Shown: positions 1 through 64,000 of the stretch, one piece after another
How positions within the stretch are numbered: position 1 is the first letter of the stretch
How the letters are laid out: each line of letters begins with the position of its first letter
NCBI GenBank assembly: GCA_036785375.1
Contig: JAWMAR010002203.1
Coordinates: forward strand, 62,001-126,000
Direction: 5' to 3'
Length of the DNA: 64,000 bases
Source: Leucoraja ocellata
Taxonomy: Eukaryota
Program-made: the position numbers and the translations under genes
Notes under the pieces: generated by a model
The model's database searches: none
What the model was told of the DNA's origin: nothing
What the model saw: only the letters and a program-made list of their open reading frames with translations

Positions 1-1585
1 TCCTTGAATCAGGTCGGGTAGGCAACACTGAATGTAGTTATTAACCAGCCTCGTAGTATTTTGGAGGGTTACGATAGAATGGTGGGATCAGAAGTGACTA
101 AAATGGCAATAGGCCATTTTGGTGTTCCAGTTTCTTTCATGTTAGTGTTTATTCTTTGTCTGAAGTGGTGAAATCCTGAACTGCATTGGCGAGATGAAGG
201 GAAACTAATGCCATGGAAAGGAGTAAACCTCAAAGCTGACATGCCTCATGATACCAGTTATAGTTAGTTGATAAACAATCACCATGCCTGTAAATCAGTG
301 GTCTGAAGATGATGGCCTGGAGCTGGGAACTTGTTGAAAGCACATCTACCATGTCTCGAATATATTTGAAGACACGAGATCAACTGCTGAAAAATAATAC
401 CGGGGGTTTTGGAGAAAAAATACTGGTATCATAGAATTTGATAAAAATTTACTGCTCAGGATGCCATTTGCCTCTGCTTTCCAGAGCTCGGTCTTTGGTC
501 CTTCAGATCATGGCTCGTCAGTACTACTTAAGGGTGTTTCGCACAGAAATATTCACATTTGGGTCTGAATGTCAAACTTTTTCCACAGTCTAAAAGGGAA
601 AAAAATCCTCTGTTTTTGTTCTTTAATTATTTTATCAATTACTTGAAATCTGTGTCTTCTGCTTTTATGATGTGCTAAGATTGCTTTTTGCCTGGGCCAT
701 TCATAATTTTATATGCCTCTCAATTCAGTCTCTTAATTGGTTCCCGGTACCAATGAGCACAACCTGAGCTGATCAAATCTTTTCTAATTTCTAGTTTTCC
801 AATCATATCTTTTGCATCTCTTCTGGTGAAATGGCATCTCTTTTACAATGCAGTGGTGACCAGAACAGATGCTGCACCCAAACTGTTTACACCTTACCAA
901 AGTTGTATTAACAAGTTGAGTTCTACTGAGTAAACAGCTGTTTGTGCCTGAAATGTGAAAGGCTGTTGAAGCACTAAGTGGCAACTTTTCACTTGACTGT
1001 AATGGAAAATGGTTAGTAATTGACCATGATTACTCCGTTTGAAACATAGGCAGTTTAAGCAGCAGGGCCTGCATTGTAAAGCAGCAGGCGTGTGCAGTAT
1101 AATTTACAGTTGTCATTCCCTTGAATAAAATTAAAACTGCATTTGTTGACATGGCAATTGAATTTTTGGTTCCAGTTGCTGTGGGTTTGCTGCTGAGATT
1201 TTATTTGCCAAGGAGTGAAATTTGACCATCTATATTTGTGAGATGTAAGTGTTGTAATAGAAAATGGTGATGTTATCTATAATTTACAGCATTTTCTGTT
1301 TTCACTGTAATATCTCTGCATTGCTCTGCTGCCTTTCTGGTATACACTTAGCGGTTCTCTTTGGTTGGTATTTTGAGACGTTGCTGAGGCCTGCTGTAAC
1401 TTCATCCAGTAGGAGCAAAAGTATTGTTTTTGATCGATATGGCAGCACCGAAACCAGAACAGAGAACTTGTGATGATTTGCTGCACTTGATTCTGTGATG
1501 ATTTGCCTGCACTTGGTTCTTAGTAAGAACTGCATGTTGCTCCAGATCAGATTCTGATTTGGGGTCAGATTAGTGTCATATATAT

Positions 1586-1908
1586 GGGTGGTACAGCAGG
1601 TAGAGCTGCAGCCTCACGGCACTAGAGGCCATGTTCAATGCTGACCCTGACTGTCTGTGTGGAGTTTGCTTGTTCTCCCTGTGACTGCGGGTTTCCATCA
1701 GTTACACTGATTCCTCACCCCCCCCCCTCCCCCCCCCGACATCCTAAAGATGTGTGGGTTCATTGGTTAAGTGGCCTATAAATTTCCTCTGATGAGTGGG
1801 AGTGGATGCTGAAGTGGGATAACATACAACTAGTGTGAACGGGTGATCAATGTTAGGCATGCTCTCATTGGGTCGAAGGGGCTGTCCCATTGCTGTATCT
1901 TTTAATTC
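1586..1908 (+). mobile_element. tRNA-derived V-core SINE (HE1-like)
   Basis: tRNA-like head, V core tgtgtggagtttgc..gttctccctgtgac, CR1-like tail gggtcgaagggg.ctgt. Confidence 0.75.
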
Positions 1909-4457
1909 AATGCCAGGGTGCAATGAAATCCTCAGTTCAGACGAAACAGTATACATATTGAAATGATAAATATAACAGTTAATATGAGTGCAACACAGGA
2001 ATGGTGCAAGTTGCTGTACCAAAGCCCTCTCGAATATGCTTCCTAGAGAGATTGACAGCACTCGTTAAGGATGCTTCTGTGGATGTGACTTGATCGGGGA
2101 TTGAGTAATATTTGGGTCATTGCTACCATGAGACTGGACTGATGAGACTTTATCTAGTCTAGATACAGTGATGCATATCTACAGATGGTTGAGATTTGTG
2201 CGGTAGTATTTTAAAAAAAACTGGTGGACATGTGCATTTTGCGCAGTGGCAGCCATCTGCCATGGTAAGCATTATCTCAGTCATTGGGTAGTAAGGGCAC
2301 TTTCTAAACGACTATTAATGTGGTTTAATAAGTGCGATATCAGGCTCCCAAGTACCATTCCAACTGGGTTTCAAATAGCAATAATCTCATCATACTGAAC
2401 ATCCCAAACCTTCAAACAGAATGAGACTATAAACTGACATATGTGCTGGCTGAAGATCCGCCTGCCTCATCCCAGTGCCCAGCCCATGGTGAGTCAACTT
2501 GCAATTTGTGGAACGGCAAGGGTACGTCTAACTATTTTTATTTCTTTAACAGTGTTTTTTTTTTTTTTTTCTCGCCGCTATTCAGGCAGGGTTCCAGAGC
2601 CGCCTAGAGGTGAAATGTTTTTCTACGATAGTTCCCAGGTTACTTCAAATGTGTATCTTCTTAGTAACCTCTCAGGGGATTGACCGTAACTTAGGTGCCT
2701 GAAAATGTATTGAGCCCAATTAGATTTCCCCTCTTATGTTGGACAGAGAACTAGTGTTCGGCGAAGTGGCATATAGTCTATGCTTGGTCTCCCCTCTTAT
2801 TCTAATTTAGCAATCCCAATTCATCCAATATTCTTCATTTCTGCAATCTCCTCTACCTTTCAGTGCACTCACACCCTTCATATATGGTGATGATCAGCAT
2901 TACATGTGGTACTCTAGTGGTGCACTAAATTCCAATCAGATACTAATCACTTGGTTTCCACCCACTCTTTCGCTAATAAAACAGAGTGTGTTCTGTGTTG
3001 CCTTAATCATCTTATCTATCTTTCCTGCCTTCTGGAATCTATTCTTGTGTACTTTAAGATCCCTCAATGTGCCATTCATTTGTAGTCCTTACATTTGATG
3101 TACATTCCCTTGCTCTGTTTTTGCGATAGTTTCCAGAAGGCTTGAGCTTTCTGCGTCACCAATAACTACCCAGTCAATGTTTTTACTGACAAATTAACTC
3201 TAAATTGTCAATTTTATTTTGTACCTCTTGCTTCAAGCTACAGTAGATTAAATCCCAGATTCATGCTTTGTCTTAAATTGTTGGATTGTGATGCAATTTT
3301 GGTTGGCTTTCCCTGGACCACTTGTGACCACTTTATTAATGAGTATAGATGGCAGTAAGGATCATTACCCATCTGAAGCAAAGGCTGTGAGGTTCTGCAA
3401 ACTATGTGATTGCTTGTTATTTGGTACGGGTGCTTGGAGATACTTGCAAAAACAAATCGGCAGCTTTGTAATTTTCATGTACGTGCTACCAGTTGGTTTT
3501 ATTGTCAGGTTGCCCACATACACTGGTTATACTTGGACATTGTGTGAGCAGCAGGCTACTCGTCTTTCTGTCAATCCACCTGCCTCTGGTTTGTTGAACA
3601 GTCCCATACGTAGTCCTAGTGTATACATTTTATCATGGCGCTACAGCTGTTCAATAAACTAAGCACTTGCCTTTAGAAAGTAATTGTTAGAAAAGCCTGC
3701 CTTTCTGGCAATAATATCAACAACTACCTACGGAGTAATTTATATTTTATAACCAGTTGCAGCTGAGGGGGCATTACATCGTGTTTCCATTGCTGAAACT
3801 GGATGATTTCAGTGAAACGTTTTATAATCGAACCCGAATGGAAGTCCAATCATTTAAACTTGAACTTTGGGTCAGGACTACGGAGGTGATTTTTTTCACT
3901 CAGGCTGGTGGGTGGTTGTGGAAGCAGTAGTTTGAGACACTGCATGATAATGAGTAGAAAAGATCACATTGTTTAAGCACATGGCAGAACATTAAAACAT
4001 ATTGGCATCAGTTAAATAGATTTCCCTGATGGTATTTTGATAGCGATGTGCTTGTAAAGCTTGTGTAATGTGGGCTAATTTGACAGATGTTGCTCCAAAA
4101 GCTAAGTAGAACCGGAAGGGTGCCTATGTCCTAAAACTTTGATATTTCCACACTCATTATTACTCAGCCTGTGTCTTCCCACTCATCAGATCTCTTCCTT
4201 AACTACAGGAGGTCATTGCCAAAACAGTAAGTTTCTGCACTTTTCGATCAAAGATATCAAACTTTGTGAGTATAAGACATTGTAAAGATTTTAAATTAGA
4301 TCACTGTTGCCATAATTGCATTATGGCATTTCCTATGCTTGGCTCGTGGTTAGTTGGTCCAACTACCTCAGTAGCAAACCTGGTCCTGTGCTCCTTTGAT
4401 TTTAATATGGGTTGTACTGCTGAAAACATTGCTAGCTACTGTTCAATGCTGGGAATC

Positions 4458-5599
4458 CTGAAGTTGGAGATGTTGGGGGTTGATGCTGGCACATGTAGCT
4501 GGGTCCTGAACTTTCTGTCGCAACGGCAGCAGACAGTCAGGGTGGGCAGTAGGACATCAAAAACCATAGCCGTGAGCACTGGCTCACCCCAAGGCTGTGT
4601 CCTAAGCCCCCTTCTGTTTAGTCTGCTGACACACGACTGTACTGCCAGACTCAATAACAACTTCATCAACAAGTTCGCTGATGACACAACAGTGGTGGGT
4701 CTCATCAGTGACAATGATGAATCGGCGTACAGGATGGAGGTGGAGCTGCTCACAGGTTGGTGCAAATCCCACAACCTCATTCTTAACGTGGGAAAAACTA
4801 AGGAGATGGTGGTTGACTTCAGGAGGGCGGGGAAACAACACCATACACCTCTACACATTGACGGAGCTGATGTGGAAAGGGTCAGCAGCATGAAGTTCTT
4901 AGGACTACATCTGTCTGATGACCTGACGTCCACGGCCAACACCACAGCTCTGGTCAAGAGAGCCCAGCAGCGACTTCACCCTCTCCGAAGACTATGTAAA
5001 GCAGGCCTCCCCACCACACACCTACGGACTTTTTATAGGGGGACTGTCGAGAGCACACTGACATACGGCATCACTTCCTGGTTCGGGAGCTGCAAGGCGT
5101 ACGAACGGCAACAACTGGACAGGATAGTGAAGACCGCAAGCAGGATTATTGGTGCTCCACTCCCCTTCCTGCTGGACATATACAGGAAGAGATGTATCAA
5201 CAGAGCCATCTCCATCATCAAAGACCCTTACCACCCATCGCATGACATTTTCTCCATCCTCCCATCTGGGAAGAGGTACAGGAGCATTAGCTGCAAAACC
5301 AGCAGGATGCTCCTCAGCTTCTTCCCACAGGCTATAAGACTGTTAAATGGACTTTGCCCCCTGCCAATTATCGCGCACAAACCCCCACACTGCAGCAGAG
5401 CCACTGTTGTGCCGCTGCCGGTCGGAACGGCTGTTGAATGTTTAGTTTAGTAGAGTGTTAAATTTGTTCATGACATGTATTTTTTATTTTCATTTCTATT
5501 TATTTTTTAATGCAAACTGAATGGACACTGGTTGAGCAACGTTTTTTTTGTTTCCTCTGGTATGCGAATACTCAGGAAATGACAATAAAGATATACAAT
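4458..5599 (+). mobile_element. 5'-truncated Rex1/Babar-type LINE (C-terminal half of RT, open frame to 5450, plus 3' UTR)
   Basis: GSPQGCVLSPLLFSL, KFADD, KTKEMVVDFR and LPSGKRYRSI motifs. 3' end GACAATAAAG. The first ~64 aa of ORF 4266-5450 are flanking read-through. Confidence 0.9.
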
Positions 5600-6183
5600 G
5601 TTTCTTTCCATCGCGACTCGGCAAAATGTCAATTTGTTCCACTGTCCTGCCCTTAGTCTAAGCTTGGGTGATTTGCATCAGTCACAGTGTGTGTACTGCA
5701 GGCAACTTGGGATCATGCCTGCACACCTAGGACCTGTTCTATGACATCAGGTTGCTTATCTATCTGTTGTGCCATTGGGTCAGTCTCTTGGCTAAATCCG
5801 TTCTTCAAAGATCTAGTATACGTGGCCAGTAAAAGATCCTCTTGCAGCCTCGAAATGTAACTCATTAGGTATTGAATTAAAATAAAGGCAAACAACAGGA
5901 TTAGGTCACTGCTTCCATTCTGAGCTTCCTTGAACCTCTATTGGAAATCAAATGCATAAAATACATTGATCATCAAGAAAATGTACTAAGTTTCAGCAGT
6001 TGCAAAAGAATATATGTTCTTAAAAGGCATTTAACTCCAAAGAAGGTGATGGCTACCAAGCGTATAGTGTTTCATGTATTTCACTGTTCCTTGACAATAA
6101 AAGAATCATTGAACCATTAGATATTCAATATTTCTTTGATAGAATAGCAAAACCTTGAAGAAATCCACATCAAATCAATTGAT

Positions 6184-6452
6184 GGTAGACAAAAGTGCTG
6201 GGGAAACTCGGCGGGTGAGGCAGCATCTATGGAGCGAAGGAAATAGGCAAGGTTTCGGTCCGAAACCCTTCTTCAGATGCATCATTTGATGCTGGTGTGG
6301 CCTGTTAACCTGCTGCATGTCTCTGCTGTGTTGATAAAGTGTTAAAGAAGGAACTGCAGATGCTTGAAAATCGAAGGTACACAAACATGGTGGAGAAACT
6401 CAGCGGGTGCAGCAGCATCTATGGAGCGAAGGAAATGGGCAACGTTTCGGCC
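6184..6452 (-). repeat. Two Penelope-like short repeats (6184-6277, 6341-6452)
   Basis: Reverse complement of the ctgaagaagggtttcgg.ccgaaacgttgcc...gctgagtttctccagca family. A + strand partner lies at 7113-7187. Confidence 0.65.
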
Positions 6453-7110
6453 AGAAACATAGAAACATAGAAATTAGGTGCAGGAGCAGGCCATTCGGCC
6501 CTTCGAACCTGCACCGCCATTCAATATGATCATGGCTGATCATCCAACTCAGTATCCCGTACCTGCCTTCTCTCCATACCCCCTGATCCCCTTAGCCACA
6601 AGGGCCACATCTAACTCCCTCTTAAATATAGCCAATGAACTGGCCTCAACTACCCTCAGTGGCAGAGAGTTCCAGAGATTCACCACTCTCTGTGTGAAAA
6701 AAGTTCTTCTCATCTCGGTTTTAAAGGATTTCCCCCTTACCCTTAAGCTGTGACTCCTTGTCCTGGACTTCCCTAACATCGGGAACAATCTTCCTGCATC
6801 TAGCCTGTCCAACCCCTTAAGAATTTTGTAAGTTTCTATAAGATCCCCTCTCAATCTTCTAAATTCTAGAGAGTATAAACCAAGTCTATCCAGTCTTTCT
6901 TCATAAGACAGTCCTGACATCCCAGGAATCAGTCTGGTGAACCGTCTCTGCACTCCCTCTATGGCAATAATGTCCTTCCTCAGATTTGGAGACCAAAACT
7001 GTACGCAATACTCCAGGTGTGGTCTCACCAAGACCCTGTACAACTGCAGTAGAACCTCCCTGCTCCTATACTCAAATCCTTTTGCAATGAAAGCTAACAT
7101 ACCATTCGCT
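6453..7110 (-). mobile_element. CR1 LINE 3' fragment (young)
   Basis: ORF 6549-7100: LYRVLVRPHLEYCVQFWSP...RLRGDLIETYKI...FFTQRVVNLWNSLP. Tandem GAAACATA tail. Confidence 0.93.
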
Positions 7111-9427
7111 ACAAACGTTGCCTATCTCCTTCGCTCCATAGATGCTGCTGCACCCGCTGAGTTTCTCCAGCATTTTTGTGTACCTTCTGCTGTGTTGGAT
7201 GTTCTCCAAAGCACTATGGTGGCACGTGCTTGTTTCAAAATCTTTTCTGTTTAGATGCAATCAGTCTTTGATAAAAGGTGGCCAAAATACAAAGGTAATG
7301 GAAGTGAAAACGTGTTGAAAATAAGTGCCTCAACTATCTGAAAGCAAATCCATGCCTATGTGTAATTTCAGGTTTCACTTGTAGGGTTAACAAGAAGTTG
7401 TTGATGTTTTCCAAAGTAGGTCAACGTGTGTGTGTTTGTGTTGAATACTGATGTTCATGCATGCTCACTGACTTGTTCTTTTATTGACCATTCTATTTTC
7501 TCATTCCTCTTATCTCTGCTTAACAAAACCTTCCTTGTAATGTCCTCCCTCCTGATCACAAAGTTTAAAATGGATTTATCCGTAACTGCAACAAATGATG
7601 TCTTGCGTGCAGCTGAGGAATGTATTTTGTCCTAGGATAAGACAGATGATACGATATGTGTGTTTTGTTACCGTGAGCTCAGAATTTTGAGTCCTGCATC
7701 ACCAAGACCAACATTTTTGTTTGTTTTATTGTCTGATATTTAGAATTATGTTTACATTTCTTCTAGTTTGTGATTATTACAAAGTCATTGTTTGATTTAA
7801 ATGTAAATCTCCTTGGAGGATTCTGCTGCAGTTAAGCATCTGATGACTGAAGAAATTGCCAAGTAAAACTTTAAAGGGCAGCTGTCTGATTTATCTGTAA
7901 AATTTCTCCATCGCATTTATTAAAAATTTCTTGTACGAGAGCAGATTCGCCATTTTGAGACTCTTATCAGAGAAGAGTTGATCTCTACTCTGGAATGCCT
8001 TTGCTTGTTTTAAGAGGATACAAATTTGGACTGGCCTGGTAATGCTCTGCTGGGACCTAATTCTGTACAAAATGCTTCAGTGGTTGCCCAGATACCTTTC
8101 GTTGCCAAGCTGTTTGTATATTTACTTTTAGCCTGGAAAAGAAAATGGCATTTTCCATTCAGAATTTGCTGTTCATTCTGGTTCGGGGTGGGGCAGGGTA
8201 AAGTCCTCTTCATGTGACAATATCGTTTAATTCTAAGCTTACCTCACAAATTAATTAAAATTCCCATGTTTGCAATACTGAAAAATGCAGACTTCGCAGG
8301 GTTTGTTTTGTGATCAATGGCATTTGTTAATTCGGGACAAAACTTGCAATCGCGGCACAGGGCGAGAGAGGATAAAACCAGATGGGGTTTAAATCTGGCA
8401 TTAGACTTTAGTTTAGACTTAGAGGTACACTGCAGGAACAGACCCCTTGGCTCACCGGGACTGTGCCGACCAGTGATCACTCCATCCACTAGGCTATTTT
8501 GCCCATGCCGAACGCCTTCACGGCACACATGGGAGAAGATGAGGGAAGGACGTGAGCAAATGTGATAAAATGACTGATGTAAAACAAATGCTGTATTGTC
8601 ATTGTTGACTTGGCATGCTGTATTGTGTTGCAGATGAGGCATTAAGTAACGTTCCATCTGCATTGTGAGTGGGACGTAAAAGATCTGGTGGTGTGTTTTG
8701 AAGAAACAGCAGCATGGGGTGCCTTATCCCGGAAGCATTCTTATAGGATTGACCTTTAGTGCCTCTGGGGGGAAAAAAAAATTGCATGTCTACTTTTTCC
8801 ACCATATAGTATCAGGGACAATGTTTAATTAAGTAGCAGTTTTCTTTTACTACAGTTATGTGCAGTGTTAATAGATGCACCAAGAAAATTTCAAAAGGCA
8901 ATGACATATAGGTGGGTTGCTATCAAGTATAAAGATTTGAAATCCTTTAAATGGTCATAAATTCCAGGTACCAATCACTTAATTCCCTCTCTGATAATGG
9001 AATGTCTTGCCTACACATATTCCAAAAAATTCCCTTATCCCACAGTGTTTCTCCAGAAGAAAGATCTAAAATGAGAGATCATTCTCATAAAGGGAAACCA
9101 ATCTTCTTCAGGCAGTGATAACACATGCGTCACAGGTACCCTATGAACGTTTGCACCCAATATATGCATCTGGTCTCAGAATGCTCTAGAGCACCCACTT
9201 TTTTATTTATAGACAAATGCAGTAACTATTTAGGTCCAATCAGGATCACAAACTGGAAATTGCCTAGTTAAATCGCTGGATTTCAAAGAAGAATGCTTTT
9301 TCCATTGCCGAAGAGAAGTCATTGATGAAATGCCAACTGTTTCTATCTCCACTTTTTTTTTTGCCATTTTTTATTTGTTTCATAATTCAAGCAGTCATTA
9401 CATTTAATGAAGATTATTTAATTTTTT

Positions 9428-9555
9428 CTGAAGAAGGGTCTTGACTTGAAACGTCACCCATTCCTTCTCTCCGGAGATGTTGCCTGTCTTGCTCAGTTAC
9501 TCCAGCATTTTGTCTATCTTTATTTGAAACAGCATCTGCAGTTCCTTCCTACACA
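9428..9555 (+). repeat. Penelope-like short repeat
   Basis: ctgaagaagggtcttgacttgaaacgtcacccattcc...gcagttccttcctacac. Confidence 0.65.
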
Positions 9556-9714
9556 TTAAATTTAATAACACTAAAACTTATAAAATGATCATGACTTCAC
9601 CGTTGACAGAAGTTTGTTTTACATGAATTGCTCTTCAAAGTTCCATCACTGTAACATTGAAAGCATTCTGGAATTATTTCATTGGCTGTAGAGCATCTTG
9701 AGGTAAAATACGCT

Positions 9715-10010
9715 ATACAAAAGGTCTGGATAGAATGAATGTGGGGAGTATGTTTCCACTGGTGGGAGAGTGTCATAGCCTCAGAATAAAAGGTGAATCT
9801 GTGGAATTCACTGCCACAGAAGGCTGTGGAGACTGTCAATGGATATTTGTAAGGTGGAGATTGACAGATTCTTGATTTGTAAGGGTGTCAGGTGTTATGG
9901 GGTGAAGGCATGAAAATGGGGTTGAGAGGGGAAAGATAGATCAGGCATCATTGAATGGCGGAGTAGACTTGATGAGCCGAATGGCCTAATTCTGTTACTA
10001 GAACATGTGA
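9715..10010 (+). mobile_element. Decayed CR1 3' fragment
   Basis: ggtgaatctgtggaattcactgccacagaaggctgtggag...gccgaatggcctaattct. Confidence 0.75.
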
Positions 10011-10565
10011 ACAACCAGGAGTTTGTTTCTTTTTTTGCATATGGGTGTCAGGAAGCAAAATTGCTGTCTGTGAAGTGTGTTCTTGTAGTACTTTAGTTTG
10101 CTGACACAGCTCCGTTTACATCAGAAAATCAAATACACGTCGTAGTACTGATTCTGTTGTTGAAAGTAACTGTGAGCAAATAGAATTACTTAATTTGCAA
10201 GGCCGGGAAATGGTTTCGAAAAGGAGCCTGAGTCACTGGAGCCCTAAGTTCCCAAATGTTAGAAATGCATTCAGCATGATGCAGCCCTGCGAATGAAATA
10301 GTCAAATGTTTCAAAGCTTATTTGAATCTTAAATTGACTTTGATAGTTTGACCTTTTTAAGGCTAATCATATGTTTTCATGTTTTATCACTGCTTCAAGG
10401 GCAAAAAAGGTCTAAGATGTGTTCATTAATGATTAGGGTACATTACAGAGGTGTACCATCCTATTTGGCTTAACTGCAATATGTTCCTTCAATTATATTG
10501 AACTTTATGGTGCAGGTGAGCATGTTAAGGAAATGCAGGGAATGGCTGAGGTCTGAGAATAGAGC

Positions 10566-11016
10566 TGACGTCACTTTGACCTTGGTAAGCACAGCAGGAT
10601 TATGCTCTTTCAGTGTGCAATGCCATAAAGGCTGGCACTTCTAGGGATGGGGAAAACTATCGACTTTTTGCAGGAAGCCGTTGTCTCTTGTAATTTTGGA
10701 TTGCTGCTGTTTCTAGGGAAGGAGCTGAATGTCAGAGTTAAACAGTGTCGGGTTTGAATACTGGTGCTGCAGATACAGGCAGCTGAATTCCGCATTTTAG
10801 AGATAATTCTTTACAGTACGGTTAGCTGATTTCCTCCCTCCTCCCTCTCCCAAAAGGATCCTCCAGTCAAAGGGTTGCTGTTTTTTTAAGAAAACGCAAA
10901 CTAGGCAGGAGATGAAAAGAGGGACAGAGGTTGTTTTGTATGCATTTAGGCCACACGCTCTCCCGTTGCAGGACAAGGGTCTACAATTTCCGTTATTAAT
11001 TGAAACAGTATAAATA
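10566..11016 (+). promoter_or_regulatory. Putative internal promoter for the alternative first exon
   Basis: Perfect CRE TGACGTCA at 10566-10573 and TATAAATA at 11009-11016, in an apparently repeat-free stretch upstream of the MKCF exon. Confidence 0.4.
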
Positions 11017-11102
11017 GATAGAAGGGCTTACTCCTTTCTTGTTTTGGGGTGTGTTGTTAATAAATGAAACTCCAGCAGCATATCGGTGGTATACTGCAGA
11101 AG

Positions 11103-11193
11103 ATGAAATGCTTTCACTGTCATTTCTTCTATTCAATTAAATCATCATTCTCTGGCCTACATGCGCTGATGTCCACTTCACCCTATAACCAAG
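11103..11193 (+). CDS. PPP2R2A: Candidate alternative first coding exon of PPP2R2A (MKCFHCHFFYSIKSSFSGLHALMSTSPYNQ), B-beta2-like N-terminus
   Basis: aagATG start, 30 codons plus G, then donor AAG|GTATGG in phase 1, matching exon 3. Begins MKCF like PPP2R2B isoform B-beta2. TATAAATA at 11009. Confidence 0.62.
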
Positions 11194-11314
11194 GTATGGG
11201 ATGTTCATTTTTTTTGGTAAGATGTGGGTTTTATTTTGACAATGTAACATCTATTGTGCAAGCAAACTGCCAATGAACATGTTTTGTTAGTTAGCTGAAT
11301 GAACTGATTATTGG

Positions 11315-11622
11315 AAGTCTAGGACTAGAGGTCAAAGCCTCGGAATTAAAGGACGTTCTTTTAGGAAGGAGATGAGGAGAAATGTCTTTAGTCAGACGGT
11401 GGTGAATCTATGGAATTGTTTGCCACAGAAGGCTGTGGAGGCCATGTCAGTGGATATTTTAAAGGCAGAGATCAATAGATTCTTGATTAGTGCAGGTGTC
11501 AGAGGTTATTGGGAGAAGGCAGGAGAATGGGGTGAGGAGGGAGAGATAGATCAGCCATGATTGAATGGCAGAGTAGACTTGATGGGCCGAATGGCTTAAT
11601 TCTACTCCTATTCCTTATGACC
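11315..11622 (+). mobile_element. CR1 LINE 3' fragment
   Basis: MRRNVFSQTVVNLWNCLPQKAVEA and the typical 3' UTR gatgggccgaatggc. Confidence 0.85.
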
Positions 11623-13199
11623 TCATTAGTGTGGCTGGTTGTCAGTGGACTGTCCTGTAAAAGAGGCAAACTGCCACTTTGTCGTCCAGGGCTTATGAAA
11701 AGTGAAGAGACGCTTTGTTACAAACACATCACTTAATCAATATTTAGGTGAATGGATGACGTGCATTTTGTTTTCATCGTATTTTCCCCTGGGCTGCACA
11801 GAGATACATTGACTTTGGGAATCCAAGCCTTTTATTTGAATTGGAGAGTGGGGGTAGGGGGTGTGGAAGAGAGGAGGAATATATTTCATAGCTTTCATCT
11901 CAGAATATTTCAAGAAGGTTGAAATAAAAAATCCTGCCCTCTCTTGGGATTTAAGTTATTAATATCTTCAGTGACAACTCGTGTTTAACAAATGATGTCA
12001 ATTGCTGTGTAGGTTTGAATATTGATAACTGGGTGCACTAAAATAGTGAGACCTGCCCAGTATTCAAACCCTAGATTCTCCTCAACATCAATTTCGACGG
12101 TATTTTGAACTATTTAGCCGTAAGATGAATTGGTCCTGGTGGGAGAGATTCCTGCCTATGTCACCATGCGCGCATCACATGCGTCGTGATGCATAAATTA
12201 TGTTGCGTAAATTACGCACAAATGACGGCCAAATGGAACAGGCCCTTTACTCCAAACTCTATTTCCGGACTTGAGACCGATTTTAAATTGGGGGTAAAAC
12301 AGTTTTTGCTCAGATTCAAAGAACAGTTAAAAAAAAATGTTAATGTGCGTGGGTGTGTTCATGGGAAAGGGAAAATGAATAAGACATCGTATTTTTATGT
12401 TTGAGCAAAAAACTTTGAGGGGGGTAGTTTTAACCTGCCTCTGGTTTAGCAGTCACACTGAGCAAATGTCGGTGCCTTCTGTTATCTATCTGGATGCTTA
12501 TTAATTGTCGGTTTATTGGAGTTGCCTGTTGAATGTGACTGATGATAGCAGTTCTCCAAAATGCATATCTCACAGGGGAGTAGGCATGAATAAAGCTTGT
12601 AAATGTTTCTTATTGGATCATCAGTCTTTGCATGATAGTGACGTTTTATTTGGAAAGTGGCTGTCGTGTGGCAGCCATTCATTCTGCTCTGCTAGTAGCC
12701 TGATAAGCTTCTCAAACTAAGTATTGCACTGTAATGAGGTTTTGAACTTGGTGTGAACCTAATTGCCGCTTAAGTACTCAATGGTCAGGGATTACGATTG
12801 TAGGTTTGACAATCAGCTGATTGGACATTCCAACTATTCAACAATGACAAACCCTCTAAAAGTATGATTGTGACCTTTTTCCTTGACTGCAGATTGTTAC
12901 TGTGCTGGAAGATTTGTGGAATACATGTCTGATTGCTGGATTCTAATTAACACAAAGATAATCGAAGCTTGGTTGTAACGTTGAGCTGTGAACAGCTTTG
13001 TGAATGCAAATTTGAAATGTGATATGGCAATTGTGAAAGTGCTTCTGTGTAAATGTAGTGACGTGGCCTGGAGTGCCTCAAGTTAAGCGGCTATAAATAA
13101 CCAGCTGTCGCTGTCAGTCTTCGTTGACATTGCAGCAGATGGGACCTTTTCAACGGGAGAAACAAAAAGTTATTGATTGCACAAACTAGGGTGGATTAA

Positions 13200-13570
13200 T
13201 TTAGTTTATTGTCACGTGTACCGAGGTACCGTGAAAAGCAGTTGTGTGCTAACCAGTCAGCGGAAAGACTATACGTCCACAGTGTACAGTTACATGGTAA
13301 AGGGAATAACGTTCAGTGCAAGGTAAAGTCCGATTAAAGATAGTCCAAGGGTCTCCAGTGAGGTAGATAGTAGCTCTGGATCACTCTCTCGTTGTTGATA
13401 GGATGATTCAGTTGCCTGATAACAGCTGGGAAGAAATGCCCCTGAATCTGGAGGTGTGCGTTTCATACTTCTCTATCTCTTCCCTGATGGGCAAGGGGAG
13501 AAGAGGGAGTGACCGGGGTGAGACTAATCCATGATTATGATGGTGGCCTTGCCGAGGCTGCGTGAAGCGT
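13200..13570 (-). mobile_element. LINE (Rex1/L2-like) 3' fragment
   Basis: tttattgtcacgtgtaccgagg tail (reverse complement of ...gacaataaa) and ctccctgatggg LPSG-like motif. Related tails occur near 30565 and 42358. Confidence 0.6.
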
Positions 13571-13933
13571 GATGAGGGTTTTTAAGATAGTACGGTAAAC
13601 TAGTAATGGAAATCTTGATCCACTGGTTGGGAAGAGGTAAATCTTAAAACAAAAAGCCAGACTTTTCAGGAGTGCTTTTAATACTTCTGCACCAAGAGTG
13701 GTAAAAGCTTAGGACTCTGTTCTGCAAACTATTTTTATCTGTGTCCCCCTGTAAATTTATCTAGGTTGTAAAACAGGTCTCTAGTTTGGTTTTTCCTTTG
13801 TGATTTTCAATTGGAGGCCTTTTGCTGTCAATAATCTTTGTACAGGAAAGGGCCTGACAAAACTAATAACATCAGATCACTGAGTCATGCAGGCAGTTTA
13901 GCCTTGTCCTCGCAGCATGGTTTTTTTGGCAGT

Positions 13934-13984
13934 GAATTATAACACAGAGACTAGGCAGAATTATAACACAGAGATCAGGCAGAA
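13934..13984. repeat. 24-bp tandem duplication
   Basis: gaattataacacagagactaggca / gaattataacacagagatcaggca. Confidence 0.8.
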
Positions 13985-14211
13985 GTAATCGGTTATTGCT
14001 TAAAAATGTAAATGAACACTTGCTTGGTAGTTCAGGGCTTGAAGACCTGCCTCCAATTCCAGGCTGCCAGCAGAATAAACTAACATATTAATTCCCTACA
14101 ATTAGAGGAAGCTTTGCATATAATATTCACAGAATTGCCAGAGATTGCTATCTGATATTCCATGCATGTTTTGTTTTCTGTGGCTTTTGATACTTCTGGA
14201 AACTGGAAGAT

Positions 14212-14466
14212 TAGACTTTAGACATACAGGGGGGAAGCAGGCCCTTTGGTCCACCGAATCAGCACCGACAGCTATCATCCCTGTACACTAGCGCTATCCC
14301 ACGCACTAGGAACAATTTACAATTTTACCAAAATCAATTAGTCTACAAACCTGTACGCCTTTGGAGTATGGAAGAAAACCATGCACCCAGAAAACCCACA
14401 CACAGGGAGAACGTACAAAAAACTACATACAGACAGCACCCGTAGTCAGGATTGAACCCAGGTCTC
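14212..14466 (-). mobile_element. V-core SINE
   Basis: Reverse complement of the same family (cagggagaacgtacaa..acagacagcacccgtagtcaggattgaaccc). Confidence 0.8.
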
Positions 14467-16835
14467 GATGTGACTGAATGGAATGCAATGCAAATATTCA
14501 TTTCTGAATCGATTCAAAATTAAGTGTCGTAACCAGTGGAATCTGGGGAACGGTGTTGGTGAGAGTAGCGTGTCATTAATTAAAATCTTATTTTAAATGA
14601 CAAAGGAGCATGGGATGTGTGCAGGTAGGAATATGAGTATGGAAGAAGCCTTGTATAATCGCAACTGTTTCCCTGATGTGTGTTATTGACAGGTTTGTGC
14701 GGTGCACTTTGCTCACACTGTGCTGGTCAATAGTTCCTCTTAGTCTCTTAGCAGTATTCTTTGGTTGAACAAAACGATTCTGAGTCGGAGTGATATGAAA
14801 ATAAATGTTTCTCAATAGAAAGCAAGGTATTGTCCTTTTGCCAGTTTTGGTTATCTTTTTGGATTCTCCTCCCAGCTCTTGCATCTCTTCAAATCCATTG
14901 ACTAGAGCTGTTTCCTGCTGGTTTTCTTTTTGAGTGAACTGTGCATGACTTTGCTTGTGATAGTTGTCCTTTGCAAGTTTGAGTGAATGTTGGCCAACTG
15001 TTTGACTGGTAAGGATAAGGCATTCACATCGGCCAATTTGCTAGTGTTCATGCTGTCCTTCAGAGAGAACAATTGGAAAGCCTTTCATAGTCCCACTGAG
15101 TTGAGGTCTGTCAGAGCATTTCAGTGTGTGAGATATGGAGCTATTGAATTTAATTCTTGCCTTCATATCTTGCTGGATAAGAATTCTGAAACACTTTCTC
15201 AATAAAACTATATTGCTTGATCTCAAGAATTGCTATGGCTTCTGCATATGCAACATAATTTTGCTGTTCACCAGTGTCTATTTTTGCTTGATAGGTATAT
15301 TGTCCATATGTTCCAAAGTTGTTTGTAGATCGGGAACTGTGCTCTAAATTTATTTTTCATAAATTAATGTATGAATGGATACTGCAAACTGTATTGGAGT
15401 GATGATTTGTTGAATGTGTTGGCGAAAAAAGCCGAGCAGCTGAATGAAAATGGCATTGACTGTTCAGCCTGAAGCAGCGGTCTGCAGAGCTTCTAGCCGC
15501 GGTCGTGGCGTCCGGAGCCTGGGATCCCTCATTGGGGATCCCCGGAGAAGAGCTTCGGCCCGCCAGCCCGCGGCCTATGTCATCTTGAAGCGGCGGTCTC
15601 GGGTAGGGAAGCTCCGATTTGCGACTTACCTTCCAGAAGAGAGGGCCAGCACATCTGGCCGCCCGCAGCGGCGACTGCGGAGGTTTATGGCCCCGACCAC
15701 GGGGGAACAATGGAGGAGGACTGACTGTACTTTGTGCCTTCCACCACAGTGATGAATGCTGTGGTGGATATTTGTGTTAAATTTTTATTGTGTATTCTTT
15801 TCGATTGTACCGCTGCAGGCAAGTTAATTTCACTGCACTTTATTGTGTATATGATGAATAAATCTGATTGATTAGATTGTCATTGACTGTGTATGGTTAG
15901 AATTTTTACGTAGTTTGAAATTTGGAAGCTTGCAGGATTAACCTTGTCTTGAGAAATGAAAATCAGGTGATGAGTAAGCCAGTAGATGCTGCCTCACCCG
16001 CTGAGTTTCTCCAGCATTTTTGTCTACCTTCCATTTTCCAGCATCCACAGTTCCCTCTCAAACAGTAAGCCAATAAAAATAACTTTGGTCAGACTCTTGT
16101 TTTAAGATGTAGTTTGTAATTTGAAGATCTAAATTTTTGTGGTAATGTTGTAGTAAAATTTTCATTTGGTGGAATCTACTCGGAGCTGATAATGGTAATG
16201 AGAAAACAAAATGTGTACAACAGTGTGTAAATAAAGGCTTGCTCTGTTTATGAACAGATCTAACAGTAGGTGTGGGGCCCTCGTGCTACTCCACTATTCA
16301 ATCAAATCACAGCTGATGTTTTCCTTTTTTGCCGCTATCATGTGCTAAGCCTCGTATCTCGTTTATTATCCCAATATCTGTCAAACTCGGCTGCTGAGCC
16401 TCCACATTCCTTGTGGCTAGAGAAATGCAAAGATTCAAGACATTTCTTCTCACCTGCCCTGAATGGCCAACACTTTATTTTGAGACTGTGACCCACTGCT
16501 GCTAGATAACCTAGCTAAAGGAAACATCAACACTCTCAAGCCCTTTAAGAAGTTTATGTTTTAATGAGATCACCTCTTATCCAAGATTGAGGCTTTAGGC
16601 CCAGTCTGTTTAATCTCTCTTCGTATAGCAAACCTGCCTTCTCTGGAATTAATCTGGTTAACCTTTGCTGAGCTCCTTCTTACAGAAGGAGATCCTTGGG
16701 TAGGGAAAACAGACCAGTTGAAAATTAGTAGTCTTGCCCGGGGACTTCTATAATTGCAGCAAGATGCAGTTTCTTAGTGTGAACTGATCATGCAGTATAG
16801 GTCAATATACTCTTTGTGTAGCAAGGAACTGAAGA

Positions 16836-16956
16836 TGTGTAGGAAGGAACTGCAGATGCTGGTTTAAACTGAAGATTGATGCAAAAAGCTCAAATAACTA
16901 AGCCGGTCAGGCAGCATCTCTGGGTGACGTTTCGGGTCGAGACCCTTCTTCAGACT
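16836..16956 (-). repeat. Penelope-like short repeat with intact hammerhead-like core
   Basis: Minus strand agtCTGAAGAaGGGTctcgACCCGAAAcgTC. Confidence 0.65.
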
Positions 16957-17515
16957 GGTTAGAGGACAGAAGGTGCTGGTATACACCGAAGATAGACACA
17001 AAATGCTGGAGTTACTCAGTCTTTGCCTTACTAATGGCTTGCAGTACCTGCTTATTAACTGTTTCTAATTCATATACAAGGATACCTAGGTCTCTCTGCA
17101 CACCAATATCTTTCAATCTCTCATACTTAACAATTGCTCCCACTTTTACTCTTTCTACAGAATTGGATGGTCATGCATTTCCCCCCAATTCTCTCACTTT
17201 CTTGCTCCTTCATCTAACATGTCAATGTCCCAATTAAATCTTTCTGCAATACACCGTTCTGCCACCTATGTTTGATTTATTTGTACATTTTGGACCAGTG
17301 GGGCTGGCTTGTGAAGAGCTTTGTTGTACTTTGTGATGTAGTTAATACTTACATTGATACAGCTTTGCATATGTCAACTTTTAATTGCAATCGTCTCTCG
17401 TTCCTGAATCATGTATTGTGAGGAAGCACATTGAGTTTAGCAACCTGGCTGAAGCTTTGACCATTTCAAAGGTGCACGAACATCTTGTTCTTAAAGCCCG
17501 ACTTCAATATAGCGA

Positions 17516-17732
17516 AGGGCCTGTCCCACTTACGCGATTTTTACTTGCCATGTTCCGGGGTGACGCCTGTTTAGTGGTGAGTAGTGTTTAGTGGTGAGTA
17601 GTCGCCCAAAGAATCGTACCTTTTTCTGGTCGCCACTGGATTTTCAACACGTTGAAAATTTTCGGCGACCTGCTGCAACTATGACGGGTTCCGGCAAGTC
17701 GCCGAAAAAATCGTGTAAGTGGGACAGGCCCT
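17516..17732. mobile_element. Small MITE with ~27-bp TIRs, PIF/Harbinger-like
   Basis: AGGGCCTGTCCCACTTACGCGATTTTT ... AAAAATCGTGTAAGTGGGACAGGCCCT, flanked by CGA / TGA (possible 3-bp TSD with one change). A related right end lies near 12230-12246. Confidence 0.78.
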
Positions 17733-18085
17733 TGAGGATGTAGTATGCAAAGCAAGTAGGAATGTGATGTCTCCGCAAAAAGATGGAGTTTGAAGTATGA
17801 TTGTAGTTAAATGATTCATCAGAACATTAGAGATGTCAAATTCTGTTTTATAGAAGCCACAATGGGGTGCCTAATGACCCTCATTTTTGCTGTGAATAGT
17901 GAGAGATAAATTCTACACTCTCCCTTGTTTGTCTTTTGTTTAACAAATCGAGCAAACCAAAGTTATTTGTTTTCTATTTCAGTTCCAGCCTTGGGTATTA
18001 GATGAGTGCCCCGTGTGTGTTTGTGTCTTGGCCTTGGAACTGTAATTTGATGGCTAATTGTAGTATTTTGCTGGGAATTCCTATA

Positions 18086-19457
18086 GGGTGATTTCACTAA
18101 AGGTCACTGGAGCGTGTATCCGCACCCACGTGACCAAAATTCTCCGGTGGAGGACACATCCGGGTCCTGGTACATGTTAGTGGATGGGAAAAATCGCATT
18201 TTCCCACCCGTTAAAAACATAGAAAACGGCGAGGTTGAGAGCTGCAATTTACTGTGCCAGTCGGGGTGACTGTGAGGCACAACTACCTAGATTTACAGGG
18301 AAAAAAAAGATAGCAAGTAAGGTAAATTCAAGAGGGAACTGAAGGTGCCTATCCACCGGAAGTCAGGAGCCGATAATTGCCGAGGATATTTAAAGGTCCA
18401 GAATATCGGGAAATATCGCGTTTTCCCGCTGAATTTCATCAAAAGTAAGGCATTATATACTTTTTTATCTTTATTCATTTGTTAGATGAGAATTTTTAAA
18501 AGTGAAAAATCACTCAGTAAAAGTTCAAAATCGGCCATGGTTCTCAGGTCGGTTTTAACATGCAAAATCAAAACGCCTCTGAAGCTGCATTTACCATTTA
18601 AATAATGATAAACTATCAATGCATTTTTAAATAAATTTCACTCAGATGCAAGCTAAGGAATGTGATAATTATCAGCTGTCAGTTGGACAAAATTAGGACA
18701 TGTTATTATTTGCCAAAATATATTTCTCAATGTTTCTTGTTTAAAGCCTGCACATTCACCCAATTAATACATAAGTTGTTTGGGTGAATGTGCAGGCTTT
18801 AAACAAGAAACATTGAGAAATATATTTTGGCAAATAATAACATGTCCTAATTTTGTCCAACTGACAGCTGATAATTATCACATTCCTTAGCTTGCATCTG
18901 AGTGAAATTTATTTAAAAATGCATTGATAGTTTATCATTATTTAAATGGTAAATGCAGCTTCAGAGGCGTTTTGATTTTGCATGTTAAAACCGACCTGAG
19001 AACCATGGCCGATTTTGAACTTTTACTGAGTGATTTTTCACTTTTAAAAATTCTCATCTAACAAATGAATAAAGATAAAAAAGTATATAATGCCTTACTT
19101 TTGATGAAATTCAGCGGGAAAACGCGATATTTCCCGATATTCTGGACCTTTAAATATCCTCGGCAATTATCGGCTCCTGACTTCCGGTGGATAGGCACCT
19201 TCAGTTCCCTCTTGAATTTACCTTACTTGCTATCTTTTTTTTCCCTGTAAATCTAGGTAGCTGTGCCTCACAGTCACCCCGACTGGCACAGTAAATTGCA
19301 GCTCTCAACCTCGCCGTTTTCTATGTTTTTAACGGGTGGGAAAATGCGATTTTTCCCATCCACTAACATGTACCAGGACCCGGATGTGTCCTCCACCAGA
19401 GAATTTTGGTCACGTGGGTGCGGATACACGCTCCAGTGACCTTTAGTGAAATCACCC
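18086..19457. mobile_element. Foldback/MITE-like non-autonomous DNA element: two ~680-bp inverted arms around a 16-bp spacer, flanked by TA
   Basis: 18083-18763 is the reverse complement of 18780-19460 (coordinate sum 37543 at the ends, the centre and the mirrored 61-aa ORFs). Termini TA|GGGTGATTTCAC...GTGAAATCACCC|TA. Confidence 0.85.
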
Positions 19458-21611
19458 TATTGATATAATTCATATTGGCAAATAGACACTCAATTGGTTT
19501 ATGAGGTGGGGGGGGGGGGGGTCAAGAGTCGTCAAAAGTGCTTTATTGTCATGTTCCGAAACAGAACAATAAAATTCTTACTTCAGCAGCACTAGAGATA
19601 TGTGAACAGAGTACGCTGGGGTGAGGGTTAGGGAGTGGGAGAAACTTGGGTGTGCAATGAGTTACCACATCCAAAACTATTTTTAAATAAAATGATTCAA
19701 GACCAGATCATTAAACATGCAGAATGCAGCTGGTTGAGGTTTTAAACTAATTACACGTGGGCTGTGAATATTTACCTGAGATTCTGATGCTGGCTGATTT
19801 GAGTTTGCCTCATTATACTTTGGGTAATAATGTGAGCATGGTGAAGTGACTCTGGTTTTTGAAACGTGTGATCTATGTTGTGGATTACAGATGCTAGTAA
19901 ATTGTGTTTCTCTGCTGGTGTCAATTGGATTTGGCTAGCCCTATTGGTAAAACTGAGAAAGGAGGAAAGGGAACTTGACTACATGGTGCCCCTTGGAAGA
20001 CCTTCATGTGCAAAGTGTTTCCAGGTTAATTGTGCACTTTTGAAATGTATACTTAGTGTTGTAGTATGGCGATGCGTGTCTACTGTGTATACCTGGTCCC
20101 ACAACAAATTAGGTTTATAACTTAAACTGTTTAGTTGATAGTTGAGGAATAAATATAACCCACAGCGAACTTTACATTTCCTGAAATAGTTCACTGAACT
20201 CTTATTTATTCCAAAATGAGAGAAAGCTGACAGAGCCTTGGGTTATCTAGATTACAGAAGTTCCTCGAATGATTGCATGACCTTCTGGCACAGAGTACTA
20301 CCACTGAGCCAAGCTGGAAACGAGCACTCTGAGAGGTTGCAGTTTGCATTGAGTCGACCGCACTACACAAATGTTGTATCGCAAGTGCCAGTTATGGTTT
20401 TAGTGACACCTGGTCTGCCTCTCTGCTCTCTTTCACCCCCTTGCTTAAAGGTGATCCCCCTTTCAGTAAGTGATGCTGAAAATAAACTGTTTTGGCACCT
20501 ATGTGGACTTTATGATTCCACCAACAACAAAAAAATAATGATAGCAGCCGCAATATGTCATTACAGATATATGTCATTGAAGGCCCACCGCTGATTTTCC
20601 AGCATCCTTGATTCCAGAGTCTGGATTATCTGTTTTGCCGGACCAACGAAGGTCACAGCTTCCGAGAGGAGTGGAATGGTACTGGAACGATCGGCCTTGG
20701 CCAGCCAAGGGCCGAGATACTGGCCCGAAAAGATCACCTCAGTAGTCTACTGTGGGAATGGATCTGCCGGCTCCGGCCTGGCTGGAGCTCCAGAGCCATT
20801 CACCTCAATAATTACCCATGGTATACCCATGGTAACAAGTTGTAGACTATCACCAGTTTCTGGCTCAAGAACATTCTTCTGAATTCGTCCAACTGTTTTT
20901 TTTAAATCTTTTATGTTCCCCAGCTTTAGATGCAACCTGAAGGTGACATCTCACCGTCCAGGCATTTCTTGAGTAACATGATTGAGTGCGGAGCAGAATC
21001 CGGACCGACATGTTTTATTCATGAATGCTAGGTTTATTTAAAGACCTTTAACACATCTAATAGTTGGCAATAAATGTCAGGAGTAAAATTTCAAACCAAG
21101 TTTAGGGCGTGTGTGAATGCATTTGTATGCAAACAAGTCCAGAATTATTGGAGCATGCTGCTTCTAAGTATTTGAGTAGAATTATTGGCTATAGTTATGT
21201 AACTCTGCAGATCAGTGTTTCAATACAATGACATGGCTGTCCCAGTAGTACTGGCACCTGCAGGGCAACTGGCTCAATGGGATGGAAAAAGCAGCACTGT
21301 GATGTACGGAGAATTCCAGGCAGTATCTGGGCACCTGTAACTATCTCATGCCCAATGATTTTTTTTTTGTAGTTTGAGATTCGGATATAGAGCTTAAGGC
21401 CAGTGTTTCAAGAGTGTGTACATGCAGAACTCCTTCATCGTATCCTTGTGAGCTTGACAAGTGGTACATGTAGCCTCGTCTGATAAATTGTTCCTTATCT
21501 GGTTACTTGTCTCAAAGCTCACAAGTTCTGTTGTGTACATCAGCTAATTCTCCTGAAGTTCAACGATGAGAGTGAAATGTCCTAATGTTTTATCATTCTT
21601 TATCTTTACAG

Positions 21612-21709
21612 CTGATGTTATTTCCACGGTAGAATTCAACCACTCTGGAGAACTACTGGCAACTGGGGACAAGGGGGGTAGAGTGGTCATATTCCAGCAG
21701 GAGCAGGAG
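21612..21709 (+). CDS. PPP2R2A: PP2A regulatory subunit B55-alpha, coding exon 3 ([33 protein letters not shown])
   Basis: tttacAG acceptor, GAG|GTGAGT donor, 98 bp. Translation matches the B55 N-terminal WD40 region. Canonical exons 1-2 were not found and lie upstream of the window. Confidence 0.96.
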
Positions 21710-22812
21710 GTGAGTGTTATCTGTGTAGCATAGAGTTGAAATGAAGTAGCGTGGTGATTTAGCTATTTCTGCAGTTCAGTGGTGGCATGTTCAAAGGAAT
21801 ATTCCTGGCAAGTCATTGATCCATACTTGTCACTATTTATATTTTGCATATTGATTCCTCATAGAGGATGCATGGATATCTATGTTTGAGCTGAAATGTT
21901 TTGCAAAAGAAATTACATAGAATTCCCGGTATAATGCCACCACCTAACCCTGCAGGTTTATGCAGGTAATTATGTTCCAAGAACGTCGCTCATGTTAACT
22001 CATCTTGTTCTATTAACATAACCATCCAGAAGATCATTTTAATTCTCTCTGGGATGAAACACAGCAACATTTCTAAGGCATTTTGCAACATTTTGAATTT
22101 GGTTAGGCATGTCTATATCTGAAGCTTACTTGTGCGTTTTCATCACAACTTCCATTCTGGGGCCATGTAATTTGTTACATGGTGGCTACATGTGTACATT
22201 GTTTGGTTGTGAGGTGGTACCCAGATTCGGAAGTAATGGGTGTTCAGTTGATGAGGAAGACCTGCTCCTATTTTTTTTTAATGAAAACCTTTGCCAATTT
22301 AAGTGTATCTTCTTCTGATTATATACCTGAAATGACCATGCATGTTTTGAAGCAAGTGATGCTTCATTTGCTGCAGAAGGAAATGCCTTGGCAAGAGGTG
22401 TATGCAGCCACATCTGATGACATGTTTGATAAGAGAACATATTCTCGGTTGTGAACTTATTGGTTAGGATTGTACTTGAATGCCATCTTGAAGTAAGAAG
22501 ATGGATTTCTGTGGGAACTTTATTTTGAGGTTTTCTCCCCCAACAAACATATTCAAAGTGCGGCCAAAAGAGGTCATATACAAGTTGACCACCGGTTTTC
22601 TGGCAAGTGGTGGCCCGCGCTTCCCCTCTCCTCCTCCTCCTCGGGAAGACCCCCCCCAAAAGGACAGTCCGACGGCCATTCTCGACCTCAAGCCAATCGG
22701 CGAGTTGAATTTTCCACCTGCAGCCAGGGCTCTGGAACTCCAGCCAGGCTGGGGCTGCCGGATCCGTTCCCATAGACAACTTCCTCACTCCCTCCTCCTC
22801 GAGACTTTTCTT

Positions 22813-22909
22813 GTCTAAAGAAGGGTCTTGACCCGAAACGTCCCCATTCCTTCTCTCCAGAGATGCTGCCTGTCCCACTGAGTTACTCCAGCCGTTTGTG
22901 TCTATCTTC
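22813..22909 (+). repeat. Penelope-like short repeat
   Basis: Same family. Further copies near 23481, 34820, 36130, 45362 and 47010. Confidence 0.65.
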
Positions 22910-23063
22910 TATATTCATTGCTTTATCTGGTTAGTAGAAAAAAGCAGAAATACCTTCAATACAGTTAGATTTTAAGAACCAGTTGGCATTGTAGGTTACA
23001 AATCTTATTGGTTTTAGCTGAACATAGTTGTGGTGTTCTAATCTATTCTGTTCTTCCTTGCAG

Positions 23064-23229
23064 AACAAAAGCCAGCCTCATTGCAGAGGTGAATATAATG
23101 TTTACAGTACTTTTCAGAGTCACGAGCCAGAATTTGACTACTTGAAAAGTTTAGAAATTGAAGAAAAGATCAATAAAATTAGATGGTTACCCCAGCAAAA
23201 TGCTGCACAGTTCCTGCTCTCTACAAATG
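23064..23229 (+). CDS. PPP2R2A: PPP2R2A exon 4 ([55 protein letters not shown])
   Basis: ttgcAG / G|GTGAGT, 166 bp. Contains the B55 signature [17 protein letters not shown]. Confidence 0.97.
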
Positions 23230-24541
23230 GTGAGTTCCTTCTTCACTTCATTCGCTTGCTCACGACAGCAACCCTGGTTGTACTTCCTTTTAGAATGGGC
23301 AATAGCTATTCCGACAATTTTTAATGGTAGATTTCAGTAGACTCTTTTATAATACTTTTAAGTTTAATTTCTCAAATACTGTTTACCCGCTCATTAATCT
23401 CCCCAAGCCGCCAGTTTTCTTTCCATGTTTTTTGTTTTCTTATAGTGGGGGGAATGAACAAACTGTTTTGGGTCGGGATCAGTCTGAAGAAGGGTCTTGA
23501 CTCGAAACGTTGTCTATCTATTCCCTCCACGGATGCTGCCTGACCCGCTGAATTCCTCTAGCACATTGCGTTATGCTCAAATGGTTATAGTTTGTATTAT
23601 TCACTGATGAAATGATTCTGAATAATAAATATTGCAGACTACAGGTTGGGGTCTTCCTCACCTTCGCACTCTTACTGGAATTGCAAAAACACCTCTGGCC
23701 AAAATTCCTTTCCATCAGCTACATAGTTTTGAATGAATTTGTTGTGTGAAAAATGGCAGCCAGCTTTGCCTACATAAATCACTGCATTTGAAAATATTGG
23801 TGGGTAAATGACTTGAGACATTGATAGATGGATAAATCTTATATACATTTAAGCTATTGCTCTAGTATATTGTAAAAGTAAATTAATTTTCCCATTTCGT
23901 AGATAGATACATACATAATTCTTTGTGGAGATATTAAAGATTCAAAGAGAACATTGCTATACTGTAGTCCTGTGTTTCTAAATTGTATTGTGAGTGTTCT
24001 CGCATTGATCTGAAGTTATTGTTTTACATCGCTAGTGCATTTATACTTTGCTAATATTTATTGCAGCATTGCTTCCAGTGTTTGCTATGCTGCAGTGAGT
24101 TGACATTCCAGATTGGTATCATTAAATGTTTCCTCAAGGCCCTTGTTTATGCAGATGGCAGATACAATACTGGATGAGATACAGATCTGGATGAGATGCC
24201 TGCATTTCACACTTGCGTTCATTTTCGGACAAAACTCTGATTATTAATAACCCATTTTCTGTTATTTGCACTTTCTCAGTTTATTTATTCATGTGTGTAT
24301 ATATTTGTATTATGGTATATGGACACATTGATCTGTTTTGTAGTCAATGCCTACTATGTTCTGTGTGCTGAAGCAAAGCAAGAATTTCATTGTCTTATAC
24401 AGGGACACATGACAATAAACTCTCTTGAACTTGAACTTTAAAAGGTCCTCCTTTAATCATTTAGAATTGTAATCCAACACTTGGATGCCAGAGGCTCATT
24501 TGCCCCTCTCTATTAATGCAATTTTGTATTTATTTTCTTAG

Positions 24542-24654
24542 ATAAAACAATAAAGTTGTGGAAAATCAGTGAAAGAGATAAACGACCAGAAGGATATAAT
24601 TTGAAGGAGGAGGATGGTCGATATAGGGATCCTGCCACAGTCACTACGCTTAAG
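24542..24654 (+). CDS. PPP2R2A: PPP2R2A exon 5 ([38 protein letters not shown])
   Basis: cttAG / AAG|GTGAGA, 113 bp. [17 protein letters not shown] is alpha-type rather than delta-type. Confidence 0.96.
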
Positions 24655-26182
24655 GTGAGATCTAGAGTGCAAATTGCTTCAAAGAATACACCAGCATATC
24701 TTGGATGTGTTTTTGACTCCGGTCGTAAAATCTGGGTAAATCGTTAAATGAAACATCCAGGACAGTTCTGAGGGGCAGTTTTGGTCTGGTTTCAAGGCAC
24801 CAATTGTGGAAGATACCCCGCGTTGTTAATATTGATGCCCAGTATCCCATTTTGAGCATCCTGTGACTCTCTGAAGGCCTGAAGTTCAAACATGCTTTAG
24901 TTTGCATTTATAAGGCATCAATATTGTAGCAAAAAGTCTCAGACCGCCTGTGGAGTTTTTTCATACAAAACCATGCCAGACCATGTGAGGTACTTCTGTT
25001 ACTCTGCATAGTTCTGGATGCAATGTAAAAAGAGAGCATTCCAGATATGTTTGCAGATTCGAAACTTGCAGTGCAAGGCTCTGCAGATCAAGAAATGTTG
25101 AACAGGCCAGGTCTATTGTGAAAGGAGAAGGCTGAAGCTTGATTTGCTCATTAATTTGTTGGATGGGGGTATTGTTGGCAAGACTGGCATTGTCCCTCCC
25201 TTATTAATCTTGGAAATAATGAGCCGTTGTACAAGTATCTTCATAAATGTAGGCCTGATAAGTGGGGATTCCCAGTACTTCTACCTAGGCTTATCTTCCA
25301 GTGAAGATACAAGTAGGCAATACACTCCCACCTCAGAGTTACGCATCTTGAGGAAACGTTCAGGTTTTAATGTTCCCAAAGGAGGTCCCTCTTCAGCTGC
25401 CAACATGGTTGAGAGCTGGTTAATACTTTACTAATGGGCACACCTACACAGTTCCTGCGTGATGGTTTTTAATCTTGTTTGCAAGCTCTTGCTTCTTCAT
25501 ATTATTCTTTTGCTGATGTGGGTCATACGCTGTTCCCAGCAATCAACTACTTTTGAAAAGAGCTATGGAGATAGGCAACAGAGGTCTACAAATTTATGAA
25601 TGGATCCGATAAAATGTGCAAGGGGTATGATTCCAAGTCAGAAGAGCAAAACAAGGTGTTATCAATGTGCGATATCACTGGAAAACGGAAAGGAAATGTA
25701 TTACACAGACATTGATAATTTCCAATAGGAAGTACTTGAATTTGTTGGACTCTTGTTTTTATGCAGTATATTCTGCTTGATTGTGCAAGAAGACAGAATT
25801 TGTGGTTGGAGGTATTTCAGAGAACATCTTAAGCTTGGGAGGAGAGATGAGAGAATTTGTCCCACAGCTACTGGGCCTTGACAGCTGAAGGCTTTTTTTG
25901 TGCATGTATAGCTGGCATTGGCTTTGAAAAATAAGCACTTGGAAGACTTCCTCTTGTGCCACAGTGTACCTTGCACCCTCATGAAATTAATTTATTTCAA
26001 TAAAATTTACTGAAAAGTTATATAAAAACAGAAAATGCTGGAAAAACACTCTAGAAAGAGAAAATGTTAAAGTTTCATGTCAAAAAACCATCAGAGCTGT
26101 TCTGTAAAATTATGTACCTTTCTCTAGATGGGTTTCTTCATTGTTTAAATTCTTTTAACACCTTGTTTTTTCTCATTCTCAG

Positions 26183-26360
26183 GTGCCGGTATTCAAACCT
26201 ATGGATTTAATGGTTGAAGCAAGCCCTCGAAGAATATTTGCTAATGCACACACATATCATATAAACTCTATTTCAGTCAATAGTGACTATGAAACTTACT
26301 TATCAGCAGATGATCTTAGGATTAACCTGTGGCATTTAGAAATCACAGACAGAAGTTTTA
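26183..26360 (+). CDS. PPP2R2A: PPP2R2A exon 6 ([29 protein letters not shown]...EITDRSF)
   Basis: ctcAG acceptor, 178 bp, ends at a GTATCCTT (U12-type) donor. Confidence 0.96.
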
Positions 26361-27871
26361 GTATCCTTGTCAATGTGGCAGATCATTTTTTTTGGGGGGA
26401 AAAATGTTTTATTTGGCAGCAATGTTCCTCATCTCACTTGAAAGTACAAAGGATTTTTTTTTTCATGCATTGTTATGTCGGTATTGTTCAACACCTTGTA
26501 CTCTGTATCCTAAGGCAGATGGTGAGTATTTTGGCTTGAATCGCAGCCAGACTATCCAGTATGCATGACTGTCCGGGCAGGTTAATGGCTCTGCTGATCT
26601 TTCAAGAACAAATCTTTGGCCAATGCTGAAATTCCTGCATTAAATGTGATCACGCAACTGGTCTCCTGCAACCCAAAATTCAAAATAACTGGCGTAAAAA
26701 CCTTCAGGAGTTTTATTGGATATTGGATATACAATATCTAATAGCACATTTTATCTTTGACCTCCCATTCTTGTCAAAAAAATGAGTTTTAAAATTTCAT
26801 TAGCTGCTGACTTGTACCATTATTGCGCTAAAGAGTTTGGCTCGTGCTCTTGGATTCTTGCCTGGACTCTGTATTTCACAGTACACTACGTCTGAGAAAG
26901 CTCCAAAAAGCTTTAAACTTTTTCTTGGAAAAGAAAAGTAAAATAAATATAAATAAAACAATACTGGAAATGCCCGGCAAATTAGACAGAATCTGCTGTG
27001 AGGAAAATTGTTACATTTTTAGGTTGATAAGCTTCTTGGGCAGAGTAAAACTAACATTGCTCAATTTGGTAAACTGGACAATAGATAATTTTTGTGCTGG
27101 TGTTACAGGCTATTGTAATCCTGAAGTGAACAGATAGTTTTTACTTGGGTAGGGTTCTGAAGACTGAAAAAGGCAATGTGAACTGCTGGCATAAATTGAC
27201 TTGTGACTTGGGATTAGCAAGGATTTGGGATTTACACAATCGGATTTCTTTGAAACCTGGGCAGTTACAGTTTTGATTTTAGACACAAAAAGCTAGAGTA
27301 TCTCAACTTGTCTGAAGAAGGGTCTCGACCCAAAACGTCACCCATTCCTATTCTCCAGAGATGCTGCCTGTCCCGCTGAGTTACTCCAGATTTTTGGGTC
27401 TACCTTTGATTTAAACCAGCATCTGCGGTTCATTCCTACACAGTTTTGATTTTATAGGAACCAAAGTTATTTGTTCTTGGAATTGATTTGACCAAGCTTT
27501 GAAAGAAACGTGTTGCAACAAGCTGGCGGAAACACCTGTTAGGTTTTTATAAAGATAAAAAGATAAGATCTATCTATAACTATGGAAATTGGATCGTGTG
27601 AAGTAATGGGAAAACTCATTAAGAGATGGGTGATCATCTTGGTGCTAATTATTTTCCTATTTCATGTTGATCCAGAGTTGAATATTGCAGAAATCATTGA
27701 TTTACATCTTGCTCTAATAAGGTTTCTTTTCTTAGTTATAATTTTATAGTAATTGGCTACTCTATAGGATCAGTTGCATGCATAAGCTGAAGATGACTTG
27801 TTCGACCCCTTGGCCAGGTTGTCATTTTGTGTGGCGGTAAGCCATGTATTATCCTTGATGGCCTGTCTCAG
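26361..27871 (+). other. PPP2R2A: U12-type (minor spliceosome) GT-AG intron
   Basis: 5' splice site GTATCCTTG. Branch-like TCCTTGAT at 27852-27859, about 12 nt before the AG, with no long polypyrimidine tract. Confidence 0.9.
27310..27441 (+). repeat. Penelope-like short repeat inside the U12 intron
   Basis: gtctgaagaagggtctcgacccaaaacgtcacccattcc. Confidence 0.65.
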
Positions 27872-28036
27872 ATATTGTAGATATCAAGCCTGCTAACATG
27901 GAGGAGCTGACTGAAGTGATTACAGCAGCGGAATTCCACCCCAATCAGTGCAACACATTTGTATACAGCAGTAGCAAGGGAACCATTCGACTGTGTGACA
28001 TGAGAGCAGCTGCCCTATGTGACAAACATGCCAAAT
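27872..28036 (+). CDS. PPP2R2A: PPP2R2A exon 7 ([55 protein letters not shown])
   Basis: ctcAG / T|GTAAGT, 165 bp, translated by hand (absent from the ORF track). Confidence 0.96.
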
Positions 28037-29051
28037 GTAAGTCTGTGACTCAGATAGTTGTGCTTTAGTGATTTGTGTTTTCAATGAATGCTCTTTTCAC
28101 ATGGCTCAAAATTGACTTCTCTGAATGCACAACAAGAACAGATCAATATTGTTCAGAAACTACTGACATTTATCAACCTGATGCAGTCTATATGCAGGAA
28201 CTGAAATACATGTATGTTAGCTTTACAGACCCTATTTATTTCTCAAATGTATTTTTGGTTTTATATCTTGCCGTTTTGCTTTAGGCTTCTCAGTTATGCA
28301 TCTAAAAGACAGGAGAGTCATGAGTTTGATTTTCAGCATGAAGCATGCTGATATAGTACTGCAAAGGCATTTTAAACTATATTTCCTCAGCTACCACCAC
28401 AAACAAGGCATCTGCACTGGCTCGCTCTTCCCCAAATTGATTTGAGCAATTGAATCCTGCTTTGTACTGCCCTACATTATTCAGTCAAGCAGATAGCCAA
28501 AATCTGTTTTTTACAGTTTGCCCGTTGTCTACATTAACACTACAACATCCACTCCACAACTATTCCATTCCCTTCCTTGTGCTACGAGCTTATAATGACT
28601 GAAACTGTACATTTGTCCCACCATCCCTCCTTGTTCTTCAGAGTTCACTTTTCCCTTTGCCTGTCAAGAAATTCAAAGATCCCTGGTGGGAGCACTGTAG
28701 AACTGGAACTTGGAGGGCTGTGGTCAGTCTGTTAAACCAAATTGAAAACCTTGCAACAACTTGTTACTCTTGTTTCTTTGAAGTGGTGACATGGCTACCA
28801 CAATTCAGCAGCACCTGATCCACTGGCTGTCAACTGGTCACCTGTTAATTTACAAGATGTCGACGTGCTGAGGAGAGCAGCCAAAAAGCTGGTCAACTAT
28901 TAGAATCATTTTTGCAGTTATTAAAACTTTTACAGCCCGGTCGGTGCCTGCCACCGAATCGGTCTGAATGTCTGCAAGAAGAACATTGCAGCACCTGGTT
29001 TTCTGATCAAATGCAATTGAAAAAGGGACTTCGATTTTTATTATTCCATGA

Positions 29052-29335
29052 CTTTAGACTTTACAGCACTGAAACGGGCTCCTCGGCCCACCGAGTCCAT
29101 ACAGACCAGTGATCACCCCGTACATTAGTACTATCCTACACACTAGGGACAATTTACACAAACTAATTTGCCTACAAACCTGCACGTCTTTTGAGTGTGG
29201 GAGGAAACCGGAGCACCTGGAGAAAACCCACGTAGTCACAGGGAACATGCAAACTCCATACATACAGCACATGCAGTCAGGATTGAACCCAGGTCTCTGG
29301 CACTGTAGGGTGGCAACTCTCCTGCTGTGCCAGCA
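29052..29335 (-). mobile_element. V-core SINE, nearly full length
   Basis: Same family, with head, V core and tail recognisable. Confidence 0.82.
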
Positions 29336-29537
29336 TGCATTTGATTTTTTTTTTTGCAGTGTACCTTTCAATGCAGATGCTGACTGGTATGACTTGAATA
29401 TATTTCTGCTAAATAGGAGGTGTTGAATATGGTACAATGCTGGCGACAAATATTTAGGTGCTATCAAATGGAAAAAGTATAAGAATGGAGCAAGTCTACT
29501 TTCTGGACCTTCCCAACATTTCTTTTCCCTCCAACAG

Positions 29538-29707
29538 TGTTTGAAGAACCTGAAGATCCCAGCAACAGGTCGTTCTTCTCAGAAATAATTTCTTCAATAT
29601 CAGACGTCAAATTCAGTCACAGTGGTCGTTACATGATGACACGAGATTACCTATCAGTGAAAATCTGGGACTTAAATATGGAAAGTAGACCTGTGGAGAC
29701 ATACCAG
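29538..29707 (+). CDS. PPP2R2A: PPP2R2A exon 8 ([57 protein letters not shown])
   Basis: caacAG / CAG|GTAC, 170 bp. Confidence 0.97.
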
Positions 29708-31284
29708 GTACACAAGCTCCTGCCATTTTTTGTGTTCCCTTGACAGGTTGTCCCCTGTTTATTTGATAATTCTATGTGTATCAATTTTATGGCTTGGATG
29801 CCAAGTGCACTTTTTTTTTAACCAATTCATGATTCTTGAAACAGGTGCAGTACAGAATGAAGCTTCCGTTACCCTCCCTAAAAATGCATTAGACAAACAG
29901 AACCTGCTAAACCAGCACAATGTTTTCCAATGTGTCCCAACCTGTTCAGTGGCACAGCCAGTCAAGGACGCATTAGGGACATTTGTTCTGTAAATTAATT
30001 TACACCAGGAATTGTCTATGCTGGTTATAGTAACTAGAAACGAGAATATAACTACCATTACATGTTTTTGTCTTTGTGGTTACAATATCCTTTTTGCATT
30101 AAAGCTGATTGATTCATGTTAACACTTACCTCAGAAAGAACAGTTGGCAGCTAATTTGCAAAATGCACTTGGCAAATAACACAAGTTCAAATTTCTGCAA
30201 TTTCACTCAATGCCTGCGTGGAATTTTACTTCTGGGTGATAATTTATATTACCATGCTAGGATTAGAAAAGATTTAAAGTTCATATTTTAGTTGTATACT
30301 TTATAGTTCAATTTTTCATAAAACAATGAATAACGTCATTGTTTCGTGCAGCTATTGCAAACATTTACACCCAGCACGATCCTATGGACATTTGCGATAT
30401 GAATGACTAGTTATGTTTTATGCTAGTGTTTTTGCATCCTTCTGGGTGATGCACTGGAGCCTTTGGAACAGATAGGCGAGTTTTCAGTTTATTGTACAAA
30501 GTGCAACACCCCTACCTGCATCTTCGTTATTGATTTGGAGTTTTTTCAATAGATCAAAGATGCTTTTATTGTCACGTGTGTGGTGCAAACATCCAGTGAA
30601 CTTCTTTTCTTACATATAGTCCAGTACAGTATTCCCATACCTAAGCACATTCACGATTAGCAAGTGTACAGAAATAAGTCTACTGATCCCGTATACAAGA
30701 GACGCCATGTTTTAGCGCCATTATCAAAGTCCAGTCCGCGCTCCAGTTGTTGTGAGCGATGCCCGATCCAGGCAAGCCCCAGGCTGCTACGGGTCTCCAG
30801 CCATCGCCTTCCTTGATGGAGTGGATCGACCAGCAAACCCATTCATTTGTAGCTGTCCTGCAATGGAGCTAACATTCAGTCTTCGGACTTGGGTTAAAAT
30901 GCCACCTTCCACAAAAAATGCACTGGACAAACAGCACCTGCTAAACCAGCATGGTGTTTACCCATGTGTCCCAACCTGTCCAATTAGCTCTTGTAATGGA
31001 GCTAGCATTCAGTCTTCTGACTTTGGTGAAAATACTAACAATTAAAGCTAACTTAGTTCTAGATATTAAATCTGCTATTCTGTGAAGGGAAAATAATATT
31101 TGTTGAAAATCCTGTTCTCGTGACTTTATTCTGCTCTACTTCTCCCCCCCTCCCTCCCTTCTGTCTGTCAGTACTGTAAAGGATTTATTCCAGTTCGCCA
31201 GGTATTTGTATATTTACCACCATGTGTTTTGTATAGAACTCGGACTGGATTTCACTCAGATCGACTTATTACTTGTTCTTACAG

Positions 31285-31376
31285 GTGCATGAATACCTCC
31301 GAAGCAAACTGTGCTCACTGTATGAAAACGACTGTATTTTTGACAAGTTCGAATGTTGTTGGAATGGATGCGATAG
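31285..31376 (+). CDS. PPP2R2A: PPP2R2A exon 9 ([30 protein letters not shown])
   Basis: ttacAG / AG|GTAAAA, 92 bp. Confidence 0.96.
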
Positions 31377-32477
31377 GTAAAAGCTGATTCTTCTTCAATG
31401 AGACCTTCAATTGTTCTGTTCTTGCTAATGGTATCTAGGTTCTGTATGACGTATCATGGGACCGGTGATTTCTGTGTGAATTCTGCTTCAGATAACGATG
31501 ATCCAAAGTTTGACAATTAAGGTCAGATTACACGATTTGTAAAGTTGTTTGAAATATGATGACATTTAGCCAGTGCCACCTTTGACTCGAGATGAGATTT
31601 CTGGTGATGAAATGAAAGAATAAAGTTGGTGCCCCTTTGCAGACTTGGTAAAGCCATACCCAAGCTCAACGGGTCTGCAGTTTACCAGCTAGTCTGACTC
31701 CTGCATGAAGCATGTGCGCAAGACACTTCCCGCTGGGTAGGAGGGCCGTTTTAATTGATCTGTGGTTTGTACTAGTTACCAAGGCTCTGCTCCCATGATA
31801 CTCTGCTGTGATGGTCATGCTCACGTTCCCTGGTGAGTGGGTGGAGAAATGTTGTTTTGTTTGGTGGCTGAAAACTGGATATGGTGGAAGTTAACAATTA
31901 TGGGGAATTGGGTTCTCGAGGGAGAAAGTGGGGGAAGGTGTAGTGGAGGTGATGGATACTCTGAGTATTGGAAGATGGGTTCTCTTAACCTTGGTATCTA
32001 GGTCAATCTATGATATAAATTTTGGATGAGAACTCCCAAGTATATGCCTTTTGAATCATAATGCCTTGTCACTTGCCTAATGTGCAGGTTTTGTTTTTGT
32101 TTGATTTCAAGATCGTGTATAGAGTAATACAGCGTGGAAACAGGCCCTTCGGCCCAACTTGCCCACACTGACCAACATGTCCCAGCTACACTAGTCCCAC
32201 CTGCCTGCATTTGGCAAATATTGATCTCAAATTGTCATTTGTTAAGGAAGAAATGCAAAGGGCATGATTATGACTCTTCCAAAGGTCCTGTTGTGGGAAT
32301 GGTCTCTTAGAGGAGGAAATGGGAAATTGTTAAAGAAATGGGAAGATAAAAGTTCGCATTTACTTACTGTAAAAATGTCTCCAGTGAATTGTCAATGAGA
32401 TAAGGTCGCTGAATGGCCAGCGTGTGTAGTACTGTTTAGTGCATTTGAGCTCTGGTGTAGGGAGCTGCAACAAGGTC

Positions 32478-32900
32478 ATATAGACAATAGGTGTAGGAGT
32501 AGGCCATTCGGCCCTTCTAGCCAGCACCACCATTCAATGTGATCATGGCTGATCATCCCCAATCAGTACCCCGTTCCTGCCTTCTCCCCATATCCCTTGA
32601 CTCCGCTATCTTTAAGAGCCCTATCTAGCTTGAAAGCATCCAGAGAACCTGCCTCCACCACCCTCTGAGGCAGAGAATTCCACAGATTCACAAATCTCTG
32701 AGAAAAAGTGTTTCCTCTTCTCCGTTCTAAATGGCTTAACCCTTATTCTTAAACTGTGGCCCCTGGTTCTGGACTCCCCCAACATCGGGAACATGTTTCC
32801 AGCCTCTAGCATGTCCAAACCATTAACAATCTTATATGTTTCAATAAGATCTCCTCTCATCCTTCTAAACTCCAGAGTGTACAAGCCCAGCCGCTCCATT
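32478..32900 (-). mobile_element. CR1 LINE 3' fragment
   Basis: MERLGLYTLEFRRMRGDLIETYKI...GESRTRGHSLRIR in ORF 32621-33070. Confidence 0.88.
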
Positions 32901-33099
32901 CCTGATCTTTGAGAGAGTAGTACAAAATAAACAAGCAGGTTTTCAAACCCACAATGAGATTTAATAAAAGTGAAGCTGCAAGGTTCATATTTCCCAGTGA
33001 AGTGGTAAGAATCTTGCGCACATATGCCAAGCTGGAATTTTATATTGCAGCAAAACCCTGCATGACTCACTAATACCTGTATACATTTCTTTAGTCGAT

Positions 33100-33305
33100 G
33101 GTGAATCGGTGGAATTCATTTCAATTGATATTTTTAAGGCGGAGATTGACAGAGTCTTGATTAGTAAGTTAGTTATGGTGGTTATGGGGCAAAGGCAGGA
33201 GAATGTGGTTGGGAGGGAAAGATAGATCAGCAATGATGAATGGCAGAGAAGACTTGATGGCCGACTGGCCTAATTCTGCTCCTAGAACTTATGAACTATG
33301 AACTT
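33100..33305 (+). mobile_element. CR1 3' end abutting the last PPP2R2A acceptor
   Basis: Same 3' UTR motif with tail GAACTTATGAACTATGAACT, ending about 40 nt before the exon. Confidence 0.75.
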
Positions 33306-33345
33306 GTGTATACTTACTAATGGTTGAATGTTTTACCACTTTCAG

Positions 33346-33625
33346 TGTTGTCATGACTGGGTCGTACAACAATTTCTTCAGAATGTTCGATAGAAACACA
33401 AAACGGGACATTACGCTAGAGGCTTCGAGAGAGAACAGCAAACCACGGGCTATCCTGAAACCACGCAGGGTGTGTTCAGGGGGCAAGAGGAAGAAGGACG
33501 AGATTAGTGTTGATAGTCTGGACTTCAACAAGAAGATCCTGCACACAGCCTGGCACCCTAAGGAAAATATCATTGCCGTAGCCACAACCAACAACCTGTA
33601 TATATTCCAGGACAAAGTGAATTAA
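33346..33625 (+). CDS. PPP2R2A: PPP2R2A last coding exon ([21 protein letters not shown]...[25 protein letters not shown])
   Basis: ttcAG acceptor, 280 bp to TAA. C-terminus matches B55-alpha. Confidence 0.97.
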
Positions 33626-34255
33626 AACCCGTGCAGTGAAGAAAGAATCCGATTCCTGCCTAGTTAAGATAGTGTAGCCTTTGTATCTTGTAAGAGAGGG
33701 GCCCATTCTGGCCCCCTCCCCACCACCTCTCTTGAATCAGTGCCATTTATAACGCACACCAGTCATGTTATCGCAGGGAATTCTTTTTACTCCTATACCC
33801 AACCCCATCCAAATTTGCAATTCATGATCGCTAGTCATTTGGCGGGGAGGGAGGTTGTCTCTGCATTACAAATTATGGGCTACCACATTAGCATTTTACT
33901 GCATCAGACGTTCATTTAATCCACTCCTTTGCCTTCCATTGTGGTGAGGTTTCGAGGAAGAAGTCCTCCAGTCATGATATGGCAATGTTTTACTGTGTAC
34001 CCTCATTACCGTAATGTTCTCTACCCCCTCGCCCCACCTTCCCCCTTTTTATCTACATACAGCTTGTTGTTAATGCTTGTAACATTCCTTCTCTGACCTC
34101 ACGGAATCCTCCATCCGGCCCTGTTGGAGCGTAAAGGACATGACCAGGTCAGAGTTGGGTCAGTGGGTCAGGTGGTTTTTGTTGCATACTGATGTTTTAA
34201 CAACCGACTGTAATATTGCTGCCCTTGCCATTTCTGGCACAAGAAAAACCTACTG

Positions 34256-34438
34256 AATAAAAATGATAAAAATAGCTCCTTTGGTGCTTTTCTTTTTGAA
34301 ATTAGCTGTACTTTTTGAAAATACCATGTACTCTTTTTAAATGAATGCATTAAAGAGTGTGTCTAATACCGGTAAGTTTTATGATGTTTGATGTAATGGA
34401 ATATGAATCTTAAGTATTTTCTATTCGGTGTTAATAAA
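34256..34438 (+). terminator. Candidate PPP2R2A polyadenylation signals
   Basis: AATAAA at 34256, ATTAAA at 34349, AATAAA at 34433, 630-810 nt after the stop codon. Confidence 0.55.
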
Positions 34439-36616
34439 CTTGTGCGTTTTCAAGGGGACGCCAGTGGACTTGATGAAGTCCATCTGTGTTTACTGTTTCA
34501 TTTTTTTCTCTCCCCCCCCCCTTCATTTCCTGCCGTTCTTTTTCACCATTTGGGCTGGATGGTTAGAAACTGCAGTGCTTAGGTTCAACGTTCCAACTGC
34601 TGAAATTTTTGAGTTAATTGTTTCTTAGTGCAAATGCTTTAGACCAGCCATAACTGACATGTTCGCGACTGAGATTCTGCAGGTGAGAGCCCAAGTGCCA
34701 TTTATTCTGTGTTAAATCTCCCAACAGCACTTGCCTGGATTTTCAGAATTTTTATTTAAGTTGGGTAAGTTAAATTGGAGCTGAGTTTGACTAGTTCTCA
34801 GTCAGTGAATTGGAGGCGCACAAAACCGCAGATGTTGGAATCTTGAACAAAATAAAGTGTTGGGTAAACTCAACGAGTCAGGCAGCATCTGGGGTGGGAA
34901 TGGACAGGTGACGTTCAGAAACTTGGCCCTTCCATCCCTCCCAGCTGCCTGAGCCGTTGAGTTCTTCCAGCAATCAGTGGGTATCACTCAGAGTTCACTG
35001 GGTTTGATGCCAGTGCAGAAACAATGTTCTTGATCTAGTGAGCAGAATGGAAGAATATGATTTACTGAGAAGTATAATTATATCTCAAGTGCTGCATTAG
35101 TTGGAAAATTACGATTGCAATGTCCTTGTTCACTTAATGCCAAAAGCTGCATGGCTACTTAACAACTTCCAGTCCAGTCGTTTCAGAAGCACCACAAAGG
35201 ATATTGTAAAAACTGCTGTGACTTGGCTTGAACTTTGTTTTCTTTAGGGGGTCATGTTTCATGATAATGTGCCTCAAGTTGTCCAAATTCTTCTAAAACG
35301 TATGTTTTGTCTCGTAAAACAAAATCACAACAGCTGCTGTGACCTAATTTGTTTGAATGAGAGATGATTTGACCAGCCTATCTCCATTTTTATTGTAATA
35401 TTTTTTCCAGTACTGACCTGTTGTATGTGTGATCGGCACCAGCAGTCCATGTAAATTGGTGAAGATTGAGTGCCACCACAATTTTTACTGCCACCTAACC
35501 TGGCTGGGTAACTCAGTGCATTGTTTGTGTTGGATTCTTGCTTCTTTGCACTTGGCAACTGAACTGTAGGAAAATATTGTTATTTTTTAATAGGTTGCTT
35601 GACCTCTGGCTGAGTGTTTGGATGCTCTGCTGCTCATGTGCTGATTCTCATCGTTTGCTGCGCTGCAGTGATTAAGGCTGGCAATGCAAGGTGACGTTTG
35701 GAGATTTTCTGTGGGATTTGGGATGTGATGCCAGTTCTGACTTCCCAACTTAGTTCTTGGTCGTCAACATCCGGAGCTAATTTGATGTAATGCCAGTTGA
35801 ATTATTCATTCCTGTGTAGTTGAGTAAGACAGCTGTATACTTGAAACATGGAAGGACTAAAGTGCAATGAGTTGTTAGCTGCTTTTACGTCCCCTGACAG
35901 TTGTTTTAAATTTGACTGTTCTAAAATTAGGGATTAATTGATGCCAAAAACAACCTCAACTGGTCGAATGGAAGAACCAGATTGGTTTCCCTTTATTGAG
36001 AAGTAAAATTATATCCCAGATTGAGCTTTCACAACTGACGTGCAGGATTAGTGTTCTGAACTTAATTTTCACTCTGCAGATTCGGTGAGAAATGTTAATG
36101 TTTTAGATTTAGACTTAGCAGTTTCTGGAGATGGACACAGAAAGTTAAAGTAACTCAGCGGGTGGGAAGCATCTCTGGAGAGAATGCATAGGCGACATTT
36201 CGAGTCGGCGGGCGGGTCAGGCAGCATCACTGGTGAAAATGGTAGCGATAACCTATCCATTTATGCCTGACCTGCGTGACTCCGTTTTGTGTCTATCTTT
36301 GGTATAAACCAGCATCTGCAGTTCCTTCGAATAACATTATAAGCAGTTGTGAAGATTGTGCCTCTTGATGAGCTTGCAGGCTTTTGTTATCCTGTGAAGA
36401 AGGGGCCCATTTTAGGACCAGCAGAGAGACAATGTGCTTTTAGGAAGAGTGCTACAATTGGATTGTGCAAGTTAGAGACTGACAAACATGTTATTTTTTT
36501 TATTTTGAGGCGGGGGGGGGGGGGGGGGGGGGGGGATTGGTCCCGTCCATGTAGATTATTTCTGAACTCGTATATCCAAATGGCCTCTTATCCAAGTACA
36601 TGCGGTTACAAGTACA

Positions 36617-36741
36617 GTCTGAAGAAGGGTCTCAACCCGAAACGTCACCCATTCCTTCTCTCCAGAGATGCTGCCTGACCTGCTGACTTATTCCAGCATT
36701 TTGTGTCCATCTTCGATTTAACCAGCATCTGCAGTTCTTTC
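36617..36741 (+). repeat. Penelope-like short repeat with intact hammerhead-like core
   Basis: gtCTGAAGAaGGGTctcaACCCGAAAcgTCac. Confidence 0.65.
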
Positions 36742-37689
36742 CAGTACAGGTGGTTATGTGCAGGTTATTTCCTGGAGGCAAATGTGTTCAACAGTTTTCA
36801 CCCTGTTTGCCAACTTCTGCACTTCGTAAATAGTTCCTCAGAGCTATCAATAGGGTCATATAATACATTTCATCTTCATACTCTTCAGTTTCAAAATAAA
36901 TTGAGGAAATATAGCCTTTGTGGTTAACACTGCAATTGGAAATAGATCCAAGCATATTGGCTTTATTGGAGAATCTGAATTGATGTATCCCCAGTAACAT
37001 TCAAGTACTTTGTAGACAAATCCCAATAACCATTCTGCAGAATAAAGTATGAAATAGAAAATTATACATGAAATGCACTTTAATGCACTGCAAAACAGTG
37101 AGGTGGTTGGTTCCTAGCAGGAAAATAAACCTTTATTAATGTTACTGAATTTATTAGTTATTCTTAGTGTTGCTCTCTTTAGTTCTTGAATGAATGATTT
37201 GATGTAAAATTATTTTTTAAATCCTGCATTTTTGGGGACAGGAAAATTGGAATAGTGGTGGATTAAAAATGGTGACAAATGTGGCCTTAAATTTAGTAGC
37301 ATTTTAGTAGGATCCAATTAACAGAGTTTTTAAGGTATGTATGCACTATGAATGTCAACGTTGTATTGTCATTTAAGAATTTCCAACGTCCTAATATTTC
37401 CACTTAATGGATCTTGCAAAGGAGTTGTTGGTGAAGGCAGATCAACAGTTCCATGTGGTTAGTTGTTGGTGTATTATGTGGGGAGCCCGATTTGGGAACA
37501 GCAACCAGTGTGTCCCACCCAGCTTGGGTTGGCTTTAATGCCTAATGAAATTTACTTTCCTTAGTAATGCCAAAACAGCAAATAAAATATTCTACTCTGC
37601 GTTAGTGTATCACGTTATACAATTATCTTTGTCTCCCCTCAGGTACATCAGATTATGGGTAATTTGCTTCTTTTCCAGCTCTGGAGGTT

Positions 37690-38450
37690 TTGGATGAGTG
37701 TTGAGGCCATTGTATGTGCGGGGGAGATGGGAGTTGCTTGAGTCTGTGCTTGGATGGAGCGCACCTGATGAAGAGAAGAGGTTTTTGGTGCCACCAAGAA
37801 ATTTGCTTCTCCTTATTTGCGTGGTCATAGACTGGTATTCCAATAAGTCAGCGAGAAACTATGGTGCTGTTTTTTGTTTTGTTTTTTCTCTTCTGTCCTG
37901 CTAATACCTTGCTGTGAAGGAACTTGGAGTAATGGGCCTACCTTGGGATTCTGGTGTTGAGTATGTGAACACAATGACCTGCTAGTTGGAGCTGGTGGAC
38001 TCGGCCAAGATGCAGGGGATGTTGGCCAGCAAGAGGACACTGATTTGGGTTCTTTTTTTCCTGCCAATTGTTAGGTAAGGGTTTGGTGTGATTGTTGGTA
38101 GAACCCCTCCAGTGCTTTGAGGAAATATGTCTCCAAAGTATAGATGTACAGGAAAAACTGCCATCAGGTGAATTTTCTACCAGGTTTAAGGACAATCTCA
38201 ACATTTTCCTCAAGCAAAGGTGCTGAAGACCCTGAGGTGGTGGTGAATTTCAATACTGGTATATATCTTTGGGTTGTCCCCTGCGATATCGAAAGTGGCC
38301 CATGTCCCATGGCATTTTATTTGGGGAGATGGATTTGTAGGTGAGATGTGCTGTTTCAGCAATGAAAATTAAGAAGAATGTTTGGAGTAATGATATGGCT
38401 TTGCTTGACACCAGGTCTGCATTGAGATTTGATCTGTGCTAAACCATAGA
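37690..38450 (-). mobile_element. Decayed RTE-clade LINE 3' fragment
   Basis: Frameshifted minus-strand pieces KRTQISVLLLANIPCI and HQLQLAGHCVHILNTRIPR resemble the RTE C-terminal motifs TNxSVL..ANIPSI and QLRWAGHVxRMxxxRLPK. Confidence 0.6.
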
Positions 38451-38862
38451 AACGTGTAAATGCCTGGTGTAGCAGACTCGTTATCACCCACTAAAGTGAT
38501 AACTGCTCTGACGACCTGAAGGAGCAAAAGCCTGAGGAACTGAACGTCCCAGAGTAGGAATAAAATCTTTGGAAGTATCAAAAAGCCCTTTGCATTACTT
38601 GGCAATGTGAAGGAATTCTATATTAGTTTTAATAGAGTGTTGGGAATATGATAATGATAGTTTATTTTGCATTCCACTTGCTTCATCTGAAGTTTTGCCA
38701 ACTCTGGTGTAGCACAAGGTCCACACAGAGCTGTGAGAAGTGATTTATCACTTTTAGTGGTTCATAATACTGGAGCAATGAATCCATTCTGTTGATGCAG
38801 AATCCCTGACCTCTGGGAATAAACTCCCAGGCAATATTCTTTCCTCAACATTAAAACATTTG

Positions 38863-38990
38863 CTGAAGAAGGGTTTCGGCTCGAAACGTTGCCTATTTAC
38901 TTCGCTCCATAGATGCTGCTGCATCCGCTGAGTTTCTCCAGCACTTTTGTCTACCTTAGATTTTCCAGCATCTGCAGTTCCTTCTTAAAC
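38863..38990 (+). repeat. Penelope-like short repeat (second subfamily)
   Basis: ctgaagaagggtttcggctcgaaacgttgcc. Sister copies at 44424-44542 and 44805-44913. Confidence 0.65.
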
Positions 38991-39189
38991 TGCTTGTCTC
39001 ATTGTTGGAGCTAATTGACTGCTTGTTCTTCCATGTAACCCATTCACACCTTTATGTACCTCCTGCCCTATTGTGCAGATCCCACTTTGGGCTCATTGGA
39101 CATCCTGAAACAAAGGTGGAGTGGATGTACATAAACCTAGATGGACAGGGATTATAGTGAGAAGGCTTTATATTATAGATGTAAAGCAT

Positions 39190-39790
39190 GCTTGTCTATT
39201 GGTCAGGGCATTGAGTGTAAAAATAGACAAGCTATGTTACTGCTCTATTAAGCTTTGGTTAGGCCACATTTGGAGTATTGTGTGCAGTACTGATCTCTGC
39301 ACAGAAAGAATGGAGACTGCTACACCAGGTCTGCTCAGAAGATGTTCACCTTGTCTGCATTAAGCGTATTTGGCTTAAAATTGACAAAACTCGATTATTT
39401 TCTATGATACATAGGAGGATGAGAGGGCGACCTGATAGAAATGTAGAAAGTCATGAGAAAAATAGGGTAGACAATCGATCTTTTCTCCCTCAAGTATTTA
39501 TGTCATATGTTAGAGAATAGAGGTTTTGGGGGAGAGGAGTAACATTTAAAGGAGAGTTGAGGCGTTTTATTTTAACTAATTGGGTGGAAGGTTCCTCTCA
39601 GAAGGCGCTGTCAGGAGAGGTGGTAGAAGGACGTATGATAGCAATATTTGTTGCATTTAGACAGATGCAAGAACAAGCTACAAATAGAGGGATATGTACC
39701 ACGTGCAGGCAGATGAGATTAATTTAGATTGACGCTCTGGTTGGCACAAACATGATGGGGCCCAGGGGCCTGTCCCTATGCTGCTGTGTA
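39190..39790 (+). mobile_element. Old decayed CR1 fragment
   Basis: ttggttaggccacatttggagtattgtgtgcag (LVRPHLEYCVQ-like) and later CR1 motifs, with frameshifts. Confidence 0.7.
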
Positions 39791-42700
39791 AACACAAGCT
39801 CTCTAGTCCCTAACACACCAACGCGTTTGGATTATCACATTTTTTTGGTGACGTTTTACGTGCTATGCTTTGCATACCTGAAACTTTTAATTTGTGATAT
39901 GTTTGAAACTGAGTTAATCTAGAGCAAGGTACAGCATGACCTAGCTGATTACTGTTAAAGCAATGGTGGAAATGAAAGTGGAAGCTGCTTGACTCCTAGA
40001 ATTTAAGTTTAACTAAAATTTGGATTGCACTTTTAAAGGTTGGATCAGCCTCTGGAGCTAAAGTAAGTAATGCATTCGCTGAGAAATCATAAACTGAGAC
40101 TGACAGGTTCTTGATTTGTCGAATGTTACGGGGAGAAGGTGAGAATGGGGTTGAGAAGGAGAGATGGATCGCCCATGATTGAATAGCAGAGTAGGGTCGA
40201 TGGGCCGAATTGCCTAATTCTACTCCAATGACTTATGAACGCATGAAAGACCACTAGTAGCAGAACATCTTTATGTGCTGCAAGAAAATCCGCTCAGGGT
40301 TAAAAATAAAAAACCTTGAACTTTCAAGATGTTTTATGGGGTTCATTAGCAACTGAATACAGTATAGTTTCCATGTTTAATTATATAATCCTAAAATCAA
40401 CATTGAAGACACTCCACGAAATGGAAGAATCACAAGAAGTGTAGGCAGAGCAATACAATATGGATTACCATTAAAAAGGAATGTTTCTGACGAGGGAAAA
40501 TCGGTTTATTGGCAGTCCCCAAGAATGGAATCCGTAGTTAACTGCGGTCTGCTAGCATTAGTTCGCTGCCACAAGTAAACAAACGGGCTTTCTGAAAATA
40601 TATCCGTTTAAATTAGAATCTCCTAAATCCGGGAGGTGCAGAGGCTTCCAAAATCTTTTCACCCTTGTTAATTTCCCTAATTTGTTCTTATTTTTCTAAG
40701 CCTGCATACTTTTTTTTGGCGATGTTTCCCCCCCTTGGTACCTAGTTCTTTGGCAGATGACAGATGTTTTACGTGAATGTCAATGTTGAAAGGAATTTGA
40801 AAGCTACTTCTAAAAATTGGCACAGGTAAGCTATTAAAAATGAAGAATATTCACAGGGAATGCTACTCAAGCTACACGTCTGACTACACTGTCACCATAA
40901 TTTACCAGCTGTTTCCTGGTATGTTCCATGCAATTTCTGCTCAACAAAATACATTAAGAAATCCTAGCGTTCGCCTATGTTGGATTGATCACGGGTTCTG
41001 GAAACAGCCTTGTGACAAGTTATTGTACATAGCTTTCCATTTGAACTAACATTTACAGTATCTTGTGGGCCATCATCATGGAATAACATGCATCACATAT
41101 GAAAAATATACTTCCGATTATTAATGTCAGTGACTGAAGAGCCAGCAATATACTGGAATATTACAGTAGCACATTTTATATGATAAGGTGTTTTAATTTA
41201 CACTTTAAATCATTGCAAAATTACTTAAATATCCTTAAAGGAATGAGTGAACAATCCGTTGGGAGTTGGGCTGGTTGGCTTGGTTTGGACCCTTTAGGTT
41301 CAATGGGTGATCTTTTCTCCTAACAGATTATCTTCTATTTGCTGAAGTGTGACGAATGTACATCAATGTGATGGGTCCTCGGGTACTTGCCAAAATAACT
41401 AGTTGAGGATGAGCTAGTAAGGGATTGCTTACAGTGCAGTCTAAAACCTTCAGTCATTAAAGCAAGGTGGAAAAGCAGGTAGCGTGTGGCCCGAGGCTGT
41501 GTGGAATTGTTACTTTGTTGGAGTATGGGTACTTTGAGGAAACCTGATCTACAAAGTCGTGACACTCCTCATCTTAAATCTTCACCTCGACTGTAGACCC
41601 AGCTCCGTTCACCATTAAGTAGTGCACAGCAATGCAAAGTAAGGTTGATAGATTTGGACAAAAGTAAAATTCATGCAAGTGGAATTTGGTTAGTAAAGAT
41701 CCATCTGAGTTCACAAGTTCATAATTCACAGAATTAGGCCACTTGGCACATCGTCTATTTCGCCATTCAACCAAGGCCGATCTCGGTCCAGATGCAGGCT
41801 CATTCTTGTGCGGTCCCTTTAGGATGGGAACCACAAATAGTGTTAAGCAGCCAAGTACAGAAATCTCAGGCTAGTGGTCAATCGCAACGGATATGAAAAC
41901 CCATGGAATGTTAACCTTTATCCACAGGGATTAAAATGGCTCACAAAACGGTAGATCTAATAAAGTGCTGAGTAGAGATTCTATGGTTAAATTCAATCAT
42001 TTCTGCCCTCTAAATGCCAGGAAAGTTAACTTCGTTCAGGAAGAAGTGCACTGGAGAGTCATCAGAAGAATTTGGAGGTTAGAAGACAATACATCAATGT
42101 ATACAATGGCAATATATTTCCGTTGGCATGGTGTGCAGGGGGAACCCATGTGTGTTGGCATTCTTGTGTGCCTCTAACCTCATTGATCTTGGTGGTGGGG
42201 TTGTGGGATGATGATGATGGGGTTGTGGTCCCTCTGGCTTTGGAGATGGCACACTGCAGCCACGGTGTGCTGATAATGTAAAGGACTTTAATGGTTAGGG
42301 TGATTAATTGAACACCTAAGGCAGTGAAATAAAAAAACTCAAACGGTTCAATGGTTCTTTATTGTCACGTATGCACAGTAATATTCTTTTATATAGCCAC
42401 AAATGCACAGTCGCCATATTTCGAGGCCGTTTATAAAATCCCCGATCCAGCTACGCCCCAGGCAAGACAAGCTTCCATTCCGGTCGTTATTGGACATCAC
42501 TGTGCGAAAATAACTAAACGGTTGTCGGTTTTTTTACTGTGTAATGGATAATCAATATACTGCGTATTAATAAAACTCTTCCATGTATCAAAAATTTCTG
42601 ATTAAGTGCAGCGGGAGCTCCAAAATAACGCACCACGCAATCGTTGCCTTCTGATGGGAGGTGTTGTGTCCACTTTCTTTGCCCCGCCCAGGGAAGTTGA

Positions 42701-43120
42701 TAGTGCATGTAAATGAAGGAACACTCATGTAGTGGCGCGATTCAATAGAAATATCATGAGCTAATCCCCGTGATTAGACTCGAACAGTCAGGCTTGTGCT
42801 TTACCCATGCAGCCCAGGATTAGTACAGAAAATATCAACCTATGGAAATGTTTAGGAGGAAGAAAAAAATCGCACGAGGTCCAATAAAAAAAAAAAAAAC
42901 CCACTGAAACCGCGTTGTTAAACATTGCGAACACTAACTCATAAATCTCTTTCTGGCTCTCAAGGTTTCTGGCAGCGGTTGAGTGCAAACGTCACGAGTA
43001 TCTGCTTGTGTTGAGTCCTATTTGAAACCTGTTCCATCACTTACGGGAATATTTTAAAGCCATCATTATCAATGTGTTTGCACTTTGTGTTTGTCTAGGC
43101 TGCTGATAATTCCTTCCATT

Positions 43121-43370
43121 ACATAGAAACATAGAAATTAGGTGCAGGAGTAGGCCATTCGGCCCTTCGAGCCTGCACCGCCATTCAATATGATCATGGC
43201 TGATCATCCAACTCAGTATCCCGTACCTGCCTTCTCTCCATACCCCCTGATCCCCTTAGCCACAAGGGCCACATCTAACTCCCTCTTAAATATAGCCAAT
43301 GAACTGGCCTCAACTACCCTCTGTGGCAGAGAGTTCCAGAGATTCACCAGTCTCTGCGTGAAAAAAGTTC
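43121..43370 (-). mobile_element. CR1 LINE 3' end, same family as 6453-7110
   Basis: Near-identical to 6458-6706. Shared antisense peptide MIMADHPTQYPVPAFSPYP in the ORF track. Confidence 0.9.
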
Positions 43371-45057
43371 ACATTTGACATTGCTATTTTGATTTATTAT
43401 AATCATTTAACAAATGTCATTTTAAAGGAGAAGGCCACAGCTATTTGTAATACAGTGAAATGCAAGGATAGAAATATTCCTCCTATTTGTATTGGTAATT
43501 AGTTTAGCAATATTATGAATGTCATGCTTGCATCTGACTTTGTAATCTCAGTGTTTTAATGAAGGCATACATTATGTTTGCGGACAAAAGCGAAGTGGGC
43601 ACATAATGCTTAAACACAAGAGGCACGGTGGCGCAGCGGTAGAGTATTCTCCCTGATCCGTCGAAATCCTTCCGAAGCAGCTTGTTTTCTGTACAAACGC
43701 CCAGGCCAATTTTGTGGATTTAAAGAGGCGTATAGTGCGAATTCTGCTGCCCCACGCTCCATTCGCACGCTTGCATATTATGTCGTTGCCCGATCACTTA
43801 TGTCGTGCTATCAAACAGTAGTCTCATACTTTGGGTTACAGATGACACTGCACGTCTAACTTCCTATGCTTGTCACTATAGAGCTTGCTTGTAGCGGGAA
43901 GAAGAAAGGAAGAGGAGGAGTCAGAGGATTGAGGGTGGAGGTAATTGAGACAAGGACTATTGCAAAGTTTAAGAGGCAATTAGACAGGTACAGGGATATG
44001 TCAGATTTAGACGGATATGGGCCAAACGTAGGCAAGTGGACGAGTGCAGATGGGACATGTTGGTCGGTGTGGGCGAGTTGGACTGAAGGACCCGTTTCCA
44101 TACTCAATGACTATATGACTTGTGGGTCGGTTGCCTTTTGCTGTGGAATTAATGGAGCAAACTTGTATTTGATTTGAGCTGAAGATAACAGTTTATGATG
44201 AGAAGATTGTCTTTAAAAAGCTTTCAAAGGCTTGCTGCGATGGAATGGACGGTGCAATTTTAGCTGCTTCGTTCATTGCATGAGCTGGTGCCCAAATGTG
44301 TGCATTGCTTGCAGTGCTGTAGGCAAAGCTGGGAATGTACCCACTGCAAGGAACCTTGCATAGACACACAAATGCTGGTGTAACTCCTAGAGAAAGAGTG
44401 AGAGATAGATTTAGCTCTGAGGAGTCTGAAGAAGGGTTTCGCCCCGAAACGTTGCCTATTTCCTCCATTGCCTCACCCGCTGAGTTTCTCCAACACTTTT
44501 GCCTACCTTCGATTTTCCAGCATCTACAGTTCTTTCTTAAACTGCTTGTCACATTCTTGTTTGTTGGAGCTAATTGACTGCTTGTCTTCCCATGTAACCC
44601 ATTCACACAGCCCTTTATGTACCTCCTGCCCTGTTGTGCAGATCCCACTTTGGGCTCATTGGCCATCCTGAAACAAAGATGTAGTGGATGTACATACACC
44701 TAGATGGACAGGGATTATAGTGAGATCAGAGAAGGCTTGATATTTTAGATGTAAAGCATGCTTGTCTATTGGTCAGGCCAATGAGTAGAAAAATAGGCAA
44801 GCTACCCGAAACGTTGCCAATTTCCTTCGCTCCATAGATGCTGCCTCACCCGCTGAGTTTCTCCAGCACTTTTGTCTATCTTCGATTTTCCAGCATGTGT
44901 AGTTCCTTCTTGAATAGATTTAGCTCTTAGGGCTAAAGGAATCGAAGGATATGTGGTGGGGGGGGGGAGACTGATTTTTCATGACTACATTGAATGGCGG
45001 TGCTGGCTCCGAAGGGCCGAATGGGCTACTTCTGCATCTTTCTTCCATGTTCATAAC

Positions 45058-45095
45058 CAAAGACCCTATAGCAAAGCTTTGCTATAGGATCTTTG
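45058..45095. mobile_element. 38-bp TIR-only DNA transposon remnant with 8-bp TSD
   Basis: CAAAGACCCTATAGCAAAG|CTTTGCTATAGGATCTTTG (18 of 19 pairs), flanked on both sides by TTCATAAC. Confidence 0.75.
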
Positions 45096-45104
45096 TTCAT
45101 AACT

Positions 45105-45845
45105 CAGCGGGTCAGGCGACGTGGGTCACTCTTGACGTGATGACGCAATTCTCCCCCCCCCCCCCCCCCCGGGCCCGGCCACCCGGCGCATGCGCCGCCG
45201 ATCCGGCGACAGCAGCTCGAGCGTCGCGGCAGTTGGGGGGCAACATTTCAAACGCCGACGGGGAGTTAACGGCCGCCCGCTCTCCATGGCGGCCGCGACA
45301 TCACCATCGCCACCGCCGCCCATCGAGGAGACGCCTCTGAACGGTGAGTGGAAGGAGGACGCAGGGTCTTGACCCGAAGCGTCACCTATTCCTTCTGTCC
45401 CTGACCCTCTCCACAGGTGCTGAGTTTGTTTGTGCCCATAATAACCAGCATCTGCAGACAGTTCCCTCCTTTGCAGGAGGGGACAACAACACTTGAGTGT
45501 AGTAACAAGCCGCAACGGGAGAGATTGTAGAACTGACCTGCAGCGGGCAGGCGACCGGTCGAATGTCCCTGCTTCTGCACCTTTCTTCGATCGATGTTTC
45601 CAACCCAGCGGCGGGCTCACAAGCACCGACTCGTCTCCCATTGGAAACGCGGTCTCCCTCCCCCTCCCCCACCGGGTCCACGACAACAACAACAGTAACA
45701 GGGCGGGACCTTACTGGACAGGAAGTGACGTCGGGCTATCGACACCGCCACGGACCAATCGCACGCCGCCGATCTTACGTCATGCCGCGGCGCTGGCAGC
45801 GACCGACCAATGGGAGGCGGCGGAGGGCGGGACTTGGGGGCTACC
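45105..45845. promoter_or_regulatory. CpG island / BNIP3L promoter
   Basis: Visibly GC- and CpG-rich against an AT-rich background. ACGTG (HRE core) at 45119 and 45135, TGACGCAA at 45141, NRF1-like GCGCATGCGC at 45186. CCAAT, GC, ETS and CRE boxes at 45700-45835. Confidence 0.85.
45286..45343 (+). CDS. BNIP3L: BNIP3L/NIX exon 1 (MAAATSPSPPPPIEETPLN)
   Basis: ATG inside the CpG island, donor ACG|GTGAGT in phase 1, joining exon 2 to give ...LN-G-SWVEL. Confidence 0.85.
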
Positions 45846-45864
45846 TGCTGGAGCAACAACAGTG

Positions 45865-46365
45865 GAGCAAATGGTGGTCACAGCTTGGGAGGGTGGTGGT
45901 TGATTACTGCGCAAACACCTCATAAGTGGTTATCTCGCGGTATGGAAGAATATATTGCCAATGGGCCCCCCACCCACCCCCCCAACCACTGTGGCAACTA
46001 CTCTCTCCTCATCCAAACAGTGGCCATAGCTCAGGGGTACAATGCCAATTGCCTCCCCCTCATCCAAATGGTGGCCACACCATTGCAGTTACACAAGACG
46101 TTGGCGAGGCTAATAGAGTATTGTGTTCAGTCTGGGCACCATGTTGTTATCAAATTTGAGACAGTTCACCTGAGAAACAGCTGTGGGCAAGTGGTGGCCA
46201 CAGCTCAGGGGCACTGTGGCAATTGTTCCCCCTCCTCATCCAAATGGTGGTCACAGCCCTGGTCCACTGTCCCCATCTTCATCAGAATGGTGACCACTGT
46301 GGTAATTGCCCCCTCTTCATCCAAATGGTGGTCACAACTCAATGGCACAGTGGCAATTGTTTCCC
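45865..46365. repeat. Degenerate minisatellite (~40-50-bp unit)
   Basis: About 7 partial copies of ctcatccaaatggtggccacagctcaggggcactgtggcaattg. Confidence 0.75.
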
Positions 46366-46404
46366 TTCCTAATCCTGTCTATTTACCAAGTGCTGTCTGG
46401 ATTA

Positions 46405-46812
46405 TAGGGTATTAGCTACAAGAACAGGTTGGATAAACTTGGATTGTTTTCTGTGGAGCATAGGAGGCCATGGGGAGACCTGTTAAATTTGTGAGATGCA
46501 TGGACAATGTTAGACAACCATTTTCTCCAGGTGGAAATGCCAAAAACGAGAGAACATAGCTTTAAGCTGAGAGGGGCAATGAGATGTGCGGAGCAAGATC
46601 TTTACACATAGTGGTGGATGCCTGGAATACCCTGCCAGGGGTGGGGAGTGGACAGGTACAACAGTGGCATTTAAGAAGTTTTTAGAAAGGCACATGGCTA
46701 TGGAGAGAAAGGAGGGATATGGAACACATGCAGGCAGCAGAGATTAGTTTGGCATCATGTTTAACAGCCATTTTGGGCTGAAGGGACTGTTCCTGTCCTG
46801 TACTGTTCTATG
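46405..46812 (+). mobile_element. Old decayed CR1 3' fragment
   Basis: aggttggataaacttggattgttttct ... gggctgaagggactgttcctgtcctgtactgttcta. Confidence 0.65.
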
Positions 46813-48347
46813 TCCAGTCATTTTTTTATGTACCCTCCTCCCCTGCCACATTGGCAATTTATCTCATTATAATTTGTTGTGCACATATTCCTTGGCTTTA
46901 TCCGTGACTCCAGTGATCACCATATTTTGTTGGGAAAAACTGTGTTGGTGACTTTGCACCTTATTTTACCCTTTCTTTTCAAATGCTGACCGCTAAATCT
47001 AGCATACAGCAAGCGGGACAGGCAACATCTCTGGGGAGAAGGAATGGGTCTCGACCCGAAGTCACCCATTCCTTCTCTCCAGAGATGCCGCCTGACCCGC
47101 TGAGTTATTCCAGCATTTTATCTGTGTCTATCTTCGGTTTAAACCAGCATCTGCAGTTTCTTCCTACACAGTTAAATAGCCCAGTTCTGCATTTAATATA
47201 TTATTAAACTGCCAAATTGTTTCTTTAAATATGTTTCCTTTTCTGTCAAGCTTCTGTTTGTGCTCCAGATGATATGATTCCTCCTTTCTGAAGGCTCTGC
47301 TGTCGTGTCTACTATGTGCACAAAATTACTATATGACACAGGAGCAGAATTAGGCCATTTGGCCCATCGAGTCTGCTCCACAAGAGCAGTTACAACACGT
47401 TTATTGCCTCATTTCAACCCTTTTATTGCCTGTTTTGTTTTCCATCAGCCATGCTGGTGTTGGAAAATATACATTCATTATTCGGCTGATAAGTTTGGTA
47501 TTATCTAATAAAATATCTAATAACCATAATAAAGAACTAGTTAGCCCAAACACCTTGTCTGTGATCTGTTAACAGCACAGACTGGAGAAGTGCAGTGTTG
47601 GCTAAACTATAGAATGACGTATTTATTTTTAGAAAGGCATAATATCCATGTTCTATCTCCTGTACATATGCTCTTATCTCATAAGTTTAGTTTAAATAAG
47701 AATATAATTTGAAGCCATAGTCACACAGACTGAGTTTTGTAGTATTTATTTGCTATTTGGAGTAAACAAAAAAAGTCCTACTTGCTGTGCAAGCTGTGAT
47801 TACACTTGGGGGAAGAAAACATTTGGATGAAAGTGAGTGGCATTCTTGGGGAATTCTAAAACTGCTTAAGGAAGGAAAAGGAAGCAATGACGTTTGGGTC
47901 AATGTTCACCAAATTTGTCTGCTGGTTAAATGTAACTTTTACAATAGATTACATGGAGGAGAAAAGTCATGATTTTTGAACTATAATGAGAAATATTTGC
48001 ATTTTAAGTAATTACAAGTTCTTGAAACAAGAAAAACGTGTATCAATTTTTTAAAAGGATTGACACAGCTTTGCTTTTATCCTTGAAATTTTGTTTTTTA
48101 ATATTTGTAAATTTGCCAAACTGGGTCTGAATTGAGGAAAACCACCCAGTTTTTTTTGGAAACAGTTTACATTAGTTTATGTTTGTTTCTTTCTTAATTG
48201 GGAACTCCATTAATATATTTTTCATCCGTGTTTAACATTTTCACTTGTTTGGAGCTTGTTTTCATTAAAACAGGTGACAAATGCAAACTTTTTTTAAGGG
48301 TTTTTTTGTGACATCATCCAAGTTATAAATATAATTTAATTCAGTGC

Positions 48348-48598
48348 TTTGGTAGTGGTAGGAATGCGGTGGGTAGCAGATGGGTGACGTAGAAATGGGG
48401 TGAGAATGGTGGGAGCAGTAGGAATAGAGTGAGAAGCAAGAGGGGTCAGTAGGAATGGTGGAAGCATTAGGAGTGTGGTTGAAAATGTGGGGACAGTAGG
48501 GATGAGGTGGAAAACAGTAGAAATGTGATGGGAAGCAGGTGAGAAGTAGGAATGGAATGGGAAACAGGTGAGTGAAGTGGAAAGTAGGTGGGAGGCGA
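48348..48598. repeat. Purine-rich degenerate tandem repeat (~20-bp unit)
   Basis: Recurrent gtaggaatg..gtgggagca-like units. Confidence 0.6.
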
Positions 48599-51500
48599 AT
48601 ATTTTTAAAACTCGTAAAAAAAACTTGTTAATCAAGTAAAACCTTAAATATATTGTTAATCAAGTAGAAAATAAAAGGTGCCTGGCAGTAATAGAGACAT
48701 CTATCCTCCCCTCAAATTTGAGTGGGAACGGGTCTGGGATGGGTAGTGGTCTCATGCATGGAATTTACATAATGTTTAGCATATAAATGAATATATGCTT
48801 CTTCAAAACAAGACACAAAGCATTTCTTTTGCATCATGTGACTTTGACATGTGACTATATTTAGCCATTTTTTAATGTTTTAATTCTATTTTTAGAAAGT
48901 CTCCCAACCTGACACAGTAAATTATATAAAAGTTGACAACAGAGAGCATAATGTTGAACCTGTGTCAGAATTAAATGTGGAAAATGAAAACTAGGAAAAT
49001 CTCCAATAAATCTCCACATCTGGCTGTGCTTCGAGTCTGCTTACGTCTAAAAGACAGAAATAGGTTCAATTTCAGCTAATAACCAGTGTAGTTAACGTGA
49101 AGGAAAACAACTGACCAGAAAGAGGAGATGCACAGTGAATGGAAGCAGCAGTCTTTAGCATAGAAATAAGCACACTAAATTCTGAGTAATCTAGCAGATG
49201 GTAGTGTGATCCAGTTTGTTTTTCAGGTCTTATAAGATTATACATTATATTTAAACAAAACCCAGCCACCTCTGTGTAATGAGATGCAATTCCTCTCAAA
49301 TCTTGTTGTAGATAAATATTTTATTAATGTGTAAAATACAATGAATACTTTGTTATTAAATTACATTAAAATCTACTTGTATAAATATCATCTTGTATTT
49401 CCAAACTGATGTTAATGTTAAAATGGTTATCAAGCAATGGTATCTTAATCCATACATGTAATTGCATTTTAAAACACCACTACACTTGCAAATGAGAAAC
49501 TTGTTCACTTGGCCGGGATTGGAATCCTGGATACATAATGTGTCTCTCTGCAATTTGTTTTAGTTTTGAGACTTTTGTTACCATCACTGTTGTTGTGTGC
49601 CGTCTGTTTTGGAGTCACTCCAATTTCCTTAACATTTTAGAAAGTTGGCCTAAAATGTTGCTTTCATCCACACCACAAATGCACATCTCCATTGAATGAC
49701 ATGTCAGTGAGGACCGGATTAATGGAATTTCCTAGCTTGAGCTTTCAGTTCTGATAGACCTGAGAATTGATTATATCTGCTGTATTCTTCTTAGATTTCT
49801 AAAGAGAGAGCATCATTTAAAATAAAGCCTGCTAGCTGAAATTTTCATTGTTTGTTCAAATGTATTAAAAAAATGTATAGATTCCTAATTGACATAATGA
49901 ATGAATGTAAATAAGAGCCAGCATTGGTTCTTTCAAGAAATTAACGTTACAGTTTGATTTTTAGATGTATTTTAAATAAGTTCACTTCAAGTGAAAACCA
50001 ATCATTACTTTAATTCTATTCTTTAATTCAATTCGTTAATTCCATTCTATTTCAAATGTTATCTATGGAAAAATCAACTTGTTTGGACCATAAGGACTAA
50101 CTTGCAGTTCAGGTAGAGCAGTGATCAAACAGAAATCCTGACATTGTGCCAATACCGCCAATTAATCAGAATTTTGTTCTTTGCTCCAGCGTTAACGGAA
50201 GTCCTTCAGCCCATCACGTTTATGCTGGTTCCCATAAGAATCCAATTTCCCAGGGAAGATCCATGTGGTTGCATGGAGAATATACAAACACCACACAGAT
50301 GGCAGTGGGCAATAGAGTTGAATTTGGGTTTCTGGATCAGTAATAGCTGTACTACCTGCGGCACCACTGTGCCATCTCGATGCAGGCTGCAATGACGCAA
50401 GTAGACTTGTGGCAATATGAGGTTTTCAGATTTATAATATAAAACAACCTAAATATTAATGTAAGGGTTGTATGTGGGAATTTAACTACTCACTCGCCTA
50501 ATTTAATGAATGTTGGCTATTGAAATGTCTCTTAACGTTGATTGGTTCCATGATTCACAGTACACTACCAATCGACGTGAGAGTGCAATGAATGTTGGGG
50601 AAGGTGTTATGGGATTATCAAATAACCAGAATAGATTTTTACACACACTATCTGAAATACAAGCTAGTCTTGTAGCACCAGTCCGTGTTGTTGCAAAACA
50701 GCTGGTGTGGAACATTTTGTTCTCCTGTGGCTGGGAAGATTACAGAGTAAAGCCAGTTCTGAGTTCAGATCACGTGCAGATTAGTATTCTGAAAAATAAT
50801 TGAAATATGTACACAGTCCTCTATTAGCATACTGCTTAAATGTCACGTGTTACAGAAGTATTTCAGCTTCACTGTTTTTAAACTGATATGATGTGTCTTT
50901 AACTGAATAGGGTCTCTTTATTTATTGGATATTCTCAGTACTTTTACCATGGAAAGGCAATCAGTCTGTTTTTATACATGTTTTTCATTACGGTGCATGT
51001 TAAAATATCTGCCCTATTACCTTAGCTGGAGGAACTTTTTCATATGAATTGGTTGACGATGTTGACAGAGTTATGTTCATGTGTGGATACATTGAAATCA
51101 CCCCAGGCATGACTAAATTGTGCTGTGGTTTATATTGAGGATACAAAATTAGCAGTCTATCCAATTTAAACAGCAGTCTCATTCACGGAACAGACTCCAA
51201 ATGTCATGCTTGCCAGTAAGATCTCTGTTGCCTTTGCACTTTCCATTTTTTTTGTAACCACCTCTAGCTCTACAATGTTACATAATTCTGGCCTTTTATT
51301 CAACGATGTAATAATTCTACCTTTTTGTACCTTCTCGCCAACAGTCTGTGTTTTGAGAATTCCCTTCCTAAACCTCGCCACATCTTTACCTTATTAACAT
51401 TGCCTTTAAAATAAATTTGCTTTTCACTGAGTTTCTTGTAATCTCCCCAACATTTCCTTATGTGCTTTGGTAACAGCTTTAATTTGATAACTGATCTGTG

Positions 51501-52151
51501 AAGGAACTTGGGACATGTAGCTTATTTTGTTGGTGCTATTTAGACAAACGTCATTGAGATTTATCGTGAAGAAGCAACATGCTTGTCATCCCTAACACCT
51601 GAGCAAGATCAGAGATTGGATTATGGGAGTACAGATGCTAAATAGGAAGCTGACATTTGGCTACATCTGTAAGGCTCTTGTCATTCCCTCCAGGTTTAAA
51701 TTCAGTGAGCGACTGAAGTGTTTACTGTGCTGTCACAAAGGAATTTGCACATTCCTATTAACTAATCTTGCCCGACAGCTGGAAAAGGAAACTGTATGCA
51801 CAAATGCAAGAGATTTAATTATTAGTAGGAATGTATAGATCAATGTTTATTACTTGTACAACATAACAAAGGCTATGTTCTGTGGGGAGTTGGAAGAGGT
51901 CTTGGGAATGGAAAGATATTACACTCAATATATGTGTTGGAAATGATGAAATTTGCAAAGGATGAGGTGTACAGAAAGATGCCCTTACTCACTGCTAAAT
52001 ATCCCAATGAAAATTGCTGCCTAGTTTTTGCAGATAAAATGCATCTACTGGATAATAACAGAATAAATATAGCATTTAAGCTTCAACAAAGAAGAAAGCA
52101 GACAAAAGAAGTGCAATTTAGGTTTATCCTTGTTTTCTTTAATTGCTTTAG

Positions 52152-52338
52152 GTTCTTGGGTGGAGTTGCACATAAAGAACAATGGGAATGGGAATGACAG
52201 TGGCTCCGGACGAAATGGAGGGTTGGAGCATGTGCCCTCATCGTCCTCCATCCATGATGAAGACATGGAAAAAATACTTCTGGATGCTCAGCATGAATCT
52301 GGTCAGAGTAGTTCGCGGGGAAGCTCCCACTCTGACAG
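52152..52338 (+). CDS. BNIP3L: BNIP3L exon 2 ([62 protein letters not shown])
   Basis: tttAG / AG|GTAAAG, 187 bp. LIR motif WVEL, NIX-type [13 protein letters not shown], and [13 protein letters not shown]. Confidence 0.95.
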
Positions 52339-54681
52339 GTAAAGAATTGAAAATCAATATAACGTTTACAGAAACAGCACTCTTCCATGAGTCAGGAGTT
52401 TGAAATTGTCATATGTAACTAAAACGGAACAATACAATCTTGTAGCAGCATAACAGGTCTGTAAACATAGTACTCAGTGATAGTACAATAAAGAAAACAG
52501 TTCAATAAATTAAAAATAACCCCAATATTAATGCAAAACAAAAGCCAACAAAAATAATACATTTTAGGACTATGTGTTTAACTCAGAATTACGTCCTGTG
52601 TGATGCCATGCTGCTGCAGATTTTATACTTGTAAATCTTTTAATTGAGGCACTATTTGTTCATCTTGTTGTTTTCTTTGGGTTTTGGACAAAAATAACTC
52701 TTGCATGGATTTACTACATTGCCTATTGACCATTTGGAAGATAGCAGTAAATATCTTTGTGGTTCTACGTTCCACACCCTTCTAATTTTATGCCCTTCAG
52801 TTATTTATTTTGGGATGGATTCAACTATACACTTTTCGCTATTGACTCAACAAGGAATGACCTCATTTTCTTTGTGCTCAGAAACTGCTCACTACCACCA
52901 CCACAATATCACACATCTCTACCAACCAAATGCTTTGGGTGGTTCACATCTTTGATACCACCATCTTCTATGGTCGTGTATGTCTCCTGAGTTGGATGGT
53001 AATATAGAAAAAAACATTGCTTCATATATTTTGATTGTAACGAGTTGAAGGTTATAGAGTTCATGGCACAGATATGGGCATCTCAGCCTACCTCATCCAG
53101 GTTGACTGTGATGCAGAGCTGCACTATTCTTATTTGAGTTAGACCTGTGCAGGTTTCCAATGCGAGTACCTGTCCAAATGTCTTTAACACATTGTAATTG
53201 TCCCTGCATCCACTACTTCCTCGGGCAGCATATTCCACATATCTGCTACCATCTGCGGGATAAACCTACCCTCTTAAGTTTCCAGGCTCCTCTAACCTGT
53301 GAAAAAATGTTTTGATTATCCTCATGATTTTATTAAGCTCTATCATGTCACTCCCATCAGCCTCCTTCTTTCAAGTGAGAATAAATCCATTTCATTTATT
53401 TTTATAAATCATGTTCGGTATAAAATTGAGTTGTAAAGGATAATTCTAATGTTTATTAAAACCAAATACTTGTCTTAGAAGTGTACATTATGTTGCCTTT
53501 TAATGAAAAAATCCCGACCAATCCCCTGTAATATGTTGATCATACTGTTTTATTGGTTGAGATTTTTTTATCGCTACTGCACAAAAAATTGCAAACTGGT
53601 GATGATTTTATGGAGTTATTATTCACACTAGTTCAGGAACATCACTGAAATTTGCTATAACTGACCTTTTGGCTGTTATGCGGTTTTGCGTAAAAATTGT
53701 TTGAGGTTTCGTCTTACTCCTTTCACTAAAGAAACTTTCTTTAGTGTGAAATCCATCCTCCGCGGGCCTTTTTGTTATTTTTATGCAAGATTAGCTTGAT
53801 TAAACAAATCCAAGACTTTTTCACTGGTCATGTTGTGTTGGATATGTCACCAATTTGCCTCAATTATGCATGCTCAAAATGTATTTATTCCATTCATGTG
53901 ATGACACAGGTATTACCTTATGCCAAATTATATTTTGTGCAGAGCGGCATGTACATTCATGCTAATCTGAATGCAGCTGGCCTATTACCATCAATATCCC
54001 ACTCAAGTATTCAATAAACATCCAGTTCTGTTGTTGTGCATTGCCGTCTTTTTATAGTTCAAGATCACTTAGCACTTCTCTGAAATCCAAATGTCAACAT
54101 GTGCATTCATAACTCGTTATTGGTTTCTTAGACTTTACCCTATTAGTTTCAACTGTGATGAGAAAATAAACTAATGTTGTTACTCTGGAGTTTTCGAGCA
54201 GCATTATTCATTTTCTTAGTGTATCGCTTATATCATGGGATGGATTTCTTTATCTGTAATACTGATTCTACAAAAATGATCAGCAGACTGAAGATACTAT
54301 GCTTTCAGTTAGAGAAGCTACAGTTTGAAATTGTATAAAGTCTAGGAATTTTCTTTTGTAACTGGTCTAATATGCAATAGCTATGTTTGAGCTATTTAGA
54401 CACATAACCAGCCAGGGAATGGCGGTGATTTAGACCTTGTGCAGGCAGGTATGCCATTTAAATTGGCATTGTATTGGTACAGGCATAGTGGGCTGAAATG
54501 TTTCTTCCTTTGCTGCTCCTATCCTATGGGATACATATCCCTTTTGTTACGTTGGGGATATGCATCAATTTGTTACATTTGGTTTCCCATCTATGGGCAC
54601 ATTTTGGGCATTTTAAACAAACCTTTTTGCATGTCGTCTTTTATTTTCATTTGAGTTAATTGTTTCTGTTCAATTTTCCAG

Positions 54682-54763
54682 TCAATCTCGACCCCAAACA
54701 CCTCAGATGACTCAAGCAGTTTTCGAAGTAGAGCCGCAAGGTAGCAGAGACAACAGTTCTCAG
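54682..54763 (+). CDS. BNIP3L: BNIP3L exon 3 (SQSRPQTPQMTQAVFEVEPQGSRDNSSQ)
   Basis: ttccAG / CAG|GTAATT, 82 bp, phase 2 to 0. Resembles FDVEMHTSRDHSSQ of human NIX. Confidence 0.9.
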
Positions 54764-55705
54764 GTAATTTGATCTGGTCTAGGGTTAACTGCATTGCCAA
54801 CAATGATTTGTGCTAAAATGTCATAAAATATGTCATAAAATGTCCTAGGTTACTTTAAACTATCTTTAGACAAATGTTAGCACCAATCCACATAGCAACA
54901 TTGAGATAGGTGCTCAAATAGTCAGATATGTTTTGAAGAGTGGTTGAAAAGTTTTAGGAAAGAGCACACTGAATAAGAAGGACAAGGAAGCTGAAAGAAA
55001 ACTTACTGGTTGTGGAGCAAATGCATCAGGGATATGGAAGAGGTTATGCCTGTGCAAGAGGTCGGAATTGGAGAGCACAGTTGTAGAATGAGCGGAGGTT
55101 GCAGAGATATTGAGAAACAAAACCACCAAAAGATGCAGGCTTTAAAAGTGGCCTAGAGCCCAGTGAGAGCCATAAAGCATCACAGTTGTGGGTGTGCAGG
55201 ATTTGGTATGCGTTAGATTATATATGGTAATGTTTTAGATGCGGGAGACACAGTGGTCTATTCCCCAATTTATTTCCCCGTAACACATTCTCTCCTCTCA
55301 AATACTCCTGCCACTCATCTATATGGGAGAGTAAGTTCAGTAGCCTCGTCCACACATCTTTGGGATGTAGAAGGAAACTGAACCATTTGGAAGAAACTGA
55401 TCACAGTTCAGCCACAATGGCAAAACGAAGAATGATCTTGTGTACCAATTTATAGAAGAGAATGAACATTGATTCAAACTCTGCAGTTGTTTAATTCTCC
55501 TGCTGATGACACTGTCTCCTCTGAGGGTGCGGTGTCCCTCTGTAGCTGCTTATCATCTAATACCAGAGGCTGATATTTAAATGTTACTGTCAAGTCATGG
55601 AGTCAGAGCGATTGTCATAGAGGGGCAAATGGGTCCTTCAGCTCACTGAGTCTGCCCCAACACTAATCTCATTTTGAAAATTCTCCCCACATCCTCCTCA
55701 ACTGA

Positions 55706-56035
55706 GACAGCACGGTGGCGCAGTGGCACAGTTAGTACCTTATAGTGCTAGAGCCCAGGTTCGGTCCTGACTACGGGTGCTGTCTCTACGGAGTTTGTAC
55801 CAAAGATGGTTTGTACTTTCTCCCCGTGACCGTGTGTGTTTTCTCCAGGAGTTATGGTTTCCACCCACATTTCAAAGACGTACAGGTTTGTAGGTTAATT
55901 GGCTTCAGAATTTTTTTTTTTTTTTTCCCTAGTGTGTAGGATAGTGCTAGTGTACAGGGATCGCTGGTTGGCGCAGGCTCGGTGGGCCAAAGGCCAGTTT
56001 CCACGCTGTATCTCTAAGGTCTAAATTAAACTAAA
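55706..56035 (+). mobile_element. V-core SINE, followed by an older inverted copy (~56075-56235)
   Basis: Head cagcacggtggcgcagtgg, core acggagtttgtac..ttctccccgtgacc, tail ctgtatctctaa. Confidence 0.82.
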
Positions 56036-56539
56036 TTCCTCAGATTCTACCACTCACCTGCACACTCGGGACATTTTAATTAACCTACCAACCCACATGT
56101 GTTTGGTATGTGGAAGAAAACCCAAGCACCCAGGGGAAACCCATATCACCACAGGGAGACAGTGCAAGCTCCACACAAGCAGCACCCAAAGTCAGAATCA
56201 ACCCTGGGTTTGTAGTACTGAGAGGCAACACTACCACTTGTACCAGTTTTATATCTTTTTAAAGGGATTTTAATTGACCTTCAGGATTTTGGTAAAAAGT
56301 GTTGTCACCTTTTACTTTGCCCAAATAAAATAAGGCAATTTGGTTATTTAAAAAAAGCTGCTGAATGGATTGGAAGTCGCAAATAAACACAAATATAAGG
56401 TCTAAATAATTCATTGAATTCTCGCTCTTTCGCTCCATATTTCCACACTGGAAGAGACGGGTAGATGTTGTTACTAGGCATTTCTCAAGTTTAGTCAAGC
56501 CTATTTTCTTATCAGTATTTTATTAAAGTATAGAGGCAC

Positions 56540-56661
56540 AAGAAACTGCAGATGCTGGAATTTAACATAGAACACAAAATGCTGGAATAACTCGGCGGGT
56601 CAGTCATCATCTCAAGAGGTTATGGATAGGCAATGTTTTGGGTCGGGACCCTTCTTCAGAC
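56540..56661 (-). repeat. Penelope-like short repeat
   Basis: aactgcagatgctgg...gggtcgggacccttcttcagac. Confidence 0.6.
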
Positions 56662-56836
56662 ATTAAAATATAATGACTTGAATTTTTTCAGAGAAATGGT
56701 ATGCAAGTCAACCTGCATAAGACACAACAAGTTCAGAATAATCACCAATGCTTGCACATATCAGGAGATCTTGAACTTGCAAACAGTAATTTAGCATTTT
56801 ATGGACTTTCTGTTAATTTCTGGGTTTTCTGTTTAG

Positions 56837-56943
56837 TCTGAAGATGACAGTTTGGAACGAGAACAAGAGGAGGAAATTATGATGAAGAGAAGTGCTGAAT
56901 GGATCTCCGACTGGTCAAGTCGACCTGAAAACATTCCTCCAAA
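56837..56943 (+). CDS. BNIP3L: BNIP3L exon 4 (SEDDSLEREQEEEIMMKRSAEWISDWSSRPENIPP)
   Basis: gtttAG / AA|GTGAGT, 107 bp. Conserved WSSRPENIPPK. Confidence 0.95.
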
Positions 56944-58413
56944 GTGAGTTGAGAATATTAGTTGAGAAGAAAATGCCCTGTACAGTTGTATCTTGCGTTG
57001 GTGCCATGGAGGTATACATTTCACATTTATAACTAAACGTCTGCTAGTCATGTATAATATCTGTAGTGTATTGAAAAATTTGATGATCATTGGAAGATAA
57101 ACCGTTGATTGTGATTGTAATTTCACCCCTTAGTCCAGGGAGCTGCCCCTGTTCACACTGGAAGGGATTTATATTTTTGTGGCAATGCCTGCCCCAGTTC
57201 ATACATGGTCAGAATGCTTTCTGATCTGCTCTCTCATCTCCTTCCCTGCATTAGGCACCAAAATAAATTGCAGAATCTCTATTAAACTGCTGTGAAAATG
57301 AGACAATCAATCTTAGTATATGTGTATGTTAAGTATGTAATGTCCAAATGCCACTCTATATCAAAATACTAGCAGAAGTCTGAATCCCACTTCACGCTGT
57401 TTGTGTTGATGTCCGATAGATTTTAATTTTAGAAGAAAACCTGTAGGGATCCAACCATAGCTGAACCAGCTGCTGAATGTGCATCTAATCCTACAAATCC
57501 TCAGATGCTGTATTTCCTATTTTAGCAGCACCATTATTGAAATGTGCTTAACAAAACCTAAGTGCTTCCAGAATGACTTTAATCTGCCTAAATATTCTGT
57601 GCGTTGATTGCATTTTGAGAAAAGAACAGTACATTGCAAAAACTCATACAAGTTTGGATGTTATCATGCTCTACAATTAGAAACGCATTTCTCCCTAATT
57701 GACAACGTCTTACAAATCCATTTTTGTTTGTAAAACCTAAAAGCGAGGATATTATCAGTGCACAAATATGCTACTTAATTAATTCCAGCTCCCTTAATGG
57801 CATGGTGAAACACAAAGGTGCATCTGTAAATCCCAGCAATGCAATAGGGTCTACTCATTCCACAACCAAAATCTCGTAGCCAGCGATTCAATGTATGCAT
57901 CAAAGATTGTTGCTAGTATTTTGTAATGAAGTAACATTTGAATGTTACATACTTAACATACCCATACAATGGAGAAAAATGTTGACCTGTTCATCTGAAA
58001 TAAAAGTGTGACTTTCAATACATAGCGGCCTGTATTAAACATCCTGGAGAAAAAAAAGTATACTCTGTGCACTCACCACCTGCTTCAAGTAATAAAGAAA
58101 ACCAAGTTGCAGTATTACAAAGCTTTACACACCAGGAGGAAGATCAATCTAATATTTTTTCAGCCATTTTTTTGCACTAGAATTTCCTCTATCATCCCAA
58201 GGGTTGCTTTTTATTTGTTTTTCCCATTTGCTACAATTGCTGCAAAATGTACTGAAATTTCAGAGTAGCTAACTACCTGAAATAAGTCCTCGTGTTCTAT
58301 AAGAGAAATCTGGTTATCATAAAATTGGTTGTATTGGTTTGAGAGATCTGAGATCATGCGTAATGCAAATTATTCTTGGATGAAATTCTTAATATTTCCC
58401 CCCTCTCCTCCAG

Positions 58414-58563
58414 GGAATTTCATTTCAAACATCCTAAGCGTTCGGTCACACTCAGCATGAGAAAGACTGCGGCAATGAAGAAAGGAGGAGTATTTTCTGC
58501 TGAATTTCTGAAGATCCTCTTTCCCTCCCTCCTTCTGTCACATATTCTGGCTCTGGGTCTAGG
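58414..58563 (+). CDS. BNIP3L: BNIP3L exon 5 ([49 protein letters not shown])
   Basis: ctccAG / GG|GTAAGT, 150 bp. Start of the transmembrane helix. Confidence 0.96.
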
Positions 58564-60019
58564 GTAAGTGTTTAACAGTGGTATTAATTAAAAAAAAAAC
58601 CTTTATTGAAGAAAAAGAATCAGCACCTTATTGAAGAGCAAGTTGATCTGTAATACTAACTATTTCTTCTTCAAATGATCCCAGGTTGCAACACATTGAT
58701 AAACTTGGTGATTTTAGAATTTGTATCAGATAATACTTCAACTCAACTAAAGACTCTTACATTTGTAGTGAAGCCTCCTTGAAAAATAGTTGATAAATAA
58801 CACAATAAATTACTAAAATATAATTACATAAATTGCTTCTTGCTTTGATTTACTGAATAATAAAACCCTGCAGCCCGCCAGTTGCATTTTTTCAGTGTTG
58901 CTGTTATCTGCTGCTTCATACTACCATTCTGCCCCATTTAAAAACTAATTTCACTATTTTCCACAACACTTGTTTATTGGTGCTGCTGTTTGTGTGCATG
59001 TTCTTTTCAGTCTGAATTAAACTTAGAGAACATTTCTGCTTTTATAGCTGTTTTCAGTATGAAGTGCTGCTCCAATCTTTGTGTTTCCACCTTTGTGTTT
59101 CCAGAGATTTCCACCTACGAGGTGGGGGGAATTATTTTCCTCGCATTCCTTCAAATGATTATACCAATTACCTCAAATCTATGCGTCCTGATTATTTTCC
59201 TTTGCAAAAGGATAGAAAGATCATTCTATGACCCTCGCAATGTGCTTACAACCTTTGATTATATCTCTTCTCGGCCTTCGTTGCTCAAAAAAAAGCAACC
59301 ACAGTTTATCTAATAGAAAAGCTTACATTCTTAGCAACATCCTTGCAAACATTCTCTGCACATTCTCCAGTGCAATTGCATCATTCCTGTAATGAGATTT
59401 ATGCTGAGCATTCAAACTGGTCTTAACCATCTCTCTTTGGACAGTCTGCCTGGAGTTGTGATTGATTGCAGTTACAGACTTATAACTCTTCTCATCCCAT
59501 TGAAATATTACCGAGTTTCAGTGGGGCACCTTCACATCTTTGGCACATATTTTATGTCCATATCTCTGTCCATATTTACTTTAGCTGTTTGGAATTTTTA
59601 TTTCTTAAAGAATAAAACATTTGTATACCGGAGAATCTTCAGGCTTCTGACTTTGGCAAGTCCTTCTTTAAAATGACAGATGTACATATTTCAATTGTAT
59701 GAAAAGCAGAGATTCAGGTGCGAGATTAAGTGTATGGAGGAAATCTGAATTTATTGCTGAATAAGTATTGTTCAAGAGCTTGGGTACTAAATTGTTAAAT
59801 GCCAAAGTTAATGGCTGCATGAACTAAAGAAAGAACAGCTCTGTCCATGTTAAGATTGGCCTAAGTCTTAATTACAAACAACGCTTGTGTGGAGATAAAG
59901 TTATGCTTCCATTTATAATTTAACATAGCAAGTTAAATTTTAAAATGGCATTTTCTTTGTGCGAGTGAGAATTTGGTAGGGAGAAACGTAGTTTCCTAAC
60001 CTGAACCCTTCTGTTTTAG

Positions 60020-60068
60020 GATCTACATTGGGAAAAGACTGACAACCTCCTCATCCAGCACCTTCTGA
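60020..60068 (+). CDS. BNIP3L: BNIP3L exon 6 coding part (GIYIGKRLTTSSSSTF*)
   Basis: ttttAG acceptor. Completes the TM GxxxG motif. Spliced CDS 58+187+82+107+150+49 = 633 nt = 210 aa. Confidence 0.95.
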
Positions 60069-61536
60069 GCCTGATTCAGATTTAAATATGACCTGTGAAA
60101 TTGTGTGGCTGTTCCATCAGTACATTTGAATTGGAAGAAGACAAATAACCATCACAAGCACAAGACATCCCATCTCATTACATGTTTCCTTTGTTACTTC
60201 GTAGAAAATGCTTGCTTGAGCACTAACTGGACTTCCCTCTCCTGCACTCAACTTTAACTTGTGAATCAAGCCGTATACCATATGACAGCAGCCCTAATAT
60301 GCTTTACTGGTTTGCATCAGCGTGAAGTAGGTTCACCAGCAAACACCATCGAGATCTGTTCAATACATCTTATAGTGCAGCCGTTTAAAATAGATTATGA
60401 ATTAGCAAAACTTATGCAGAGCACAAGTACAGTACAGTACAAGCACAGTAGCACTGAACCTTAAACTACAGTCTCATGTTTAGGATGTACAATCTTTCTG
60501 GCAACAGCTCAATACTTGAACTAACAAACCAACATAATGTGTTACTGTTGGAATTATTCTATGTAGATTTGCCATTTGATTGTAACATTTGTCATTATAT
60601 TCTTCGAGAATATGCGTATTCTCTCACCTTGCCATAAATCACTGCTTTCTTCACGTTCTCTGCTATTACATGCTTGATGCTAACTAGGGGAGCAGCCACG
60701 CAATTTGGCTTTGACTCTACTGATCAAAGCAGCGTTTTTTGGTTTCTAATGCTTTGCTGAATTCTCGGGCTTATCGCAAATTTTATTCAAAAATAATTTT
60801 TATCCCTGACTATTGATAGCATCTCTCTAACTCAAGTACACTTTATTGAACCTTGCTGAATTTCATCCTAATCCTACTTGATGTTTCCTAGCAGGGCTCA
60901 TATGGGAAAGACATACGAGCCGATTCTCTCCCTTTAGATCTTATTGCCAGCAAACGCTGAGACCAACTGTAACATCCCAGCTAAGGTTTAGTAAGTCAGC
61001 CCAGAATAGTGATTGCACCTATAAATGAAGGAGCCAAATTCTGAACTATCATGACAGGTAGAAAGCAGAAAATTTGCAATTTTTCTGAGGTCAATTGTGT
61101 GTATCTTGGGCTATAAATTCTGATTTTCAATGGTCTGTTGCATTTTATTGCATTAACCTGCCATATCATGGTTGTTTTAGCCTCCCCCCCAGTACTTTAA
61201 AATGAAGTATATAGTTCTGGGAACTAATATGATTAAAAGTAACTGTCCTAATATAACCTTTCAAAGTTTTTCGCAATTGTTTGTTTTGACCTTATGCACT
61301 AGTTTTCAGCTTCTGTTTGGCTAATGTTTAGCGTGAAATTTTAGATGTGGGCTTGTCATGTGTGGAACATGGATTTAATTTAGCTAATTCTGTTGGGAAT
61401 AGAACGTAATTTTTTTCTTGGCTCTAAGAATTGTGTCCTATGTAAGTTAAAGCAATCTCAGCCCAGTTCCCGAAGTGTCGACACTTGTTGCACCAAATTG
61501 TCCTCAAGCCATCGCTGATTCGCAGTGCAGCTTAGA

Positions 61537-61555
61537 ATTGCCACCTGCTGGCAGG
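61537..61555 (-). promoter_or_regulatory. CTCF-like motif
   Basis: Minus strand reads CCTGCCAGCAGGTGGCAAT, close to the CCASYAGRKGGC core. Confidence 0.55.
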
Positions 61556-62418
61556 TTTGAGAAATAGAGGAACATCACTGTATCGGGGAAACGCGTTGAG
61601 GTTGTAACAGCGGTAAAGATGTTAGTTCTGCTCGGTCGGTGTTGCATTCTAACTAATTCTGGTCATTGACTGAGGTTGTCTGATGTTTCATTCTACAGCA
61701 TGATTCCCCCTACATATAATACCCTTCTCTCATCAAAGCTCTTTCAACTAACATGACTTTCTAAGCAAAGAATTTAGAGGATATTAACCAGGACGTTTGG
61801 AAATAGATTTTTGTAAAGTTTTTGAAACACAAGAAGTAAAATTTAAAATTAAAGTGAATTTCCTTAAATTCTCCTGAGATTGTACAAATACCAGTACAAC
61901 ACTGGTGTATGCCACGTTTTGGTGAATTATACCTTGAAGAGGAATCCTTGTTTTAAGAATATATTGGTTGGAAATGAACATTGCTTGCTTTGCAGGGAAA
62001 CAGTATCCTTGTCATAACGCTATCTGTCAAAGTTGTTCCATGCAGTTTTAAAATGTATCCTGTTTTCCTTCCATTCCAACTTTTGGGATTTTTTTTTAAA
62101 TCCTTTCATTTGGAGGACATGGTAATATACTAGAAAATTGCTCTTTTATTTCATGACAACATTACAAATGTTAAATTCTCTCAAAAGTTATTTGAATGCA
62201 GTTTTTAATATCAAAACAGAAGCTCAGGATCTATTTAAACAATCTTTCATTTGCAGAGATTTAAAATGATGAATGAAGTAATGTCACAAATTGATCACAA
62301 AACACAATTCACAAAGTAAAGGGTGGTGAGTTTTCTGCTTGGGGGGTTCACCAGAGCACTGGGGATGGGTCCTGTCTGAAACAGTTTGTCTTTCTCTCCT
62401 GCAGATATTTCAATGTGC

Positions 62419-62424
62419 AATAAA
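62419..62424 (+). terminator. Candidate BNIP3L polyadenylation signal
   Basis: AATAAA followed by T/GT-rich sequence, about 2.35 kb after the stop. A further AATAAA lies near 62652. Confidence 0.45.
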
Positions 62425-63368
62425 AAGATTAATTTTGTGCACTACACCATAAATTGTTTATCTACATATATCAAAATTGGGGCTGAAATTTGTATGGGTG
62501 AGTTGACTGCACGCATTGAAAATGTTGCTGGCATATATTTTCATTGGGAGGAGTTGCCAAGGAGGAACAGTCCTCATTTAAAATTGCACTTTGATGTATT
62601 GGAGGGAACCTAGCTTTACAAGGTTGAATTAATTCCCCATATCTCCCAATCAATAAATAAAGTAGAAATGACCACACGTTGATCCTTAACATAACAAATA
62701 TTTGTCTGGCCCAATCCTCTGAAAAGTACAGCTATTTAATTGTTGATAAAAAGTATACCTGCATATTGCACATTATCGCGTTAAGACTGCAGTAGCCAAC
62801 ATGTCAATCTTTTTAATGAAAAAAGTAACAAGAAATTTTCTTTGATTTTTATTTTTGGGGGCAGGTTTTCAAAAATGAATCCGTTGAATTTAACTGAGCC
62901 AAAGTGATTATCAACATCTGACATTTATCTAAGTAGCACTTTGTATTATGTATTCTGATTAATGTAAAATTAATATCATAACTTTTTTTGCCATTAAACA
63001 TATAAATATAAGCCTGTCTTTTTTGTCTTTCTGAAGGTTTGCCAAAGGAAGGTCTGTGGTCCTTTTAAAAAATAATAATATTGTATATAACGCAGTTAAC
63101 AGTAAATGGCTAAGCTGCAGATGGAGAATTAAAGGGCTGTAGGAATTGAAGGCGAATTAAAGTAGTAGACTGATGGAGAGGAGGAAGAAAATTATTTGAG
63201 ACGGCATTAGCAGTTTCGGAGTGACATTACAAGGTGGTGGGTGCTATATTTAAGGAGTTTTAGAAGCAGATTGGGCTGTTGGAAAGTATTTGATTGAACA
63301 GCAAACAATTTAATTTCTTTCTTCATGTACTTTGTACTTCATGTTCTTCGTAATTCCTGTTCCTAGGT

Positions 63369-63495
63369 TTGAAGAAGTATATCAACCCGCAACATCACCT
63401 ATTCCTTTTCTCAAGAGATACTGCCTGACCCGCTCAGTTACTCCAGCATTTTGTGTCCATCTTCGGTGTAAACCAGCATCTGCAGTTCCTTCCTG
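63369..63495 (+). repeat. Penelope-like short repeat (decayed)
   Basis: tgaagaagtatatcaacccgcaacatcacctattcc...gcagttccttcc. Confidence 0.6.
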
Positions 63496-64000
63496 CAAAT
63501 AGCGTGTTCAGAAACTGTTTTAATGAATGGAAAAGCAAAACCTTAGAGTAAAACTGCAACTTCTGATAAAAGAAAGATAATTTCCCCAGAAAAAAATGCA
63601 GCAGGTTATATGCAAAAAATGTGCCTAAAACCAAGCTGTCAATTAATGCAGTAATAACAAAGAAACTGCCCAATTAGCTTACAATTTCAAATTCAGGAAG
63701 TTCTCAGGTTATGACAGGGTGCAAAATCAGGGTGAAATAAATCCAAAGAGTGCATGGGAGAGGATCACAGATAACAGATGTGACAGGAGAGCGAGCAGAC
63801 ATAAGAAGAGTGGCCGTCAGCCTGCTTCAGTGAGTGAGCTAGTGAGTGCTCAGCGCTCCCAGTTCAGCTTGGCTCGTCCCAGGCCCCGATTATCGCACCT
63901 CGTCGGCGGTGGGGCGGGGTGGAGTGATGGGGAGAGAAGGCACATGGAAACACCCTATTCCCACTCCTCAGCAGCAGAAAATCCACCCCATCGGTATCCC

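Follow-up and report, generated by a model that had tools for sequence, protein, structure and literature searches.

An alternative MKCF exon in ray PPP2R2A, with a twin in PPP2R2D and probable kinship to the Bbeta2 exon of PPP2R2B, predicts a candidate mitochondrial B55-alpha isoform

The window, i.e., the entire 64,000-nucleotide stretch of DNA analyzed here, corresponds to C2203:62001-126000 of a 3.44-Gb assembly, the source genome of which is referred to as 'ray' throughout. It contains exons 3 to 10 of a gene which is, by its sequence, PPP2R2A; in a tree of the common protein core (20 rows, rooted at the midpoint without an invertebrate outgroup) this gene clusters with named alpha proteins (100/99, in a clade of nine rows), where it branches below those of bony vertebrates. 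A BNIP3-family gene with PF06553 matches is located downstream on the same strand as PPP2R2A (C2203:114151-120567, plus strand; window 52151-58567) and is BNIP3L by synteny, and the human PPP2R2A gene is presumably likewise followed by a BNIP3-family gene on the same strand.

Canonical exons 1 and 2 of PPP2R2A were found at C2203:44067 and C2203:44544, i.e., outside the window at ~18 kb and ~17.5 kb upstream, and the additional ATG exon described here, designated the MKCF exon after its first four residues, is therefore located within intron 2, as the first-pass annotation had placed it. In this exon the sequence AAG-ATG opens 30 codons plus a single G, directly followed by a donor (GTATGG), and exon 3 begins directly after the acceptor TTTACAG (Table 1). 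When the MKCF exon is joined to exons 3-10, the borders of which were set by standard exon sizes and each checked for AG/GT, the exon lengths of 91+98+166+113+178+165+170+92+280 amount to 1353 nt with AG/GT at every junction, a single terminal stop and a product of 450 aa. The assembled frame thus bears out the annotated ATG, 91-nt length, phase-1 donor and 450-aa product (91+1262 nt), and the second haplotype (C33) carries an intact and identical MKCF exon. The peptide had furthermore been described as lacking Asp and Glu, which is correct for the ray and peculiar to it, as all compared relatives possess D or E at position 29, and as rich in basic residues, which applies to two Lys and three His with zero Arg. 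Downstream of the MKCF exon and ahead of exon 3, intron 2 also harbors a 1378-bp self-reverse-complement (window 18083-19460, 99%), for which the C33 haplotype displays another layout, namely a 336-bp inverted pair; the difference represents either a structural polymorphism or an assembly artefact.

Table 1. Coordinates (window positions) of the MKCF exon, its candidate upstream elements and the shared PPP2R2A exons
Feature	Position	Strand	Remark
Perfect CRE palindrome TGACGTCA, candidate promoter element	10566..10573		-537; only copy within the 64-kb window
TATA-like box TATAAAT, candidate	11009..11016	+	-94 from the MKCF ATG
In-frame upstream ATG, weak context, 13 extra codons (MKLQQHIGGILQK)	11064..11102	+	Resembles the 12-residue basic extension of sauropsid models
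12-nt leader, identical in the PPP2R2D exon	11091..11102	+	Terminal 4 nt (GAAG) shared with the Bbeta2 exon; CAG-AAG = possible splice acceptor
MKCF coding exon, 30 codons + 1 nt, phase 1	11103..11193	+	
Splice donor GTATGGG	11194..11200	+	Read-through = Q-G-M-G, as in two genomic ORFs with the orthologous exon
PPP2R2A exon 3 (ADVISTVEF...), common acceptor	21612..21709	+	
PPP2R2A exon 4	23064..23229	+	
PPP2R2A exon 5	24542..24654	+	
PPP2R2A exon 6	26183..26360	+	
PPP2R2A exon 7	27872..28036	+	
PPP2R2A exon 8	29538..29707	+	
PPP2R2A exon 9	31285..31376	+	
PPP2R2A exon 10, coding part up to stop	33346..33625	+	

When the genome was searched with the 30-residue peptide, four places were returned: the alpha exon in each of the two haplotypes, and a 57% match occurring twice on contig C240. 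The C240 exon is situated 13.6 kb above exon 3 of PPP2R2D, a gene which groups with delta (97/96) in the same core tree. It aligns with the alpha exon free of gaps, with 17 of 30 residues identical, and exhibits the same 91-nt length, phase-1 donor and 12-nt leader; together with the downstream exons it constitutes an open frame for a 450-aa delta protein. At the nucleotide level, 59 of 90 positions are identical between the two exons as against 25 of 90 in each flank, the similarity being confined to window positions 11091-11199 with unalignable flanks on either side. The mismatches are distributed 11/5/15 over the three codon positions, which is a coding-type pattern, and stop codons close both other frames. 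Canonical delta exons 1-2 are absent from the 18.8 kb above the delta MKCF exon, and no public PPP2R2D protein with this exon was seen in a sampling without any large delta cluster.

Two other readings of the exon were ruled out: that of a poison exon, since the substitution pattern tracks the MKCF frame, and that of a repeat-derived sequence, since the genome holds the alpha and delta copies only, and matches to MKCF within a common LINE motif diverge past residue 4. The PPP2R2D/BNIP3 region (C240:3090604-3315450) is present twice, head to head, with 98.5% identity and an N gap, and probably represents two haplotypes joined in one scaffold. The BNIP3-family neighbor of the C240 gene is arranged tail to tail with it; the mitophagy receptor BNIP3L adjoins the gene for a possible mitochondrial phosphatase subunit, as does BNIP3 in the case of PPP2R2D.

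The exon is also represented in bird and snake PPP2R2A. In a non-random set of 369 proteins, an MKCF N-terminus was present in 10 of the 185 alpha-type proteins with a length of at least 240 aa, and nine of these ten reach the exon-3 peptide after exactly 30 residues, the remaining model reading into the intron. The named sources are four birds (Callipepla, Colinus, Bambusicola and Columba) and the cobra Naja, and no MKCF alpha protein was from a named mammal or teleost among the members listed (15 per cluster, and 15 of 999 in the largest). Three RefSeq alpha models (XP_009915624.2, XP_029891098.1 and XP_032845871.1) include the exon, the first of which is 450 aa long and groups with bird alpha in the core tree. 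The bird and snake peptides are identical to that of ray alpha at 13-15 of 30 residues and to that of ray delta at 12-16, and the local scores against bird alpha (68 for ray alpha, 91 for ray delta) indicate that ray alpha is the more diverged of the two.

A profile built from six alpha/delta peptides produced five matches among 291 candidates, all of which are alpha-type, and six matches among 50% representatives, where P0225 and P0230 represent the exon, P0229 represents a repeat protein and P0226-P0228 show long matches in multiple stretches. With only the two ray peptides as queries, a protein search gave 14 candidates, none of which scored, and a search of the ESM Atlas for look-alikes of P0123 (residues 1-45) returned 0.82 at best and no family. 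Two genomic ORFs show the same donor context as the ray exon, one being P0230, in which 18 of 30 residues are as in the bird peptide; since the start codon and both Cys are no longer present in P0230, the MKCF exon has evidently decayed or changed use in some lineage.

Because the same exon occurs in ray alpha, sauropsid alpha and ray delta, its origin can be placed, on comparative grounds, no later than the common ancestor of jawed vertebrates in the case of alpha, and earlier than the separation of alpha and delta, a retention which spans more than 400 million years of divergence. The first-pass annotation had regarded the exon as a survivor in the ray lineage alone; this view had to be abandoned given its presence in bird and squamate PPP2R2A and in ray PPP2R2D, and the alpha isoform, being already contained in automated gene models, is therefore not lineage-specific. 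The MKCF exon is almost certainly a selected coding exon.

In four of twelve raw-read RNA runs (5-25% of each), covering window positions 10300-11390 with exon 3 and any control exon outside this stretch, no spliced MKCF exon was observed, and no joint was visible because the stretch excluded exon 3. Three of the four runs have zero reads over the MKCF exon, and the fourth displays sense coverage 1-3 deep from 10670 to 11298 that continues through the donor in a pre-mRNA-like manner; the four runs speak weakly against broad expression. No RNA record carrying the exon was listed, a blank without evidential weight. An interspersed repeat at window 11316-11623, 120 nt below the donor, is abundant in the RNA runs. 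The RNA result is also weakly compatible with a tail that plays no part in targeting and is encoded merely as a consequence of tissue-specific promoter use, or with an exon that is silent in the ray, as are the greater distance of ray alpha than of ray delta from bird alpha and the losses seen in P0230. Such a reading is nevertheless considered very unlikely, as cartilaginous fish and sauropsids, and likewise the paralogues, have half of the residues and the exact length in common, and as both haplotypes hold the intact, identical exon.

Both of the upstream elements that had been annotated, i.e., a TATA box ~90 nt upstream and a CRE, are indeed present (Table 1), the background of TATAWAW in the window being 0.44 per kb. 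Scans of 1500 nt above the delta exon and 949 nt above the beta exon revealed neither TATA nor CRE, and the assignment of the two elements as a candidate promoter of the MKCF exon is suggestive only. Absent from the earlier description is a second in-frame ATG at 11064, and the true N-terminus may vary, since some bird models are spliced from upstream and basic extensions occur: several sauropsid models carry a basic 12-residue extension ahead of MKCF, and three RefSeq models of one species (P0207, P0211 and P0214) enter the exon from upstream, 16 codons above MKCF, with canonical exon 2 preceding the MKCF exon in two of them. If the exon were internal, or if translation started at the upstream ATG, the N-terminus would comprise 42-43 residues or follow canonical exon 2, and targeting would rest on the basic extension, which differs among lineages. 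Such an arrangement is suggested by the three spliced models, by the in-frame upstream ATG found both in the window and in P0129/P0207 (net +4 to +6), and by the CAG-AAG ahead of the ATG, which could serve as an acceptor. It is decidedly unlikely, however, as the upstream ATG is out of frame in the delta copy and is preceded in the ray by a stop codon, with T at -3, while exon 2 joined at CAG-AAG meets a stop 13 codons on; furthermore, alpha-delta similarity begins 12 nt above the MKCF ATG, at which the majority of the models begin.

Amniote PPP2R2A possesses another alternative start (MFPKFSLRSMFH / MFLKFSLRSVFY) before the WCF exon (P0273, P0122 and P0275). These N-termini are basic, without acidic residues, and conserved in mammals and birds, and they might constitute a second targeting signal.

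Homology of the MKCF exon with the Bbeta2 exon of PPP2R2B had been proposed on the basis of a quoted Bbeta2 tail, which agrees with the rat protein (P0246) and with PMC2810296, where the Bbeta2 tail sequence is given and the peptide is oddly labelled in the methods. In the ray PPP2R2B gene on C124, the Bbeta2 exon follows the WCF exon and precedes exon 3 by 233 kb, and the Bbeta1 exon was seen in the other haplotype, where it precedes exon 3 by 135 kb. The order of WCF exon, MKCF exon and exon 3 is identical in alpha (44544, 73103 and 83612 on C2203) and in beta (3563.6k, 3492.5k and 3259.0k on the minus strand of C124). All three ray exons (alpha, delta and Bbeta2) end AAG-GT in phase 1 and share the 16-mer GAAGATGAAATGCTTT around the ATG, a match expected 0.0003 times per 305 kb, and the MKCF codons and four upstream bases (GAAG) are identical between alpha/delta and Bbeta2. 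In the alignment of alpha/delta with Bbeta2, K2, F4, an aromatic or aliphatic residue at 8 and 12, a basic residue at 13 and the Ser cluster coincide. Degenerate copies of the ray PPP2R2B WCF exon are arrayed in tandem ahead of it (C124:3563567-3563927), with a donor in the last copy only.

An end-anchored comparison, with ATG and donor fixed and MKCF excluded, was designed post hoc after alignment inspection; in this test the score of ray Bbeta2 was attained by 0 of 628 background pseudo-exons and 104 of 20000 shuffles, the corresponding figures being 2 and 113 for rat and 3 and 274 for teleost Bbeta2, and none of five other first-exon peptides of the B55 family exceeded the mean of the background. 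Unanchored HMMs of either alpha/delta or beta placed the other group outside the top 12 of 2562 ATG peptides, a genome search with the Bbeta2 peptide returned neither the alpha nor the delta exon, and the alpha/delta profile returned no Bbeta2 protein in protein searches. The occurrence of MKCF in a common LINE likewise weighs against kinship. These unlinked profile searches and the 4-codon difference in length would fit a separate origin of the alpha/delta and Bbeta2 exons, with MKCF having arisen by convergence or chance; yet the identical synonymous codons and four upstream bases, the common phase and gene order and the 3'-end similarity render this extremely improbable. The alpha/delta exon and the Bbeta2 exon very probably share descent, as had been proposed, a conclusion that is well supported by the statistics and to which place, phase, the 16 nt and the anchored similarity contribute, although unanchored profiles miss it. 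In agreement with the earlier proposal, the origin of the exon would precede the duplications separating alpha, delta and beta, since it is present in three paralogues (PPP2R2A, PPP2R2D and PPP2R2B).

For PPP2R2C, 890 candidates from 190 kb of C228 and 486 candidates from 110 kb of C436 include no MKCF exon, and the best of them score 16.6 and 12.0, respectively, compared to 62-70 for the reference peptides on their own set. A loss from PPP2R2C is tentative, because both stretches are gapped and gamma exon 3 is outside them. The ray gamma WCF exon matches two chondrichthyan RefSeq proteins (P0080 and P0177), which marks the source animal as a cartilaginous fish, probably a ray or skate. The MGED first exon of PPP2R2C is frameshifted at C228:2256784, near an N gap, possibly owing to an assembly error.

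The canonical tail carries a net charge of -4, that of ray alpha MKCF +2, and those of ray delta and bird alpha are within +1 to +2; Arg is absent from the ray alpha, ray delta and bird alpha tails. The best hydrophobic moment is 0.40 for ray alpha and 0.44-0.50 for its relatives, compared to 0.77 for Bbeta2. The alpha tail falls short of an Arg-containing amphipathic presequence in that it has no Arg and carries Cys at position 6, K2 and K13 being kept. The lack of conservation of Bbeta2 Arg6, which had been noted previously, is general, as C3 and C6 are invariant in six of six aligned alpha/delta peptides. The Ser cluster near the exon end reads STS in ray alpha and delta and SVS in birds, and is absent in Naja. 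Work by Dagda in 2005 is said to have shown that Bbeta2 targeting requires basic and hydrophobic residues, Arg6 included, and that the mechanism consists of an import signal combined with a propeller resistant to unfolding, while Ser residues near the Bbeta2 exon end are reportedly under phospho-control (Merrill, 2013).

In the mechanism envisaged, the intron-2 ATG exon would swap the acidic canonical N-terminus (exons 1-2) for a 30-residue, Ser/Thr-rich and weakly basic tail, and its phase-1 splice to exon 3 would give rise to a 450-aa B55-alpha with the propeller intact. One exon of an ancestral vertebrate B55 gene would have yielded the copies in PPP2R2A, PPP2R2D and PPP2R2B (Bbeta2). By analogy with Bbeta2, the tail could act as a weak presequence engaging outer-membrane import receptors, the folded propeller would block import so that PP2A would be parked on mitochondria, and the Ser/Thr cluster at 24-26 may function as a phospho-switch. 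A mitochondrial B55-alpha isoform from a shared ancestral exon is the best explanation as a whole, with a probability of approximately 0.5. Transcription in the ray, the tissue concerned, mitochondrial targeting and any Drp1 role are predicted components with similarly balanced odds, targeting in particular being an even bet because of the missing Arg, the Cys at 6 and the low hydrophobic moment.

N-terminal Cys pairs are often acylated, and the main competing reading is that Cys3 and Cys6, beside Lys2 and aromatic residues, are S-acylated, tethering PP2A-B55alpha/delta to the plasma membrane, the Golgi or another membrane, or that the tail binds a partner. The invariance of both Cys in all six alpha/delta peptides, the missing Arg and low amphipathicity, and a tail that is four residues longer than that of Bbeta2 and devoid of its Pro residues all point in this direction. 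A proven mitochondrial signal, however, has the same first four residues and the same general pattern, and acylation or partner binding is judged unlikely, though a serious contender. If the tail does address another membrane, one ancestral exon would have been re-addressed following genome duplication.

The prevailing view holds that Bbeta2 is the sole B55 with a mitochondrial address and that alpha and delta are cytoplasmic (PMC4275284, PMC12675759 and PMC11780858). The last of these attributes to alternative N-termini the cytosolic location of Bbeta1 and the location of Bbeta2 at the outer mitochondrial membrane, where it activates Drp1, and its family alignment contains canonical N-termini only; canonical B55-alpha and -delta are reported as cytoplasmic or diffuse in PMC4275284 and PMC12675759. 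No published description of a Bbeta2-like PPP2R2A or PPP2R2D isoform was found in a search that did not extend to subscription papers, among them older surveys on the splice forms of PR55/B, and PMC11977278 adds nothing on such isoforms. The earlier designation of the isoform as undescribed stands with respect to the papers searched but not to automated gene models, which already contain the alpha form; the delta twin and the Bbeta2 link were seen recorded nowhere.

It is conceivable, if somewhat doubtful, that mitochondrial PP2A-B55 is an ancestral vertebrate module and not a neuronal speciality of PPP2R2B, with the broadly expressed alpha and delta genes keeping Bbeta2-like exons in cartilaginous fish and alpha doing so also in birds and squamates. 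If this is true, unrecognized mitochondrial PP2A holoenzymes could control Drp1 outside neurons, and model lineages may have lost the alpha/delta exons. A homologous alpha/delta exon alters the history of the B55 family, supplies natural variants with which an unusual signal for outer-membrane targeting could be dissected, and leads to testable isoform predictions for chicken, lizard and skate or catshark.

Among the known systems close to the ray product are the automated bird and squamate PPP2R2A models (the three RefSeq entries above together with OXB56933.1, KAG8141335.1 and KAF7242113.1), which have the same exon, length and junction, the RefSeq form being 450 aa long like the ray product, and which are predicted isoforms without a name or assigned function; the ray core is identical to a bird protein at 397 of 420 residues. 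Canonical B55-alpha/delta (MAGAGGG...WCFSQVKG) shares exons 3-10 and the propeller with the MKCF form but differs in its acidic tail. Bbeta2 (rat AAP33142.1 / NP_071545.2, i.e., P0246) resembles the alpha form in having an alternative ATG exon placed after the WCF exon and before exon 3, its phase-1 join to ADIISTVEF, the same MKCF codons, a basic residue at 13 and a Ser cluster near the end. Its tail comprises 26 residues as opposed to 30 in alpha/delta, which lack Pro-Pro and Arg and have Cys in place of Arg at position 6, and the alpha exon is the faster evolving, with 15 of 30 residues identical between ray and bird compared to 23 of 26 between ray and rat for Bbeta2.

Follow-up and report, generated by a model that had tools for sequence, protein, structure and literature searches.

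A 1.4-kb near-perfect palindrome in a PP2A B55-alpha-type intron: very probably a young, gene-less foldback transposon copy

Results

A long palindrome upstream of a B55-alpha-type exon

The window analysed here, a stretch of 64,000 nucleotides from Leucoraja ocellata, contains exons of a gene of the PP2A B55-alpha (PPP2R2A) type. In the PDB its reading frames hit chains of PP2A B55-alpha, and a tblastn search with five paralog proteins placed eight plus-strand segments at 21611-33622 for the alpha proteins. B55-alpha was the best match by aligned residues (410/475, against 392/475 for delta and 383/461 for beta). A further search for homologs also confirmed this gene family. The exon preceding 21611 lies outside the window, and the intron is therefore longer than 21 kb. 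Within this intron lies a long palindrome; the exon at 21611-21709 begins 2,151 bp after it, in agreement with the 2.1 kb given in the initial annotation. That annotation had also named the intron as PPP2R2A intron 2. The PPP2R2A-type exon was recovered by tblastn, whereas the intron and exon numbers follow those of the human gene, by which we take the host intron to be intron 2 and the exon at 21611 to be exon 3, the upstream exon being beyond the window.

An inverted-repeat search of the 64-kb window located two ungapped arms of 681 nt each (18083-18763 and 18780-19460) with 16 nt between them, as the initial annotation had described them, including the letters of the spacer. The runner-up inverted repeat of the window is 118 nt long at 89%, so that the palindrome lies far beyond chance. 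Three symmetric target bases are counted in each 681-nt arm; with these excluded, the element proper spans 18086-19457 (1372 bp) and its arms measure 678 bp (Table 1). The arms differ at exactly the two mismatches that had been noticed before, with no net indel (18145 C against 19398 A and 18282 A against 19261 C). Both are transitions, and the 18145/19398 mismatch lies in a CpG context.

Table 1 Features of the palindrome and its surroundings (window coordinates)
Feature	Position	Strand	Remark
Left target sequence TATA	18082-18085	+	minimal duplication is TA at 18084-18085
Left arm (long terminal inverted repeat), 678 bp	18086-18763	+	
20-bp imperfect palindromic motif, copy 1	18186-18205	+	candidate sub-terminal transposase site
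20-bp imperfect palindromic motif, copy 2	18408-18427	+	90% like copy 1, 222 bp further inward
TCACCC at the arm's inner end	18756-18761	+	reverse complement of outer GGGTGA; 6 bp only
Spacer, 16 bp, non-coding	18764-18779	.	internal 3-bp stem possible
Right arm (long terminal inverted repeat), 678 bp	18780-19457	-	2 differences from left arm
Right target sequence TATT	19458-19461	+	other family copies read TAT-A here
First host exon in window, PP2A B55-alpha / PPP2R2A type	21611-21709	+	spliced on both sides in RNA reads

The outer ~350 bp of the left arm are GC- and CpG-rich while its inner ~330 bp are AT-rich, and the CpG observed/expected ratio is 0.90 in the outer 400 bp of the arm versus 0.40 window-wide. 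The two 20-bp motifs of the arm fold weakly above shuffled sequences (z of -2.4 and -2.0). A TCACCC hexamer fell within the last 12 nt of the arm in 12 of 20000 shuffles, by a test chosen after the match had been seen, and the correspondence with GGGTGA fails further in. The initial annotation had reported no transposase reading frame, and none came to light: the longest stop-to-stop frame in the element is 62 aa, and a Pfam scan of 10 of the 30 element frames (the longest of one arm plus the centre) returned nothing at the curated cut-off. Rfam gave 0 matches at gathering score across the window, no tandem array overlaps the palindrome, and the arm does not recur elsewhere in the window, where a search at 2 mismatches gave 7 matches with 5.2 expected by chance. 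A sigma-70 promoter and terminator scan stayed at chance level and was set aside, the model being bacterial and not applicable to a vertebrate host.

Several other repeats were observed in the window. A second small element with terminal inverted repeats, ~220 bp in length, occupies 17515-17733, 350 bp upstream of the palindrome; it has 28-bp inverted ends at 96%, internal palindromes and GGG...CCC ends, with no clear duplication. The same intron carries a young truncated LINE fragment at 4203-5450 (plus strand), whose 415-aa open frame matches RVT_1 and ALKBH8_N in Pfam above cut-off. A 250-bp direct repeat at 98% (6457-6706 and 43121-43370) reflects recent retroposon activity, and the 190-aa frame beside its first copy (6549-7121, minus strand) looks by eye like a LINE end, with no Pfam match at cut-off. 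High-copy repeat fragments lie in the right flank at 20564-20863 and 19551-19583, marked by loose ends and by peaks of depth in each of the four runs described below. A degenerate array with a ~43-bp unit is found at 45996-46375, and an abundant SINE-like family of ~100-130 bp recurs in both orientations at many places from 7111 to 63502 (families D1-D7); it is presumably a cartilaginous-fish SINE.

An interspersed repeat family in related organisms

The stretch 18764-21763, which comprises the spacer, right arm and right flank, was compared at 85% likeness with four of the 24 public runs listed: contigs of organisms A (X1), B (X3) and C (X6), and poly-A RNA reads of organism B (X24). Contigs of X1 over the flank showed 0 other letters than the window over 1135 and 1061 bp, with 5 gap letters in the first, so that the assembly around the palindrome is sound. 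The same identity marks organism A as the species of the window or its source. In the flank, B diverges from the window by ~1.5% and C by ~1.7%.

Depth over the seven bins covering the spacer and right arm far exceeded that of the unique flank in every contig run. In X1 it was 17,000-109,000 versus 15-18 (ratio 1,000-6,500), in X3 49,000-273,000 versus 17-41 (2,600-14,700) and in X6 148,000-380,000 versus 37-51 (2,900-7,500). Summed contig depth is not copy number; the excess shows a very large interspersed repeat family and nothing more on copy number. Individual contigs matching the inner arm with one difference at most reached ~60 times the flank depth in X1 and 100-145 times in X3, which points to a young subfamily. 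The 1774 X1 records over 18764-21763 include 224 that are at least 99% alike and 460 below 90%. In A and B, though not in C, depth over the outer 400 bp of the arm is 2-6 times that over its inner 300 bp, and some listed joints leave out internal stretches (19111-19439, 18907-19404, 18960-19083 and 19271-19313), from which it follows that deletion derivatives and subfamilies exist. One multi-copy X1 contig, with a depth of 219 (~13 times the flank), begins its alignment at 18766 in the spacer and continues into the arm, with 10 differing letters and 6 gap letters; it is a weak hint that the family shares a short centre.

Over the segment 19375-19408, present in both arms, this copy departs from the bulk of the family, whose contigs and reads continue there in other sequence; the segment is diagnostic of a subfamily. 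At 19385 run X1 offers just one diverged contig, of depth 13, so that a portion of the arm has no counterpart in the same-species run, in which contigs drop variants and a filter removes records. Contigs of X3 and X6 were also seen to leave the element at 19460 and re-enter the arm at 19387 or 19428 after 4-5 letters, possibly as nested or adjacent copies. The exact terminal patterns had 0 matches in metagenome contigs and viral contigs, and the arm, compared with plasmids in distant mode, had none. A literature search found no description of the repeat family; repeat libraries were beyond its scope, so the family may be catalogued already.

Terminus and target site

The GGGTG...CACCC termini are directly flanked by TA on both sides (18084-85 and 19458-59). 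Loose ends listed behind 19460 comprise 21 contigs in X1, 19 contigs in X3 and 39 RNA reads in X24 (bin depth ~45), with an agreement of ~0.4; this is among the 24 of 682 loose-end entries listed, in which neighbouring places may be pooled. An agreement of only ~0.4 between the flanks indicates many insertion sites sharing one fixed terminus. All three loose-end consensuses and two listed joints that leave 19460 start with A, so that other copies read CACCC-TAT-A and their target is TATA-like. The boundary can be modelled as GGG ends with an exact TA, GGG ends with TATA/TATT, TAGGG ends with TA/TT, or AGGG ends with an exact AT. A TA duplication inside a symmetric TATA preference requires zero mutations in the copy and a 4-bp TATA duplication requires one; the target is TATA-like under both, and either duplication may have produced it. 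The TA target proposed in the initial annotation thus describes this copy, which has the exact dinucleotide on both sides, and has to be widened to TA or 4-bp TATA by the TAT-A that follows CACCC in other copies. Among the entries listed there was no empty site, and neither single arm has a target duplication of its own.

Identity of the arms

Divergence between the arms amounts to 2/678 sites, or 0.3% (95% range 0.04-1.1%). Separate evolution of the arms since the split from B or C would have produced an expected 10-12 differences (P of 0.002 and 0.0007), and the insertion is therefore young or its arms have been homogenised. Both arms also share two private letters, C at 18841 (partner 18702) and A at 19169 (partner 18374). 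The first is absent from all contig depth compared (17, 34 and 30 contigs in X1, X3 and X6) and so is the second (3, 2 and 0 contigs), and in X24 13/13 and 11/11 reads differ from them. The pattern points to one arm having been copied from the other, at the locus or in the source copy, or else to dropped rare variants combined with polishing cross-talk.

The private letters also bear on the possibility that the palindrome is an artefact of assembly or polishing, in which a fold-back read mirrored one arm or cross-mapping made divergent arms alike. Their presence in both arms, unmatched by contigs or RNA reads, would be expected of such an error, and no listed record bridges the centre of the locus. 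However, contigs drop rare variants, so that private letters are expected to be missing from them. Both arms end exactly at the family terminus, in different unique flanks and with TA on each side, while a fold-back chimera would have mirrored the flank as well. The two transitions between the arms, one of them at a CpG, likewise argue against mirroring. We consider an artefact highly unlikely.

Predicted hairpin and RNA evidence

The palindrome is predicted to fold as one RNA hairpin of -1280 kcal/mol. Provided that the intron carries the palindrome, the model makes this structure in the pre-mRNA thermodynamically certain, which bears out the ~680-bp hairpin anticipated earlier. Long duplexes are ADAR and Dicer substrates, and editing, small interfering RNA and splicing effects had been suggested in the initial annotation, along with a check for A-to-I edits. 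The test applied to these suggestions is a weak one: it covers ~5% of the poly-A run X24 from organism B, which may lack the insertion. In this run the exon at 21611-21709 is covered at a depth of 22-37 in each direction; at 21611 it is linked to one upstream exon by 89 reads, and 93 reads continue downstream of 21709, each with an agreement of 0.99. All nine unique-intron bins in 19664-20563 are at zero depth, and none of the 15 joints listed, out of 49, connects the arm with an exon. Arm reads of X24 are equal on both strands and have foreign flanks, and so derive from other copies. In these reads, A>G plus T>C changes occupy 34 places versus 33 for C>T plus G>A, giving no editing excess; the same contrast in the DNA runs is 22/20, 34/28 and 29/33. 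A run search for RNA sources matched none and gave no evidence on expression.

A hairpin kept by the host for tuning PPP2R2A splicing, editing or small-RNA output would be in keeping with the 680-bp perfect duplex predicted in the pre-mRNA. However, youth and high copy number suffice to account for the palindrome without selection, and the normal splicing to 21611, the empty intron bins, the absence of an arm-exon joint among those listed and the balanced substitution places speak against it as far as so weak a test can. Exaptation is accordingly regarded as extremely improbable. No effect of the palindrome on the host gene is indicated and there is no sign of host function; the suggested RNA effects found no support in one poly-A run, taken from a related species in which the insertion may be missing.

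Discussion

A young foldback element

We interpret the palindrome, with high confidence, as genuine and as a young copy from a large family of non-autonomous foldback DNA transposons. A large interspersed family with a fixed terminus argues for a non-autonomous transposon of the foldback/MITE type, and the traits of that type are found here: terminal inverted repeats, no transposase coding capacity and many interspersed copies with a common terminus. The initial annotation had arrived at a young foldback/MITE-type element, a view strengthened by the high-copy family, by the fixed terminus with varied flanks and by the near-identical arms. Among the points that stand against the transposon reading, the contig data compared showed no autonomous partner, empty site or full-length second copy, and no listed contig piece bridges the arm-flank junction or hairpin centre of the locus. 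At 1372 bp the element exceeds the strict MITE size of below ~800 bp (PMC5199201), and foldback element is the better label.

On the transposon reading, the copy would represent the recent insertion of a gene-less cut-and-paste element made of two 678-bp terminal inverted repeats around a 16-bp remnant. A DDE transposase encoded elsewhere would bind both identical ends at the GGGTG termini, and perhaps at the 20-bp motifs, excise the element and insert it at TA within TATA or with duplication of TATA. The long symmetry would have arisen in the repair of a break, with one end of a parent element serving as the template that replaced the other end. Such arm-to-arm copying probably recurs, which would keep the arms 99.7% alike while many family members are 85-95% alike. 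The copy itself would be a passenger in a long intron, removed by splicing.

Relationship to known superfamilies

Superfamily assignment is a matter of judgement. Our tentative preference, held at somewhat less than even chances, is a TA-targeting Tc1/mariner-like element; a Sola2-like element with a 4-bp target is doubtful, and an origin in some other or unclassifiable group is doubtful to the same degree. The TA duplication characteristic of Tc1/mariner is exact in the copy, and the TATA context of the family is compatible with a TA plus preferred flanking bases as well as with a longer duplication. Tc1/mariner elements are not generally known for GGG termini. Sola2, according to its founding paper, reportedly has 5'-GRG termini and long TIRs, and the GGG start and 678-bp arms of the palindrome fit this description. 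Sola2 makes 4-bp AT-rich duplications (PMC3627910), which compares with TATA/TATT, one mismatch, in the copy and with TAT-A in other copies. The parts of PMC10045372, PMC5751038 and PMC4455052 at hand do not describe Sola ends or TIRs; the last of these classes non-autonomous families by duplication length plus an 11-base terminal match.

Other groups were tried and rejected. ISL2EU (PHIS) has the target A-AT-T and TIRs of 6-259 bp that begin with GG (PMC4482050). With the start of the element moved one base outward, the flanks can be taken as an AT duplication; the left side would then be T-AT, the family would show A after AT, the start would be AG and the arms are 678 bp, so the ISL2EU rule is not obeyed. 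Kolobok and KolobokP were rejected since a TTAA duplication and direct terminal repeats are absent in the palindrome. Crypton was dropped on a description without TIRs in the available portion of PMC3212892, and Spy on its AAA-TTT target without duplication (PMC4122938, excerpt).

Two groups of derivatives offer closer structural parallels. Some mariner MITEs of Drosophila have had the 3' part replaced by the 5' part, measure 460-1000 bp and retain traceable transposase remnants (PMC4161770). The palindrome resembles them in being non-autonomous and TA-flanked with long inverted repeats, but differs in its 1372-bp length, its almost wholly palindromic structure, its GGG ends and the absence of any remnant found. 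Galileo, of the P superfamily, makes 7-bp duplications and has tandem repeats in some TIRs (PMC3573991 and PMC4168063). Its TIR pair within a copy is 98-100% alike and extended by templated repair (PMC3573991), and 124 of 191 copies in D. willistoni consist of two TIRs only (PMC4168063). Galileo and the palindrome share two long TIRs around a short non-coding middle, near-identical TIRs within a copy, diverging subfamilies and a palindromic target motif; the palindrome, in contrast, has an AT target of 2 or 4 bp and is free of tandem arrays. By analogy, the earlier suggestion of two left ends joined head to head would fit these known mariner and Galileo derivatives.

A composite origin and wider implications

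KolobokP also bears on a different origin, in which a ~676-bp monomer GGGTGA...TCACCC is present twice, back to back, and both units moved together, as in a bacterial composite transposon or an inverted form of a KolobokP-like paired-end element. KolobokP terminal repeats are ~660 bp long, direct, bounded by their own 11-18-bp inverted ends, able to occur solo and inserted at TTAA (PMC9587614). The arm length lies near this class, the RR...YY termini are alike, and the hexamer stands at the outer as well as the inner end of each arm, a placement found in few of the shuffles. However, the inner match stops at 6 bp where KolobokP has 11-18 bp, the KolobokP repeats are direct and target TTAA whereas the arms here are inverted, and single arms lack their own target duplication. 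The X1 contig running from spacer into arm suggests that the short centre belongs to the family, and the hexamer test was chosen after the match had been seen. We judge a composite dimer to be very unlikely.

A broader form of these ideas seems unlikely, though less so. It would have a vertebrate genome carry hundreds to thousands of ~1.4-kb near-perfect palindromes with a 16-bp loop, their arms synchronised by arm-to-arm copying; each arm may then be a GGGTGA...TCACCC unit, and the whole an inverted composite with a TATA target and no place in any catalogued superfamily. A near-perfect palindrome with a short loop is a fragile site in yeast assays. In yeast, conversion and breakage of long inverted repeats depend steeply on spacer length and arm identity (PMC10164571). 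If many copies were full palindromes with short loops, they would form a data set for arm-to-arm conversion and breakage, and the many-palindrome reading, if true, would allow palindrome stability, arm conversion and dsRNA load to be tested on many natural copies within vertebrate introns.

On the preferred reading of a foldback transposon copy, the palindrome is an ordinary kind of genomic parasite, one of an abundant gene-less family of mirror-image ends. Its value is mostly for annotation: it marks a recently active DNA transposon family in a vertebrate lineage and implies a transposase source elsewhere.
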